A stretch of 64,000 nt of DNA, from assembly GCA_030609965.1 (NCBI GenBank), contig JAUWSQ010000002.1, positions 65,395 through 129,394 of the forward strand, in the 5' to 3' direction. Source of the stretch: Candidatus Fermentibacterota bacterium. GTDB lineage: Bacteria > Fermentibacterota > Fermentibacteria > Fermentibacterales > JCC-6. A model generated the notes under the pieces. It ran no database searches. It saw nothing but the letters and a program-made list of their open reading frames with translations, and was not told the origin of the DNA. The position numbers were made by a program, and so were the translations under genes. This document shows, piece by piece, positions 1-64,000 of the stretch (its first letter is position 1; each line of letters starts with the position of its first letter).

Positions 1-956
1 TTCAGATTCTCGCCCGACAGCAGGAAAACAAGGTTTTTCAGCTGATTATCGAAGAAGTCACGGGGGATGTAGAAAAAGGAGGAACCCTGGCTGATGCCAT
101 GGCTAAGCACAATAAGGTTTTTTCAGATCTGTACGTGAACATGGTTGCCGCAGGCGAGCAGGGTGGTATTCTGGATACCATTCTTAACAGGCTTTCCACT
201 CACCTTGAAAAATCAACAGCCCTGAAAAGCAAAATAAAATCGGCCATGATGTATCCTATGGTCGTTCTGATAGTAGTGATAGTGGTTGTTATGGCTCTTC
301 TGCTTTTTGTTATACCTATTTTCCAGCAGATGTTTGATGACATGGGCGGTTCGCTGCCGGCACCTACTCAATTTGTTGTAAATCTTTCCGAATTTGTTCA
401 GGGGAACGTCCTTCTCATCCTTATTGGTTTTGCCGCTCTGATAGCCGGTTACAAGATGTACTACAAGACTAAAAACGGTGAGAAGGTCATTGATACCGTA
501 AAACTAAAAATGCCGATCTTCGGCATATTGCTTAGAAAGATGTCAATAGCCCGTTTCTCTAGAACACTGGGTACCCTGATCTCAAGCGGTGTATCCATAC
601 TTGATGGTTTGAGTATCACCTCCAAGACATCAGGAAACAGGATCATAGCTGATGCGATTATGCAAGCACGGACAAGCATCTCCGGAGGTGAGAATATCTC
701 CAACCCGCTGCAGGCTTCAGGTGTCTTCCCGGGTATGGTTACCCAGATGATCGCAGTGGGAGAAGAGACCGGCGGCATTGATACCATGCTCCTGAAAATA
801 GCCGATTTCTACGAGGAAGAAGTTGATACGGCTGTAGCGGGCCTTACAGCCACACTCGAACCTATCATGATCGTTATTCTGGGAGCTATAGTCGGTGGTA
901 TTGTTATTGCCATGTACCTTCCGATCTTTGACATGATCGGTGCTGTAGGAGCCTGA
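1..956 (+). CDS. pilC: Type IV pilus platform protein PilC / GspF family, C-terminal part (5' end lies off the left edge)
   Basis: The frame is open from nt 3. The product shows T2SS-F/PilC-type repeat architecture with TM helices and a C-terminal ...AMYLPIFDMIGAVG tail typical of PilC/GspF. It lies next to pilS-pilR. Confidence 0.85.
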   Translation, partial: QILARQQENKVFQLIIEEVTGDVEKGGTLADAMAKHNKVFSDLYVNMVAAGEQGGILDTILNRLSTHLEKSTALKSKIKSAMMYPMVVLIVVIVVVMALLLFVIPIFQQMFDDMGGSLPAPTQFVVNLSEFVQGNVLLILIGFAALIAGYKMYYKTKNGEKVIDTVKLKMPIFGILLRKMSIARFSRTLGTLISSGVSILDGLSITSKTSGNRIIADAIMQARTSISGGENISNPLQASGVFPGMVTQMIAVGEETGGIDTMLLKIADFYEEEVDTAVAGLTATLEPIMIVILGAIVGGIVIAMYLPIFDMIGAVGA

Positions 957-1010
957 CAATCGAGATAACAGCGGTATTGAATTTCTGCTGTTTTAAAGAA
1001 CTGCCTGAGT

Positions 1011-2666
1011 ATGTATAAGAGAATACTAACGATGACGCGCCGAACCTGGTTCCAGGTTGGGCGTGTCATCGTATTCGGTCTTTTCGTGATTTTCGGTATT
1101 CTGTTCCTTGGCTGGCCAAATGTTGGCAAAGTCTATTCCATCGTGGGCTCTGTGGTTATTCTATCAGTATTCCTGGATTTCCTCTCCAGAAGAATCCTGA
1201 AAGAGAAAGAATGGCAGGTTTGGGTCCAGTTCATCCTGGATTCGATCCTGGCATCAATCCTGATCCGAATGGCAGGAGGTTTCGACGGACCATTCACCGC
1301 ATTCTTTTTTATTCATACGTTCACAGCAGGTGTATTTCTCGGTATTCGCGGCGGTGTAACAATAGCCGTGCTGGATTCACTCATGATAGCCTCAATGGCT
1401 TTCGTATCGATTTCCAGCCTGACTGATGCCACCACCACAGGGAGCGCATTCGAAAGACTGGCTAGTACTGTCCCTTCGAATATTTCTTTTCAATACGCTC
1501 TTCTTTTCGTAATGATATACGCTGGATTTCTAACAATAACAGGGCTTGTATCAGGGTACCTTTCACAGCATCTGCTGCTTGAAAAGGGGAGATCGGAAGG
1601 GATCCTCAGACAGCTGAGAGAAGCCAGAACCATGTCCCGGGAAATACTTGAAAGCCTGTCAGACGGGATACTTGTAATAGATAATTCAGGAAATCCCGTA
1701 AGCATCAATCAGTCCGGCCGAAAAATCCTTTCACTGGGCGATAAATGGCGTGAACGGGTGCGCAATACGGATATCTTTACAATGCTGAAGGAATTTCAGC
1801 TGTCAGAGGGAATGCCTCCGGTTATAGAATTAAGTATGGATGAAGCGATTCTGGAATGCAGAATGGGCATATTTCTTGATCATGAAGGTAATTCGGCGGG
1901 AGCCCTTGTGGCCATGACGGATATTACCGAAACATTCGAGCTGAAAAGGCAGCTTCAGGAGCAGGAAAAACTTGCTGCGATCGGCCGGCTTTCAAGTACG
2001 ATGGCTCATGAAATAAGAAATCCTCTGGCATCCATGAGCGGTGCCGCTCATATTCTGCAGATGGGAACGCTGGATTGGAAGAAAACTGACAGAATGACCG
2101 AGCTGATAAGCCATCAGGCAAAGAGGATATCGGAGATAATAGAGGGTTATCTTGAGCTGTCCCGCGAGAGTAATGTATTCTATACGAATTCCGTATCTCT
2201 TGCAGCAGTTGTAAATGAAGCAATTGATGTGGCAAACCAGGGTTTCGGCGGGCTGATCGAGATAGATTCTCACATTGAGGGTGATTTTATCGTATTCGGT
2301 AACCAGGCAAGGCTCGTGCAGCTGCTTACGAATGTCATGCGTAACAGCGTTGAGGCTCTTGAAAACTCATCTGATGGGAAAATCACCGTTTCCCTTGGAA
2401 AATCTACTCAGGACGGTATGGTTGAACTCAAAGTACATGATAACGGACCCGGAATACCTGATGAAATCATGGTCCAGATATTCGATCCTTTCTTCACAAC
2501 AAAGAAGGAGGGAACAGGCCTGGGGCTGTTCGTAGCAAGAAAAGTGGCTCGTGATCACAGAGGCCGAATGGATATTCAATCAGTATCCGGAGAGGGTACT
2601 GGTGTCAGAGTGATAATACCGATCGCACCACCTGATGCCGTTTCAGCTGAAGCCGGAGGAAACTGA
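1011..2666 (+). CDS. pilS: PilS-like membrane sensor histidine kinase
   Basis: Multi-TM N-terminus, PAS-like segment, H-box HEIRNPLASM, HATPase_c motifs (DNGPGIP, GTGLGL). Sits between pilC and pilR. Confidence 0.8.
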   Translation: MYKRILTMTRRTWFQVGRVIVFGLFVIFGILFLGWPNVGKVYSIVGSVVILSVFLDFLSRRILKEKEWQVWVQFILDSILASILIRMAGGFDGPFTAFFFIHTFTAGVFLGIRGGVTIAVLDSLMIASMAFVSISSLTDATTTGSAFERLASTVPSNISFQYALLFVMIYAGFLTITGLVSGYLSQHLLLEKGRSEGILRQLREARTMSREILESLSDGILVIDNSGNPVSINQSGRKILSLGDKWRERVRNTDIFTMLKEFQLSEGMPPVIELSMDEAILECRMGIFLDHEGNSAGALVAMTDITETFELKRQLQEQEKLAAIGRLSSTMAHEIRNPLASMSGAAHILQMGTLDWKKTDRMTELISHQAKRISEIIEGYLELSRESNVFYTNSVSLAAVVNEAIDVANQGFGGLIEIDSHIEGDFIVFGNQARLVQLLTNVMRNSVEALENSSDGKITVSLGKSTQDGMVELKVHDNGPGIPDEIMVQIFDPFFTTKKEGTGLGLFVARKVARDHRGRMDIQSVSGEGTGVRVIIPIAPPDAVSAEAGGN

Positions 2667-2667
2667 T

Positions 2668-4065
2668 ATGAACAGATCGCTTTCTGTAATGATCGTTGAT
2701 GATGAGAAGCCTATGCTGGAATGGCTTTCCATACTTCTGGAAGAGCATGGTTACGAAGTCTCCTGCTTTTCAACTGGAGAACAGGCTGTAGAAGCCGGCT
2801 TGAAATCCATACCGGATATACTTGTTGCTGATGTAAAAATGCCGGGAATAAGCGGTTTCGATGTTCTGACGCAGCTCCGGGAGAATTCTCCCGGTCTTAT
2901 CGGCATAATAATGACAGCCTTTTCAAGTGTGGACTCGGCAGTTAAGGCTATGCGAAAAGGAGCAACGGACTATCTTGTTAAACCCTTTGAAGTCGATCAG
3001 CTTCTGATCGCGATAGAGAAAGCCCTCTCCGAAAGGGATCTTAAAAGGGAGAACCTGGAACTCAGGAAAAGAGTCCGGTCAAAATACTCTATCGAGGAGA
3101 TTATAGGAAAATCCAGACCCATTGTTGAACTGCTTGAAAAAGTAAGGATAGTCGCGGACAAGAACAGCACAATAATTATCACTGGTGAAAGCGGTACAGG
3201 CAAGGAACTCATCGCAAGGGCTATTCACAGCATTGGTTCCAGATCTGACAAGCCCTTCTTCGGTGTCAGTTGCGGAAGTTTTTCCCGCAGTCTTCTCGAA
3301 AGTGAACTCTTCGGTCATCTTAAAGGATCCTTCACAGGCGCGTACAAGGACAAGGAAGGCCTCCTTGTAGCAGCAAGAGGAGGTACCTTCTTTCTGGATG
3401 AAATAGGCGAGCTTGACAGGGAGCTTCAGGTTAAACTGCTCAGAGCACTTCAGGAGCGTCAGGTACTTCCTGTCGGCGGAACCAGAAATGTCCCATTCGA
3501 TGCCAGGATCATAGCTGCGACCAATGCCGATCTTGCTGAAATGGTAAAGACCGATGATTTCAGAGCGGACCTCTATTACAGGCTGAACGTTATTCCTCTC
3601 CATGTTCCCGCCCTCCGGGAAAGAAGATCCGATATTCCCTTTCTTCTGGATAAATTCCTTCAGGACTATTCCGGAGAAACAGGCGATCAACTGAAAACGA
3701 TTACACCTGAAGCAAGAGTAATATTGTCGGATTACAGCTGGCCTGGAAATGTACGTGAGCTTGAGAACGTGGTTGAACGTCTTTGTGTGATGACACTTGG
3801 TGAGGAAATTGCAGTTGATGACATACCGGATTTCATCAGGTACCCAGGTGAAGCGGAACATGTGTCTGCTGGTTCCGGGATCATAACTGAACAGTCTTCC
3901 AGGAAGAACCCCACTCTGGATGAGATAGATAAAGCTTACACACTGTACGTGCTTGAACACCAGGCAAGAGGACAGAAACGCCTTGCTGCCAAGATCCTTG
4001 GTATTAACGAAAGTACCCTTTACAGAAAGCTGGAAAAATACGCGAGGGAAATGGATGATTCATGA
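2668..4065 (+). CDS. pilR: Sigma-54-dependent response regulator, PilR/NtrC family
   Basis: REC domain, AAA+ sigma-54 interaction domain (GESGTGKE, GSFTGA variant of GAFTGA, FLDEIGEL) and C-terminal Fis-type HTH (LGINESTLYRKLEKY). Start moved from the ORF-track 2635 to ATG 2668 (MNRSLSVMIVDD), right after the pilS stop. Confidence 0.9.
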   Translation: MNRSLSVMIVDDEKPMLEWLSILLEEHGYEVSCFSTGEQAVEAGLKSIPDILVADVKMPGISGFDVLTQLRENSPGLIGIIMTAFSSVDSAVKAMRKGATDYLVKPFEVDQLLIAIEKALSERDLKRENLELRKRVRSKYSIEEIIGKSRPIVELLEKVRIVADKNSTIIITGESGTGKELIARAIHSIGSRSDKPFFGVSCGSFSRSLLESELFGHLKGSFTGAYKDKEGLLVAARGGTFFLDEIGELDRELQVKLLRALQERQVLPVGGTRNVPFDARIIAATNADLAEMVKTDDFRADLYYRLNVIPLHVPALRERRSDIPFLLDKFLQDYSGETGDQLKTITPEARVILSDYSWPGNVRELENVVERLCVMTLGEEIAVDDIPDFIRYPGEAEHVSAGSGIITEQSSRKNPTLDEIDKAYTLYVLEHQARGQKRLAAKILGINESTLYRKLEKYAREMDDS

Positions 4066-5402
4066 AGCATATCCGTAGTATGTCTTTTCCAGCGATAGCA
4101 TTTTGTTTTCTGATAGTGTTCCTTATCGCTTTTCAGGCCGGTCAGAGGGGCATCCCCGTTGAAGACGGAGGTGAGTTTCTTACAGTTGCACGGCTGGGAG
4201 GCATTAACCATCCACCCGGCCTTCCCCTTCTGAGCCTTTCATCAAGACTGTCCTGGATACTCTTCGGCGAAGAGGGATTAAGAGTACTGTTCGCTTGTGC
4301 CGCAGCATCAGCTCTGATCCTCATAACAAAGAAGTACACAGTTTCCTCACTGTTCTTCCTTACAGGGGTTCTTCTATTACCTTCGATCGCAGGCAGACTT
4401 CTTATCTGGGATGCATACGGTTTTCTTTTTCTGATATACGCGGTTGCGTACTTCAGAAAACCGCCTCTCAACCTTGAAGCGGGATTCCTTCTGGGTCTTG
4501 CACTGGCGATTCACCCGCAGGGGATCTTCCTCATAGTTCTTTTTCGAAGAAATCGATCCTCAATATTGCAGTTCTTCTGTGGTCTCCTGCTTGGATTGAG
4601 TTTGTATCTTGCGCTACCCCTTTATTCAGCTTCGGGAGCAGTTGTAGACTGGGGCAGCACCGGAACACTGGACAATTTTGTAAGGCAGGTAACTGCGGGA
4701 GGATACAGGGAAGTCTACGGCGGGAAGATGTTCGGTATATCATATGATGTCCTTCTCCGGTATCTAGGATCCCTCTGGAAAATTGTCTGGCCTGTCCTGC
4801 TGCTGCCACTGATAACAGGAGTAATACAGCTTTTTAAAACCGACAGGAAACTACTGATCAGATTGGAAATTCTGGTTGTTCTTGATCTGCTGTTTGTGAC
4901 CATAATCAATCCCATGGCAGCTGGAACAACTCAGACGGCAATACTCTCGCTGTTCGTAGTCCTGGTGCTTGCCGCAGCAGGAATGAACTCCATATACAAT
5001 TGGAAGCGCATCGCTGGAGTGATCGCTGCAGGAGCCGTTCTTGCCGGGGGAATTCTTTTGTGGACCCCGCTGCCCGATCAGGAAAACGAAATAAGGGAGT
5101 ACTTCTCGTCCGCACCTTTCGAATCGGTTTTCTTTATAAGCAGCAACGATATTCTGTATGGCGGATGGGTTCTGAAATATGTGGAGGACAGAAGACCTGA
5201 TATCGTGCTGCTCTCCACCGGAAATTTTTCCGCCTGGTTTGAACGTATGGCAACATGGTTCAATCCAGAGGTAGATCTGTCTGCAGGTGTCCTGGATGTT
5301 GGTGATTTCAGCATGTCCCGCGAGGAATTAGCCGGTCGGCTGATAAACGCCGCAATCCTGGATAATCCGAATCGTCCGGTCTTCACAGATATCCAGCGAT
5401 AA
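4062..5402 (+). CDS. DUF2723 / TMEM260-like polytopic membrane protein (predicted GT-C glycosyltransferase)
   Basis: About 10 hydrophobic helices. The first-loop motif EDGGEFLTVARLGGINHPPGLPLLSL matches the D/E...HPPGYPL signature I associate with DUF2723. ATG 4062 overlaps the pilR TGA (4063-4065) as ATGA. Confidence 0.6.
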   Translation: MKHIRSMSFPAIAFCFLIVFLIAFQAGQRGIPVEDGGEFLTVARLGGINHPPGLPLLSLSSRLSWILFGEEGLRVLFACAAASALILITKKYTVSSLFFLTGVLLLPSIAGRLLIWDAYGFLFLIYAVAYFRKPPLNLEAGFLLGLALAIHPQGIFLIVLFRRNRSSILQFFCGLLLGLSLYLALPLYSASGAVVDWGSTGTLDNFVRQVTAGGYREVYGGKMFGISYDVLLRYLGSLWKIVWPVLLLPLITGVIQLFKTDRKLLIRLEILVVLDLLFVTIINPMAAGTTQTAILSLFVVLVLAAAGMNSIYNWKRIAGVIAAGAVLAGGILLWTPLPDQENEIREYFSSAPFESVFFISSNDILYGGWVLKYVEDRRPDIVLLSTGNFSAWFERMATWFNPEVDLSAGVLDVGDFSMSREELAGRLINAAILDNPNRPVFTDIQR

Positions 5403-5405
5403 GAA

Positions 5406-5436
5406 TGCATAATGAAACCTGATCTTGCATTATGCA
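5406..5436. promoter_or_regulatory. 9-bp inverted repeat (TGCATAATG / CATTATGCA, 13-nt spacer) just after the DUF2723 stop: weak terminator hairpin or activator-binding site
   Basis: Arms at 5406-5414 and 5428-5436 were read directly. There is no T-tract after it. It lies about 90 nt upstream of the sigma-54 promoter. Confidence 0.3.
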
Positions 5437-5524
5437 ATAGATACAATTTGTTTCTCCCTCCGGTATATCGCCTCGGTAAGTAATAATATGAGCTCACGCG
5501 GGATATTAAACGAAAAATCGGGTT

Positions 5525-5540
5525 TGGCAAAGATATTGCT
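5525..5540 (+). promoter_or_regulatory. Sigma-54 (-24/-12) promoter of pilin gene 1
   Basis: TGGCAaagataTTGCt has exact GG-N10-GC spacing of the TGGCAC-N5-TTGCW consensus. It lies 66 nt upstream of ATG 5606, and a PilR-type activator is encoded immediately upstream. Confidence 0.7.
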
Positions 5541-5605
5541 TCAATGTATAGTACTAATGAAAGTATGTGTGTGTTAACGTTAACCCGAAGTCGAAAGGAA
5601 TTATT

Positions 5606-5974
5606 ATGAAGAAAGGTTTCACGCTTATCGAGCTGATGATCGTTGTGGTCATCATTGGTATCCTTGCTGCCATAGCGATACCCAAGTTCTCAAGTGTAAA
5701 GGACCAGGCAGAGCAGGTTGCCTGCAGAAGCAACCTCAGGTCTCTCGGATCCGCTGAAGCCATGTACTACGGCATAGAGGGCACATATGGTAGTGTTACC
5801 GAGCTTGACAACTCCGATGTGATGGGAAATGCGTTAGCGATCACATGTCCGGTTGATGATGCTGGTTATGTAACAACAGTTGAAACTGCAACCACATACA
5901 CAATTCCATGTCCCTCTGCTGCCCCTCCTGTTACCCACGGTAGTATTGTAGATGGTATAGTTTCCTGGCAGTAA
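5606..5974 (+). CDS. pilA: Type IV pilin (prepilin-type N-terminal cleavage/methylation domain), 122 aa
   Basis: MKKG|FTLIELMIVVVIIGILAAIAIPKF class-III signal peptide with Gly(-1), Phe(+1), Glu(+5). RBS AAAGGAA upstream. Start moved from 5567 to ATG 5606. Confidence 0.9.
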   Translation: MKKGFTLIELMIVVVIIGILAAIAIPKFSSVKDQAEQVACRSNLRSLGSAEAMYYGIEGTYGSVTELDNSDVMGNALAITCPVDDAGYVTTVETATTYTIPCPSAAPPVTHGSIVDGIVSWQ

Positions 5975-5998
5975 TCTGATACTTTCAGATCGCATAAG

Positions 5999-6027
5999 CG
6001 GCGGGTCTAAAAGCCCGCCGTTTCTTT
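5999..6027 (+). terminator. Rho-independent terminator after pilin 1
   Basis: Stem CGGCGGG (5999-6005) / CCCGCCG (6014-6020), 8-nt loop, followed by TTTCTTT. Confidence 0.75.
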
Positions 6028-6039
6028 GATCAGTGCACT

Positions 6040-7917
6040 TTAAAGGTTTGATGGACAGAATTCGTAGATCGTATACCCATCGATATACGCAACCGGTGCA
6101 AGCACATCTCCCCGGCCGATTCTTGAAAAGAGTTCAACGGAGTTCTCATCATCAAATGGGGAAGGGTTATTGTACAGAGTGATAATGTAATTTACATCCA
6201 ACTCTTCAAGAATAGCAACTTCATCAGCAAGACTGTTGTCCAGATATATATGAGCAGCAAGAGGATATCGCCATGCATTAATCCATCTGTGATTGGAGAA
6301 ATAGCGTTTTGTCACATAGAACGAGAGTACAGTAGTGTTACTCGGAAGATGGGAATTCATCCAGAGTGTTACTTCTAATTCGGGCTGTTTCTCGACAAAC
6401 TCAAAATTGGATATCTTCCAATCGCTGGTTATGTAAGATTCGATCAGTCCGTTTCTGAATTCCAATCCATAATGTTCCGTTGGTGAAATGGAAGTGTCGT
6501 AAATGAAATATACTATTACTGTCAGTATAGTCGCAGAAAGCAGACCGTATTTCAAGTGCCTGAACATTTGCAGACCGAACAGGGTGGCAAAAGGAATAAG
6601 CATTATTGCGTATTTTGCACCCCACCATGCAGGATAAAAAAGAACCAGAGAGATAATCGCGTAAACTGCAAACCCCGCCAGTATCAGTGTTCTTCCGGTT
6701 ATGTATTTTCTCTTAATGGTGAGAAGAAATCCCCCTATAAGAAGAAAAATGGAAGAGTTCCAGGTTCCAAAGTAGTGGTAGATGTTCTGAAAGAATCCCA
6801 CAGTCGGGAAAAAATATGAACTTCTATCAGCGAACGTATTGTAAGTAAGATGCACTTCAGGCATTCGCCATTCAGGTTTTAGAAGAAACTTGAACAGTGT
6901 ATAAGGGTATAGAAAAGTGCCAGTATGGATAAACGTTCGCAGCGCGAATATCAGTGGCATTATTGAAAGCATGATAATACCTGAGACAATGAAAGTTTTA
7001 TTATGTTTATTCCACAATATAATATACATATACATTATAATAAATGGAACTAGCGCAAAGTATACTGTCAATTTTGATGTCAACGCCAGGCTCATTACAG
7101 CAAAGGCTGATAAGTCGTAATGATCATCCTTATCTAATATCTGTTTTAAAAGAATGGTCAGGGCAATTGTAACAAAGAAAAGTGCAGTTGCATCCGGTTT
7201 GGCAAAATGGCACCATAGAAGAATCGTTGAGCATCCGGCAATGCTGATCAGTGCAGCTGGATACCATTTCCATCCGAATCCAAGTATTGCCATGCAGAAC
7301 AGGATTAATGCAATAGTCATGCTCAGTTCAAAAAGCTGCCCAAGAATAAGTTGATCTACTCTGTTATCTGCGAGTGAAGATGGCAGTAACAGAAGTATTT
7401 CCGAAGTCAATGGAAAAGCAGAAAATCTTGTTTCATCAAGAAAGCTCATGTGACCGTCGTTCAACCATCTGTCGGGTTGAACCAGATAGGTGACCTGTGT
7501 ATCGTTGAAGTTCATTTCCGGACGCCCCGCCAGCATCAGGTTTGTAAGCAGAATGTATCCTGCAAGAAGGAAAGGGAGGATAATAACAGGATGTTTCAGG
7601 TGAAATCTGAAATTGGAAAAGAACTTTTTCAGCCGTAAGTAAAATACCACCAGCCCGGCCAATGCTCCGGGTATGATGGAGATGGGCAGAATTCTTCTTG
7701 TAAGTAAATGAAACAATGACAGAAGTACTATTACTCCCATATATAGAAGCATTCCGGGGATGACCGCAGGCATCAGCCTGAAGTACTTTTTCACTACTCT
7801 GATTCGCTTCGTCAGCGAACCTGTTCCATAAAAGGCAAGCCATATCATCGCTATACGCAGAAGAGACCAGGCAAGCGAGTTGATGCTGAGCCAGTCCGTC
7901 AGAGTCGTATCAGCCAT
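6040..7917 (-). CDS. Polytopic membrane protein with a C-terminal soluble domain, GT-C-like (predicted); paralog of 23997-25841
   Basis: 625 aa with more than 12 hydrophobic helices. Alignable by eye over its full length with the 23997-25841 product, e.g. VTYLVQPDRWLNDGHMSFLDETRFSAFPL vs VTYAVQPDRWLSSGRIFYIEESIFSGLPS, and C-terminal LPSNTTVLSFY..RYFSNH vs LPAGSTLLSLW..RYFSDH. Convergent with pilin 1. Confidence 0.5.
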   Translation of the reverse strand: MADTTLTDWLSINSLAWSLLRIAMIWLAFYGTGSLTKRIRVVKKYFRLMPAVIPGMLLYMGVIVLLSLFHLLTRRILPISIIPGALAGLVVFYLRLKKFFSNFRFHLKHPVIILPFLLAGYILLTNLMLAGRPEMNFNDTQVTYLVQPDRWLNDGHMSFLDETRFSAFPLTSEILLLLPSSLADNRVDQLILGQLFELSMTIALILFCMAILGFGWKWYPAALISIAGCSTILLWCHFAKPDATALFFVTIALTILLKQILDKDDHYDLSAFAVMSLALTSKLTVYFALVPFIIMYMYIILWNKHNKTFIVSGIIMLSIMPLIFALRTFIHTGTFLYPYTLFKFLLKPEWRMPEVHLTYNTFADRSSYFFPTVGFFQNIYHYFGTWNSSIFLLIGGFLLTIKRKYITGRTLILAGFAVYAIISLVLFYPAWWGAKYAIMLIPFATLFGLQMFRHLKYGLLSATILTVIVYFIYDTSISPTEHYGLEFRNGLIESYITSDWKISNFEFVEKQPELEVTLWMNSHLPSNTTVLSFYVTKRYFSNHRWINAWRYPLAAHIYLDNSLADEVAILEELDVNYIITLYNNPSPFDDENSVELFSRIGRGDVLAPVAYIDGYTIYEFCPSNL

Positions 7918-8832
7918 TCACTGTTCCTGGCTGTTTGCAGGAAAACTGAAATTGTACTTCAGATATTCATATACTACCGGCAATCTGAGACTTCCAGTAT
8001 CCCGCTGCTCAATTGAGACGTAATACTCGGCATCGTATTCATCCGTTACCAGTACAGAATAGTATCCCGGATTCAGTTTCGCTATTATGTGTTCTCCGGG
8101 CTGAAGTGCAAGGTTATCAAGGTAAATACCATTCGAACCATCCTGAGGTACTATCTGCAGCTCCGTAATCACTGCAATTGGCAGACAGTTCTCTAAAAAG
8201 AACGGTCTGCTGCCATTTCCCGTTATTCCAACCGGCGGCAGAGGATTGATCAGCATACTGCTGACTATAGCCAGCATGCAACTGTCATCAGGGACGGTGA
8301 TATTATCTGTATTGTATTTTCTACCGATCTGATCTACAGCATTGATCGAATAGATACCTTTTTCAAGCCAGATACTGATAGAGGTTCCGGAGAAAACTCT
8401 GAAGTCGTCTATTAAGATATCCTGCTCACGCATTGATGAAGAGAGTACGAGTGTATCCAGAGCAAAGCCGTTCAGCGAATTAGTCAGGTTCAGCAGGTGA
8501 TGTCCATGATCAACATTCGGTCTTCCGAACGTAATGTATTCCAGGTCAATTGTAATAGAATCGGGTACGTTTTTCTGAAAATCTCCGGCGATACCGTAGG
8601 AGTTGCCCAGTTCATCAAATGCGAGGAAATTGCATTTTCCTGATGGCAGAGTAAACGTAATACTTGAGTCCGGTTGTAAATTGGAATACAGTCTGTTATC
8701 CCCTTTGCTGTTATGTCCTGAACCCCATATGTAGAAACTTACAATTTCGATATCTCTTAATCCGTTGATAACGGTTAAATCATGCAGACCTGCCTGATTT
8801 GGAACAGAAATAGAAAGCAGTGTTAAAAGCAT
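7918..8832 (-). CDS. Secreted hypothetical protein built of three ~85-95-aa tandem repeats
   Basis: Hydrophobic N-terminus. Three repeats share the pattern L.PG/SG...(Y/F).h.h.D..G..Y (LPSGKCNFLAFDELGNSY / LEKGIYSINAVDQIGRKY / LNPGYYSVLVTDEYDAEY). Its stop abuts the start of 6040-7917 with zero gap. Confidence 0.5.
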   Translation of the reverse strand: MLLTLLSISVPNQAGLHDLTVINGLRDIEIVSFYIWGSGHNSKGDNRLYSNLQPDSSITFTLPSGKCNFLAFDELGNSYGIAGDFQKNVPDSITIDLEYITFGRPNVDHGHHLLNLTNSLNGFALDTLVLSSSMREQDILIDDFRVFSGTSISIWLEKGIYSINAVDQIGRKYNTDNITVPDDSCMLAIVSSMLINPLPPVGITGNGSRPFFLENCLPIAVITELQIVPQDGSNGIYLDNLALQPGEHIIAKLNPGYYSVLVTDEYDAEYYVSIEQRDTGSLRLPVVYEYLKYNFSFPANSQEQ

Positions 8833-8891
8833 TGAAGTGTAGTTGTATATGTTGAACTCCTTACCTGGGATTACCTTTTAAGCTATCTGAT

Positions 8892-9725
8892 TCACTTTTG
8901 AGCAATTAATTTGAAGTATTTATAAAGATTCCTGGACAATGGCAGCATAGATTTTAAATAATCGTCAAGAGCAATTGCCAATTCTGAGGATATATTATGC
9001 ATAATGTTTCCCTGACCAAGAAACCAGGTAAAATGTGCGGCAGCAGATTTAAAACCAATTACGCGCAAGAAATCCTCAAGCCAGTCTGACTTAATTCCCC
9101 CTTTTGCTGATGTTTGAAATTCCGCCATGGAAACAGTATCTGCTGATATCTTATACTTCTCCTCCAAAGCACTGGCTACATCATGAACAGACACAACTTC
9201 TGTTCTTAAGGATTCAGATACATCAATTTTATCAATTGCAGTTTTCTCGAGTTCCGAAAAGCAGTACCAATTAGGATCGGCATCACTATACAAATATCCA
9301 CCCAATCGCAAAATGCGAAAAACCTCGTGCATTGTAGGTTCTATATCTGGCAGATGATGCAGAAAAGAATAAGCCGTACACACATCAAATGACTCATCAT
9401 CGAATTGCATGTTTTCTGAATCACTGATATACGTCATTACATTCGCTGCAGGTTTGATCTCATCCAACATCGCTTTAGTCAAATCAATACCTACAACTTT
9501 ATCAAAATATTTCTTCGCAATATCAATAACGAATCCCGTTCCACATCCGATATCCAGTAAACTCCCCCCACCTGTTTTTTCAGCAAGATCACTGATAATT
9601 TTCTCCACGCGACTCTTATTCTCTGCTCTATAGTGAGGTTGCTCTGTATTGTAAGTTGATGCCATACTGGAATGATATTCAATATTTGCCTGCTTGATCA
9701 TTTTTGATAACTTCATGTCAGTCAT
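8892..9725 (-). CDS. Class I SAM-dependent methyltransferase
   Basis: Motif I LLDIGCGTGF, followed by VVGIDLTKAML. Confidence 0.8.
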   Translation of the reverse strand: MTDMKLSKMIKQANIEYHSSMASTYNTEQPHYRAENKSRVEKIISDLAEKTGGGSLLDIGCGTGFVIDIAKKYFDKVVGIDLTKAMLDEIKPAANVMTYISDSENMQFDDESFDVCTAYSFLHHLPDIEPTMHEVFRILRLGGYLYSDADPNWYCFSELEKTAIDKIDVSESLRTEVVSVHDVASALEEKYKISADTVSMAEFQTSAKGGIKSDWLEDFLRVIGFKSAAAHFTWFLGQGNIMHNISSELAIALDDYLKSMLPLSRNLYKYFKLIAQK

Positions 9726-9728
9726 GAA

Positions 9729-10811
9729 TTACTCCTCTTTCTTACTAAGATAGACAGGCATCGATAATTCTTCTGGTAGGATAAATCTTTCAACCAGCCC
9801 TCGAACCACTTCACCATATTTGTAGGATACTGGATTTACCGGTTCACCTAATAAATGATGACGAATTAAAATGTCAGGTTCGTTATAATCTGCTAATGCG
9901 CGGAATGCAGTTGTGCCAGAAAAGCGCGGGTTTATCTCAAATACGTACATATCTTCACCATCAACGCGAAGCTGAATATTCAGTGGACCCATTGAACCAA
10001 CAGCTACAGCCAGACGCTCACATTCCGATGCGATTTCAGGTAGATCTTCAATCGCACCTTGCGAAATACCTGAAGAAATTGCGAGTGTTTGTCCAGCATA
10101 TTTGCCAATACGCCCTCTTACCTTCATCCTGTTGGAAAGTCCACTCATTATGCGGCGGTGCACAACAAGAGAATCTATCAATCCGCCATCAAGTGTTGTC
10201 AAAACACCAACAGTATACTCATCATCAAATGTACCTAAATATTCCTGAGCAATGGGTAACATCCCGGCTTTGAGAATGTATCGAGAAAAAAATCGAGCTT
10301 CTTCCATGTCCTGTGCAATAAAGACAAGATTACTACCACCACTGCCCACTGAAGGCTTCAGAACAACTGGCATTCTCCTTATTTTTGTGCAATCATTCTC
10401 GCTTTTTAGTAATACGGATTGTGGAGATTTAAATCCATTGTTTGTCAGAAAACTATTTGTCTTCCACTTATCTGTGCATATATCAATAACATTGGCATTA
10501 TTGATGAGTGTTAATATGTTATTATTGGTGAATATTTGACGGTTTGCTGAAACTACTTTCATTTCTGATTCTGACCCGGGAATTAACACTTGAACATTTC
10601 TTTTCTCACAAAGTCTTAATAAGATATCAATATATTCAGGATCTAAGGCTGGTGGTACGATATAGGCTTCGTCTGCCTGATATAATCCAAGACTTGCTGG
10701 ATTCATATCAACACCGATGATGTGATATGATGTCTTTGCCAACCGCAGTGCTTTCATCACTTCATTTCCAATACTGCCACCACTAACACCAGTAATAACT
10801 ATATTTATCAT
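9729..10811 (-). CDS. ATP-grasp domain protein (carboxylate-amine ligase type)
   Basis: 360 aa. Rossmann-like N-domain (MINIVITGVSGGSIG), central PVVLKPSVGSGGSNLVF, C-terminal YVFEINPRFSGT typical of ATP-grasp enzymes. Confidence 0.75.
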   Translation of the reverse strand: MINIVITGVSGGSIGNEVMKALRLAKTSYHIIGVDMNPASLGLYQADEAYIVPPALDPEYIDILLRLCEKRNVQVLIPGSESEMKVVSANRQIFTNNNILTLINNANVIDICTDKWKTNSFLTNNGFKSPQSVLLKSENDCTKIRRMPVVLKPSVGSGGSNLVFIAQDMEEARFFSRYILKAGMLPIAQEYLGTFDDEYTVGVLTTLDGGLIDSLVVHRRIMSGLSNRMKVRGRIGKYAGQTLAISSGISQGAIEDLPEIASECERLAVAVGSMGPLNIQLRVDGEDMYVFEINPRFSGTTAFRALADYNEPDILIRHHLLGEPVNPVSYKYGEVVRGLVERFILPEELSMPVYLSKKEE

Positions 10812-10843
10812 ATCATGTGATCTTGAATATATAATGATTACTC

Positions 10844-11533
10844 CTATCTTGTTCGTGTTAAAATGTCAATGAGATTATGTTTGTAACCTAATGTTGTTAA
10901 ATGCTTGCAAACAGCATTAACATCATATGGTACGCGTCTAATATCGACATTACAAGTTCCAGTTTCCACAATTGCATAAGATGCGGAAGGATTATAGTCT
11001 CTAGGTTGACCACATGAACCTGGATTTACCAGCAATACATGACCCACTCTTTGAACGATTGGAATATGAGTATGCCCCATAATTACGATATCAGTATCAA
11101 ATTCGGCAAAGCGTTCAAAATCAGTATTATCAGGATAAATATACTCTTCAACATCCCACGGACTACCATGACACAAAATCCAGTTCAATCCACCTTTCTC
11201 AAAGATTCTTTGAGTTGGTAAACCGGACAGCCATTCAGTATTCTTTTCAGAAATTATTCGTTCAATATAATCCAGTTTATATGAGAACCAGAGATCCTCT
11301 GAAATTGATATCTCACGCAGGAGATAGCAGTCATGGTTACCCGACACGCAAGTGATATTCCTCGATTGCAGAAGTTCAAATACTTCATTCACATAAGGAT
11401 AATAACCAACGAAATCCCCAGCTATCAGTATATGATCGATATCCAGACGTTCCATATCATTTAATACAGCATTCAAACCCAGACTATTACCATGAATATC
11501 AGCGATAACACCAATCCGCAAATTATCCTCCAA
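10844..11533 (-). CDS. Metallophosphoesterase (YfcE/MJ0936-like)
   Basis: Motifs IADIHGN, AGDFVGY, GNHD, GHTH, NPGS. Confidence 0.8.
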   Translation of the reverse strand: MEDNLRIGVIADIHGNSLGLNAVLNDMERLDIDHILIAGDFVGYYPYVNEVFELLQSRNITCVSGNHDCYLLREISISEDLWFSYKLDYIERIISEKNTEWLSGLPTQRIFEKGGLNWILCHGSPWDVEEYIYPDNTDFERFAEFDTDIVIMGHTHIPIVQRVGHVLLVNPGSCGQPRDYNPSASYAIVETGTCNVDIRRVPYDVNAVCKHLTTLGYKHNLIDILTRTR

Positions 11534-12428
11534 CTTTCATAGCATCCAGGCAATGCTGTAATCCTTTTGTTAATGAAGTCCTGGGTGCATAATGCAGGAT
11601 ATTCAGAGCTTTCTCAATTGAATACTCAACTCTGTAATTCTCCTGAGAATCTGCTGTGTCCGAGTAAATAATCCTTGATTTGCTCTCTTGTTCAACAGAC
11701 AATACTGTTTTTGCCAGTTCAGACATAGTGATAGAATTTCCGCTGGCAATATTGTATACGCCAGATGCTTTTTTCTGAAAGGCTAACCATATTGCTTGAA
11801 GCACATCATCAACATAAGTAAAATCCTGTGTGCGGTTCCCTGAACCATATAGTGTTATGTTTCTTGACTCAAATACAGCCCTTAGAAAAATGTTTATTAC
11901 AGTTCTTGCTTTCTGGTAGGGCCCATATGGTGCAGATACTCGCAAACTAGACGTAGATAAACCATATCGTATATGTGCTATATCAAGTAGTAATTCACCA
12001 ACATATTTCGACAAAGAATACGGATTGTTTGGTTGAGGAATCAAATCTTCGGTCAGGGGGATAGTATTTTCTGTACAGTAAACAGAAGAACTGGAGGTAT
12101 ATATAATTGATGAATTATCTGGAATTGCAATTGCAATAGTATTCTGCATCATATATATGTTATCTAAAAATGATTCATCAGCTTCCGATGATTTAAAAGA
12201 TGAAGGAATCGATGCTGCAAGGTGAAAGATTGTATCAAAGACTGGCTTGTCCTTGCGCCATTCTGCAACTTTTTCCGCTGAAGTCAAATCCACGCTATCC
12301 ACGTGAACACTATCAACCTGACCACCGTTCCTGGATATGCACCATAACTCAAGTCCAGATTGCCGCATGAGAAATCTGACCAGATGTTTCCCTATGAAAC
12401 CCGTAGCTCCAGTTATAAGAACATCCAT
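11523..12428 (-). CDS. NAD-dependent sugar epimerase/dehydratase (extended SDR)
   Basis: VLITGATGFIGKHL glycine-rich loop, YSLSK (YxxxK) catalytic motif, GGAGG RBS 6 nt upstream of the ATG. Confidence 0.8.
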   Translation of the reverse strand: MDVLITGATGFIGKHLVRFLMRQSGLELWCISRNGGQVDSVHVDSVDLTSAEKVAEWRKDKPVFDTIFHLAASIPSSFKSSEADESFLDNIYMMQNTIAIAIPDNSSIIYTSSSSVYCTENTIPLTEDLIPQPNNPYSLSKYVGELLLDIAHIRYGLSTSSLRVSAPYGPYQKARTVINIFLRAVFESRNITLYGSGNRTQDFTYVDDVLQAIWLAFQKKASGVYNIASGNSITMSELAKTVLSVEQESKSRIIYSDTADSQENYRVEYSIEKALNILHYAPRTSLTKGLQHCLDAMKVGG

Positions 12429-12744
12429 ACTTTACCTCCAGTAGAATTCGGGTTGATAATTGGTGATCAGTTTCCACCAGACATATTTAAGATCATCTTT
12501 CCAGTCGTTTTTCTGTTCATGATTCTCTTTCTTTTGCTCCAGTTGTCTATCCTGTCCAGGTCTTGAGCAGAATATTCACACTACATATTATTAGCGCAAG
12601 TACCTGAAGTGAGTGACTGATTCATATATGACTCTTTTCAAAAGTATCAGCAATCTACTGAATTGAAGAGCTAGGGAGCGTGAGTACACCTTTAAAATAC
12701 TGATATGATGCGATTATCTGTACTGGACTACTTATTTATATCCG

Positions 12745-14508
12745 TTAATAGTCAGGCCTGGATACGAGTTTGAACAGAATATAGCTATCATCAGTTAAAA
12801 CTGGATAAAGATTGAAAGAGACAAAATTTCTCCATTGCTCAAGTTCATTTGCGGACAATTCCGGAGTAATATTTATTGAGGTAATAAACATATCCATGGC
12901 CAGATGAGTTATTCCGCTTTCCCGCAGTGAGTTCGCAATATCTTCGGAATCCATTCCAGACCACAGCATCTCCATCAGTTCAAACGGTACTACTCTATGA
13001 TCGAAAACAGCATATCCGGGAAAATAGAATGGACGGCTCATATTAACCATAAGTGTAGTATCACTTTCAGTTATGTAACGATCACATTTCTGAAAGAAAT
13101 GATAATAAAGCACATTTTCATCAAGGTATGTTACATCATTCTTATATCTCCATGGTTTTTCATACTCGTAAAGATTTATAATTTTTACTGCTGACCAGAT
13201 CATGCAAATTGTAATCAGGACAATCGCAGTATCTCGTAGAAATTTGTTTTTAGTAATCAGAAGATTCTCGAATGATTCGGCAACGGGAATTGATAGCATT
13301 ACAAGGCCTGGAAGCAGGTATCGAACCCTGACAGCTGCTCCATTAGCGATCAGTGTGATAATCATGTAAAGAAACGGCAGCAGTAATTTCTTCCGTCTAT
13401 CCTTTACAACTGCAAAAGCAAGAATCGTACCCGCCAGCAGTAATGGTCCGCTAGCTCCATCAAACAGAGCAGGATTGTTCCATTCGCCATGAAGCGATAT
13501 TCGGACAGGAAGCAGAAGGTAATCCAGAATTCCGTGAAGAGAGGTACTGAAAGTATTCAAGGCATAATACTCTGCCGCTCTGCTGGTCACAGTAATATTC
13601 GGGTTGAAAATGCCCTGCAAGAGTGGGTATACCTGATTTCCCCATTGCAGAATATTTGGAATTGCCCACCATGCTGAAATAAAGAATGCGGAGAATATAG
13701 AATAAAGAATTGTTTTCCTGGTCATATTTCTGAAGTAAAACGGGAGAAGTATGCAGACAATTGCCAGCACAATGAATCCGTTGTACTTACAACAGCTTGC
13801 ACCTCCAGCCCATATTACAGCAAGGAGGGGATTGCCATCTTTTCTGATAAATTCAACATATGCGAGCAATGAAAAGAAAATAAGAAAAGAATCAGAATAG
13901 CTCCATGTCGCATTCCGAACAAGTTCGGGGATACTCATAAGTACTATCAGAGAAAGAACCGCTGTTTTCCTCCTTCCTTTCCGCAGAAAGTAACCTGTAA
14001 GCACGGAACAGGCAGAAAGAAATCCAAGTAGACTGACGACTCTAGAAACTCTGAATCCGAATGTTCCTCCTGCAATCGAATAGAACGATTCAACCAGATA
14101 TGGATAGCTGAAGATTCCGGACCACTCCGGTCTGACAATCCTTCCTGCTTCAAGCCAGATCCTGGCCTGATACAGATGATGAATCATGGCGTCTCTGGAA
14201 AAGGGTGGGAGAAGAACAAGAGGGAAAAGTATCAACCCACAGAGCGCTATCATTACGCCGCCTCCAGGCATACTGAAGCGTCCTGGTCGAACCCATAGAA
14301 TTGTTCCGATTGCAAGGATTGCCCATAGCAGGGCAGATACCATAAGCCCTGACCATCCGGCAGCAGATACAAGGAAAAACATCAGCAGACTTCCTGCGCC
14401 GAATTTTCGAGACCACGATTCCGAGTGAGGAAGCACCAGAACTCCATACCCGCTGATGGATATAGCCGCTACCGAGAAGAAGATTGAAGTAGTGATGAAC
14501 GTGATCAT
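12745..14508 (-). CDS. Polytopic membrane protein, GT-C / ArnT-PMT-like (predicted)
   Basis: 587 aa with more than 12 helices. First-loop acidic/aromatic segment PFSRDAMIHHLYQARIW...SYPYLVE. C-terminal soluble domain. 4-nt overlap with the upstream flippase-like gene. Confidence 0.5.
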   Translation of the reverse strand: MITFITTSIFFSVAAISISGYGVLVLPHSESWSRKFGAGSLLMFFLVSAAGWSGLMVSALLWAILAIGTILWVRPGRFSMPGGGVMIALCGLILFPLVLLPPFSRDAMIHHLYQARIWLEAGRIVRPEWSGIFSYPYLVESFYSIAGGTFGFRVSRVVSLLGFLSACSVLTGYFLRKGRRKTAVLSLIVLMSIPELVRNATWSYSDSFLIFFSLLAYVEFIRKDGNPLLAVIWAGGASCCKYNGFIVLAIVCILLPFYFRNMTRKTILYSIFSAFFISAWWAIPNILQWGNQVYPLLQGIFNPNITVTSRAAEYYALNTFSTSLHGILDYLLLPVRISLHGEWNNPALFDGASGPLLLAGTILAFAVVKDRRKKLLLPFLYMIITLIANGAAVRVRYLLPGLVMLSIPVAESFENLLITKNKFLRDTAIVLITICMIWSAVKIINLYEYEKPWRYKNDVTYLDENVLYYHFFQKCDRYITESDTTLMVNMSRPFYFPGYAVFDHRVVPFELMEMLWSGMDSEDIANSLRESGITHLAMDMFITSINITPELSANELEQWRNFVSFNLYPVLTDDSYILFKLVSRPDY

Positions 14509-15425
14509 TTCAATCTCTTGTTTGAGAAGATTTTTTCGGTGATAACAGAAACAGCCACAAGAAAAAGCTCAACTGCTGTGGTAATAAGTCGTATGGCGAT
14601 TACACCCACAATTACAGTTGGCATTGGAATAAATGCTGGCAGGATAAGAAACAGCACACCTTCGCGGATACCTATGCCACTGGGGGCAAAAAATGCTGCA
14701 AGACCGATTAATCCCGCGATGCTGTAGATACCTGTAATGCTTAAGTAATATTTGAAACTTACCGGTGAAAGGGAGTTGAAAATAAGAAAGAGCGCGAAAC
14801 CCGATAGAAGAAAAGCAACAATATATGCTCCAATAAAAAGTAGAATATTTCTGAATGTTGGGACTTCAAGTAATGGATCTCTCTTAATTAACCGTAGTCC
14901 CCGATTTGTCAGTTTTCTTAAAAATGGTGGATATAGAGCAAACAGCATCAATGCAGCGCCAACACCGGCTATCCACCGTACATATTCTGGAATACTCGCG
15001 GGAGAAAAGGAAAGTGAAATCAGCAACACCAGACAGGAAGCGGTAATGGCTACAATGTATTCAATTATTGTAGCAACTGCCACTTTGCTTTTTGAAAAAC
15101 CGCGGTATGCATCCATTCTTACAAGTAAGAGTGCGATTTTTCCGGGAACGTACTTTCCAAGATACGAAAGAAACCATCCCCTTGCGGCTTTGATCATCGG
15201 GACGTGCAAACCCAGAGTAATCGTAAGCCGGTGCCAGATAAGAAAACAGAAAATATAGTTTATTACAATGAGCGCAGAACCTGCAATAAAATATCCATAT
15301 TTTAATTCAAAATCATATCTGGATATTTCAGAAATATTCTTCCACACAACCGCGATAACCGCCATTATTACGATTGAAAGAAGAAGTCTACTGTACCATT
15401 TTGTTTTTATATTAACTTTATGCAT
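14505..15425 (-). CDS. UPF0104 / LPG_synthase_TM (MprF flippase-domain-like) membrane protein
   Basis: 306 aa, about 8 TM helices. The motif YLGKYVPGKIALLLVRMDAY is characteristic of this family. Confidence 0.65.
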   Translation of the reverse strand: MHKVNIKTKWYSRLLLSIVIMAVIAVVWKNISEISRYDFELKYGYFIAGSALIVINYIFCFLIWHRLTITLGLHVPMIKAARGWFLSYLGKYVPGKIALLLVRMDAYRGFSKSKVAVATIIEYIVAITASCLVLLISLSFSPASIPEYVRWIAGVGAALMLFALYPPFLRKLTNRGLRLIKRDPLLEVPTFRNILLFIGAYIVAFLLSGFALFLIFNSLSPVSFKYYLSITGIYSIAGLIGLAAFFAPSGIGIREGVLFLILPAFIPMPTVIVGVIAIRLITTAVELFLVAVSVITEKIFSNKRLK

Positions 15426-15485
15426 TCTATGACACTAATATATCTAAGTTAATCATTTGAAACGATATTTCATGATTACTGAAAT

Positions 15486-16892
15486 TCATTGGCATGAATC
15501 AGAATGAGAAAAATCAACAATTAATTTTTCCAATTCCGGTTTATCAGACAAACAAAGGCCTTTTTTGCCTGCTTGCTTCAGAAATCCTTCGAGTAGCGCT
15601 TTTACATTATGCTCAGATATCCCGCATCCATTAACATATCGAATATCGTTAGGATCATAAAGCCATTCTTCAGGATAATCATCATTGATGACTCGCAGGA
15701 ACAGTTCCGCTACTCGTTCAGGAGCCCAGTGTTTCAATACGAATTTCTGTGCCTTCTTCCCCAACTCAACTCTATAATCATGATTCGTGATAAGTTTTTC
15801 GATTGCTGTTTCAATTTCATCGGGGTGGTGATATTCGGTAGGAGGGATTGCTGCACCAGGCAGGTATCCCATATTCTCGATTGATGCGTAACCGCCGACC
15901 ACTGCGGGTTTCCCCAAAAAAGCACCTTCAGTAGCCAGACCCGCCATTACTGCGTCAGAGTATAATTGATCGATAACGAAATCACAGTCAGCCAGTTCCC
16001 TCAATACTTCTGAATTGGGTTTTCCGACTATTTCTATGAATTCAATGGCATATCCTTTGTTTTTCATTTTCCTGATAATATCTCGAAAAATCCCTGATCC
16101 CTTGAATTCTGAAAAGGAGGGAGCATGCACAATCCGAAGGATCTCCTTTTTCTCCTTTATACAATCATCAATATCTTTTTCAATTTTGTAATGAAACGGA
16201 TTTCCGATAGTGAGATATCGAACAAATCTCTTCTCAAGAAAATGTGAACTCGGAGGATGGGCTATGATAATATCGGCGTAGAATTCTATTCGTTTAACCC
16301 ACTTCTTTTGTTTTTTTGTAATCCTGATACATTTTTCAATCGAACAACCGAAATCTTTGGAAATACTGGAACCACTTATGTAGGGGGGTCTCGTATCACT
16401 ACCATGAAATAACCAAATAATTTTCTTCCCAAACAGTTTTAGTATTGGTAAGTCATACATTTCAAAAAAGGATGATGTGCCGTGGAAGAAGGAAGATGTA
16501 CCGTGAAACACAAATACATCACACCAGAACAATGACCATATGAATATTGCCAATCGAAGTGGGAACACTATCATCACAAGCAATAAGGTCCACCAGAGTT
16601 CACAGATTGATTTATTTTTCTTTGATGATATTTTCCGAGATAAGATGTAATCCATCAACAGCATATACAGGTTTTTATTATTATCTTCATTTCCATATTT
16701 AAATGGGTGAGCATCAATGCTGAAGAAGTATGATTTAACGCCAAGTTCATCAAAACCCTTTTTCAGATTTGTATAATATCCTGCAACTTCACCAATTCCG
16801 AGGAAAATTCTGTGTTTTCTGTGGCTTTTCATGTTCGAATATTCCGTATCATTCAATCCAATATCAGTTTGATAGTGTATTTTGCAGAACAC
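15486..16892 (-). CDS. Glycosyltransferase, GT-B-like C-terminal half with an N-terminal membrane segment
   Basis: The C-terminal half (ILRIVHAPS...KGSG...IEFIEIVGKPNSEVLRELADCDFVIDQLYSD..GLATEGAFLGKPAV) resembles GT1/GT4 C-domains. Alternative start ATG at 16832 (MKSHRK). Contains the in-frame HGTSSFF x2 duplication. Confidence 0.5.
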   Translation of the reverse strand: MFCKIHYQTDIGLNDTEYSNMKSHRKHRIFLGIGEVAGYYTNLKKGFDELGVKSYFFSIDAHPFKYGNEDNNKNLYMLLMDYILSRKISSKKNKSICELWWTLLLVMIVFPLRLAIFIWSLFWCDVFVFHGTSSFFHGTSSFFEMYDLPILKLFGKKIIWLFHGSDTRPPYISGSSISKDFGCSIEKCIRITKKQKKWVKRIEFYADIIIAHPPSSHFLEKRFVRYLTIGNPFHYKIEKDIDDCIKEKKEILRIVHAPSFSEFKGSGIFRDIIRKMKNKGYAIEFIEIVGKPNSEVLRELADCDFVIDQLYSDAVMAGLATEGAFLGKPAVVGGYASIENMGYLPGAAIPPTEYHHPDEIETAIEKLITNHDYRVELGKKAQKFVLKHWAPERVAELFLRVINDDYPEEWLYDPNDIRYVNGCGISEHNVKALLEGFLKQAGKKGLCLSDKPELEKLIVDFSHSDSCQ

Positions 16893-16925
16893 CGGGTGAA
16901 GATCTTCTATGACCGCGTATTTTTC

Positions 16926-18011
16926 TTACATCCTCTTTAGTATTTCTGCTATGTACTCGATATCTTCGTATTTCAGGTGGTCTCCGATAGGCAGTGCCAA
17001 TCCCTTTTTGTAAGCCTGTTCAGCAACAGGGAAATCACTGTCTTCATAGCAGTATTTCTTTCTATAGTATGTTACGCAATGCAGTGCATGAGCACCGTAA
17101 TTCGTCTGAACACCATTATCAAGTAAATTTGCAATCAATTTATCACGATCAATTATCTCATCCAGAAGGATATGATACGTTTGATAAACATTTTTTCTAT
17201 CAGGAAAAGTATCGGGAGTTCTGATATATTCGCAATTATCAAGGAGTTTGTTATAACTATGCGCCATTTCAATTCTGCTCTCGATTGCTTTTTCAATATT
17301 ATCCATCTGAGCTAATCCGATAGCCGCCTGAAAATCCGTCATCCTATAATTCAATCCGGCATGAGTAAAGTCTTTTTTAGATGATATACCATGGTTTCGC
17401 AAGGCTCGAACCTTATCCGCAAAATCACAGTCATCTGTAACTATCAAACCGCCTTCACCGGTTGTAATAGCTTTGCGTGGATGGAAACTGAAACAACCGG
17501 CAATTCCGAATGTTCCTGTTTTTTTACCATTGTATTCAGTGCCGAAAGCACAGGCTGCATCTTCGATTACCATGAGATCGTATTTCCGGGCTATTTGCAT
17601 TAAGTGTTCAATATCAGCAGACTGTCCGAATTCATGCACGGGAATTATTGCCTTTGTTCTATCCGTTATTCTTGAGGTTATCCTGGAAACATCAAGGCAA
17701 TAATCATTGAAGTTGATATCAACCAGAACAGGTACCGCACCCACAATTTCTATCACATTAGCAGTAGCTGGAAAAGTGAAAGCGGGAATGATTACTTCAT
17801 CACCTTCTTTAATCCCCAGGGCCATCAGGCAGAGATGAAGTGCCGCTGTTCCGGACGAAACAATTATTGAGTAATTTATATTCAGATAATTCTGTAATGC
17901 TGTCTCAAATTCCCTTACATATTTGCCCTGCACCAGATCACCGGATTTGAATATTTTTCTTACATGATTAATAGCAGCTTCCGGTATAGTTGGTTTTGCC
18001 AGTCTAATCAT
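16926..18011 (-). CDS. DegT/DnrJ/EryC1/StrS-family PLP-dependent sugar aminotransferase
   Basis: [38 protein letters not shown] (active-site Lys). Resembles PglE/PseC/ArnB-type enzymes more than WbpE. Confidence 0.9.
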
Positions 18012-18957
18012 TCTGTTTGAACCATTTCGCTGTCCTTCTTATACCCTCATCCAGATCAATATCTGCTTTGAAATCGAGCATTCTTAATGCTTTTTCCACA
18101 GATGGTATTCTAAGCTCAATCTCTGCCGACAGGGCAGGTTTGAAAACAATATCCGAACTGGAATCCAAAACTCTGCAGACAGTTTGTGCAAGTCCATATG
18201 TAGTAACAACTGCTCTGGAATTGCCAATATTGAAAGATTCTCCGATTGCTGCAGGATATTCGATACACTTCATCAGACAGTTGACGAAATCCTCCACATA
18301 ACACCATGCGCGAATCTGATTTCCGTCGCCGTAAATATGTATTTCTTCATTCTTTAATGCTCGCTTAATAAAAACCTGTATTGCACCTTCACCTGTTTGG
18401 CCCGGTCCATATACATTAAAAGGACGAACGGAAACAACAGGTAGCCCGAATTCCCTGAAATAAGCAATTGAAAGGTGTTCACCTGCAAGCTTACTGACAG
18501 CATATGTCCATCTGGCCTCTCCTGCGCTGCCGGCAACAGTATCTGCATCCTCCGTCGATTTGAATGCCATACTGCCGAAAACTTCAGAAGTGGAGAAGTC
18601 CACAAAGCGATCTTTTATACCCTGAACCTTTGCAGCTTTCAGTACATTGGCGGTGCCAAGCATGTTTACTATCATCGTTTGAGTAGGTACTTTGATAACA
18701 GTATCTATTCCTGCAATAGCAGCGGCGTGAATAACAATATCAGCGCCTTTCATACTTTCCAGAACTTTTTCATAATCAAGAACATCACCCTTAATAATTT
18801 CAATGTTCAGGTGAGTATCATATCCGCTACCGGTTAACGTATCCCGATGGAAATTATCATATATTGTTATGTGGTTATCATTTATCAATCTTGAGATAAT
18901 AGTGTTTGCAATAAAACCAGCTCCACCGGTTATGAATATTTTCTTATTTGTTATCAT
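18004..18957 (-). CDS. Extended-SDR sugar-nucleotide enzyme, ArnA C-terminal/UDP-glucuronate decarboxylase-like
   Basis: [27 protein letters not shown] (compare ArnA PRWIYSVSK), [23 protein letters not shown]. Confidence 0.7.
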
Positions 18958-19127
18958 CTCATCTGTCCTTAATCATTAATGCGAATAAATATTTATCTGT
19001 TTCAGTACAGCCAGTACAGAGTTACTCTCAATACTCCAGAGAACATAGTTTCAAATCCGGAATCATCATTCCTTTCATCCTGGTTAATTAATATTGCTTG
19101 CAGCCAGATCTCTTATAAGTCAAGAAG

Positions 19128-26861: not shown

Positions 26862-27889
26862 ACAGTGCAATCCTGTTATCATCGTGGGAGAAAGTGAGCA
26901 GGGAAGATATCAGAAGGCTTCTCCGCAACCATTCGCCCGATGAAACGGTTGAAATACTGAAAAGAGAGATCCGCCCGGGAATGCCGGATGCTGAAGAGAC
27001 CGAGCGGAGGGTATTATCTGCTTCTGAGCACGGTATGAAAACTGCTATCTATGGCAATGAAGATTATCCTGATATTCTGATCAACATACCCGATCCGCCT
27101 GTTGTACTGTTTTACAGGGGAGATCTTGAAAGATTTCTTACCATGCCCGCGATCGCGGTTATAGGCTCAAGACGATGTACAACTTACGGAAGGAAGGTGG
27201 CCAGATCACTTGCCCGTGATTTTGTCAGAAGCGGTGTTGCAGTGGTCAGCGGCCTTGCAAGAGGTATCGATGCCGAGGCGCATAGAGGTGTTATTGAATC
27301 AGGTGGTGTAACCATGGCGGTTCTTGGGAACGGCCTTGATTTGTGCTACCCTCCGGAGCATGATCGTCTGTCGGAGAAAATCCTCGAAAAAGGAATTCTC
27401 CTCAGCGAATACCCTCCAGGAACAGAACCTGCCAGATATAGATTTCCCGAGAGGAACAGGCTCATAAGCGGTTTCTCAAGGGGAGTAGTAGTGGTGGAGG
27501 CCGGGAGGAAGAGCGGAACAATGATAACCGTGGGTACGGCACTTGATCAGGGCAGGGATGTATTTGCTGTACCCGGAGAAGTGACAAGAGCCCTTTCAAT
27601 GGGTACGAATATGCTGCTTCGTGACGGGGCGGGAGTGGTAATTACTGCGGCCGATGTTTTAGAACCGCTGGGGCTGGCACAGGAACCCGGAAGTTCGATA
27701 AGTACCTTTGAACCGGAGAGTGATACCGCAAGGGCGATCCTTGAACACCTCTCCATCGAAACACTCCATTTCAATCAGCTGCTAAGGCTTACCGAGGTTG
27801 GTACCGCAGTGCTTCAGTCAGAACTGCTGAACCTTGAGATTGCCGGGGTTGTCACTCAGCACCCGGGGAAGTTCTACTCGCTTACTTAG
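26858..27889 (+). CDS. dprA: DNA processing protein DprA (Smf)
   Basis: GSRRCTTYG...VVSGLARGIDAEAHRG Rossmann-like DprA core. ATGA overlap with obg. Confidence 0.9.
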   Translation: MNSAILLSSWEKVSREDIRRLLRNHSPDETVEILKREIRPGMPDAEETERRVLSASEHGMKTAIYGNEDYPDILINIPDPPVVLFYRGDLERFLTMPAIAVIGSRRCTTYGRKVARSLARDFVRSGVAVVSGLARGIDAEAHRGVIESGGVTMAVLGNGLDLCYPPEHDRLSEKILEKGILLSEYPPGTEPARYRFPERNRLISGFSRGVVVVEAGRKSGTMITVGTALDQGRDVFAVPGEVTRALSMGTNMLLRDGAGVVITAADVLEPLGLAQEPGSSISTFEPESDTARAILEHLSIETLHFNQLLRLTEVGTAVLQSELLNLEIAGVVTQHPGKFYSLT

Positions 27890-27962
27890 CATTTGGGGTC
27901 AGGCACCAAAACTTAACATTCTTAGCATTTGTGAATGGGGCCGGGTCTAACATCTAAACATT
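27885..27962. repeat. Two tandem degenerate repeat units U1 (27885-27920) and U2 (27921-27962), each starting CTTAGCATTTG and ending AACATT
   Basis: Read directly. U2 is the left arm of the 26-bp palindrome. U1 contains the left arm of the 30-bp inverted repeat. Confidence 0.8.
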
Positions 27963-28011
27963 ATTATGTATTACATCTGTGATGAAATGTTTAGATGTTA
28001 GACCCGGCCCC
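27937..28011. repeat. Perfect 26-bp inverted repeat with a 23-nt spacer, between convergent dprA and aroK and overlapping the aroK 3' end
   Basis: GGGGCCGGGTCTAACATCTAAACATT (27937-27962) vs AATGTTTAGATGTTAGACCCGGCCCC (27986-28011). No T-tract follows. The aroK stop and its last ~6 codons lie inside the right arm. Confidence 0.9.
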
Positions 28012-28521
28012 AGTCAGGATGCTGATTATTTTGATAACTGTTTCTTCCGGAGTGATGCCTGATGTATCTATCCGGTTGGGTAATGAATTGTAGTGTTCAT
28101 TCCTTGCCTTCAGCAGTTCGATGAACGCAGTGCCGTTCGTCGCCAGGGGTCTGTTTCCATTCTGTATCCCTATTCTTTTTTGGAGTATATCTTCAGATGC
28201 GGTGAGAGTGATTATGATCCCGTTATTCCTGACCGCGAGGAGATTACTGTTATCCAGCAGACAGCCGCCTCCAAGCGCAAGCACGAACCTTTCATCGGTT
28301 GAGAGAAGTGAATTCAGTGCTTCCGATTCCAGCCTTCTGAATTCTTCCTCATCAAAACTGCTGAAGATACAGGAAATGGTCATGGAAGCGTTCTCCTCGA
28401 TAAGGGTATCCAGGTCGTGGAAAGGCAGACCCAGTCGTGTAGCCAGGAGTTTTCCGGTTGTTGATTTACCGGAGCAGGGAGGACCCGCAATAAAGATCAA
28501 TCCGTTATTCAAGCTGTTCAT
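27991..28521 (-). CDS. aroK: Shikimate kinase
   Basis: P-loop GPPCSGKST, LGLPFHDLDTLIEE, LALGGG. Confidence 0.9.
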   Translation of the reverse strand: MNSLNNGLIFIAGPPCSGKSTTGKLLATRLGLPFHDLDTLIEENASMTISCIFSSFDEEEFRRLESEALNSLLSTDERFVLALGGGCLLDNSNLLAVRNNGIIITLTASEDILQKRIGIQNGNRPLATNGTAFIELLKARNEHYNSLPNRIDTSGITPEETVIKIISILTGAGSNI

Positions 28522-28579
28522 TGAATGATGATAATCAAATAAACCGGTGCCGCAAGTTTCGAAGCCTGACCCTTTTTGT

Positions 28580-28609
28580 TAAGAATGTTAAGTTCTGGTG
28601 CCTGACCCC
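28580..28609. repeat. Right arm of a 30-bp inverted repeat (29/30) whose left arm is 27895-27924; an adjacent direct repeat CCTGACCC(C)TTTTGTTAA(G/C) lies at 28565-28583 and 28601-28619
   Basis: TAAGAATGTTAAGTTCTGGTGCCTGACCCC is the reverse complement of GGGGTCAGGCACCAAAACTTAACATTCTTA with a single mismatch at 28595. Confidence 0.85.
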
Positions 28610-28773
28610 TTTTGTTAACTTTTAGCTGCGTCCTCAGAAACTGTAGGTTGACGGATTACAAACGGTGATGTATTGACTTCAACGTCAGTTAAGATGGAGA
28701 GATAAATATACTCTCGATTCTGATATCAAATTTCTGCTTTTAGAATCGGTATGGCGGTAAATCGGAGAGAATT

Positions 28774-29304
28774 ATGACAAAGGATGAACTTGCGGGAGCA
28801 GTAGCTGAAAAAACCGGCGTTAGCAGGAAAGTCGCAAAATCGGTACTGACAACCCTGCTTGATACCATTACTGAGCAGCTGTGTAACGGAGAGATAATAT
28901 ATCTGAGAGGTTTCGGCTGTTTCGAGACCAAAGAGGGAAGAAGTAGAAGAGCCCGTGATCCGCAGGGAGATGGAATAATAGAGATACCTCCAAGGATCAG
29001 ACCAGTCTTCAGACCCTACAACGACCTTAAGGATGCAGTACAGGAGAAACTCGGAAAAAGGGTTACCGTGGATTTTCTGTGCCTGAGTGCTAAAAACGCT
29101 CTTACGGTATCCGTGGTTGGCAAATTCAACAATTGGAATCAGTCAAGCAATCCGATGCAGCGCCTTCCAGATGGAAGCTGGGTTGGCGAAATACGGGCTG
29201 TTTCGGGACAGACATTAAAATATCAGTATTGGATAGACGGTACGCTGGAAAACGATCCTGCGTTTCCTGTCGATAGTAAAGGTAATACTGTGAGGCAGAT
29301 ATAA
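28774..29304 (+). CDS. HU/IHF-family DNA-binding domain fused to a C-terminal CBM48/AMPK-beta (E-set) carbohydrate-binding-like domain
   Basis: N-terminal 90 aa: MTKDELAGAVAEKTGVSRKVAKSVL...RGFGCFE...RARDP..G..IEIPPR..P.F (HU fold). C-terminal about 85 aa: VTVDF...VSVVGKFNNWN...M.RL.DGSW.GEI....G...YQYWIDG....DP. The stop overlaps the ftsK ATG by 1 nt. Confidence 0.65.
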   Translation: MTKDELAGAVAEKTGVSRKVAKSVLTTLLDTITEQLCNGEIIYLRGFGCFETKEGRSRRARDPQGDGIIEIPPRIRPVFRPYNDLKDAVQEKLGKRVTVDFLCLSAKNALTVSVVGKFNNWNQSSNPMQRLPDGSWVGEIRAVSGQTLKYQYWIDGTLENDPAFPVDSKGNTVRQI

Positions 29305-31538
29305 TGGCTTCAGGAAGTAAACACCGCGCATCCAGAAGAGCAAGAAGGAAGAAACCACACAGGATACGTAATGTTATCCTGGTTACAGTGCTTTTCCTTG
29401 GTGCAGCACTTACTGCAGTGCTTGCTGTACCAGCACCCGGAATTGCTGGAGAAGTACGCAGCTATCTTTACGGGAAACTGGGATGCCTTTCCTTCCTCAT
29501 ACCGCTTTTTCTCTTTCAGACGGGAGCATGGCTTCTTGATTTGAAATTCAGGAAGACCGGATTCAGAATCCTGTCGGGTATCGGCGTCACCGGCTACTTC
29601 TTTGCTGCCCTGCTTGATTTAGTGATCAGCAGAAGAATATACGGATTTCACAACATTCCAGGCGGCAGTATCGCAGGGACTCTGGGAGATATTCTCCTTC
29701 CCATCACTGGAGTCGCCATAACATTCCTGATCCTTTTCACGGCTTTTGTGGCTTCGCTTGTAGCTTTTACTGGATGGGATATCAGTAGTGATTTCAAGTC
29801 AATTGCCGAGAGGCTTTCAAGATTGACAGGTAGAAGCAGCGGTAAAAAAAAGAAAGAGAAACCCTCGAAAAGAAAGATATCCGCTACTGATGAATTAAAC
29901 GTCTGGTCCCGGAATGAAACGGGTGAATCCGTTCCCAGGATACCCTTCGGATCGCAGGATGATGTCAAACCCGATGGAGAGGGTAAAACTATAGAACGTG
30001 CAGAGCGCAAGAAACCGGACAGTGTGAGAAAGAAGGTCAGCCCTGAAATACTGACAGGCGGCAGCAAAACCAATGCAGCAGCCGATACCGGCGATATGGA
30101 CGGATACATTTCCCCACCCTTTTCATGTCTGGATTTCCCGGATGAGGATGTACGGGTAAGGATGACCGATCAAACTCTTGATGACCTGGCCGATCTGCTC
30201 ATGGAGAAGCTGCAGGATTTTGGTATAGATTGCAGCGTCTCCGGCAGTTATCCCGGACCGGTCATAACAAGGTTCGAAATAGAACCGGGCCCGGGTATTA
30301 AAGTAAACAAATTTGTTTCCCTATCGGATGATCTTGCCCTTGCCCTGAAGGCCAGGAGAATCCGTATTCTCGCCCCTATTCCAGGCAAGGGTGCGGTTGG
30401 AATTGAAGTGCCTAACCCCACTCCCGAGACGGTATATCTAAGGGAGGTGATGGATACGATATCGACCGAGAAGCTCCCGATCGCACTTGGTAAAATGATA
30501 GAGGGGAAACCTTTCGTTGCAGATATCGCAAGCATGCCCCATCTGCTGATTGCAGGAGCTACAGGATCCGGGAAGAGTGTGTGCATGCATTCGATAATTG
30601 CGTCCCTTCTTCTTACCAGAACTCCATCCCAGGTAAGACTTGCCATGATAGACCCCAAGATGCTGGAACTCTCAATTTACGAGGGGATTCCACACCTGTG
30701 GGCTCCTGTAGTCATTGAAACGGATAAGGCGACCGGGCTTCTTGATGCTCTTGTATCTGAAATGGAAAACCGTTACAAGAGACTTTCCAGAATAGGAGTG
30801 CGCTCCATCGATGAGTTCAATTCCAGGCTTTCTGCTGAGTCGGAGGATGAGAGACTCCCGTATATCGTTGTATTCATTGATGAACTTGCGGATCTTATGC
30901 TTACCGTTTCAAGGGAGATCGAGCCTGCAATCTCCAGGCTGGCTCACATGGCAAGGGCTGTCGGGATTCACATGGTTCTTGCTACGCAGCGGCCATCCGT
31001 CGATGTGATAACCGGGGTGATCAAGGCGAATTTCCCTTCGAGGATAGCCTTCAATGTGCAGTCAAAAACCGATTCACGGACAATCCTTGATATGAACGGT
31101 GCTGAAAAGCTTCTGGGCAAAGGAGATATGCTTTACCTTCCGACCACTTCACCCGAGCCGATCAGAGTTCACGGATCTTTCATATCGACGGAAGAAACAA
31201 GAACAATAGTCGAGCACCTTCGTGATCAGCCGAAGATACCGTTTGAATATGAATTCCCCGCTGATGACAGTTGGAACATCGGTGATCCATGTGTGGTAAA
31301 GATAGACGACCCTCTGTTCGGGAAGGCAAAACAGGTTGTGGTTCATACTCAGCAGGGATCGGTGTCGATTATTCAGAGAAGATTGAGAGTAGGCTATTCA
31401 AGAGCCGCCAGCCTGATCGACATGCTTGAACAGGCTGGTATAGTCGGACCATTTCAGGGCAGTAAAGCCAGGGCGGTGCTGGTAACCATGGAGGAACTTG
31501 AGGAAGAGCATGAGAAAGAGAGTAGTGATGAGGAGTAA
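29304..31538 (+). CDS. ftsK: DNA translocase FtsK/SpoIIIE
   Basis: N-terminal TM helices, linker, motor domain (GATGSGKS Walker A, VVFIDELADLM Walker B), gamma winged-helix (IIQRRLRVGYSRAASLIDMLEQAGIVGP). Confidence 0.95.
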   Translation: MASGSKHRASRRARRKKPHRIRNVILVTVLFLGAALTAVLAVPAPGIAGEVRSYLYGKLGCLSFLIPLFLFQTGAWLLDLKFRKTGFRILSGIGVTGYFFAALLDLVISRRIYGFHNIPGGSIAGTLGDILLPITGVAITFLILFTAFVASLVAFTGWDISSDFKSIAERLSRLTGRSSGKKKKEKPSKRKISATDELNVWSRNETGESVPRIPFGSQDDVKPDGEGKTIERAERKKPDSVRKKVSPEILTGGSKTNAAADTGDMDGYISPPFSCLDFPDEDVRVRMTDQTLDDLADLLMEKLQDFGIDCSVSGSYPGPVITRFEIEPGPGIKVNKFVSLSDDLALALKARRIRILAPIPGKGAVGIEVPNPTPETVYLREVMDTISTEKLPIALGKMIEGKPFVADIASMPHLLIAGATGSGKSVCMHSIIASLLLTRTPSQVRLAMIDPKMLELSIYEGIPHLWAPVVIETDKATGLLDALVSEMENRYKRLSRIGVRSIDEFNSRLSAESEDERLPYIVVFIDELADLMLTVSREIEPAISRLAHMARAVGIHMVLATQRPSVDVITGVIKANFPSRIAFNVQSKTDSRTILDMNGAEKLLGKGDMLYLPTTSPEPIRVHGSFISTEETRTIVEHLRDQPKIPFEYEFPADDSWNIGDPCVVKIDDPLFGKAKQVVVHTQQGSVSIIQRRLRVGYSRAASLIDMLEQAGIVGPFQGSKARAVLVTMEELEEEHEKESSDEE

Positions 31539-32178
31539 ACTTCTGTATTCCGTGCTGCCGATTCTGGTATTTTCCGTCGCTTGCGGTGGTGGAAACAAGA
31601 GCTTTGATCATGCGGGTTACTCGGTTGGGGATGATGATATATCCATTTTTACGAGAGCCTGCCAGCAGTATTTCAGGGGAAGCCTGTCGAATTCTAAGGA
31701 AACTTTCAATTCCATTATATACCGTTTCCCCGATTCTCAACTGAACAGTGATGCTCAGCTTGCAGTCAGGAAGATTGAATACGAACTGACCGGTATTAGC
31801 GAAATTCCTGTTGAGAATAATAGCGGCATATCTGTGGATTTCCCATCGGTTGCGGTCGTGGGTATCCCCACAGTTGTTTCCACTGTCTCACAACTTGAAA
31901 TACTTATTCTAACAACTGGTACTCCTCCTCTGACGATAGAAGATGCGGGAGCACCGGATGTGACGCTGGTTCTTTACCCCGCTGGTTTGGAGGAGCAGGC
32001 GTACATTGTATCAGATTCGTTATCCTCGTGGCTATCATCACATTCCTCAGTGCCGGTCCAGCCTGGCGGGGACATCATATCATCTGTTGCTCCGGGGCAT
32101 TCGGGAATTGTTATAGTGATTGGAACCGACGCGACTGTAGATGGATCAATGCTTAATAGCCATTCCATTGACCCCTGA
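31528..32178 (+). CDS. Hypothetical lipoprotein
   Basis: MRSKLLYSVLPILVFSVACGG lipobox. Start chosen at the third in-frame ATG (the ORF track begins at 31498). No family recognised. Confidence 0.45.
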   Translation: MRSKLLYSVLPILVFSVACGGGNKSFDHAGYSVGDDDISIFTRACQQYFRGSLSNSKETFNSIIYRFPDSQLNSDAQLAVRKIEYELTGISEIPVENNSGISVDFPSVAVVGIPTVVSTVSQLEILILTTGTPPLTIEDAGAPDVTLVLYPAGLEEQAYIVSDSLSSWLSSHSSVPVQPGGDIISSVAPGHSGIVIVIGTDATVDGSMLNSHSIDP

Positions 32179-32201
32179 CCGTCACTTATGAAGGAATATA
32201 T

Positions 32202-32792
32202 ATGCTGAACCTGTGTCTGCTTATTTCTATAACTGCTTCATCATCCATGAGTCCGCTGCTGGAGAAGATGAGAAACACCGTTTTCATGACTGGACCGTTT
32301 ATTCAGACAGATTCATGGGCACTTACTCTGGAAGAGGAAACATCATCGGGAACGATGTATTTAGGTCATCCTGACCTTTTTCTGCTTGCATATACCGAAC
32401 CGGCCGGGGCGGCAATGGGTTACGACGGGTCAGTTCTTTATACGATTGAAGCCGATCTGCAGCAGGTTATCCTCTATCCATCAGGAGAGCCGGGCAGTTT
32501 TCTACATATGCTGGAAAAGTGTGCCGATTCAACAATTGCAGAAACACTCCAGTTAAGCGGCGACAGCCTTATCATTCTGCTCGAAGGTGATTTCGGAGAG
32601 GGAATAAGCCGCATGAAGGTGGGTTTCACTATTTCCGACAGTCTACCGTTCCTGTTCTCAACAACCGATTACAATGGTAACAGCACCGAGTACACGATCT
32701 GGAATCTGATAACTGATGATTACTCCCCGGAAAGTGTTTTCCAGCTGACGATTCCCGATGGTTATACCATCGTGAATCCTGAGGAGATGTAG
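32202..32792 (+). CDS. LolA-like (outer-membrane lipoprotein carrier fold) protein
   Basis: Size and pattern (F.Q...W....EE.SSG.MYL..PD.F.L.Y.EP....MGYDGSVLYT.EADLQQV) resemble the LolA family. Weak call. Confidence 0.4.
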   Translation: MLNLCLLISITASSSMSPLLEKMRNTVFMTGPFIQTDSWALTLEEETSSGTMYLGHPDLFLLAYTEPAGAAMGYDGSVLYTIEADLQQVILYPSGEPGSFLHMLEKCADSTIAETLQLSGDSLIILLEGDFGEGISRMKVGFTISDSLPFLFSTTDYNGNSTEYTIWNLITDDYSPESVFQLTIPDGYTIVNPEEM

Positions 32793-32793
32793 T

Positions 32794-34050
32794 TTGCCGG
32801 AAGCTTTCCTTCTGACGCTGGGTTGCCCCAAGAACGAAGCTGATTCGGACGCTTTTGCAGGTTGTCTGACTGGAGCCGGATGGGGGATATCCAGGAACAT
32901 TGAGAATACTGATCTACTTCTTCTAAATACTTGCGCCTTCATACAACCCGCAGTAGATGAATCCCTGGACGCGATCGAGCAGGCTCTGGAATGGAAAAAT
33001 AACAAACCGGGGAGAATTCTAGTTCTGGCAGGCTGTCTGCCTGGCAGATATCCGGATGACGGATCTGGTGGTCTGGAGGATTTTGATCTGATAATCGGCC
33101 CGGGGGATACGTCACATCTTGAGGAGTACCTTTCATTGACGTCGGCTTCCATCCCTGAACCTGCCGGCGGCAGGATCTCAAGGTACCTGAAGATATCTGA
33201 AGGATGTTCGAATAACTGTGCTTACTGTACCATTCCCCTTATAAGAGGTGCCAGAAGAGACAGAAGCCCGCAGGAGATCCTGATAGATGCGGAGCACATT
33301 GCGGAACAGGGAGCGGTTGAGATAGGAATTGTCGGCCAGGATACTGCAAGCTGGAAGTATGGAGGTGACTCAATAACAAGATTGATCACTCAACTAGCTG
33401 GTACCTACCCTGATATCTGGTTCAGGCTCTACTATATTCATCCGGCATTTTACCCTGACGATTTTCTTCCGCTTCTCGCGGAACATGACAATGTAATGCC
33501 TTATATTGATATGCCTGTTCAGCATGTTTCAGACAGGATACTGAAAAGGATGGGCAGACCTTATACCGGCGATCACTTAAGGAAGCTGTTCGATGAATTT
33601 GAGAATTTCGAGAAGATGCTTTCTGTAAGAACGACATTAATAGCTGGATATCCGGGCGAGACCGAAGATGATTTCAGTGAACTGGTTCAATTCCTTTCTC
33701 AATACCGCTGTATCAGAACGATAGCCGCATTTCCATACTGGTCTGAAGAAGGGACCAGAGAGTTCTCCAGAGTTTCTTCTGAAGATCTCCCTGATAGAAG
33801 CATCGTTCAATCAAGACTTGCTAGAATAGGGGACGTAGCGGATGAACATAACATTGTATGGGCAGACAGGCTGGAGGGGAGGATAATGGATATTCTGGCG
33901 GATACACCTCTGCTGGGACATTCCCGTCTTGATGCGCCGGGAGTTGATGGAGCCTGCTGTTTTGATCGAAGTGTCGAGCCGGGACGAATCATCAGATGCC
34001 GGATAACCGGAGGGACGGGATCCGACCTTACTGCCGAGGTGCTGAAATGA
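32794..34050 (+). CDS. rimO: Radical SAM methylthiotransferase, RimO-like (MiaB family)
   Basis: UPF0004 N-domain LTLGCPKNEADSD, radical SAM CSNNCAYC, C-terminal TRAM-like segment. TTG start. Confidence 0.7.
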   Translation: MPEAFLLTLGCPKNEADSDAFAGCLTGAGWGISRNIENTDLLLLNTCAFIQPAVDESLDAIEQALEWKNNKPGRILVLAGCLPGRYPDDGSGGLEDFDLIIGPGDTSHLEEYLSLTSASIPEPAGGRISRYLKISEGCSNNCAYCTIPLIRGARRDRSPQEILIDAEHIAEQGAVEIGIVGQDTASWKYGGDSITRLITQLAGTYPDIWFRLYYIHPAFYPDDFLPLLAEHDNVMPYIDMPVQHVSDRILKRMGRPYTGDHLRKLFDEFENFEKMLSVRTTLIAGYPGETEDDFSELVQFLSQYRCIRTIAAFPYWSEEGTREFSRVSSEDLPDRSIVQSRLARIGDVADEHNIVWADRLEGRIMDILADTPLLGHSRLDAPGVDGACCFDRSVEPGRIIRCRITGGTGSDLTAEVLK

Positions 34051-34059
34051 TGGGTGTGG

Positions 34060-34086
34060 CGTATCCCCGCATACGGTTTTATCTTT
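34060..34086 (+). terminator. Weak candidate terminator after rimO
   Basis: 5-bp stem CGTAT/ATACG, loop CCCCGC, followed by GTTTTATCTTT. Confidence 0.35.
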
Positions 34087-34178
34087 ACTCGTGTGTTGAA
34101 TTGTCAGTTTGTCGTGTTGTCTGAAGCCCGGGAAGAGGATTTCAGATTATGTTCAATTGCTAATATGAAGGAACAGGT

Positions 34179-34769
34179 ATGTATACTATTCTAATGACCG
34201 CTCTGCTCGCTCTGGTTCCGTCGAATATGGAACTGGCCGAAGACGCCATTTTACTGGCTCTCCAGGAACTTCCTGACAGCCTCTCCTCCTATGGAACTGA
34301 TGGTATCCAGATGGAGATCCTCGGGGAGCATTCCGGAAACTGGTTTATAGAACAGACCATTTCCTCCGTCCTCCATGAGAATGGAATATCAGTATTCCAA
34401 CGGGAGATTGACCTTGACAGCTCAATGATGCTCCTGAAAGTCAGGCCCATGGAATTGGTTCTGGAATATGGAGACGTAAGTAGACCATGGATAATCGGTT
34501 CCAAACGTGTTGATAGAATAGCCAAATGCGAACTCTCATTCACTCTGTATGATGTCGAGGGAAGCATACTTATGACACTTAGAACAAGTGGAATTGAAGA
34601 AGATAAAATATCCTGGTCCGATGCTGAAGTTCTGAGCGGATCAGAAGAATGGGATTGGCTTTCCGGTGAATTGCCTGAAAACAGGGGTGGTGGAATACTG
34701 GAGCCCATAATTGTATCCGGTGTTGTGGCAAGCCTTGTATACCTGTTCTACTCCAGCCGCGCTGAATAA
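34179..34769 (+). CDS. Hypothetical protein with N-terminal signal-like and C-terminal TM segments
   Basis: ORF with good coding look. No family recognised. Confidence 0.4.
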   Translation: MYTILMTALLALVPSNMELAEDAILLALQELPDSLSSYGTDGIQMEILGEHSGNWFIEQTISSVLHENGISVFQREIDLDSSMMLLKVRPMELVLEYGDVSRPWIIGSKRVDRIAKCELSFTLYDVEGSILMTLRTSGIEEDKISWSDAEVLSGSEEWDWLSGELPENRGGGILEPIIVSGVVASLVYLFYSSRAE

Positions 34770-34940
34770 ACAGTTCTAGTGTCACGTCAAGCATCAACTG
34801 TCGGATCCTGCTCGTTCTTTGGCATCCCTGCGGCGTTACGGATTCGGTTACATAGCGTTGCTATGCGCCTTCATCCGCGCCTTGCAGGAACACCAAATCA
34901 CTTAGCAACCACACGACATCTGACACTTGACAGAACACTA

Positions 34941-35948
34941 GTGAAGCGAGCCGGAATTGCGCTGAATCTGCTTTCCCTGGTTCTTGTATCTGCAGGGTGC
35001 GGCGGCGGCGAAACCACCAGTAATATACTTGAAGAGGCCAGATTGTTGAGACAGTCCGGGAATTACGTACAGGCTGTTATGCTTTTTGAAGAGGCGGTAG
35101 TACACGGAGACAGCCAGCCTGAACTGCTGCTGGATTATGCCGAGACTGCTGTCCTGGCTGCACAGACGGAAAGAAATACCCTTTACAGGCAGAAGGCAAG
35201 AGTAGCGGTAACTATATTGTCGGATAATTATGGCGATATCAACCCGAGGGAGATAGGAGAACTCTGGAGAAGACTGGCCTGGGAAATGGCTAGAGATTCA
35301 GATTCTCTTCAGGCCTTTAACTGTTTTGAAAATGCACTTGATTACGATATTCAGGATATTTTCGAGTCCGAATGGCTTTTCAGGGGTGTTTATGCAGGCA
35401 ACCATCTGGAGCTTCTTGCTGCAATCCCGGATACCCTTGCGGGTTCAGCTGCCGCAGACAGCATACTTACGATTACTGCTGAACGTTTCCTTGTTGAGCT
35501 TGACAGGATTCCAAGACCCAGAACAGACCTCAGGGAGGATATTCTCAGGGCAAAGGCTGCCCTCCTGCCATATACATCCCGTACAGAGCAGGAACTTGCG
35601 GTTCTTACGGAACTTGACAGACTTGGCGGGATACAACCGGATGCGCGCCTCAGAAGAATACATCTTCTCCTTGAAGCAGCAGCAGCAGACATAACAGAGA
35701 ACCATCTGACCCTGGCCAGGGAGAAACTTCTTGAAGTATGGAATTCAAACTTTTCGGGTGAGAGGATCGAGTCGGCTTACATGTTCGGGCTTATTGAGGA
35801 GCGGAACGGAAATATTGAAAACGCCCTTCAGTGGTATAGAAGAGCTTGCAACGTTTCACCCGGCTCATCTTCACAGTTCGCTGTACTTGCGGCAGCAAGA
35901 AGAGATTCTTTAACTTACGATTACGAACGGATGGAGCAGGATATCTGA
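34941..35948 (+). CDS. TPR-like lipoprotein
   Basis: GTG 34941 gives VKRAGIALNLLSLVLVSAGCGG (lipobox). The ORF-track extension 34779-34940 lacks coding character. Helical repeat-rich body. Confidence 0.5.
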   Translation: MKRAGIALNLLSLVLVSAGCGGGETTSNILEEARLLRQSGNYVQAVMLFEEAVVHGDSQPELLLDYAETAVLAAQTERNTLYRQKARVAVTILSDNYGDINPREIGELWRRLAWEMARDSDSLQAFNCFENALDYDIQDIFESEWLFRGVYAGNHLELLAAIPDTLAGSAAADSILTITAERFLVELDRIPRPRTDLREDILRAKAALLPYTSRTEQELAVLTELDRLGGIQPDARLRRIHLLLEAAAADITENHLTLAREKLLEVWNSNFSGERIESAYMFGLIEERNGNIENALQWYRRACNVSPGSSSQFAVLAAARRDSLTYDYERMEQDI

Positions 35949-36689
35949 ATGAGAAGGAACATATTGACACTTGCGGTCGCCCTTTTGCTGGTTGCGGCCT
36001 GCGGCAGATCGTACAACACAACAGGTATGAATCTTGACCAGGTAGAAGAACTGGCTGATGAAGCATTCTCGGAGTCCGATTTCACCGGTGCGTCCAGACT
36101 GTATACCGAATTGATGTTCATGTATCCAGGTTCATCCCGGATAGATTTCTATCTGTACCGTCTGGGCATGTCTGAGGCAGGCAGCAGGTACTGGGCCGAT
36201 GCGCTTTTCTATTTTGACAGGGTCGAGAGAGAATATAGCAGAAGCCAGTGGTCTGACGATTGTGCATATCAGTCAGCAATGGTATGGTGGAATCAGCGTC
36301 AGGATTACAGGAAAGATCTTACACCTGTACTGAACTGCAAAGCTGAACTGGAGAATTTCTTCCTTGAATACCCCGGGTCTTCATTGATGGGGGACGCTGA
36401 AAGCCTTCTGGAGGAAGCTCATGGTCACCTTGCCCGAAGAGCGCTTTTCATAGGTCAGTTCTATGCCAGACGAGATAGGTTTGATGCCTCTCTGCTCTAC
36501 CTCAGGGAAGCGCTGAACGATTACGGCGAGACAGATTGCACGGCGGAGGTGTTGATCACTCTTGGAGACATATATTCCACAAAGGGTAACTCATATACCG
36601 CCAGGGATTACTACAGGAGAGCGATGAATGAGTGCGAATTGAGCGAAGAGCAGATCACGGAAGTGCAATGCAAACTGGATGAATTGTGA
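35949..36689 (+). CDS. bamD: Outer membrane protein assembly factor BamD-like TPR lipoprotein
   Basis: Lipobox LLLVAACG, then YfiO-like TPR repeats (A..LY.....YPGS....D......G.....). Confidence 0.55.
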   Translation: MRRNILTLAVALLLVAACGRSYNTTGMNLDQVEELADEAFSESDFTGASRLYTELMFMYPGSSRIDFYLYRLGMSEAGSRYWADALFYFDRVEREYSRSQWSDDCAYQSAMVWWNQRQDYRKDLTPVLNCKAELENFFLEYPGSSLMGDAESLLEEAHGHLARRALFIGQFYARRDRFDASLLYLREALNDYGETDCTAEVLITLGDIYSTKGNSYTARDYYRRAMNECELSEEQITEVQCKLDEL

Positions 36690-36690
36690 A

Positions 36691-37260
36691 ATGACAGGGC
36701 TCCTGGGCGGGACATTTGACCCTCCCCATTTCGGCCATCTTATTCTAGCACTGGAGGCCTATCGTCAGTTTGATCTTGAAGAAGTACTTCTTGTTCCAGC
36801 AAGATTCCCTCCCCATAAACCGGGAAGACTGATAACCTCCTTCGAGCATCGTTTCCGCATGACGGAACTTGCGGCAGCTGATTCACCTGAGTTGACTGCG
36901 GCGGACCTGGAACCTTTCGATGAACCATCATGGACAGTGAATCTCATTGAGAAGCTCAGCGGAACTGGCATGGAGATCTGCTTTATTATGGGTATGGACA
37001 ACCTTGCGGAACTTAATACCTGGAAGGATCCTGAACGCATATCGAAAATGGCTAAAATGGTAGCCGGGACAAGACCCGGATACGAAGCAGAATCTATCGA
37101 TGTGAAGTATAGATCCTTTGTGGAAACATTTATTATCCCCGAAATCAGCATCTCATCATGTGACCTCAGAGACAGGTTTGCCAGAGAGTTCAATACACGC
37201 TATCTTGTGCCTGACAGTGTCAGAAACTACATCAGGGAGAATGGTTTGTATGTCAGATGA
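36691..37260 (+). CDS. nadD: Nicotinate-nucleotide adenylyltransferase
   Basis: GLLGGTFDPPHFGHL (H/TxGH motif), ISSCDLR (ISST-like). Confidence 0.9.
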   Translation: MTGLLGGTFDPPHFGHLILALEAYRQFDLEEVLLVPARFPPHKPGRLITSFEHRFRMTELAAADSPELTAADLEPFDEPSWTVNLIEKLSGTGMEICFIMGMDNLAELNTWKDPERISKMAKMVAGTRPGYEAESIDVKYRSFVETFIIPEISISSCDLRDRFAREFNTRYLVPDSVRNYIRENGLYVR

Positions 37261-38359
37261 AAGGGCTATTGATAAGCTTCTTAATGCTGTGCTTGATGAT
37301 GATGTCAGTGATATGCACTTCAAGGTTGGCAGTAAACCGATAATCAGAAAATCGGGTGAGATAGTACATGTAGATGAATTCTCCACCATGAGGGTCGATC
37401 ATATTCAGCGTCTCATTGGTGAATTGATCACCGAAAGCCAGGCTGAGGAATTTGCCGGTGGCAGCGAACTGGATCTGAGTTACTCCCTTACGGACAAAGC
37501 CAGATTCAGAGTCAACATATATCATCAGCGCGGAACACCGGCGATGGTTATGAGGAAGATCCCTTTCGAAGTTCCGGATCTTGACGATCTGGGCCTTCCC
37601 GAAGTCGTCAAGAGGATTTCCATGAAGCAGAGGGGGCTTGTCCTGGTGACCGGAGCAACGGGAACGGGGAAATCCACAAGCATAGCAGCGATGATAAACC
37701 ATATTAACAAGAATCGTTCAGCACATATCGTAACAATAGAGGACCCGATCGAATTTCTCCACTCCGATATCAATTGCACCATATGCCAGAGGGAAGTGGG
37801 AATTGACACACAGGATTGGAGTACCGGCCTCAGAGCGGTATTCAGACAGGACCCTGATGTAATCCTTATTGGAGAAATGAGGGACGCCGAGTCAATCTCC
37901 ACAGCCCTTATCGGAGCGGAAACAGGGCATCTTGTACTCAGCACGCTCCATACAACCAATGCAATGGAGACGATCTCCAGGGTCATAGATGTATTTCCTC
38001 AGGCGCAGCAGCATCTTATAAGGCTTCAGCTCGGGCAGCTGATTGAAGGGATAGTATCGCAGAGGCTGCTTCAGGCTAAAGATGAGGAGGATGGAAGAGT
38101 ACTTGCTGCAGAGGTTCTTGTTCAATCGTCTACGGTTAACGCGTGCATCATAAATCCCGAAAAAACCTACCTTCTGACCGAAACGATGGAGCAGAGCTAT
38201 TCACAGTACGGAATGCAGACCTTTGATATGGCTCTGTACAATCTTCTTCTGGATGAAAAGATAGACAGGGATACAGCCCTTGCCGCAGCTTCAAATCCCA
38301 CTAAACTCGACCTCAGACTCAAGGGTATAGAGATGGCTTCGGATTGGAGGATGGAATGA
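37250..38359 (+). CDS. pilT: Type IV pilus retraction ATPase, PilT/PilU family
   Basis: Walker A GATGTGKST, Asp box IVTIEDPIEF, Walker B DPDVILIGEMRD, His box TGHLVLSTLHT. Start moved from 37118 to ATG 37250 (37241 is also possible); the upstream part of the ORF overlaps nadD. Confidence 0.85.
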   Translation: MSDERAIDKLLNAVLDDDVSDMHFKVGSKPIIRKSGEIVHVDEFSTMRVDHIQRLIGELITESQAEEFAGGSELDLSYSLTDKARFRVNIYHQRGTPAMVMRKIPFEVPDLDDLGLPEVVKRISMKQRGLVLVTGATGTGKSTSIAAMINHINKNRSAHIVTIEDPIEFLHSDINCTICQREVGIDTQDWSTGLRAVFRQDPDVILIGEMRDAESISTALIGAETGHLVLSTLHTTNAMETISRVIDVFPQAQQHLIRLQLGQLIEGIVSQRLLQAKDEEDGRVLAAEVLVQSSTVNACIINPEKTYLLTETMEQSYSQYGMQTFDMALYNLLLDEKIDRDTALAAASNPTKLDLRLKGIEMASDWRME

Positions 38360-38688
38360 TGCTATTCAATCAGATAGAGATAAGCGCAAATATCGTCCCG
38401 CTTGTCATTACCGGTTTTGCAGTGCTGCTGATCCTGGGGCTTATCCAGCTTTACCTCGGGCTGAAAGCCCAGAAGTCACCGAAGGTGACAGGTGAGCAGG
38501 CAATGATAGGCGAAACGGGGATAATAAGAAAGGCGTCAAGCTTCATGGACAGATCTATCGTTGAGGTGAGAGGTGAACTGTGGTGGTGCCTTCCAGCAGA
38601 TAGATCCACCGTTCTTGAAGATGGGAACGCAGTGAAAATAGTGGGTATTGAACAAGACTCGATGATACTTGAAGTTGATACTGTATAA
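38356..38688 (+). CDS. NfeD-family membrane protein
   Basis: N-terminal TM plus a C-terminal OB-like segment (GETGIIRK...VEVRGELWW...G..V.IVG.E...L.V). Precedes an SPFH gene as is usual. ATGA overlap with the pilT stop (the ORF-track start 38344 is also possible). Confidence 0.7.
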   Translation: MMLFNQIEISANIVPLVITGFAVLLILGLIQLYLGLKAQKSPKVTGEQAMIGETGIIRKASSFMDRSIVEVRGELWWCLPADRSTVLEDGNAVKIVGIEQDSMILEVDTV

Positions 38689-38723
38689 AATTATAAACTG
38701 TCGCAAAGAAGGAGGGAGAGACA

Positions 38724-39485
38724 ATGGGCCCTGGAATTATAGTAGTAGTGGTGATTCTGTTCCTTTTCCTGGCATCTGCACTGAAAGTTCTCAAAGAATA
38801 CCAGAGGGGTGTTATATTCAGGCTGGGTAAGGTGATAAACCTGAAGGGCCCCGGGCTGATAATCGTCTGGCCAATGATCGACAGTATCAGACGGGTTGAT
38901 CTTCGTGTAGTCGCCATGGATGTGCCTCCGCAGGACGTTATAACCCATGACAACGTATCTGTAAGGGTTAACGCAGTTGTTTATTTCAGAGTGATCGACC
39001 CGAAGAAAGCCATTCTGGAAGTGGAAAATTACATCTATGCTACAAGCCAGCTGGCGCAGACTACACTCAGAAGTGTTCTTGGAGAGGCAACACTGGATGA
39101 GCTTCTTTCCAAGAGGGACGAGATCAACTCCAAGCTTCAGGACATACTTGACAGAATGACCGATCCGTGGGGCATAAAGGTCAGCACCGTAGAGGTTAAG
39201 CATGTAGACCTTCCAGAAGACATGCAGAGGGTAATGGCAAAACAGGCCGAGGCGGAGAGGGACAGAAGAGCCAAGATAATACGGGCAGATGCTGAATTCC
39301 AGGCTGCCGCAAAGCTTGCCGAAGCCGCTGATATTATCGATGCTCATCCAGTTGCCCTGCAGCTTCGATACCTGCAGACGCTTTCGGAAATAGCGGTGGA
39401 GAATAATTCCACAACGATATTCCCGCTGCCAATAGAGCTTCTTAAACCCTTCTTAAAGAACCTCAACCGCGGGGACAAGGAATAA
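38724..39485 (+). CDS. SPFH/Band-7 stomatin-like protein
   Basis: [17 protein letters not shown]...DLR...[25 protein letters not shown], with a coiled-coil [11 protein letters not shown] tail. Confidence 0.9.
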
Positions 39486-39488
39486 GCT

Positions 39489-40358
39489 GTGTTCGGCGGT
39501 GCGATAACTGCCCTGGTTACCCCTTTTCGGAACGGGGCTGTGGACGAAGACGCGCTGAGAAGCCTGGTGAACTGGCAGATAGAAAAGGGAATAGACGGCC
39601 TGCTGGCCTGCGGATGTACCGGTGAAGCTGCAACTCTAACCACTGCGGAACAGCTGCTGGTGATCGAAAAGGTAATGGAGGCGGCGGGAGGAAGGGTTCC
39701 CGTGATCGCGGGTACTGGAACGAACGCTACAGCCTCATCGATAGACCTCTCAAAGGAAGCAGACTCCATGGGTGTTGATGGAGTACTCCTGATAACACCT
39801 TACTACAATAAACCTACTCCAAAGGGGCAGATCGAACATTACACAAAGGTTGCCGACGCAGTTGACTGTCCAGTGATACTCTACAATGTGCCCGGCCGGA
39901 CAGGTACGAACATTCTGCCGGAGACGATTGCAGTGCTTTCAAAGCATCCCCGTATTGTGGCCATCAAGGACGCAGCCGGTTCCGCCGAGCGTGTCACCGC
40001 TATCAGTAACCTCTGTGACATCACGATATTAAGCGGTGATGATGCACTCGTAATGGCTCAGGTTGCCCTGGGGGGTTCGGGGGTTATCTCTGTGGTTTCC
40101 AATATAGCCCCATCTGAAATGTCGGACCTGGTTTCACTTACAGCAGCCGGTAAGCTTGATCCCGCCCGTGCATTGCAGGCGAGGCTATATCCTGTGATAA
40201 AGGCGATGTTCCTTGAAACAAACCCCATCCCTGTGAAAAAAGCTCTCTCTTTGATGGGTATGATAAGTGACGAACTCCGTCTTCCACTGGTTTCAATGAA
40301 CGAGGAACTGGTTCCGGAGTTATCAAAAGTGCTGGAAAAAGCCGAAATCCTCCGATGA
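39489..40358 (+). CDS. dapA: 4-hydroxy-tetrahydrodipicolinate synthase
   Basis: GCTGEAATLT, LYNVPGRTG, IVAIKDAAG (Schiff-base Lys). GTG start. Confidence 0.9.
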   Translation: MFGGAITALVTPFRNGAVDEDALRSLVNWQIEKGIDGLLACGCTGEAATLTTAEQLLVIEKVMEAAGGRVPVIAGTGTNATASSIDLSKEADSMGVDGVLLITPYYNKPTPKGQIEHYTKVADAVDCPVILYNVPGRTGTNILPETIAVLSKHPRIVAIKDAAGSAERVTAISNLCDITILSGDDALVMAQVALGGSGVISVVSNIAPSEMSDLVSLTAAGKLDPARALQARLYPVIKAMFLETNPIPVKKALSLMGMISDELRLPLVSMNEELVPELSKVLEKAEILR

Positions 40359-41089
40359 AGCTATGCGTATTCGGCAGCTCTGGCAGAATGGGCAGGCTTG
40401 TGCGGGAGGAAGCTGGCGATTCGGTTATAGCTTGCTATGACGTAATTCCACCCGGCATAAAGGTCGATGTTCCACTTCCGGAAGAGGTCGATGTGGTTAT
40501 TGATTTCTCCCTGCCTTCAGCATGGAAGGATCTGGACAGACTGCTCTCCGGAAGCTCCACTGCGCTCGTTACCGGCACAACCGGACTGGGTGACCGCGAG
40601 ATGGAAATGCTTGCAAGGTGGGCGAAGGCTCGGGCAGTTTTCGCTTCATCGAATATGAGCGTTGGTATTTACGTACTCGGGAAGCTATTGTCATATGCAG
40701 GTGAGATGCTGGCAGGTGAATTTGATCTTGAAATCGTTGAATGCCATCACTCGGGTAAGATTGACAGTCCCAGTGGAACCGCTCTGACCTTTGCTGAAAT
40801 CTGGGAAAACAGTGGCGGCGGCAGCCGGAGAGTATTCGGCAGGTCCGGTGCTGCGGGACCCAGGATTCCCGGTGAAACGGGAATTCACTCTTTGCGGGGC
40901 GGAGACGTGGCGGGTGATCATCAGCTGCATCTTCTGGGGAAAGGGGAAAGGCTTACGCTTTCCCACTCGGCAACTGGAAGGCGGACATTCGTAACTGGCG
41001 CTCTCAAGGCGGCAGAATTTATAAATGGAAAAGCACCAGGCATATACACGATGGATGATCTGGTGCGGAGAAACGGGACAGGAGAATGA
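40355..41089 (+). CDS. dapB: 4-hydroxy-tetrahydrodipicolinate reductase
   Basis: VFGSSGRMGR, ECHHSGKIDSPSGTAL. ATGA overlap with dapA. Confidence 0.9.
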   Translation: MKLCVFGSSGRMGRLVREEAGDSVIACYDVIPPGIKVDVPLPEEVDVVIDFSLPSAWKDLDRLLSGSSTALVTGTTGLGDREMEMLARWAKARAVFASSNMSVGIYVLGKLLSYAGEMLAGEFDLEIVECHHSGKIDSPSGTALTFAEIWENSGGGSRRVFGRSGAAGPRIPGETGIHSLRGGDVAGDHQLHLLGKGERLTLSHSATGRRTFVTGALKAAEFINGKAPGIYTMDDLVRRNGTGE

Positions 41090-41901
41090 TCCGGAAACCG
41101 GCTGTGGCAGGGATGTTCTACCCTTCCGACAGGGAAACTCTCGACGAGCTTGTCAGTTCATTCATATCCGGGTCTGGCAGGCAGGCCGATGATCTTATAA
41201 CAGGCATTGTCAGCCCCCATGCGGGATACATTTACTCCGGGGCTGTGGCAGGGGCAGCGTTTGCATCCGCTCCGGACGATGTAAGGAACGTTATAGTTAT
41301 TGCTCCTGCCCACCGTTATCCTGTGATAGGCTCTTCGGTGTACAATGGAGAGGGTTACGAAACACCTCTGGGAACAGCACCGGTACAGAAGGAGATAACA
41401 TCCCGGCTTCTTGGGGCAGGGCTGACATTCCAGCCTCTGGCTCACCTGGGTGAACACTCGGCGGAGGTACAGATACCGTTCATTCAGGTCAGATGGCCTG
41501 ACTCCTCTATTGTAGTAATTCTTCAGGGATCCGTTTCAGCTGATTATTCAAGGCAACTGGCGGAGATTATCTCCGAGGCTGCGCGGGGTTTTGATAATAC
41601 CCTGATAGTTGCGTCAACTGATCTTTCTCACTTTCATTCGCTCGATACTGCGGAGAAAAAGGACAGGAAGATCATTGATGCATTCGTAAGCGGAAATCCT
41701 CCGAATATGGAGGTGGCCCTTCAGCAGGGCGGTGAAGCATGCGGTAGAGGCTCCATCCTTACACTTATGTATTATGCCGTTCTCATGAACCAGACAAGGT
41801 TCGGGGAGATAATATGGGACACATCCGCTTGCGCAAGCGGGGACAGAAGCTCTGTCGTCGGTTACTTCGCTGGCTACTGCGGCGGGGAGGCCGGGAAATG
41901 A
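41086..41901 (+). CDS. amrB: AmmeMemoRadiSam system protein B (MEMO1 family)
   Basis: KPAVAGMFYP......L, SPHAGYIYSG, DLSHFH. ATGA overlap with dapB. Confidence 0.85.
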   Translation: MIRKPAVAGMFYPSDRETLDELVSSFISGSGRQADDLITGIVSPHAGYIYSGAVAGAAFASAPDDVRNVIVIAPAHRYPVIGSSVYNGEGYETPLGTAPVQKEITSRLLGAGLTFQPLAHLGEHSAEVQIPFIQVRWPDSSIVVILQGSVSADYSRQLAEIISEAARGFDNTLIVASTDLSHFHSLDTAEKKDRKIIDAFVSGNPPNMEVALQQGGEACGRGSILTLMYYAVLMNQTRFGEIIWDTSACASGDRSSVVGYFAGYCGGEAGK

Positions 41902-42449
41902 CATTGGAGGCTGACAGAAACAGTATCATCGATCTTGCCAGGAAGGCTATCTTTGCTGCCGCTTCAGGGGATCCGCTTCCCGCATTACCCGATGGAGATA
42001 TTTTCAGGAGAGAGGGAGGCGCCTTCGTAACCATTAAGAAGAACGGCGCTCTGAGAGGGTGCATAGGACATTTCATCGGAACGGGATCACTCGGGAAGAC
42101 GATAATTGAGATGGCCGCCTCTGCAGCCGTTCGGGATCCGAGGTTTTCTCCAGTGGAACCAGATGAAGTCGATGATCTTGAAATCGATATATCTCTACTT
42201 ACTCCCATGATCCCCGCGGACCCGGAGGATGTCATTCCCGGGGAACATGGCGTTTACATTAAGTTCGGATTCAGATCTGGAACACTTCTTCCACAGGTTG
42301 CCACCGAGACCGGCTGGGATCGGGAAACCTTTCTGTCTCATACGTGCCTCAAGGCCGGACTTCCGTCCGACTGCTGGAAGCGGGATGATGTTCAGATATT
42401 TACTTACACCGCAGAAGTATTCTGCGAAAAAGGAGAAGACACCGTATGA
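41898..42449 (+). CDS. amrA: AmmeMemoRadiSam system protein A (AMMECR1 domain)
   Basis: GAFVTIKKNGALRGCIGHF, DPRF.PV. Start moved from 41814 to ATG 41898 (ATGA overlap with amrB). Confidence 0.85.
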   Translation: MTLEADRNSIIDLARKAIFAAASGDPLPALPDGDIFRREGGAFVTIKKNGALRGCIGHFIGTGSLGKTIIEMAASAAVRDPRFSPVEPDEVDDLEIDISLLTPMIPADPEDVIPGEHGVYIKFGFRSGTLLPQVATETGWDRETFLSHTCLKAGLPSDCWKRDDVQIFTYTAEVFCEKGEDTV

Positions 42450-43024
42450 AGTACTTTCTTATTTTTGCAGTGATTCTGCTGCTGGGATGCAGCATGCCGG
42501 GAGTCGGAGAGCTTGAGGAAAGAGTTGATGAACTTGAAGATGTAACGGCCTACGATGATTCTGATATTGTAGAGCAGGTTTACAAGCTCGAGGGAGATAT
42601 TGAAATAATCGATGAAAGGGTAACTGCTCTTGAACACGGCGACGTATCAGATATCACACATGTCACTACAGAGCTCAGAACTCCACCTGATACTTCTGAC
42701 CCGGAACCTGAGATTGAAAAAGTACTTGTTATCTCGGATATCGAGGGTCTGCAGGATTCACTGGATATTCTAAGTACAAATTTTTCAGACAGCATTACCG
42801 TACTTGATGAATCCATTGAGTTACTTGTTCTTTCACTGGACAGCCTTACAATGGAAAACGATTCGCTGAGAGTCGATCTTGATGATCTTCAGGATAGGGT
42901 TGCCAGCCTCAGTTATACCGTAGAGAACATGCGGTATGCAGAAACAGGATCTGGTTCTTCAACCGGTGGCAGAAGCAGCTCGACCAGTAGCGGAACCACT
43001 GGAACTACAGGCACCGGTCGCTGA
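42446..43024 (+). CDS. Acidic coiled-coil lipoprotein with a Ser/Thr/Gly-rich C-terminal tail
   Basis: Lipobox ILLLGCS, heptad-like acidic repeats, tail GSGSSTGGRSSSTSSGTTGTTGTGR. ATGA overlap with amrA. Confidence 0.55.
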   Translation: MKYFLIFAVILLLGCSMPGVGELEERVDELEDVTAYDDSDIVEQVYKLEGDIEIIDERVTALEHGDVSDITHVTTELRTPPDTSDPEPEIEKVLVISDIEGLQDSLDILSTNFSDSITVLDESIELLVLSLDSLTMENDSLRVDLDDLQDRVASLSYTVENMRYAETGSGSSTGGRSSSTSSGTTGTTGTGR

Positions 43025-43047
43025 CAGTAATATTTCTATAATTCTAT

Positions 43048-43082
43048 GAAGCGGTGACATCAAGAATATATGTCACCGCTTC
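43048..43082. terminator. Bidirectional hairpin between convergent genes
   Basis: Perfect 13-bp stem GAAGCGGTGACAT (43048-43060) / ATGTCACCGCTTC (43070-43082), 9-nt loop. Confidence 0.65.
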
Positions 43083-43111
43083 TAATTATGGAACCATTTT
43101 GTACTTCGGAG

Positions 43112-44341
43112 TTATTTGAAGATAATTCTGCAATACCGTTTCTTACCGGCTCGGAGGAGTATGCGTTCGGGTGTGTTCTCAGGATCGAGATTCTCAACGG
43201 GATCGCTTATTCGATTGTTTTCAATGTAAAGGCCACCCTGTTTGGCAAGTCTCCTGACCTCACCTCTGCTTGGACACAGACCGGTCTCAACGAAAAGGTC
43301 AAGGCATGATATGCCTTTCACGAGCCTTTCAGCAGGGATTTCAAGACTGGGAACGTCCTCCTGATCACCGTTTCCGGCGAAGAGCGCGCGCGATGCTTTC
43401 TCCGCCTTTAGAGCTTCCTCTCTGCCGTGAGTCAGTGTTGTAGCCTCAAAGGCAAGCCTTTCCTTGACCAATCTTATCTCAGCTCCTTCGAGGAGTGAGA
43501 GTTTTTCTATTTCAACCATGGAAATGAAGGTGTACAGTTTCAGAAAATAGATGGCATCTTTATCATTTACGTTAATCCAGAACTGATAGTACTCGTAGGG
43601 GCTGGTCAGGGATGGATCAAGCCATACGGCACCGCCCGCCTGGGATTTACTCATTTTTTCACCGGAGGCGGTTGTAACCAGCGGGCATGTGAAGCCCCAT
43701 GTTTCAGTGCTTTCCGAACGCCTGATAAGGTCGATACCTGCTACGATGTTGCCCCACTGGTCTGAACCGCCAACCTGAAGAACACAGCCGTAGCAGCGGT
43801 GAAGGTGAAGATAATCGTAAGCCTGAAGAACGCTGTAATTGAACTCAAGGAATGAAATACCTGTCTCCAGCCTGAGTTTTACCGACTCAGCGGACAGCAT
43901 CCTGTTAACACTGAAATGCCGTCCGATATCCCTGAGGAAGTTTATATGGTTAAGTTCCGAGAGCCAGCTATGATTGTCAAGAAGTATAGCTTTGTTATCC
44001 TGTGATTTGAAATCAAGAAAGTGTTCCATCTGCGTGGAGATGGAGTCAGCCCAGGTGGAAATGGTTTCTTCCGATTCGAAGGGCCGTTCAGCGCTTCTGC
44101 ATGAAGGGTCACCTACAAGCGCTGTTCCTCCGCCAACGACAATGATAGGTTTATGTCCTTCATTCTGAAGATGTCTGGCAATCATAAGGGGAACCAGGTG
44201 CCCAAGGTGCAGGCTGCCCGCTGTTGCGTCAAAACCTATATAGAAACTCAGAGGGGAGCCATCAAGAAGCTCTACAAGCTTCTCTTCAGCTGTCATCTGG
44301 TAGATAAGTCCTCTTTCGCTGAGTTTTCTAAATAATTCCAA
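43112..44341 (-). CDS. tyrS: Tyrosine--tRNA ligase
   Basis: HIGH-type SLHLGH, KMSKS, C-terminal S4 domain. Start re-set to TTG 44341 (MELFRKLSERGLIYQ...), preceded by AAGGGAG with a 6-nt spacer. The ORF-track extension to 44644 would overlap upp. Confidence 0.9.
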   Translation of the reverse strand: MELFRKLSERGLIYQMTAEEKLVELLDGSPLSFYIGFDATAGSLHLGHLVPLMIARHLQNEGHKPIIVVGGGTALVGDPSCRSAERPFESEETISTWADSISTQMEHFLDFKSQDNKAILLDNHSWLSELNHINFLRDIGRHFSVNRMLSAESVKLRLETGISFLEFNYSVLQAYDYLHLHRCYGCVLQVGGSDQWGNIVAGIDLIRRSESTETWGFTCPLVTTASGEKMSKSQAGGAVWLDPSLTSPYEYYQFWINVNDKDAIYFLKLYTFISMVEIEKLSLLEGAEIRLVKERLAFEATTLTHGREEALKAEKASRALFAGNGDQEDVPSLEIPAERLVKGISCLDLFVETGLCPSRGEVRRLAKQGGLYIENNRISDPVENLDPENTPERILLRAGKKRYCRIIFK

Positions 44342-44432
44342 GGTCGGCTCCCTTCGGCTGACTGGCAATACAGTCTCAGGGTGTTTATGTTTTCGACTGC
44401 TCGTAACACAGAACATAATACTGGAGAGAAAT

Positions 44433-45050
44433 ATGGAAACCATTGAATTTGAACATCCCGTTGCAAGAAGTATTCTGACAAAAATGAGAGACCGCCGGAC
44501 TCCGTCTGATGAATTCAGAAAACTTGCATACAGGCTTGCTTTCATGCTTGCGGTGGAAGCGACAAGAGACCTTGGAACGCTGCCTCTACCCGTTGAAACC
44601 CCGATGGAGAGCACCTTCGGTGAAGAGTGCGCCGAGTATCCCATGCTTCTTCCTGTAATGAGAGCGGGACTGGGGCTTCTTGCGCCCTTTCAGGAACTCC
44701 TTCCGGAATCTCCTGTAGCTTTCATAGCAATGAAAAGGGATGAAAAGACGGGTGAGGCTGAATGGCTCTACGATTCCATCCAGAATCTCCAGGGAAGGGA
44801 CCTCATCATTCTGGACCCTATGCTTGCGACCGCGGGAACAGCCAGGAGCGTAATCGACTATGTTCTGGCAAAGGGGGCGGAGAGCATAACAATGGTAAGC
44901 ATTGTCGCGTCACCCGAAGGAATATACAGACTGAGGGATTACGATAATCTTACATTCATAACCGTATCCGTCGACAGGGAACTCGATGCGAACTGGTTCA
45001 TACTTCCGGGGCTTGGGGATTTTGGCGACAGGCTTTACAGAGGAAGATAA
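44433..45050 (+). CDS. upp: Uracil phosphoribosyltransferase
   Basis: HPVA..ILT.MRD..T....FR....., and the PRPP loop LIILDPMLATAGTA. Confidence 0.9.
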   Translation: METIEFEHPVARSILTKMRDRRTPSDEFRKLAYRLAFMLAVEATRDLGTLPLPVETPMESTFGEECAEYPMLLPVMRAGLGLLAPFQELLPESPVAFIAMKRDEKTGEAEWLYDSIQNLQGRDLIILDPMLATAGTARSVIDYVLAKGAESITMVSIVASPEGIYRLRDYDNLTFITVSVDRELDANWFILPGLGDFGDRLYRGR

Positions 45051-45073
45051 CGCAGCAGAACTGTGATTTAGGG

Positions 45074-46273
45074 ATGAATATGGATAAGAATGGAATATAC
45101 ATAGCCGGAAGTGATATGAACGCGGGAAAAACCACGTTCAGTCTCGGACTTGTTTCATGGCTGGAAGAACATCAAGAAGGCGGCGCTTCATTCATGAAAC
45201 CCATGGGGCAGAAGACCACACTGGTGGATGGTGAATCGGTAGGTGAGGATACGTTTCTTGTAAACACTTCGCTGGGTCTTGATATTCCACCGGAGTATAC
45301 GGCACCATTCACTATGTCTTCGGGACATTCTGAAACCTTCCTTGCTGATGGGCAGCCCTCAGATATAGAGAAGAAGATATTGAAGGCTTACAGGTATTTA
45401 AGGTCCACATCGGATGTGGTTGTCGTCGAGGGAACAGGACATCCAGGTGTAGGATCTGTCTTTAACCTCTGCAATGCCAGTGTAGCCGGCCTGATGAACA
45501 TTCCGGTGCTCCTTGTACTCAATGCGGGTATTGGAAAAACCATTGACAGATTTACACTCTGCAGCAGTCTTTTTCATGACAGAGATATTCCTCTTCTCGG
45601 AGTCGTGATAAACAAAGTGCTTGAAAGCAAACTTGAGAAGGTCAGGAAGTACCTTGACCCCTGGTTCGCAGAAAGAGGAATACCTGTTTTCGGGTACATT
45701 CCATACGTAAAATCTTTTGCAGAACCTTCGATAGGAATGCTGGGCCGTGAACTTGGGGTTGAAACCCTGATATCCTGGAAAAAGGACAAAGATGTTCCAG
45801 TTGAGGGCTTCATTGCAGGATTTGGAAGCAGCGGCGAGATCATTGCAGATATCGAAAGCAGCCCTGAGAGTGCCCTTCTACTCAGTTCAAGAAGACACGA
45901 AGTAGTAGACGCTATTGTAGCCAGGAAGCTTTCCGGCAGCCTGTCTGAAGGTCCCGGAGCGATAGTGCTTTGCGGTAAGCCGAATGAAAATGAATCCTAT
46001 ATAGCCGATGCATGTAATAAATTGGATATCCCGCTTTACAGATCACTAAAAAGTGCTGGAGATTCGGTATCAATACTGAACAGGCGGATATTCAAGATTG
46101 AACCCGGTGAGTCAGTCAAGATTTCCGAGATCGTAAGAACTGTTAAAGATAATGTGGATATTGAACGAATGTTGGAATGTCTGCAGTCTTCGGAGCATAT
46201 ACAGAAAAAAACAGCGGATAAACCCATGACCCGACTTAAGTCATGGGTATCAAGGGTATTTAACAGGCAATAG
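45074..46273 (+). CDS. P-loop (BioD-like) plus DRTGG-domain protein, phosphotransacetylase N-terminal-region-like
   Basis: GIYIAGSDMNAGKTTFSLGL dethiobiotin-synthase-like P-loop, VVVEGTGH, and a later regulatory-looking domain. No Pta catalytic domain is present. Confidence 0.5.
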   Translation: MNMDKNGIYIAGSDMNAGKTTFSLGLVSWLEEHQEGGASFMKPMGQKTTLVDGESVGEDTFLVNTSLGLDIPPEYTAPFTMSSGHSETFLADGQPSDIEKKILKAYRYLRSTSDVVVVEGTGHPGVGSVFNLCNASVAGLMNIPVLLVLNAGIGKTIDRFTLCSSLFHDRDIPLLGVVINKVLESKLEKVRKYLDPWFAERGIPVFGYIPYVKSFAEPSIGMLGRELGVETLISWKKDKDVPVEGFIAGFGSSGEIIADIESSPESALLLSSRRHEVVDAIVARKLSGSLSEGPGAIVLCGKPNENESYIADACNKLDIPLYRSLKSAGDSVSILNRRIFKIEPGESVKISEIVRTVKDNVDIERMLECLQSSEHIQKKTADKPMTRLKSWVSRVFNRQ

Positions 46274-46287
46274 CCGGGAAACACTTA

Positions 46288-47691
46288 ATGCGATCAAGAA
46301 TAATCCTCATCTCGATATTTCTTCTGGCAATGGGAGCCACATTTCTATTCCGGAAACCTCATTCTCCTGATACAGGAGGTGTATGGTTACTTTCTGATCA
46401 CCTCTCCGAACTTGAATATCTGACCGATTCCCTGAATTCAATACTGGCAGATACAATAGATGTAAGAACGGCCAGTGTTGAAGAGGGAGGAACACTCGGC
46501 GCACTTCTCTACTCAACCGGCATTGAAGGAAACAGATACCTTAACTGCTGTGATATTTTCATAGACAGCCTTGGATGGACCTCAGTCCATGTGGGTGATA
46601 CCCTTCGCGCTATCTATGCAAGGGATACACTGACAGAAGTCAGAGCAATGCCGAGGAACGGCAGAGGATACTACTGTATAGAATTCAATGGAACCGCCGA
46701 ACCCGTCGATTGGTACTGGGTCCCCGAAGAGCAGTACAGAAGGCTTCGTGCTGTTACACTTGTTGTAAACAGTTCCGTGTGGGAAAGCATTGCCAGCGGT
46801 GGTGTCCCTGCAGACCTGACACCAACGGGAAACATTGTAACTACACGTGATTCGGTAAGAAAGGTAGCCTACATTAAAGGGTTCGAGAATGAGCTTGCAA
46901 ACAGGCTCTTCGTTTACGATATCGATTTCTACTACGATGTGCAGCCGGGAGACAGTGTATGGGTGCTGCTGGAGGAGAACCGGTACCCCGGCTCATCCGA
47001 GACCACATTCCGCAGAATAATCGCTGCCAAGTATGATTTCGCCCTCGGAGGAATGACTGAAGCAATTCCATTCTTCCACCAGCCGGATTCTCTTGCTCCT
47101 GACGGCAGCGCTGTAATACTGGATCACTATCACCGTGATGGAGCTTCACTGAGAACGATGTTCCTTAAAATGCCTGTTCCATTCGGCAGAATCAGCTCTC
47201 CCTATTCCGATTCACGGATGCATCCTGTTCTTGGATACACAAGAGCCCACCGGGGTATAGATTACGCAGCTCCAATGGACACGGAGATATATGCTGTTGG
47301 AGATGGTGTAATAACTGTCAGGGCTTTCACCGGTGGCTATGGGAATATGGTGCGTGTCAGGCATGCCAACGGTTATGAAACAGGATACGGACACATGAGC
47401 AGCTATGCTCAGCATCAGGAAATAGGATCTTACGTAAGGCAGGGTGACGTAATCGGTTATATTGGAAGCACGGGCCTTTCAACAGGGCCACATCTTCATT
47501 TCGAGATGAAGAAGAATGGTTCTTACGTCAATCCCGCCACTGAAATACTTCCTCCTGCTAATCCTCTCCTTGAGAATGATCTTGATTTCTTCATGCTTCA
47601 GCTTCCGGTTCTTGAGCGTACATGGTCCATCATGGCTGGAAAGGATATACCGGTTTCCCGATCTGAGGACACTTGCACATCAACGGAATGA
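46288..47691 (+). CDS. M23 family metallopeptidase (LytM-type) with an N-terminal signal anchor
   Basis: HRGIDYAAP, GYGNMVRVRH.NGYETGYGHMS, GSTGLSTGPHLHFEM. Confidence 0.9.
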   Translation: MRSRIILISIFLLAMGATFLFRKPHSPDTGGVWLLSDHLSELEYLTDSLNSILADTIDVRTASVEEGGTLGALLYSTGIEGNRYLNCCDIFIDSLGWTSVHVGDTLRAIYARDTLTEVRAMPRNGRGYYCIEFNGTAEPVDWYWVPEEQYRRLRAVTLVVNSSVWESIASGGVPADLTPTGNIVTTRDSVRKVAYIKGFENELANRLFVYDIDFYYDVQPGDSVWVLLEENRYPGSSETTFRRIIAAKYDFALGGMTEAIPFFHQPDSLAPDGSAVILDHYHRDGASLRTMFLKMPVPFGRISSPYSDSRMHPVLGYTRAHRGIDYAAPMDTEIYAVGDGVITVRAFTGGYGNMVRVRHANGYETGYGHMSSYAQHQEIGSYVRQGDVIGYIGSTGLSTGPHLHFEMKKNGSYVNPATEILPPANPLLENDLDFFMLQLPVLERTWSIMAGKDIPVSRSEDTCTSTE

Positions 47692-50600
47692 CAGAAGAAG
47701 ACAGGAACCCCGAAACTGTAAAGAACTGGGTACTCAACGAGTTCTTCTGGGATTCAGTGTTCTCTGAAATGCTGTCCAGCCTTGCCTCTGAAAAGCTGAC
47801 TGTTGTTGGAGGCCTCGGAGGAGCCGCAATTTCGTTTGCAGCGGCAGCAGCCCACAGGCTTGCAGGCCCTACAGTTCTGGTCACACCCTCTGTCGCTGAC
47901 GCGGAGAGCGTTAGGGACGATCTGAACGGCATACTTGAAGAAGTTCTCTATTTTCCAGCGTACGAGACTCTCCCGTTCGAAGGCGAAGCAGCGCATCCGG
48001 GTGTTATATCCGACCGTGTTGAATGCATGGCTGAACTCCACGCAGGGAAAAGAAAAAGCATTGTAGTGATGCCGGCATCAGCCCTTATTAAAAAAATTCC
48101 AACAAAAGAGAATTTCTCCTGCTTCCGTCTTTATCAAGGTATGAGGTTATCTGTAAGAGAGCTTGAGGACTGGCTTCTAGCCGCTGGATATCTGAAGGAA
48201 GGAAGCGTCTGGGAACAGGCAAGATGGGCCCGGCGGGGCGGTATAATCGATGTAGGAACTTACGGAATGGAGAATCCTGTAAGACTGGAATTCTTTGGTG
48301 ATGAGCTGGAATCGCTGCGGTCATTCGACCAGAGGTCCCAGAGAAGCATAAGGAACCTGCAGCAGTGCCAGCTTCTCCCCGCCAGGGAGGTCATACTCTC
48401 ACCGGATCACTGGAACAGGGCAATAGAAGTGGTTCCCGAAGAGCACCCTCTCAGCGAAAAACTCTGGACTGCAAACGATTTCCCGGGTATTGAACACTAT
48501 CTGCCGGTGTTTCTTAGCGATTCGGGCAGCATACTCGATTACATACCCGATGATGGAACACTCATAATGTCCGATCCTGATTCAATAATGGCGCATATCG
48601 AAGATGCTTTAACCTTCAACATGAGCAACTATTCCCCACAGGACATTCCCTTCAGCTTCAGCAGGCAGTTCTTCTCCAGGGAGGGAATCCGCAGCAAACT
48701 TGAATCCTGCAGGAGGATAGTCAGATTTGATCCATTCCCGGAGAGGGATGTTGATGTCTATTACAGAACTGTTCCACAGGTAAGTTTTCAGGATCATCGC
48801 AGCGAGATGATCAGGCAATTTAAAAAGTGGAAAGAAGAGGGTTTCAGAACAGCTGTTCTATGTGATTCCTCCTCAGAGGAGGAGACATTTCTGGAACTGA
48901 TACCTGATGAGATCAGTATCGATACAAGCGTACTTTCCATTTCGGAAGGCTTCCGGATGCCTGAACTCGGGCTGGTCGTAATGGCTGAGAGAAAGCTGCT
49001 TTCCGGAAGGAGGAGGCCGGAACGGATCAGGAAATACAGAGGCGGTTCCGGACTGGAGGATGCGGGGGAGGTATCTCCGGGAGATCTGATAGTACATAAA
49101 CGCTACGGGATAGGCCGCTTTACAGGTCTGGAACAGGTCGAAACATCAGGCACAGTACTGGATTGTCTTGCAATTGATTACAGAGATGGTGACAGACTTC
49201 TTGTCCCGATTGACGAGATCAGCTCCGTGCAGAAATTCATGGCTCCTGAAAAGATCCAGCCAAAGCTCGATAAGATAGGCAGCGTATCCTGGAGCAAGCG
49301 GGTCTCGAGCGCAAGAAGGAAAGCAAAAGCAATTGCCGGGAGGCTTGCAGCACTGTATGCGGAAAGAAAAGCCATGAAAAGAAAGCCACTGGAACTTCCA
49401 GGTCATCATGTTGCAGCGCTTGAGAGCAGCTTTCCCTACGAAGAGACTCCAGATCAGAGGAAGACAATACAGAAGGTAATGCAGGACTTTCAGAGGGACA
49501 CTCCAATGGACAGGCTGGTTTGCGGTGATGTCGGTTATGGTAAAACTGAAGTGGCTATAAGGGCGGTGTACCGTGCGGTTGATTCCGGTTTTCAGGCTGC
49601 TGTACTGGTTCCAACCACCGTCCTGGCTGAACAGCATTACTTCACTTTCAGGGACCGGCTGGCGGAATTCCCGGTAAAGGTAGAGATGCTCAGCAGGTTT
49701 CGAACAAGGGAGGAACAGAGAAAGACAATAGAAAAACTGGCAGTGGGTGATGTCGATATTGTTATTGGAACCCACCGGCTTCTGCAGAAGGATATCCGTT
49801 TCAACAGGCTCGGTCTGCTTGTGGTTGATGAAGAGCACCGTTTCGGAGTCAGACAGAAGGAGTACCTCAGGGAATTGATGAAGGGTGTTGATACGCTGGC
49901 TATGTCGGCAACCCCCATTCCCAGAACCCTTCATATGTCCTTATCGGGCTTTCGGGATATCTCGATAATCGCATCTCCTCCGAGAGACAGGTATCCTATT
50001 CACACAGAGCTTGTTGGGTTCAATGCAAGAATAATCGCTAAAGCCATTCTCAGGGAGCTCGAGAGGGATGGACAGGTTTTCTTCGTGCATAACAGGATAC
50101 AGTCCATTGAGAGCGTACGAGAGAAGCTTAATTCCCTGTTACCTGAGGTGAGGATAGCGGTAGGGCATGGTCAGCTGAATCCGAGGAAGCTCGAGAACGT
50201 GATGCATGCCTTTATGGAGGGTCAATACGATATTCTGCTGTGTACATCCATCATAGAATCCGGCCTGGATCTTCCCCGTGTTAACACCATAATTATAGAT
50301 AATGCCCACATGTTCGGCCTTGCTGACCTTTATCAGTTGAGAGGAAGGGTGGGAAGGAGCCATCACCAGGCTTACTGCTATCTGATCGTACCGGAGAGGA
50401 GAAAGCTGAAACCCGAAGCCGGGAATCGTATTGATGCCATACGCAGATTCACCGAGCTCGGCTCGGGATGGAACATAGCCATGCGGGATCTCGAGATAAG
50501 GGGTGCCGGCGAGCTTCTTGGAGCATCTCAGCATGGTCAGATGATCTCAATAGGGTATGCGCTCTTTGAGGATCTGATTAAACAGGAAGCCAGACGTCTC

Positions 50601-51059
50601 AAGGGAATTGATACCGGATCGGATAGTGATGTCAGGGTTGAAATTCCCGGAGATTCATTTATTCCTCCATCTTATGTGCCTGATGTGACGGAGAGAGTCA
50701 GGATCTATCGCAATGTATGGAGAGCCTCCTGTGAAAGTGATATAGACGAATGGATAGATTACCTTTCTGACAGGTTCGGTGAACCGGAGGAATCGGTACT
50801 TAACTGTGCGCAGAGGGCAAGGATAGGATATCTGGCCCGAAATGCAGGTATTGAAGAGGTTGTCATAAGCGGTCCACTCGCACGGATGGTGTTCAGTCCC
50901 GGTACGGAAGTATCAAGATCTTCACCGGACAGCGTGAAGGTTTCAGTCACTGTGGAGAAAACTGGACGAATAGTAGTAAGTGTTAAGCTGAAGGGTCTCT
51001 CCGACAGTGAAAAGGTGAAGAGGACGCTCAGTCTCCTTCGATTCTTCAGTCCGGTATAA
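47688..51059 (+). CDS. mfd: Transcription-repair coupling factor
   Basis: UvrB-homology N-terminus, CarD-like RID (GDLIVHKRYGIGRF), SF2 helicase motifs (GDVGYGKTEVA, DEEHRFGV), TRG motif and D7. Start set to ATG 47688 (ATGA overlap with the M23 gene). Confidence 0.95.
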   Translation: MTEEDRNPETVKNWVLNEFFWDSVFSEMLSSLASEKLTVVGGLGGAAISFAAAAAHRLAGPTVLVTPSVADAESVRDDLNGILEEVLYFPAYETLPFEGEAAHPGVISDRVECMAELHAGKRKSIVVMPASALIKKIPTKENFSCFRLYQGMRLSVRELEDWLLAAGYLKEGSVWEQARWARRGGIIDVGTYGMENPVRLEFFGDELESLRSFDQRSQRSIRNLQQCQLLPAREVILSPDHWNRAIEVVPEEHPLSEKLWTANDFPGIEHYLPVFLSDSGSILDYIPDDGTLIMSDPDSIMAHIEDALTFNMSNYSPQDIPFSFSRQFFSREGIRSKLESCRRIVRFDPFPERDVDVYYRTVPQVSFQDHRSEMIRQFKKWKEEGFRTAVLCDSSSEEETFLELIPDEISIDTSVLSISEGFRMPELGLVVMAERKLLSGRRRPERIRKYRGGSGLEDAGEVSPGDLIVHKRYGIGRFTGLEQVETSGTVLDCLAIDYRDGDRLLVPIDEISSVQKFMAPEKIQPKLDKIGSVSWSKRVSSARRKAKAIAGRLAALYAERKAMKRKPLELPGHHVAALESSFPYEETPDQRKTIQKVMQDFQRDTPMDRLVCGDVGYGKTEVAIRAVYRAVDSGFQAAVLVPTTVLAEQHYFTFRDRLAEFPVKVEMLSRFRTREEQRKTIEKLAVGDVDIVIGTHRLLQKDIRFNRLGLLVVDEEHRFGVRQKEYLRELMKGVDTLAMSATPIPRTLHMSLSGFRDISIIASPPRDRYPIHTELVGFNARIIAKAILRELERDGQVFFVHNRIQSIESVREKLNSLLPEVRIAVGHGQLNPRKLENVMHAFMEGQYDILLCTSIIESGLDLPRVNTIIIDNAHMFGLADLYQLRGRVGRSHHQAYCYLIVPERRKLKPEAGNRIDAIRRFTELGSGWNIAMRDLEIRGAGELLGASQHGQMISIGYALFEDLIKQEARRLKGIDTGSDSDVRVEIPGDSFIPPSYVPDVTERVRIYRNVWRASCESDIDEWIDYLSDRFGEPEESVLNCAQRARIGYLARNAGIEEVVISGPLARMVFSPGTEVSRSSPDSVKVSVTVEKTGRIVVSVKLKGLSDSEKVKRTLSLLRFFSPV

Positions 51060-51272
51060 TTGGTATCAGAATCCGGTCGACAGTGGTTAAACATGTGCGG
51101 CATCCTTTATATTTCCATCTTGCGCTGCAGCTCAAAGCTATCTTCTGGAACTCTGGGACAGCAGCAGAATAGAGATTGACGGTTTAGCTGTGAAGAAAAC
51201 TGATATGTGGGATTCCAGCTGTTAATCATGGATATTTTACTTATTTGAGAAACTTTGAAACATGGAGGAGAA

Positions 51273-52088
51273 ATGAAAATCATTGCGTACTTAGCTTTAA
51301 TACTGTTTATTACAGCAGCAGCGTCTGCTGATGTTATTGCCAGCGTCGACAATGTTACGTTAACATGGGATGATATCCTGTACATGATCGGAGGAGAGGA
51401 GAACGTTCAGTATCTCGGTATATCCTCCGAAGCTGGTGCAATCGAGGTACTGCAGTCCTGGGTCAGAGAGGAAATAATGGTTCAGGCAGCCGAGAACAGC
51501 GGCCTTGATTCAGATCCTGCAGTTCAGGAAATTCTCGAGCAGACCAGAAGGCAGATACTTCTCGAGGCATTCATGACGAACATAGTCGAGGGGATGCAGC
51601 CATCGCAGCTTGAGATCGAGAACTACGCTGATGTCTGGCTCAATACTTACAGAAATAGTGCCCACGTAAGACATATCATCGTACAGGACGAGAACCTTGC
51701 GAATTCACTTCATGCAAGGGTTCATGCCGATTCGGATTTTGCAGCTCTCGCTCAGGAATATTCCATAGGCCCCAGCGGTGAGAATGGTGGAGACATTGGA
51801 TGGATTACTCGGGGGCAGTCGGGTTACATGTCCTTTGATGAAGCTGCCTTCAGGCTTGAAGATGGGGAAGTAAGCAGTGTGGTTGAAACCGGTGCCGGTT
51901 TCCATATCATTGAAGTTATTGAAACTCAGCTTCTCTCCCCCGAACCGTCAGTTGAAGAGATTCAGGAAGTGGTTACCATAGAGCTTACGCAGGTTATGCA
52001 GGAGGAGGCCATCATGGCTGAACTCGATATCCTTGAGGTAGACTACGATATTGTGCTCTATCCGGAAAGGTTATTAGAGCATCTTTAA
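51273..52088 (+). CDS. Periplasmic parvulin-type peptidyl-prolyl isomerase (SurA/PpiC-like)
   Basis: Signal peptide MKIIAYLALILFITAAASA. Parvulin domain VRHIIV...FAALAQEYS.GPS...GGDIGW...G.....F..AAF.L..GEVS.VVET..GFHII. GGAGGA RBS before ATG 51273. Confidence 0.8.
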   Translation: MKIIAYLALILFITAAASADVIASVDNVTLTWDDILYMIGGEENVQYLGISSEAGAIEVLQSWVREEIMVQAAENSGLDSDPAVQEILEQTRRQILLEAFMTNIVEGMQPSQLEIENYADVWLNTYRNSAHVRHIIVQDENLANSLHARVHADSDFAALAQEYSIGPSGENGGDIGWITRGQSGYMSFDEAAFRLEDGEVSSVVETGAGFHIIEVIETQLLSPEPSVEEIQEVVTIELTQVMQEEAIMAELDILEVDYDIVLYPERLLEHL

Positions 52089-52251
52089 TTCAAAAAAGCA
52101 CCTGATCTGGGCGGTCTGGATACTTGCTGCTGTTTCAATTACAGTAACAGCTGCTGTTGTTATTGTTATAAACAGGAGGATAGCTTCGGTTGACTCAATT
52201 GAGCTGCTTGATAGCAGCAGCAGAGCGGAAGATCACCTTATAGCAGCGAGA

Positions 52252-52983
52252 GTGGACAGCTCTGTTATCTATCTGGAAGACATGGCAATCGTAGGGATCG
52301 ATCCTTCACTCCTTGAAGAATGGATCAAGGATGAATTGCTGGCCGCATTGGCTGTTGAGCGGGGTCTGGAGAATGTCAGAAAGAGCAGACTTCTGCAGGA
52401 CAGGGCAAGGCAGATATACCTGAGGGATGAACTGCTTTCGAGTGTATACAGAGGGATACCCTTTCCCGACAGCTCAGAAGTGTTCCGCTTCATGAGAACG
52501 GACAGCCTCGCCTACATGGTCGAGCGGCACTTCTACCAGATACTGGTCTCCGCTGAATCATCTGCTGATTCCATTCATGAAAGATTATCATGGGGTGAAA
52601 ATTTTCAGATAACTGCCGAAAGGCTTTCCATCGGGCAGAAAGCCGGTATCGGAGGTGATCTCGGTTTTATGACAGCAGGTGAACTCATTATGTATGGAGT
52701 GCCAAGAGAGCAAGCGCTTATTGAAGGGCTGGGAGATGTCGTAGATACTTCATACGGATGGCACATATTTCTTGTGGACGAGATCAGACCACTTTGCGAT
52801 ACATCCCGGGTTGTGAGGAGCCTTGCCGATGATATCTACAGAGAGAGAATGAATGCGGCCAGGGACAGCCTTCTTGAAATAGCCGCATCGACCAGAGAAG
52901 TGTATTTAGATCCCGCACTTATTCACAACACCGGACAATCTGCTGGTGATATTGACAGTACATACGGAAGAGAGGCAGAATGA
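52252..52983 (+). CDS. Parvulin-type PPIase-like protein; the true N-terminus is probably upstream
   Basis: Degenerate parvulin domain (HFYQILV...GGDLGFMT...G...V.DTSYGWHIFLV). The same frame is open back to 52078 and encodes a TM helix, but has no ATG/GTG/TTG. Confidence 0.6.
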   Translation: MDSSVIYLEDMAIVGIDPSLLEEWIKDELLAALAVERGLENVRKSRLLQDRARQIYLRDELLSSVYRGIPFPDSSEVFRFMRTDSLAYMVERHFYQILVSAESSADSIHERLSWGENFQITAERLSIGQKAGIGGDLGFMTAGELIMYGVPREQALIEGLGDVVDTSYGWHIFLVDEIRPLCDTSRVVRSLADDIYRERMNAARDSLLEIAASTREVYLDPALIHNTGQSAGDIDSTYGREAE

Positions 52984-54215
52984 CTGCACTGCTTGTTTCG
53001 ATCCTTCTGACAGTGTTCATTCCCCTGGAGAAGATAATGGCTGTTGTCGGCAACAGTCCCATCCTGCATTCGGAGGTTGAGGAAGTCCTTCTTCAGATGG
53101 GTCTGGATCCTGACGGCAGCTACGAAGTAGATTCGCAAACCCCTGAGTACTATGATGCGCTTGACGAACTGATTGATACACGCCTGATTATCAATGCAGC
53201 GATCAGTGCCGGACTCTACCCGACCGATGAAGAGATCCTGGCTCTTGTGGAAGAACATCTGGAACTCAGTCCACCGGGGTTTGATGTGGATTTGGAGTAT
53301 ATCTCCGAAGTACTGGCTGATAATCAGGCCGCACAAATATTCGTCTTCAGGAAGGTTCAGGCCGCCATGCTGGATATGCCCCTGAGCTCGGAGGCGTATC
53401 TGATTGCAAACGCTGGACTTGTTGAGGATATAATAATGCCGAGGCATATTGGATGGATACATCTTCCCATTCTCCCTGCCGGCTCTGATTTCGATGAAGC
53501 CCTGGAAGAAATGTATAGATTACGGGAGAGAATACTATCCGGCGAATCTTTTGAAGAACTTGCGAAGGAGTATTCGGATGACGGCTCCGCCATTAACGGG
53601 GGATATCTGGGATCCTTCGGTCCCGGAGAGATGACTTATTCCTTTGAGGATGCTGCATTTGCTCTTGAAACAGGTGAAATAAGCGAGCCGGTCGTGACTC
53701 CTTTCGGTATACACCTGATCAGACTGGACAACAGAAACGAAGACGGTACTATAGAAGCCAGCCATATACTCAGGGTTGTTCCTGTAGATCCTTCAGATAT
53801 CGAGCGCACTATAGCGGATGCGGAGAGTATACTCAGTGATATCCGCAATTCACTATTATCATTCGAGGATGCCGCCAGAATTTACAGCCTGGACATGTCA
53901 AGTTCCGACGGAGGTGGTGATTTGGGGATGGTACCTCTGAAACTATGGAAGTATGAAATAGCTGTTGCGGCGCAGGGGCTTCCGGTCGGCTCATGTTCCG
54001 AACCTGTCATCCTGGAGAACTCCAGAGCCATTGCTATTATCAGGCTCCAGGAAGATTCCGGGGAAATCGACTGGAACTCATATACCGAGACGGAGCAGAA
54101 CGGGCTTGTTCAGCAGGTTATTTACCAGGATACATACAATACCCTGGTCGATTCCCTTCGCTATGTATTACCTGTGACATACTTCCTGGAAAATGATGGT
54201 GCCAGTGCGAATTGA
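52980..54215 (+). CDS. SurA-like chaperone / parvulin PPIase
   Basis: SurA_N-like N-terminal region (IMAVVGNSPILHSEVEE), parvulin domain (FEELAKEYSDDGSAINGGYLGSFGPGEM...FEDAAFAL.TGEISEPV.TPFGIHLI) and a second degenerate domain. ATGA overlap with the previous gene. Confidence 0.75.
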   Translation: MTALLVSILLTVFIPLEKIMAVVGNSPILHSEVEEVLLQMGLDPDGSYEVDSQTPEYYDALDELIDTRLIINAAISAGLYPTDEEILALVEEHLELSPPGFDVDLEYISEVLADNQAAQIFVFRKVQAAMLDMPLSSEAYLIANAGLVEDIIMPRHIGWIHLPILPAGSDFDEALEEMYRLRERILSGESFEELAKEYSDDGSAINGGYLGSFGPGEMTYSFEDAAFALETGEISEPVVTPFGIHLIRLDNRNEDGTIEASHILRVVPVDPSDIERTIADAESILSDIRNSLLSFEDAARIYSLDMSSSDGGGDLGMVPLKLWKYEIAVAAQGLPVGSCSEPVILENSRAIAIIRLQEDSGEIDWNSYTETEQNGLVQQVIYQDTYNTLVDSLRYVLPVTYFLENDGASAN

Positions 54216-54465
54216 TGTTTACCTTAAGCTGATGGGCATTTTCAAAACCCGGTCGGTTGCCGGTAAGGCCTGCAAAGCTGGCTTTGTATCCATTGATGAA
54301 AAGGCAGTGAAGTCATCTCTTTCTGTTCAGAATGGCGATCTGCTTGAAATCGTGAAACCTGATGGCTCAAGGCTGACAGTTGAAGTGCTTTCAGTCCCAC
54401 CGGATAAGCAGGTTTCCAGAAAGGATCGGCAGGATTACTGCAGAATAGTCGAAATGGAGGTGTAA
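54193..54465 (+). CDS. S4-domain RNA-binding protein (Hsp15/YlmH-like small protein)
   Basis: RIDVYLKLMGIFKTRS.A...C..G.V.I....VK.S..V..GD. Confidence 0.65.
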   Translation: MMVPVRIDVYLKLMGIFKTRSVAGKACKAGFVSIDEKAVKSSLSVQNGDLLEIVKPDGSRLTVEVLSVPPDKQVSRKDRQDYCRIVEMEV

Positions 54466-55148
54466 TGTTAATCTCCTTCGGAAATGTCAGCAGATTCTAC
54501 AATGACTGGCCTGCCCTCGAGAACATTAACCTTCAGGTCCAGCGTGGGGAATTTCTTGTGATTTCAGGACCCAGCGGTGCTGGCAAAACCACCCTCTTCA
54601 GGCACATCTGGATGGGTGACCTGCCAAGCATAGGTACAGTTGAAGTTGCGGGATACAGGTCGGACAGGATAAGAAAAAGTGATCTGCACTATCTCAGGCG
54701 TAAGCTGGGTATTGTATTCCAGGATTTCCGCCTTCTTCCGGAAAGAACTGTATTCGATAACGTTGCCCTGCCTCTTCAGGTTGCCGGAACCTCCCCGAAG
54801 GCCATAAGAAGAAGAGTATTTTCACTTCTCGCGGAGATGGAACTCAACCATAGGAGAGGTTCCTACCCCCATGAACTTTCAGGAGGAGAACAGCAGAGAG
54901 TGGCCATTGCAAGGGCAATGGTTGCTCATCCTGTCATTCTACTTGCCGATGAACCTACCGGTAACCTGGACCCTGAAGTCTCACGAATGGTGATTGATCT
55001 CCTGATTGAGATCAACAGATCAGGAACGACAGTTATTCTGGCTACACATGATCCACGACAGGTTCCGGCAGGAACGGCAAGATTCATCTATCTGGATCGG
55101 GGACATCTGGTGAATCCCAGTATCTGGGACGGATACAGACAATTATGA
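54465..55148 (+). CDS. ftsE: Cell-division ABC ATPase FtsE
   Basis: GPSGAGKTT, LSGGEQQRVAIARA, LLADEPTGNLD. Confidence 0.9.
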   Translation: MLISFGNVSRFYNDWPALENINLQVQRGEFLVISGPSGAGKTTLFRHIWMGDLPSIGTVEVAGYRSDRIRKSDLHYLRRKLGIVFQDFRLLPERTVFDNVALPLQVAGTSPKAIRRRVFSLLAEMELNHRRGSYPHELSGGEQQRVAIARAMVAHPVILLADEPTGNLDPEVSRMVIDLLIEINRSGTTVILATHDPRQVPAGTARFIYLDRGHLVNPSIWDGYRQL

Positions 55149-56020
55149 TCCATCTTTTAAAGAATGCAATCAGTGAAGGTCTGCTTAATATCAGAAGAAA
55201 ACTTGGTTCGTTTCTGATAACTCTCCTAATGGTCAGCCTCTCTTTCATGGTGTTCGATATTTTTCTGATCATATCATGGAATCTGGGGACAGCTCTGAAG
55301 GATGAGCAGGAGAATGTTGGTATTGAAGTTTTCCTGAGGGACAATATCACCGAAGTTGAATCGGTCATTCTCGCAGATATTATTTCCGGTATGGAAGGTG
55401 TAAGATCGGTTTATTACGTATCTCCGGAGGAAGCTGAAGCCGTTTTCAGAGCGGACCTGCCCGAACAGGCCGATCTTCTGACTCTCCTGGGTCCCCAGTT
55501 TCATCTTCCGGCGTCTATCCAGATATCACTACATCCCGATTACAGGAATTCAGAGAAAGTCGGTGGTCTGGCCAGAACCATATCGGGAATGGACGGTGTG
55601 GAGGATATAGTCTACGGTAAGGAGTATCTGCCAGGCCTGACAAGGGCGGTTGATATTCTTGAAAAACTGGTTATACTCGCCGGACTTGTTCTGGCCCTGA
55701 GTCTTTCGCTTGTAGTGGCGAATACCGTCAGACTTGCAGTTGCGAGAAGGGCACTGACCGTACAGATAATGAGTATAGTAGGGGCACCGGGATGGTTCGT
55801 AAGAGTACCTTTCCTCGGTGAAGGACTGCTAACTGGTGTAACCGGGGCCGCAGGCAGCCTTCTATTGACTATGGCTGTATCCTGGATGCTTTCATCCAGT
55901 GTACCCCATGAGTTCCTGCCCGGTAAATGGATAATGCTGGTTCTGATTCTAGGAGCTTCCTCCGGTGCTGCGGGAAGCTGGATAGGTATGAAGTCCGGTA
56001 TTCCAAAACCTCGATCATGA
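55145..56020 (+). CDS. ftsX: FtsX-like permease
   Basis: One TM, periplasmic domain, three C-terminal TM helices. ATGA overlap with ftsE. Confidence 0.85.
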   Translation: MIHLLKNAISEGLLNIRRKLGSFLITLLMVSLSFMVFDIFLIISWNLGTALKDEQENVGIEVFLRDNITEVESVILADIISGMEGVRSVYYVSPEEAEAVFRADLPEQADLLTLLGPQFHLPASIQISLHPDYRNSEKVGGLARTISGMDGVEDIVYGKEYLPGLTRAVDILEKLVILAGLVLALSLSLVVANTVRLAVARRALTVQIMSIVGAPGWFVRVPFLGEGLLTGVTGAAGSLLLTMAVSWMLSSSVPHEFLPGKWIMLVLILGASSGAAGSWIGMKSGIPKPRS

Positions 56021-56032
56021 CAGGGAGATAAA

Positions 56033-56491
56033 ATGAAGAAAATGCTGATAATTCTGATAATTCTGTCCGGTATCGCGTTCGCCCAGAGTGAATCCAGAAC
56101 GGGCGCTGCGCCGGCAGCCGGTGAGGTAATAGAAACCACCACCACAGTCACTGAAACAGGTGCTCCAGCTGAGGAAGCGGCTTCTCAGACATGCATGGGC
56201 GGTGGAGGGATAATGAGTTTCCTCCCGATGATAGCCATTATAGCGATATTCTATTTTCTGATGATCCGTCCTCAGCAGAAGCAGTCCAAGATGCTGAAGC
56301 AAATGCGGAGCGCACTCCAGCGGGACGACAAAGTTGTAACAAGCGGTGGAATACACGGTATTATCACGAACATCAAGGGTGATGACGTAGTTACGGTTAA
56401 AATTGCCGACGGAGTAAAGATTGATGTTGACAGGAACTCCCTGCAGATCGAAAGCCAGAACCAGACCGAGTGCGGACCTGCCTGCAAATAA
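56033..56491 (+). CDS. yajC: Preprotein translocase subunit YajC with an unusual N-terminal extension
   Basis: YajC core FLPMIAIIAIFYFLMIRPQQK...L..GD.VVT.GG..G.I, preceded by about 60 aa carrying a signal-peptide-like segment (MKKMLIILIILSGIAFAQS). Confidence 0.8.
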   Translation: MKKMLIILIILSGIAFAQSESRTGAAPAAGEVIETTTTVTETGAPAEEAASQTCMGGGGIMSFLPMIAIIAIFYFLMIRPQQKQSKMLKQMRSALQRDDKVVTSGGIHGIITNIKGDDVVTVKIADGVKIDVDRNSLQIESQNQTECGPACK

Positions 56492-56525
56492 ACGAAAGAG
56501 TTTTACAGGGATGTAAAGGTTGGCC

Positions 56526-57056
56526 ATGTCATCAAGAAAACTTCAGTATTACGGTTCTGCAATACTGAGAAACAGTTCGAGAATAATTGATATCTCATCG
56601 GAGCTGGAGTCTCTTCATTCCCTTTTTTCGGATATGCTGGAGATACTGAGATTTGAAAATGGACTTGGACTTGCAGCTCCGCAGGCCGGGGAGAATGTAA
56701 GACTGTTCATACTCAACTCCGAGGAACTCAAACTGAGCGGTCATTCAATATTCGTAAACCCCGAAATTACAACATCAGGACCTCTGCACAAGGATGAGGA
56801 AGGGTGCCTCAGTATCCCGGGTGTATTCGAGTACGTCAGGAGACCTTTCAGCGCGTCCGTTACCGCGTACGATCTTGCTGGCGAGCGGTTCACTCTTGAT
56901 CTCGATGATTATTCCGCAAGGGCAGTTCAGCATGAAAATGACCATCTGGATGGGATTCTCTTCGTAGACCGGCTCAGTCCTTTAAGAAAACGGCTCGTTA
57001 AAAAACATCTTTTCGACATAAAGAGGGAATACGGTCCTGACAGCAGGATTCTCTGA
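56526..57056 (+). CDS. def: Peptide deformylase
   Basis: GLGLAAPQ, EGCLSIPG, HENDHLDG. TTG 56520 is an alternative start. Confidence 0.9.
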   Translation: MSSRKLQYYGSAILRNSSRIIDISSELESLHSLFSDMLEILRFENGLGLAAPQAGENVRLFILNSEELKLSGHSIFVNPEITTSGPLHKDEEGCLSIPGVFEYVRRPFSASVTAYDLAGERFTLDLDDYSARAVQHENDHLDGILFVDRLSPLRKRLVKKHLFDIKREYGPDSRIL

Positions 57057-57979
57057 TGAGAGTCATCTTTATGGGTACTTCGGTCTTTGCTTTGCCATGC
57101 CTTAGGGTACTTCTCGAATCGGAAAATAATCTCTTGTGTGTTGTTTCCAGGCCGGCCAGACCAGCCGGTCGCGGTAAGAAGCTGCGCCAGCCTCCCGTAG
57201 CTGAGTATTCGCTGAAGAATCGGCTTGAAATTCATCAGCCGGATAAACTCACTGGAGAGTTCATTGATACCCTCAAGTCCCTCAAACCGGAGCTGATTAT
57301 TTCTGCAGCTTACGGTGCCTGGCTTCCGAAGAAACTTCTGGAGATCCCGCAAATGGGTGTGGTCAACGTTCATCCATCCATCCTGCCCGAATACAGGGGA
57401 GCCGCCCCGATCACAAGGGCTTTGCTCGATGGCAGGGAGGAGACAGGGGTGTCTTTCATGCTTACGGACTGCGGATGGGATACAGGACCTGTTTTAGCCG
57501 CAATTCATGAGAGAATACTCCCCTCGGACACCACCGGCTCATTGCAGGAGAGACTCTCAATTAAAGCTGCAGACAACCTTATCGATGTTATTGAAGGTTA
57601 TTCCAGCGGACAGCTGGTTCCGGAGAGTCAGCCGGAGGAGGCTCTTTATGCCGATAAGATAACAACGGATGAGACCTGGCTGGACTGGAACAGAACTGCC
57701 CGGTACCTTGAGCGGAAGGTAAGGGCTTTTCAGCCATCTCCGGGGGCAAGAACACTGTACTCTGGAAAACTTCTGAAAGTTTCTGCTGCGCGTGTATCAC
57801 TCTGCAAAGCGGAACCCGGTGAGGTAGTTCTCAAGGCAGGTCTGCTTTACGTGGGATGCGGGGGAGAGGAGTCTCTGGAGATTCTTGAAATCCAGCCGGC
57901 TTCCAGAAGCGTCATGAGCACAGCTGAATTCCTCAGAGGCGCAAAGATGAAAACCGGTGATATACTTGGAAAAACTTAA
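57056..57979 (+). CDS. fmt: Methionyl-tRNA formyltransferase
   Basis: MRVIFMGT..FA, NVHPSILPEYRGAAPI, C-terminal Formyl_trans_C. Follows def. Confidence 0.9.
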   Translation: MRVIFMGTSVFALPCLRVLLESENNLLCVVSRPARPAGRGKKLRQPPVAEYSLKNRLEIHQPDKLTGEFIDTLKSLKPELIISAAYGAWLPKKLLEIPQMGVVNVHPSILPEYRGAAPITRALLDGREETGVSFMLTDCGWDTGPVLAAIHERILPSDTTGSLQERLSIKAADNLIDVIEGYSSGQLVPESQPEEALYADKITTDETWLDWNRTARYLERKVRAFQPSPGARTLYSGKLLKVSAARVSLCKAEPGEVVLKAGLLYVGCGGEESLEILEIQPASRSVMSTAEFLRGAKMKTGDILGKT

Positions 57980-58670
57980 GAAAGCCTCACTGCTTTTTCA
58001 TATCGGCCTTCTGCTGTTTTCCATCGCTCCTGCACTGATCGTACTCCTTCTGCTCCTGGTCGCAAGCGTTGGATTTGCACTTTCAATGGCAGCGGCGCTG
58101 CTTACAATCGCTCTGTTTCAGTTTTACGGATTACTCTTCGTGAAGGGGGCAGCAGGCAATCCGATACCACTCAGGCTTTCATTCTGGACACTGAAAATAC
58201 TGCAGTCGGTTCACACATTACCCCACCATACACCGGAGAAAATGGTCGTGTCCATGAACAACCGCAAAGCTCTTTCTGAAGCTGGCAGGAAATTCAGTTC
58301 CGATGAAGTTCTGATCCTTGTACCTCATTGCCTTCAGAATCACGAATGCCTCATCAGGCTTACGTTCGATCCCGATTCCTGCGAAAGATGCGGTAAATGT
58401 CCTGTCGGGAGCCTTCTTGAAATAAAAGACAGGTTCGGTACTCACTTCGCTATAGCTTCGGGTGGAACCTCCGCCAGAAGGATAGTAGAGAAGACCGCTC
58501 CCTCACTCATTGTCGCTGTGGCCTGCCCGGTTGATCTTTCACTGGGAATTCTTGATGTGCATCCCATAACAACGGTGGGCGTTCTTAACGAATGGCGCAA
58601 CGGTCCATGCTTCGATACCTGGGTCAATACCGAAGAACTGGAAGCCGCCCTGGAACTGTTCGTCGACTGA
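57957..58670 (+). CDS. DUF116-like membrane-anchored Cys-rich protein
   Basis: N-terminal TM helices, then LVPHCLQNHEC....D...CERCGKC.....L........IASGGT.ARRI.....P..IVAVAC..DL. GTG start. Confidence 0.5.
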   Translation: MIYLEKLKKASLLFHIGLLLFSIAPALIVLLLLLVASVGFALSMAAALLTIALFQFYGLLFVKGAAGNPIPLRLSFWTLKILQSVHTLPHHTPEKMVVSMNNRKALSEAGRKFSSDEVLILVPHCLQNHECLIRLTFDPDSCERCGKCPVGSLLEIKDRFGTHFAIASGGTSARRIVEKTAPSLIVAVACPVDLSLGILDVHPITTVGVLNEWRNGPCFDTWVNTEELEAALELFVD

Positions 58671-58735
58671 AAGAACCCGTTGGATTTTCCACAATCCCAT
58701 GACCTGCTCACAAAGCAGCCCATTCGTTCCAAGCA

Positions 58736-58852
58736 TACGGATTACTGTACGAAAAGGGTGTTACAGACAATCCGATACCCCTCAGGCTTTCATTCTGGAC
58801 ACTGAAGGCACTACAGTCAATTCACAATCTTTCCCGGTATACTCCGGAGAAT
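58736..58852 (+). pseudogene. Degenerate duplicate of the 5' part (58125-58245) of the DUF116 gene, ending in a stop
   Basis: About 80% identity by eye. In the matching frame it reads ...NPIPLRLSFWTLKALQSIHNLSRYTPENI*, against NPIPLRLSFWTLKILQSVHTLPHHTPEKMVV in the intact gene. Confidence 0.7.
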
Positions 58853-58926
58853 ATTTGAAACGGGGCCAGGTCTTGCATTTGAGCATTATGTATAGTTTAT
58901 TTATAGATTCTATCTATATATCATGG

Positions 58927-60444
58927 TCATATTCTATATTTTCGTTTTCCTGTTTCTATTGTCCTGGTTTCAGTTTTCTTCCCGTTATTAATTTCAAGAT
59001 AGAATGACTTTGCTGTTTCTATAGTGATGTAAACAGGATCTTCGATCGTATTTCTCCGATTGCAGACGATGTCAACAGGCGAATCACCAAATATTATGTT
59101 TCGGACTCCCATTTCCTCCAAAGAAAGAAGATTCCAGTGAATGGTATTTGCAGGAACATCAAGTGTAATGCCGATATAGTTCTCAATCAGCTGGGCAATC
59201 GGACCGACAGCCGACCAGCCTACGAAATCAGGTTTAGCAAGGTCGCCTGGTTCTGCGGTTTCAGGAGAGTAACTTTCCCAGACAGTGCCGGTATCCCTGA
59301 AGACTGCCGAAATATTGTCCAGATGATTACAGACGATTTCTCTGGCCAGTTGATGACGGTTATTTGCTGATAATCCTTTCACAATCATGTGATTGGTAGG
59401 CGCCCATACGCTGCCCAGCCAGTAGTGACCGGTATTTTCGTATTCCGGATGGTCGGCGGATAGAGTCGGTACCCGGTGTTTCCGATTGAACGAATGTGGA
59501 TCATTAAGGTGAGATACTGATTTTTCGACCTGATGATTATCAGTAATACGTGCCCAGAGAGGCCAGAACGAAGCTATGGTTTTAACTTTCAGGTACGAAT
59601 CATCTTTATCCAGATCCCAGAATATACCATCCTCTTCACACCACATGGTTGAGTTTATCAACCGTTTGAGTTCATTGTATTGAGCCTTGAATGCCTGCCC
59701 GGTTGCCGTATCACCTGCAATTCGAGCCAATTTTATTAAATAGTAAGCAGATAGAGCTTCAATCGCGTCGTAATCGATCCAGCTGTAAGGCGGGTAAGGC
59801 TTGTCAGAAATACTTCGTGGTGAGTTATCCATGCCGCTTCCCCATCCTGACCACCAGTAGTGCCCGTTAGAATGGCGACGGTTCTGTCGTATCCAGTCAG
59901 AATACTTTTTCAGAATTGGCAGTATGGCTGGAATACGAGAGGCATCACCTGTATGGCAATAGTACTCGTATTCAATCCATGAGAAAAGATTGTTGCGCGT
60001 GAACCAGCTGGTACCTGTGTCCTGATCATCCGTTCCGTCTGATTTACGTATCACACCGGCAATAGCTCCATCTTCATGCTGCTTGCGGTAGAAATTATCC
60101 AGACTGACTATACTCGGCAGTGCTCCCTGGGAATATTTAGCCCAGGCGACAGAAAAGCATGTATCCCATTGGAAAATACGTTTATCAAATGCAGCATCAA
60201 TGTATTGTTCAACAAATCCGTTTTCCGGCGTGCCCTTCTCCGTTTTGCTCAAACCGATCTGCCAGCATCTTTGATACATTGCAATTAAATCGGGTCGCGA
60301 AGGAATGAGAGGTTCAGGTACTGTCTTTAATAACTTGTCTGTTATTCTGTGCTTCAAGATTCTAATCCGCCAGGTTGATTCGACTCGAAAGAAAACAGCA
60401 TAGGCTGTGGTCGGGAGGCGGCGGAAGTAATCGTTCCGCCGCAC
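58927..60444 (-). CDS. Glycoside hydrolase, (alpha/alpha)6-barrel, GH63/MGH-like (trehalase or glucosidase-related)
   Basis: FQWDTCF, GWGSGMDNSPR, YWLGSVWAPTNHM. The N-terminal boundary is uncertain (GTG at 60444). Confidence 0.6.
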   Translation of the reverse strand: MRRNDYFRRLPTTAYAVFFRVESTWRIRILKHRITDKLLKTVPEPLIPSRPDLIAMYQRCWQIGLSKTEKGTPENGFVEQYIDAAFDKRIFQWDTCFSVAWAKYSQGALPSIVSLDNFYRKQHEDGAIAGVIRKSDGTDDQDTGTSWFTRNNLFSWIEYEYYCHTGDASRIPAILPILKKYSDWIRQNRRHSNGHYWWSGWGSGMDNSPRSISDKPYPPYSWIDYDAIEALSAYYLIKLARIAGDTATGQAFKAQYNELKRLINSTMWCEEDGIFWDLDKDDSYLKVKTIASFWPLWARITDNHQVEKSVSHLNDPHSFNRKHRVPTLSADHPEYENTGHYWLGSVWAPTNHMIVKGLSANNRHQLAREIVCNHLDNISAVFRDTGTVWESYSPETAEPGDLAKPDFVGWSAVGPIAQLIENYIGITLDVPANTIHWNLLSLEEMGVRNIIFGDSPVDIVCNRRNTIEDPVYITIETAKSFYLEINNGKKTETRTIETGKRKYRI

Positions 60445-60459
60445 CGATTCTGCTAAATA

Positions 60460-62268
60460 CTATATTATCTTTTCCAACTCCTCAAGTGTATTCTCCATTT
60501 TCTTAAGGGCTAAATTCACGGGTTCGGGAGTCGTAAGATCCACACCTGCTCCTTTGAGAAGTTCAAGAGGCGGTCTTGATGAGCCGCCCTTGAGGAATGC
60601 AATGAAACTATCGATTGCACCGGGTTCACCGGAGAGAATTCTGGAGGATATATCAATAGCTGAGGATAGACCGGTTGCGTATTTATATACGTAGAAGTTG
60701 TAGTAGAAGTGAGGAATTCTGGACCATTCAGTAGCAATGAAATCATCTTCATCGTCCCAAGCAAAGGAATCTCCGTGATACAGCTTCGTCAGATCGTAGT
60801 AAGAACTGTTAAGGTAGTCCGGCGTAAGCGGGTTGCCCGACTCAACATGTTCGTGGATCATTTTCTCGAATTCTGCGAACATGGTCTGTCTTACCAGTGT
60901 GGATTTGAATGTACCGAGAAGGTGATCAAGAAGGTAGGCTTTATCCTGTTTGTCATCCATTCTCTTGAGCAGAAGATCAATAAGGAGCATCTCATTTGTA
61001 GTTGAAGCAACTTCGGCTACGATGATCTTGTATTCGGACATGTGATACGGCTGTGATATCCTCGAGAGAAGGCTGTGCATGGAATGCCCGGCTTCATGAG
61101 CCAGAGTGAACACACTCCTGAGAGTACCGTTGAAGTTGTGGAGTATGTATGGATGCGAATCGTAACATCCACCCGAGTAGGCACCAGATCTCTTACCCTG
61201 GTTCTCGTATCTGTCTACCCACCTGTTTTCAAAACCCATGGCCAGGGCATCAACATAATCTCTGCCGAGGGGAGCTACGGCTTCAAGCGTCAGGTTTACT
61301 GCCTCATCCCACGTGTAATCGGCTTTGGATTCAGGCACAATGGGAACGTTGACATCGTACATGTGTGCTGAATCAAGATCCAGTGCATTCTTGCGGAACT
61401 GGAAGTACCTGTGGAGTACCGGCAGGTTGTCATGGACGGATTTTATCAGGGAATCGTATACTGAAACACTGACTATGTCATTGAAAAGAGAGGCTTCAAG
61501 TGCCGAATTATAGTTCCTCATTCTCGCCCTGAAGATATCAGATTTAACCTGTCCCTCCAGAAGAGCTGCTTTGGTTGCTACATTTCCTTTCACTTCGCCG
61601 TAGAAACCAAGGAAGGCATCCTTTCTGACTCTTCTGTCCTTCTTCTGAAGGAATGCGCTGAATTTGCCGCTGGTAAGCTTAACACTGTTTCCATTCTCAT
61701 CCTCGATCTCCGGTAACCTTGCAGGCATGTCAACGTTGCTGAGTTTTCCGAAGGCAGAGCTGAAACCGCTTATTATCTCGCTTGTATTTGCAAGAAGCAC
61801 CTCCTCTTTCTCCGAAAGGATGTGCGAACGGAACCTTAGAATATCCTGAAGCCATGTTCTGTATGGCTCAAGTTCCAATTTTTCCAGCCATGAATTAATG
61901 GTATCCTCAGGTATGGCAAGGAGTTCAGGTATTAAGAAAGAGTGAGCAGCGTTGAATTCAACGAACCTGCTTCTGATTCTGGAAAGCATTCCACTGTACA
62001 GGGAGTTTCCGAGGTCTTCATCTCCCTTCATACTGGCGTAAGTGAAGAGTTTTTCAAGAAGTCTGTGCTGTGACAGTAGCTCTTCGATAGAGGATTGAAG
62101 TGTTCCGGGGCCGTTTGCGAGCCTGCCGGTCCATTTCTTCATACTCTCCATGAAGGCTGCCGTCTTGTCGAAGTCCTTTTCCCAGTCATCATCTGTAGCG
62201 TAGATAGATTCAACGTTCCATGTCGCGAAAGCAGGGATTTCGTTTCTGGTTTTCAATTCATCAGGCAT
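60460..62268 (-). CDS. pepF: Oligoendopeptidase F (M3B)
   Basis: HEAGHSMH zinc motif, length 602 aa, family-typical N-terminal TWNVESIY... Confidence 0.9.
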   Translation of the reverse strand: MPDELKTRNEIPAFATWNVESIYATDDDWEKDFDKTAAFMESMKKWTGRLANGPGTLQSSIEELLSQHRLLEKLFTYASMKGDEDLGNSLYSGMLSRIRSRFVEFNAAHSFLIPELLAIPEDTINSWLEKLELEPYRTWLQDILRFRSHILSEKEEVLLANTSEIISGFSSAFGKLSNVDMPARLPEIEDENGNSVKLTSGKFSAFLQKKDRRVRKDAFLGFYGEVKGNVATKAALLEGQVKSDIFRARMRNYNSALEASLFNDIVSVSVYDSLIKSVHDNLPVLHRYFQFRKNALDLDSAHMYDVNVPIVPESKADYTWDEAVNLTLEAVAPLGRDYVDALAMGFENRWVDRYENQGKRSGAYSGGCYDSHPYILHNFNGTLRSVFTLAHEAGHSMHSLLSRISQPYHMSEYKIIVAEVASTTNEMLLIDLLLKRMDDKQDKAYLLDHLLGTFKSTLVRQTMFAEFEKMIHEHVESGNPLTPDYLNSSYYDLTKLYHGDSFAWDDEDDFIATEWSRIPHFYYNFYVYKYATGLSSAIDISSRILSGEPGAIDSFIAFLKGGSSRPPLELLKGAGVDLTTPEPVNLALKKMENTLEELEKII

Positions 62269-62484
62269 ACTTATCCAATCCGGTCTTTAAGTTTCTTTCA
62301 AACAGATATTTTATGAATCTGTCAGGCTGATAATGATCAATGCACTCCAGGGTTAAAAGAAATGAACGGCATTTACAGTAAGCAACAACTAATATACATT
62401 ATACATCACTGATTTCAATATATCATTTGAAATGTACTGTTCAGGAAACGTCAGATAGAACTAACTGCGATGTCGGAGAAAACT

Positions 62485-62883
62485 ATGAAAATACCAGGAA
62501 TATTGCTTTTTGCCGCTGTTCTTATTTCCTCAGCCTGCCTGAGTAACTCGAACTCGGACAACTCTAACATGGAATCTATCGTAGTTCTGGAAACCATTGA
62601 ATCTCCCGGTACGAACATTACCGGGCTTGCATGGGGAGAGGGGGATCTATGGGCAGTGGACGCGGAAAACGATACGATCTTCCGAATAAATACTACCAGT
62701 GGAGAAATCATCGGTTCTTTCAAATGCGGCACTCCTTCATCATTCTCTGCAACCGGGCTTGCATTCAGTGAAGAGCACAATCGGATTTTTCTGGGGCTCT
62801 GGAATCACTCAAACAATGGGTACATCTATTCCTATTCCCCCTCCGGCTCGTACCTTGGGTCGGTGAGTATGTGCGGGGGTTGA
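62485..62883 (+). CDS. Lipoprotein, N-terminal two blades of a beta-propeller; ends at an in-frame TGA
   Basis: Lipobox LISSACL. Blade-like repeats ITGLAWGEGDLWAVD..., ATGLAFSEE.... Same reading frame as 62902-63249. Confidence 0.6.
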   Translation: MKIPGILLFAAVLISSACLSNSNSDNSNMESIVVLETIESPGTNITGLAWGEGDLWAVDAENDTIFRINTTSGEIIGSFKCGTPSSFSATGLAFSEEHNRIFLGLWNHSNNGYIYSYSPSGSYLGSVSMCGG

Positions 62884-63249
62884 GGTAACCCTGTCTCGTC
62901 GGTGACGGGACTGGCAGCACATATGGATTATCTCTATGTCTCTTCAAGATCCCAGAACAGAACCTATCGTTATTCACTTCCGGGTATATCCGGCCGAACG
63001 AGCAGCACTCCATTTGGAGGAAACAGCAGAACCTGGGATATCGCTCGTGATTCCACAGGACGCATCTGGGTAGCATCAGACGATTCCGGGATTCCCGTTC
63101 GCTGTTGTGATTCATCCGGAAATACAGTACAAGAGATAAGTAACAGCATCATTTCATCCGCTACAGGCATGACAATTGATGATGACGGTCACCTCTGGGT
63201 AAGCAACAATGATGACATGACACTGTACCATATTGATGTAACGGAATAA
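62884..63249 (+). CDS. Continuation (three blades) of the same beta-propeller after the in-frame TGA; the ORF track starts it at GTG 62902
   Basis: Blades VTGLAAHMDYLYVSS, TWDIARDSTGRIWVASD, ATGMTIDDDGHLWVSNN. (62902-62470) is divisible by 3, and no other stop lies between. Confidence 0.5.
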   Translation, partial: GNPVSSVTGLAAHMDYLYVSSRSQNRTYRYSLPGISGRTSSTPFGGNSRTWDIARDSTGRIWVASDDSGIPVRCCDSSGNTVQEISNSIISSATGMTIDDDGHLWVSNNDDMTLYHIDVTE

Positions 63250-63311
63250 ATGCGGAAGGATTATAATTCTCTGACTGTTTGGCTTTTCATATTATAGAAA
63301 ATGGAGAAATA

Positions 63312-64000
63312 ATGCGTGATTGCATCTATGGAATTAATAGAAAAGTACCCCTTCTTGATGGAACGATGGTTCGTTATGTCAATCTGGATAATGCAGCCAG
63401 TACGCCGCCCCTGAAAAATGTTGTAGACGGGATCAATGCGCTGGCGCCGTATTATTCCAGCGTTCACAGGGGAACCGGTTTCAAATCAAGATTGTGTACT
63501 GAAGCATACGACAGGGCTCATACTGTAATAGCAGAGTTCGTCGGGGCTGATCTCAGCATTAATACGGTTATTTTCGTGAAGAACGCCACCGAAGCCATCA
63601 ACAAACTCGCTCACCGGCTTAAGGCCCCGAAGGATCACGTTGTTATAACCACTCGAATGGAACATCATTCAAATGATCTTCCTTGGAGGTACAACCACAG
63701 AACTGTCTATGTGCGGGCAACTTCAGACGGCCGGTTCGATGAGGAGCATTTCGATTCACTTCTGCATGAATACAAAGGGAAAATAGCCCTTGTTTCAGTA
63801 ACGGGTGCCTCCAACGTTACAGGATATATTCAGCAGATACATCAAATTGCCGAGAAAGTTCATGCAGTCGGCTCAAGAATCATGATAGATGCCGCCCAGC
63901 TTGCCCCGCACAGAAAAATAGATATGAGACCGGATGACGACCCGGGCCATCTTGATTTCATTGCAATAGCAGGGCATAAGATGTACGCTCCATACGGAAC
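63312..64000 (+). CDS. Class-V aminotransferase (cysteine desulfurase / selenocysteine lyase-like), 3' end off the right edge
   Basis: Own translation from ATG 63312: MRDCIYGINRKVPLLDGTMVRYVNLDNAASTPPL...YYSSVHRGTGF...VIFVKNATEAIN...EHHSNDLPW...AGHKMYAPYG (PLP-Lys region). Not in the ORF track because it has no stop in the window. Confidence 0.75.
   Translation, partial: MRDCIYGINRKVPLLDGTMVRYVNLDNAASTPPLKNVVDGINALAPYYSSVHRGTGFKSRLCTEAYDRAHTVIAEFVGADLSINTVIFVKNATEAINKLAHRLKAPKDHVVITTRMEHHSNDLPWRYNHRTVYVRATSDGRFDEEHFDSLLHEYKGKIALVSVTGASNVTGYIQQIHQIAEKVHAVGSRIMIDAAQLAPHRKIDMRPDDDPGHLDFIAIAGHKMYAPYG

Follow-up and report, generated by a model that had tools for sequence, protein, structure and literature searches.

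A TPR-less TMEM260/DUF2723-type protein encoded between pilR and pilA in Fermentibacterota, a probable pilin O-glycosyltransferase

Described pilin and TMEM260-type glycosyltransferases

PglL/TfpO enzymes are membrane proteins that O-glycosylate pilins, tfpO adjoining pilA, and their donors are oligosaccharides preassembled on undecaprenyl diphosphate and passed on en bloc. [quoted passage not shown] Human TMEM260 is a protein O-mannosyltransferase of the PF11028/DUF2723 family (PDB 9rql, 9rqm and 9rqn; PMC10214176; bioRxiv 10.64898/2026.03.17.711096), a family of protein O-glycosyltransferases adding a single sugar; the D52A change and substitution of H67 abolish TMEM260 activity, Y267 is also required, and TPR repeats are needed for acceptor recruitment, with mutation of the asparagine ladder leaving about 10% activity (bioRxiv 10.64898/2026.03.17.711096). 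In the searchable literature DUF2723 is mentioned by the human-enzyme paper alone, and no bacterial function is given there.

Here we analysed a 64-kb window, the whole stretch of Candidatus Fermentibacterota DNA to which all coordinates below refer, in which a gene on the plus strand (4062..5402) encodes a 446 aa protein, hereafter X, identified by Pfam, profile comparisons, an AF2 model and alignments as a TPR-less GT-C glycosyltransferase of the TMEM260/DUF2723 type. X is homologous to TMEM260 over the whole GT-C core, but lacks the TPR ‘fingers’ (446 aa as against 707 aa) and is a bacterial protein that would act in the periplasm, with a pilin as its proposed target in place of IPT domains. 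Set beside TfpW by description, X shares a multi-pass GT-C architecture whose first periplasmic loop bears an acidic motif, and both adjoin the major pilin gene, tfpW as an accessory, pilin-allele-specific gene; O-glycosylation of pilin Ser/Thr from a polyprenyl-phosphate sugar, as carried out by TfpW, is proposed for X as well. The two differ in that TfpW is encoded downstream of pilA, is 646 aa long with a TPR domain, and both adds and polymerises D-Araf, whilst the gene for X is upstream of pilA, coupled to pilR, and without TPR. PglL/TfpO belong to another fold and family (Wzy_C), to which X had no match in Pfam or NCBIfam.

The pilR–X–pilA locus

The gene order pilC-pilS-pilR-[4062-5402]-pilin given in a preliminary description of this DNA, and the overlap of ATG 4062 with the pilR stop that it reported, were both borne out by reading of the plus strand, the former together with domain matches. 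The 3′ part of pilC, encoding the type IV pilus platform protein (3..956; PF00482 T2SSF, E 2.8e-59), has orthologues of 70–93% identity across the phylum and is followed by a PilS-like sensor histidine kinase (1011..2666; HisKA, HATPase_c and a weak PAS match), which keeps its position in loci L001–L003. Next comes a PilR-like sigma-54-dependent response regulator (2635/2668..4065; Response_reg, Sigma54_activat, AAA_lid_14 and HTH_8) with orthologues in 56 of the 70 genomes of the phylum; its start is ambiguous, ATG 2668 being possible and ATG 2635 giving a 32 nt overlap with pilS. The start codon of X (4062-4064) overlaps the pilR stop TGA (4063-4065) as ATGA, and 203 nt downstream of X lies pilA1 (5606..5974), a major-pilin candidate of 122 aa with the N_methyl motif MKKG/FTLIELM (PF07963 and TIGR02532). 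All of these genes are on the plus strand.

A survey of X-bearing loci placed X beside pilR (upstream) and/or pilA (downstream) in 33/33 related loci, wherever the flank was present, with pilA 3′ of X in each locus with sufficient flank, and X was only ever located between these two genes. The pilR/X overlap is retained in 23 of the 27 complete junctions, with sizes of −4 to −23 nt. This pilR–X–pilA arrangement is beyond chance.

The spacer between X and pilA1 holds a 9-bp inverted repeat (5406-5414 / 5428-5436; element 5406..5437) with the palindrome TTGCA-N3-TGCAA (5425-5437), read from the sequence and probably an enhancer site for PilR; the X–pilA spacers of L001–L003 all have TTGCA ... 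GCAA unchanged. Further down, 66 nt upstream of pilA1, a motif match revealed a sigma-54 promoter-like element, TGGCA-N6-TTGC (5525..5539, plus strand), which is the single match in the window, yet at least one match arose in 39 of 100 shuffles; its TGG ... TGCT core is kept in three distant loci. With pilA thus having its own candidate sigma-54 promoter, X is assigned to the transcription unit of pilSR rather than to that of pilA, and we infer that it is co-transcribed with pilR. After pilA1, between convergent genes, sequence reading found a terminator-like GC-rich hairpin with a T tract (6000..6028), a feature that the scan output did not include.

X is not the sole putative GT-C enzyme beside the pilins. 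Convergent on pilA1 is M625 (6040..7917, minus strand), a membrane protein with a GT-C fold according to its AF2 model (pLDDT 76.8), the Foldseek matches of which were DPY19, STT3, PglB, ArnT and AftA. A paralogous pilin gene, pilA2 (21925..22284, plus strand; 54% identity, Ala at position −1), keeps the HGS motif discussed below and is flanked by genes for two putative glycosyltransferase membrane proteins, M522 (22289..23857, minus strand; a weak glycosyltransferase-family match) and M614 (23997..25841, plus strand; a paralogue of M625). The M522/M614 layout around pilA2 recurs in L003. Between both pilins the window also contains a glycan-synthesis island, including a GT2 that resembles polyprenyl-P-sugar synthases; the island is absent from L003, where X is present.

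Family membership, fold and aligned residues of X

Both peptides quoted in the preliminary description as a DUF2723 signature are present in X (VEDGGEF, aa 33-39; INHPPGLPLL, aa 48-57). The family call itself was backed only in part by a direct Pfam scan, where PF11028 matched aa 35-88 through profile positions 1-57 of 179 with E 3.8e-4 and 20.7 bits, below the gathering cut-off of 24.2 bits, but was upheld by deeper profile methods. Comparison of the X family with 30 PF11028 proteins (hhalign) gave a probability of 100% and E 1e-48 over 424 columns, pairing X 7-444 with 7-467 of 707 template columns. Precomputed PF11028 matches were found on four X orthologues, and a search with the X profile returned 3536 remote matches, the ten nearest tested being PF11028 members (10/10). 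The sole PDB sequence match of X was human TMEM260 (E 2e-3 with the single sequence, 1.4e-8 with the profile). When the AF2 model of X (pLDDT 89.4, pTM 0.89) was used for Foldseek, all seven matches at probability >0.9 were GT-C enzymes (STT3, PglB, ALG12 and DPY19). The model secondary structure includes a Rossmann-like alpha/beta periplasmic ‘palm’ domain at aa 340-446 (5079..5399, plus strand), after which X stops, with no Pfam match to a TPR domain; such domains are present in several X relatives. These comparisons support the assignment of X to a divergent, TPR-less subfamily of DUF2723/TMEM260-like proteins.

Positions 28-388 of the X profile pair with TMEM260 residues 46-469, from the GT-C core into the Rossmann-like domain. 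In the alignments with 9rql_A the first periplasmic loop motif of X, E34-D35-G-G-E38 ... H50-P-P-G-L-P55 (4161..4226, plus strand), corresponds to the TMEM260 sugar-recognition motif (SRM), with D35 at D52 and H50 at H67, and in the profile alignment Y215-R216 (4704..4709, plus strand) lies in the loop matching the TMEM260 donor-binding loop (DLL), with Y215 at Y267. D35, H50 and Y215 are invariant in 29 family members of 41–84% identity to X, R216, adjoining Y215, is at least 90% conserved in the 29 sequences, and R378-P-D380, the counterpart of RPD457-459, is conserved. X differs from TMEM260 at three further positions: R264 aligns to the invariant A212 and is therefore not kept, R355 (TMH10) falls in an insertion and has no aligned counterpart in X, and the catalytic base D441 is paired with N362 (Asn in 28/29), the next residue being the invariant D363 (N362-D363, 5145..5150, plus strand; alignments and hhalign). 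Given this homology and the key residues kept, X probably takes its monosaccharide from a polyprenyl-phosphate donor and modifies Ser/Thr within a peptide in extended form.

The pilin serine and the proposed role of X

X is missing from about half of the genomes of the phylum, in which pilA comes straight after pilR. No X orthologue occurs in genera g2, g3, g7 and g8, where 17 genomes have pilR and pilA as immediate neighbours, and on the PilR tree the lineages without X fall into at least two separate positions. The C-terminal H-G-S motif of pilA1 includes Ser113 (mature Ser109; codon 5942..5944, plus strand), which stands in the top-ranked Ser/Thr column of the pilin alignment. This column held Ser or Thr in 35/35 pilins from X-bearing genomes as against 1/21 from X-lacking genomes, a covariation that reflects few independent evolutionary events and is accompanied by differences between the two groups at other pilin columns. 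In the g2 pilin the motif reads HGY, whilst the two pilin paralogues of X-bearing genomes, although deeply diverged, retain the Ser. Judged from this pattern, Ser113 of H-G-S would most probably be the modified site.

Outside the phylum, canonical DUF2723 genes come after the gene for the major pilin in Patescibacteria (6/80 sampled DUF2723 loci), in the order pilB-pilT-pilC-pilA-PF11028-pilD. Co-occurrence of DUF2723 and pil genes in other genomes was found in two settings, these loci and the 33 related to the one described here. The Patescibacteria genes (L110, L119, L138 and L139) share with X the enzyme family and the partnership with a major pilin, but their products are full length (666–685 aa), score 79–92 bits, above the Pfam cut-off, and are encoded downstream of pilA; TPR matches were weak in L119, and L138 matched a helical repeat. 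Other proteins are closer to X than the pilin-adjacent Patescibacteria proteins, which rank 18–66 of 84, and their linkage to pilins is apparently independent of that in Fermentibacteria.

The proposal in the preliminary description of a regulator-coupled, pilus-dedicated glycosyltransferase gains support from the synteny, the start/stop overlap, the retained TMEM260-essential residues, the pilin Ser that tracks X and the DUF2723–pilin linkage in Patescibacteria. We put at roughly 60% the probability that X is an active, polyprenyl-phosphate-sugar-dependent GT-C enzyme which has lost its TPR and is dedicated to the type IV pilin. X is thus a probable pilin O-glycosyltransferase, its catalytic activity, pilin substrate, modified site and donor sugar being what we infer from alignments and gene neighbourhoods. 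X would be made at a low level off the pilS-pilR mRNA and, being translated by coupling to the pilR stop, would already sit in the inner membrane by the time PilR and sigma-54 activate pilA from its own promoter. The transmembrane core of X would bind a lipid-linked monosaccharide via D35, H50 and Y215, the periplasmic Rossmann-like domain (N362/D363) would position the extended C-terminal segment of the membrane-anchored (pre)pilin, and the sugar would be passed to a Ser hydroxyl, most probably that of Ser113, ahead of pilin assembly.

Three other explanations were weighed. X might be an active TMEM260-type enzyme with a substrate other than the major pilin (minor pilins, the secretin, the S-layer, a lipid or a glycan), merely co-regulated in the pilSR operon. 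Its place in the pilSR unit, apart from the sigma-54 promoter of pilA, would fit this, as would the frequent location of canonical DUF2723 genes away from pil genes (none near the three examined remote genes outside the phylum, and no such pilin linkage in the other 74/80 sampled loci) and the other GT-C enzymes adjoining the pilins, which could serve them. We nevertheless consider it unlikely, since X is found nowhere but between pilR and pilA, its loss coincides with loss of one pilin Ser in separate lineages, and both diverged pilin paralogues in X-bearing genomes keep that Ser. The pilin could instead be glycosylated by M625, M614 or M522, with X up- or downstream in the pathway, e.g. extending or priming a glycan on the polyprenyl carrier or on glycosylated pilin. 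This would account for the GT-C-fold M625 converging on pilA1, for M522 and M614 flanking pilA2 in a layout kept in L003, and for a glycan-synthesis island with a polyprenyl-P-sugar-synthase-like GT2 between the pilins; it is rendered improbable by the single-sugar, protein-directed activity of the TMEM260 family and the protein-facing Rossmann-like domain that X keeps, by L003, which has X without the island, and by genera g7 and g8, where M625 adjoins pilA without X, so that M625 and X are no obligate pair. That X is a non-catalytic membrane partner, serving the pilin as TfpY or TfpZ do (a chaperone or accessory role) or PilS as a co-sensor of the pilin pool in the membrane, would suit its translational coupling to the regulator pair and not to the pilin, its lost TPR and the donor-binding R264 and R355 of TMEM260 without aligned counterparts, but is very improbable with the catalysis and donor-binding residues D35, H50, Y215, D363 and RPD invariant down to 41% identity.

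On the preferred reading of X as a dedicated pilin glycosyltransferase, we suggest more tentatively, and with rather less than even confidence, that the TMEM260 family may provide, next to PglL/TfpO and TfpW, a third, so far unpublished route for O-glycosylating type IV pilins, which in Fermentibacteria would take a minimal form, with the TPR shed, the enzyme coupled to PilSR, one H-G-S Ser as its target, and enzyme and Ser gained or lost as a cassette. DUF2723/TMEM260-like proteins are widespread in bacteria (>3500 representative sequences in the X profile search), and a pilin substrate, if true, would be the first candidate substrate, and give the first assignable function, for the bacterial DUF2723 branch. 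The family would then be able to work without TPR when enzyme and substrate are genetically paired, and the enzyme–Ser cassette would be a natural experiment pinpointing the substrate and site of a bacterial DUF2723 protein. According to one study, pilin glycosylation in other bacteria changes both their surface properties and their susceptibility to phages (bioRxiv 10.1101/150227), so that modification of the pilin may bear on the ecology of the uncultured, anaerobic Fermentibacterota.

Family and catalytic residues of ORF X

ORF X (4062–5402, + strand), lying between pilR and the pilin gene pilA1, had been ascribed to DUF2723, now PF11028 (TMEM260-like), from the peptide VEDGGEF ... INHPPGLPLL, which was found at residues 33–57 of the 446-aa product. 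A direct Pfam scan gave 20.7 bits for PF11028, below the 24.2-bit cut-off and covering the first 57 profile positions only, and an NCBIfam scan of X returned nothing meaningful, so profile methods were used. A word-indexed search recovered 95 close homologues (43–88% identity, mostly about 400–470 aa with a few shorter fragments), and the source name, where given, was always Candidatus Aegiribacteria or Fermentibacteria. PF11028 is found in the six matches that come next (E 1e-12 and weaker), three of which also have TPR repeats. When a profile built from 29 family members was searched against 1.84 billion representatives, only nine close ones were returned, followed after a gap by 3536 remote ones, and the 10 nearest remote relatives tested were all PF11028 members (46–141 bits). 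Alignment of the X family with 30 PF11028 proteins using hhalign gave 100% probability (E 1e-48), pairing X residues 7–444 with columns 7–467 of 707, and the sole PDB sequence match to X was human TMEM260 (residues 46–469; E 2e-3 with the single sequence, 1.4e-8 with the profile). The DUF2723 assignment of the preliminary description hence falls short on the direct Pfam score and holds on the profile searches, hhalign and the PDB match.

The AlphaFold model of X (pLDDT 89.4, pTM 0.89) was compared with the PDB using Foldseek, and all seven hits with probability above 0.9 were enzymes of the GT-C glycosyltransferase fold (STT3, PglB, ALG12 and DPY19); TMEM260 itself was absent from these matches, which comprised other GT-C enzymes only. 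A Wzy_C-type O-oligosaccharyltransferase was rejected since X has no Wzy_C domain.

In the cryo-EM structure of TMEM260 the GT-C core carries a Rossmann-like ‘palm’ on the luminal side and ‘fingers’ formed by TPRs; D52, H67, R264, Y267 and D441 are essential for activity, R355A keeps about 20% of it and about 10% is left when the TPR domain's asparagine ladder is mutated (bioRxiv 10.64898/2026.03.17.711096). D52, H67 and Y267 correspond to D35, H50 and Y215 of X, and RPD457–459 to R378-P-D380, all of them invariant in the X family. R264 is replaced by an invariant Ala (A212), with a well-conserved R216 immediately after Y215, whilst R355 lies within an insertion and has no counterpart; of the mannose-contacting set, X retains D, H and Y but not R355. 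Both HMM alignments pair D441 with N362 (Asn in 28/29), next to an invariant D363 one residue on, and the catalytic base in X may therefore be shifted by one position relative to TMEM260. X terminates after the Rossmann-like domain and is without the TPR domain. X thus retains the palm and most of the machinery on the donor side, whereas the acceptor-recruiting domain of TMEM260 is lost, and on this comparison of residues X is very probably an active member of the family with a different mode of acceptor recognition.

Linkage of X and other DUF2723 genes to pilus genes

The + strand of the window carries, in order, the 3' part of pilC (3–956; T2SSF), a PilS-like histidine kinase (1011–2666), a PilR-like sigma-54 response regulator (2635/2668–4065), X and the type IV pilin pilA1 (5606–5974; MKKG/FTLIELM), and the reading of the X start codon at 4062 as overlapping the pilR stop (ATGA) is borne out by the sequence. 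The pilR-X-pilA arrangement proved recurrent in other genomes: pilB-pilB-pilT-pilC-pilS-pilR-X-pilA occurs on three long contigs whose X relatives are 46–52% identical, and pilR upstream and/or pilA downstream of X was found in 30/30 fetched loci wherever the flank was long enough. Of 27 complete junctions, 23 have the X start overlapping the pilR end, by 4, 8, 11, 14 or 23 nt, and one subclade has a spacer of 54–117 nt with no overlap. The latter (loci L018–L021, from genomes G020, G029, G035 and G016) falls within the window's genus; in G035 and G016 the genome search met one in-frame stop in the aligned N-terminal region of X, which is probably upstream of the true start.

Orthologues of X were detected in about half of the 70 phylum genomes searched (genera g1, g4, g5, g6, g9, g10, g11, g12 and g14), and never away from the pilus locus in these genomes. 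A canonical DUF2723 paralogue, distinct from X and about 950–1130 aa long, is also encoded in most phylum genomes, X-lacking ones included; in the window's own genome it lies at C80:14675-15220 (L004; PF11028 122 bits, open frame of 1032 aa).

In the window the X-pilA spacer is 203 nt long and contains a sigma-54 element, TGGCA-N6-TTGC (5525–5539, + strand), which is the sole match in the window, where one is often expected by chance, together with a 9-bp inverted repeat (5406–5437) that includes the palindrome TTGCA-N3-TGCAA (5425–5437). Three distant relatives (L001–L003) keep both elements in their X-pilA spacers, which points to pilA having its own PilR-type promoter and groups X with pilS and pilR; pilR and X would then be co-transcribed. 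The palindrome, lying upstream of the sigma-54 promoter in all four distant genomes, is a candidate PilR binding site for the phylum.

GTDB species genomes were also scanned with a motif derived from canonical DUF2723 proteins, and 80 diverse loci were kept. In six of these, from Levyibacteria, Gottesmanbacteria, other Patescibacteria and one MAG labelled Gammaproteobacteria, the DUF2723 gene is immediately preceded by a gene for a major pilin, and four of the six (L110, L119, L138 and L139) have pilB-pilT-pilC-pilA-DUF2723 operons, followed 3' by pilD in L110 and by further pilin-like genes in L110, L138 and L139. All three proteins scanned (L110, L119 and L138) passed the PF11028 cut-off with 79–92 bits, and that of L119 also gave weak TPR matches. 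The DUF2723 gene of L138 faces a convergent gene for a YfhO-like membrane protein. By profile score to X the pilin-linked Patescibacteria proteins rank 18–66 of 84; a shared origin with X is unsupported by these ranks and, as they are not its closest relatives, the pilin association of DUF2723 looks to have been recruited more than once. A general link between DUF2723 and pili was rejected since no pil genes occur in the neighbourhoods examined of three remote DUF2723 genes (P0096, P0097 and P0100), and the link is therefore specific to certain clades.

Genera lacking X and the C-terminal pilin serine

No X orthologue was found in genera g2, g3, g7 and g8 in the search of the 70 phylum genomes. 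In X-lacking genera pilA comes straight after pilC-pilS-pilR, at a distance of about 150–320 nt (17 genomes), and missing assembly as the cause of X absence in g7 and g8 was ruled out because these short pilR-pilA spacers were seen directly. In a PilR tree the X-lacking lineages fall in at least two places, one being a g7+g8 clade and the other g2 and g3, which form a group with X-bearing g1 that leaves out other X-bearing genera (support 97/97).

Distinct pilins, 35 of X-bearing and 21 of X-lacking loci, were aligned and the columns ranked for Ser/Thr excess in the X-bearing set. The highest-ranked column corresponds to the Ser of an H-G-S motif in the C-terminal part, Ser113 of the window precursor (codon 5942–5944). 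It is Ser in 35/35 pilins of X-bearing loci, deeply diverged paralogous pilins included, and in 1/21 of X-lacking loci, where it is otherwise N, Q, E, H, D, I or V, although these are plain tallies over sequences that ignore kinship and reflect few independent events, and other columns differ too. The sole complete g2 pilin has HGY and the g3 pilin HGE, whilst the His-Gly is conserved in both sets. A Ser invariant with X and freely variable without it is the pattern that would be expected of an acceptor site.

Other putative glycosyltransferases and a proposed role for X

The window pilins are flanked by further membrane proteins. M625 (6040–7917, – strand; 625 aa) is convergent with pilA1, and its homologues adjoin pilA in X-lacking g7 and g8; a PDB sequence search with M625 gave no match, so a structural model was needed to recognise it as GT-C (matches to DPY19, STT3, PglB, ArnT and AftA). 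A 304-aa protein without a family match (7918–8832, – strand) abuts the M625 start; the pair is conserved in L003, and similar ORFs of 306–320 aa abut M625 homologues in L038 and L039. The paralogous pilin pilA2 (21913/21925–22284, + strand; 54% identical to pilA1) has Ala in place of Gly at –1 of the prepilin cleavage site (MNRRA/FTLIELM) and retains the C-terminal HGS...SW motif. It is flanked by M522 (22289–23857, – strand; 522 aa), a putative glycosyltransferase with no match in a PDB sequence search and a weak one to a Leptospira putative glycosyltransferase family, and by the M625 paralogue M614 (23997–25841, + strand; 614 aa, 31% identity).

Between the two pilin modules lies a sugar-modification block of about 13 kb (8892–21607, – strand) encoding a methyltransferase, an ATP-grasp enzyme, a metallophosphoesterase, two SDR epimerases, a DegT aminotransferase, an MprF-like membrane protein, a GT2 (19128–20081) weakly resembling polyprenyl-phosphate-sugar synthases, a hexapeptide acetyltransferase and a GFO/IDH oxidoreductase. 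L003 has the same pilin/membrane-protein layout with the two modules close together and no such block within the stretch fetched, and the block therefore looks like a variable insert.

The window pilins may be modified by several enzymes and, mainly because M625, M614 and M522 flank them, we put the probability that the pilin is the substrate of X at no higher than about 0.6; Ser113 as the modified site is a more tentative proposal. X would be made from the pilSR message by translational coupling, in low amounts like those of a regulator, its GT-C core would bind a polyprenyl-phosphate monosaccharide, and, before pilin assembly, the sugar would be passed to the HGS Ser on the periplasmic side of the inner membrane, with permanent genetic pairing of X and its substrate taking the place of the lost TPR domain.

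Within the literature searched, DUF2723 was mentioned in the human TMEM260 study alone, and that paper says no more of them than “distant homologs in bacteria”. The closest characterised enzyme to X is TMEM260 by homology and, by role, the P. aeruginosa GT-C enzyme TfpW, which has a TPR domain and is encoded immediately after pilA. We infer that X is a protein glycosyltransferase of the TMEM260 family that probably serves as a pilin accessory enzyme, distinctive in its loss of the TPR domain, its place upstream of pilA, the coupling of its start to pilR and a candidate acceptor Ser that co-varies with it.

Follow-up and report, generated by a model that had tools for sequence, protein, structure and literature searches.

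Bacterial selenoprotein genes of the bSECIS type, with Escherichia coli fdhF as prototype, carry a stem-loop within the ORF and after the UGA (model of Zhang and Gladyshev, PMC13188914), and the gene described here has the same arrangement. The bSECIS consensus specifies a loop of 3 to 9 nt with G in its first two positions, a stem of 4 to 16 bp and a UGA-to-loop distance of 16 to 37 nt, and nearly all known selenoproteins have a counterpart in the Cys form (PMC13188914). In contrast to the catalogued bacterial selenoproteins, the protein considered here belongs to no catalogued oxidoreductase family, has no Cys counterpart among the sequences searched and is predicted to be exported rather than cytoplasmic. 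A second point of reference is the group of CU-motif selenoproteins SaoL, SaoB, SaoC and HgcA described by Haft, who proposes that the CU dyad binds soft metals (bioRxiv 10.1101/2022.07.06.499078). These families share with ours a vicinal Cys-Sec pair, truncation of the database entries at the CU and, in some cases, an extracytoplasmic location in the context of a substrate-binding lipoprotein (10.1101/2022.07.06.499078). They differ in fold (MerB-like, ABC substrate-binding and corrinoid protein folds versus a five-bladed propeller here), in including CC forms, none of which were found in the propeller family, and in spacing, which is C-G-G-U in the copy analyzed here as opposed to CU in Haft's families. 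Mammalian thioredoxin reductase (TrxR) has a selenenylsulfide redox center in a C-terminal Gly-Cys-Sec-Gly (GCUG) sequence. The x-C-U-G motif found in half of the propeller family is the same sequence as this center; unlike that of TrxR, it is internal, lies in a blade-connecting loop of a predicted exported protein, and is accompanied by no flavin or NADPH domain and no evident electron donor.

With respect to fold, the blades match in sequence the NHL propellers (PF01436), which include the PknD sensor domain, Brat, TRIM2 and the designed protein Pizza. In contrast to the six-bladed NHL propellers, five blades (20 strands) are predicted here, together with an insertion of the Sec/Cys loop. 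No NHL protein with selenocysteine (Sec) was found in the literature searched, and full-text searches likewise returned no bacterial β-propeller, T9SS or Fermentibacteria selenoprotein family; the deep-Sep paper, the Haft CU-motif preprint and a review of prokaryotic selenoproteomes from 2026 make no mention of one. Pfam and NCBIfam hold no model for the family, and the only NCBI name given to one of its fragments is "T9SS type A sorting domain-containing protein." The recoding mechanism appears to be canonical and the protein family undescribed. The gene is located near the end of the 64,000-nt stretch of Candidatus Fermentibacterota DNA that we analyzed (the window), and we consider it very probable, on the sequence evidence presented below, that positions 62,485 to 63,249 comprise a single intact gene decoded with Sec. 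The features of the locus are collected in Table 1.

Table 1. Features of the candidate selenoprotein locus, in window coordinates; residues are numbered from the ATG at 62470 unless stated otherwise.
Feature	Position	Strand	Basis and remarks
GGAG, Shine-Dalgarno-like	62475..62478	+	6 nt upstream of ATG 62485; read from the sequence, putative role
Predicted selenoprotein coding sequence	62485..63249	+	one frame with a single internal TGA; ends at TAA 63247-63249
Putative signal peptide with lipobox-like end MKIPGILLFAAVLISSA-C	62485..62538	+	Cys codon 62536-62538, followed by an SNSNSDNSN linker
Predicted five-bladed β-propeller, NHL-type repeats	62581..63237	+	AlphaFold2 model, Foldseek, profile matches
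Predicted blades and closing strand			residues ≈50-85, 93-133, 145-181, 188-223 and 231-256; closing strand 38-44
Cys135 codon TGC, putative Sec partner	62872..62874	+	invariant column (36-sequence alignment); all 119 copies with the TGA have Cys at -3 or -1 relative to it
UGA very probably read as Sec, U138 (U133 from ATG 62485)	62881..62883	+	119 of 120 distinct copies; Sec machinery present
Predicted bacterial SECIS hairpin GUCUCGUC-GGU-GACGGGAC	62893..62911	+	8-bp stem, GGU triloop 62901-62903; RNAfold -12.5 kcal/mol

Reading frame and conservation of the internal TGA

Two ORFs, 62470-62883 (137 aa) and 62902-63249 (115 aa), share one reading frame and, as an earlier note on this DNA had claimed, are parted by a single TGA with no other stop between them. 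The selenoprotein gene spans 254 codons from the ATG at 62485 or 259 from an alternative ATG at 62470. The former is probably the true start, because it is preceded by the GGAG sequence and because orthologues begin at MKILG; the orthologue starts align with the MKI(L/P)G position of this ATG. The 259-residue read-through translation reads ...SVSMC(135)GG-U(138)-GNPVSSVTGLAA around the TGA.

A six-frame search revealed homologues in 70 of 70 Fermentibacterota genomes, with one to nine per genome, and each of the >150 matches listed in full harbors exactly one internal TGA. We retrieved 40 distant paralogues (28-43% identity) and 80 further loci, and compared 120 distinct copies; the further loci were gathered with the pattern [TS][LIF]DAPDT[NG]I, which reached Fermentibacterota only, so that the pattern search speaks to this phylum alone. 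All 80 derive from MAGs of the Fermentibacterota, namely Ca. Aegiribacteria, Sabulitectum, Fermentibacter daniensis and Hyd24-12. The TGA occupies the same column in 119 of the 120 copies, as CGGU[G/D], the CxxU-like arrangement recorded in the earlier note, in 59 and as xxCUG in the other 60; no TGA-bearing copy among these 119 is without a nearby Cys. In a 36-sequence alignment, C135, U138 and G139 are invariant and invariant columns are found on both flanks of the TGA, with the remaining invariant positions corresponding to a repeated blade pattern (LWAVD, DIA, IWVA and LWVS).

A search of 5.8 billion clustered proteins retrieved only fragments of such genes, three of 148 to 150 aa that end in ...MCGG and three of 204 to 205 aa that start with MTGLAA. 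The contigs that encode these fragments show an in-frame TGA within an invariant SMCGG-U-GNPVSSVTGLAA sequence, even where the overall identity is ≈50%. The earlier note had allowed that homologues might carry an unrelated residue at this position or that the two halves might exist as separate genes in relatives. The homologues instead have TGA at exactly this column, and among the database proteins and their contigs the halves were never found as separate genes with signals of their own; where they occur apart, gene callers have cut the frame at the TGA. Judged from these sequences, the propeller selenoproteins are a multi-copy family found throughout the Fermentibacterota. The conserved TGA and the unsplit gene, together with the sel genes described below, support the Sec reading that the earlier note had set beside readthrough, a nonsense mutation and sequence error.

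Host Sec machinery and the hairpin downstream of the UGA

The host genome is metagenome-assembled (2.62 Mb in 81 contigs, 80.7% complete, with the window on contig C38) and harbors selA, selB, selC and selD, the genes on which the earlier note had made its Sec reading depend. The tRNA-Sec scores 75 bits and is called SeC(tca) by ARAGORN, selA scores 515 bits and is directly followed by selB (324 bits), and selD scores 318 bits. The selD gene has an in-frame TGA of its own in a canonical GPCAG-U-AGK site, and a GGC-triloop hairpin at +26 that is similar in style to the hairpin of the propeller gene. Across the phylum, 67 of 70 genomes have selA, including all 46 of those that are of high quality. 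TGA is nonetheless an ordinary stop codon in this organism, as the earlier note had argued in excluding a global reassignment: more of the window's frames of ≥250 codons end in TGA than in either other stop codon (22 TGA, 16 TAA and 5 TAG, with 4063-4065 among the 22 of 43), and it also terminates several members of the propeller selenoprotein family.

The loop of the hairpin lies 17 nt from the UGA in the window copy, and the GGU loop, the 8-bp stem, the position of the G and this spacing all fall within the four bSECIS limits (PMC13188914). Counted from the first base of the UGA, GG[U/C] sits at +21 or +24 (a spacing of 17 or 20 nt) in 117 of 119 copies. The 26 nt that follow TGA-GGN are invariant, synonymous sites included, in homologues that are ≈50% identical, while the flanking codons vary, and the rare stem changes in close homologues (C to U, A to G and C to U) retain wobble pairs. 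Distant paralogues encode different peptides at this place (PWAKG, PLVTG, HSVSG and DREVTG) and keep the hairpin by compensatory changes, as in GUCCUGUC-GGU-GACAGGGC, AUCCACUC-GGU-GAGUGGAU and AUCCCGUU-GGU-AACGGGAU, and further in CCCUUG-GGC-CAAGGG and GACCGG-GAGGUAA-CCGGUC. Among 26 distinct hairpins, 94.7% of the cells are paired compared with 68.8% after shuffling (0 of 500 shuffles), a fraction biased slightly upward because the register (+21 or +24) was picked by best pairing; in six of the eight stem pairs, both bases change. Covariation scores 0.667, versus 0.193 in shuffles (0 of 500) and 0.035 to 0.153 in slid controls, and pairing falls to 35-55% when the partner strand is slid out of register. 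The earlier note was right that a SECIS-like structure lies downstream of the TGA; the register it gave, CCC(T)GTC/GACGGG around a loop of 8 nt, is a possible pairing but not the one that is conserved and covaries. An Rfam scan of 62700-63100 with E up to 10 retrieved no SECIS family and one chance snoRNA match. We also observe that the hairpin overlaps codons of a conserved peptide, and a part of its nucleotide conservation is shared with constraint on the protein.

In the mechanism that we propose, the UGA would be decoded as Sec by the SelA, SelB, tRNA-Sec and SelD of the host, with the in-frame hairpin as the signal. A stable hairpin immediately after a stop codon can also stimulate readthrough, and it is conceivable that the UGA is read through without Sec, by a near-cognate tRNA that inserts Trp, Cys or Arg with stimulation by the hairpin or by some other form of recoding. 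Such a stable hairpin does follow this UGA, and a homologue with Cys in place of Sec was not found (see below). We nevertheless regard this alternative as very improbable, given that the Sec machinery is complete in the host and, judged by selA, universal in the phylum, and that the hairpin has SelB-type features, namely a GG[U/C] apical loop at two fixed spacings, of which the SECIS of the host selD is another example. In addition, an invariant Cys next to Sec, as found here, is characteristic of redox or ligand motifs, and a requirement for an ordinary residue would predict a sense codon in some of the 119 copies.

Predicted propeller fold and export, and the integrity of the gene

Returning to Sec decoding of a single gene, we modeled the full-length product with AlphaFold2 on the basis of the 36-sequence alignment (pLDDT 88.3, pTM 0.83), as the single-sequence model was poor (pLDDT 66). 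The model contains 20 strands that form five four-stranded blades, with an N-terminal strand (residues 38-44) closing blade 5, in agreement with the five-bladed propeller proposed in the earlier note; the TGA that splits it falls between blades 2 and 3. The Cys/Sec motif is in an 11-residue link that leads from the outermost strand of blade 2 (residues 128-133) to the innermost strand of blade 3 (residues 145-151). Loops of this D-to-A type lie on the face of a propeller that usually carries binding or active sites, and we infer from general propeller topology that the Cys/Sec dyad is situated on that face.

Pfam repeat models match weakly, though above their cut-offs (NHL, 24.9 bits against 20; Reg_prop, 27.2 against 20.4; DUF6923, 29.2 against 27), and the family profile matches Pizza, PknD, Brat and TRIM2 chains among PDB sequences with E values on the order of 1e-27 to 1e-8 (lowest for NHL structures, 4e-27). 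Six-bladed NHL domains rank first by Foldseek E-value, and the best TM-scores are obtained with five-bladed glutaminyl cyclases of the plant/bacterial type, led by 3mbr (TM 0.73, rmsd 3.1 Å) and followed by 3nol, 3nok and 2iwa. The four cyclases resemble the propeller selenoprotein in size and fold (TM 0.67-0.73, rmsd 3.1-3.5 Å over ≈240 columns), yet share only 14-15% identity with it and lack the Cys/Sec loop. Membership in the glutaminyl cyclase family (PF05096) was rejected: Glu_cyclase_2 scores 14.4 bits, below its threshold of 22.3, and aligns residues 24-89 to profile positions 144-209, out of register, and no cyclase is found among the profile-versus-PDB sequence matches.

The window protein is predicted to be an exported protein of ≈230 residues and, from its N-terminal sequence, probably a lipoprotein. 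At -1 and +1, the end of the putative signal peptide, ..VLISSA-C, agrees with the lipobox [LVI][ASTVI][GAS]-C, but Ser occupies -3; orthologues retain the [A/G]-C, after which comes a polar linker. A T9SS sorting domain (PF18962 or TIGR04183) is absent from this protein, which ends right after blade 5. Many paralogues have one, including P0008 (TIGR04183, 34.7 bits), others with matches to PF18962 and a host-genome paralogue on contig C14. In the other subfamilies, an ordinary signal peptide is combined with a T9SS sorting domain or, alternatively, with a short tail of the form TWGxIKxxF. In the T9SS paralogues, the signal peptide is encoded upstream of the UGA and the sorting domain downstream of it, and therefore both halves belong to one chain.

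This topology bears directly on a second alternative, in which the UGA is a genuine stop that yields a secreted N-terminal fragment of 137 aa and perhaps a C-terminal protein initiated at GTG 62902, the pair being conserved for regulation. Gene callers annotate exactly these two ORFs, a GTG or ATG is present 18 nt after the TGA in the CGGU subfamily, and some termination at UGA is indeed expected under selenium limitation. We consider this even less probable than readthrough without Sec. A separately made C-terminal half would have no signal peptide, yet the sorting domain that paralogues carry there requires export; neither half closes a propeller, whereas the whole models as one domain (pLDDT 88). 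The GTG itself lies inside the SECIS loop and stem, the six codons between it and the TGA are conserved in frame, and in the CU-type paralogues no position downstream of the TGA is consistently occupied by a start codon. Least probable of all, to the point of being negligible, is the fresh pseudogene or sequencing or assembly error that the earlier note had kept as an option: although one lone stop that interrupts an open frame in an incomplete metagenome-assembled genome would be compatible with it, the same TGA recurs in the 119 distinct copies, which come from many metagenomes as well as from 70 independent genomes, and purifying selection is visible on both of its sides.

The Cys-Sec pair and a possible surface selenoproteome

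With Sec decoding retained as the preferred reading, we turn to what the Sec residue may do. The earlier note had suggested that homologues might carry Cys at the Sec column. No such homologue was found among 5.8 billion clustered proteins, the best 150 matches of an HMM search of 1.84 billion proteins or the 120 loci. A word-indexed search with the family profile returned 40 matches, all of which are C-terminal fragments, and no full-length homologue. The best 150 HMM matches are mostly giant multi-propeller repeat proteins; the only full-length single-domain matches among them, P0025 and P0027, have neither Cys nor Sec in the loop. Likewise, three relatives without Sec in the host genome (on contigs C71, C66 and C25) lack both residues. 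Since the two residues are present together or absent together, their distribution suggests that Cys and Sec work as a pair. The missing Cys form is unusual and removes one customary support for a selenoprotein assignment, for which the conservation and the SECIS evidence compensate.

We propose that the product is exported and folds as a five-bladed NHL-type propeller in which Cys135, Sec138 and Gly139 are the only invariant residues outside the blade pattern. The Cys-Sec site would then be displayed on one propeller face, on the extracytoplasmic side of an anaerobe that lives in sulfidic habitats, where the pair might form a selenenylsulfide with redox activity or, alternatively, bind a metal or sulfane sulfur as a bidentate soft-ligand site. 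We infer, in short, an extracytoplasmic site for redox chemistry or the binding of soft ligands.

A broader reading is that the Fermentibacterota have an obligately selenium-dependent, exported "surface selenoproteome," with a dyad chemistry new to selenoproteins and the first β-propeller selenoprotein family. We advance it tentatively, as a real possibility that falls a little short of an even chance. Lipoproteins or T9SS cargo from three or more unrelated families would belong to it, i.e., the NHL-type propeller (CGGU/CUG), an FG-GAP propeller (G-U-C) and a third fold (TCUG), each with an invariant Cys next to a conserved UGA, and their combined copy number might be a dozen or more per genome. 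If this is correct, the dyad might, for example, capture or activate polysulfide or elemental sulfur, or scavenge chalcophile trace metals from sulfidic water; Fermentibacterota are common in anaerobic digesters and sulfidic waters. Hundreds of Fermentibacterota genes now recorded as pairs of truncated fragments, named either hypothetical or "T9SS sorting domain," should be joined into single selenoprotein genes, and, if confirmed, these uncultured fermenters would have a substantial requirement for selenium at the cell surface. The great majority of known bacterial selenoproteins are redox enzymes of the cytoplasm that have Cys relatives, whereas the propeller family is predicted to be exported, is multi-copy and is apparently without a Cys form. 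It thus bears on the question of why Sec is kept instead of Cys. Selenoprotein finders based on Cys/Sec pairs would by design miss families of this kind.

The gene is preceded by one for an M3 oligoendopeptidase and followed by one that starts at 63312, 62 nt past the stop, and encodes a class-V cysteine desulfurase resembling SufS/CsdA, with scores that stay under every equivalog cut-off. The earlier note had pointed to this aminotransferase as circumstantial evidence. The desulfurase does adjoin downstream, but both neighbors are common to close orthologues only, and we set aside a functional tie to the SufS-like gene because the paralogues sit elsewhere, next to other genes. Between the selenoprotein and desulfurase genes, there is no terminator-like site and promoter-like matches are weak. 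Finally, a genome-wide scan for a TGA followed by an open frame and a hairpin gave 83 candidates, mostly in non-coding frames, four of which looked real.

Relatives of the propeller selenoprotein and their C termini

The source genome encodes, in addition to the propeller selenoprotein of the window, a selenoprotein paralog on contig C14 and three relatives that lack both Sec and Cys (see table). In the C14 paralog, which harbors a type IX secretion (T9SS) sorting domain, Cys and Sec are vicinal (DSTC-U-GSALYQSVTG), and the UGA is followed by an ACCAGUC-GGU-GACUGGU hairpin with its loop at +24. At the end of ≈1/4 of propeller-family members, the T9SS domain is replaced by a tail, short but conserved, of the form (A/S)TWG(x)IK(A/S)xF, which is found ≈15 residues past the last blade. 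This tail, which may be a C-terminal signal for sorting or anchoring that has so far gone unrecognised, is carried by homologous loci L060, L064, L066, L067, L068, L073–L075, L079, L086, L093, and L094 and by two full-length Sec-less, Cys-less protein relatives, P0025 and P0027.

Features of the source genome (contigs C14–C73; the window lies on C38)
Feature	Location	Strand	Remarks
Paralog of the propeller selenoprotein	C14:50832-51701	-	TGA at C14:51365
Sec-less, Cys-less propeller relative	C71:4143-4829		
Sec-less, Cys-less propeller relative	C66:33202-34200		
Sec-less, Cys-less propeller relative	C25:19032-19967		
FG-GAP propeller, exported selenoprotein candidate	C73:21866-23086	+	TGA at C73:22163; outside window
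Exported selenoprotein candidate	C68:22075-22776	-	TGA at C68:22527; outside window
selD	C52:25484-26407	+	Itself a selenoprotein gene; GPCAG-U-AGK
Class-V PLP enzyme gene, 462 aa	Window 63312-64000, extending to ≈64700 (on C38)	Same as propeller gene	62 nt downstream of propeller gene

Other exported candidates and selD

The C73 product, a second exported selenoprotein candidate in this genome, matches PF13517 (FG-GAP; E = 2.9e-20) and, besides its signal peptide, harbors a T9SS sorting domain. Its TGA is in-frame (ITMGYG-U-CTGS), with a UCCACA-GGU-UGUGGA hairpin at +27. Exactly one in-frame TGA is kept in ≈75 full-length homologs from 29 of the 31 genomes of the taxonomic family, where up to 11 matches per genome are found. 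The C68 product, encoded by a frame of 339 codons, is a third exported candidate, unrelated to the others; it has a signal peptide and weakly matches a T9SS sorting domain. Here, the TGA (MMMGMYTC-U-GDDNIIAP) is followed by a UCGCUCC-GGC-GGAGCGG hairpin at +27. A single in-frame TGA is conserved in 12 of its 13 homologs in other genomes, the remaining one being a short partial match without a stop. The Sec-recoding hairpin (SECIS) of selD, CCCGaCCA-GGC-UGGcCGGG, has its loop at +26 to +28. Compared with the usual SelD start, the selD frame reaches ≈60 codons farther upstream, with a Cys-rich segment (CPSDCKRRGNCSECIAFHH...).

The downstream class-V PLP gene

No terminator-like site was found between the propeller gene and the class-V PLP gene, the product of which is closest to SufS-family cysteine desulfurases. 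This enzyme scores 273.6 bits against TIGR01979 (cut-off 475) and falls under all equivalog thresholds, including that of the selenocysteine lyase SclA. In the orthologous locus L022, the class-V PLP gene is followed by a gene encoding an AhpC/thioredoxin-fold protein.
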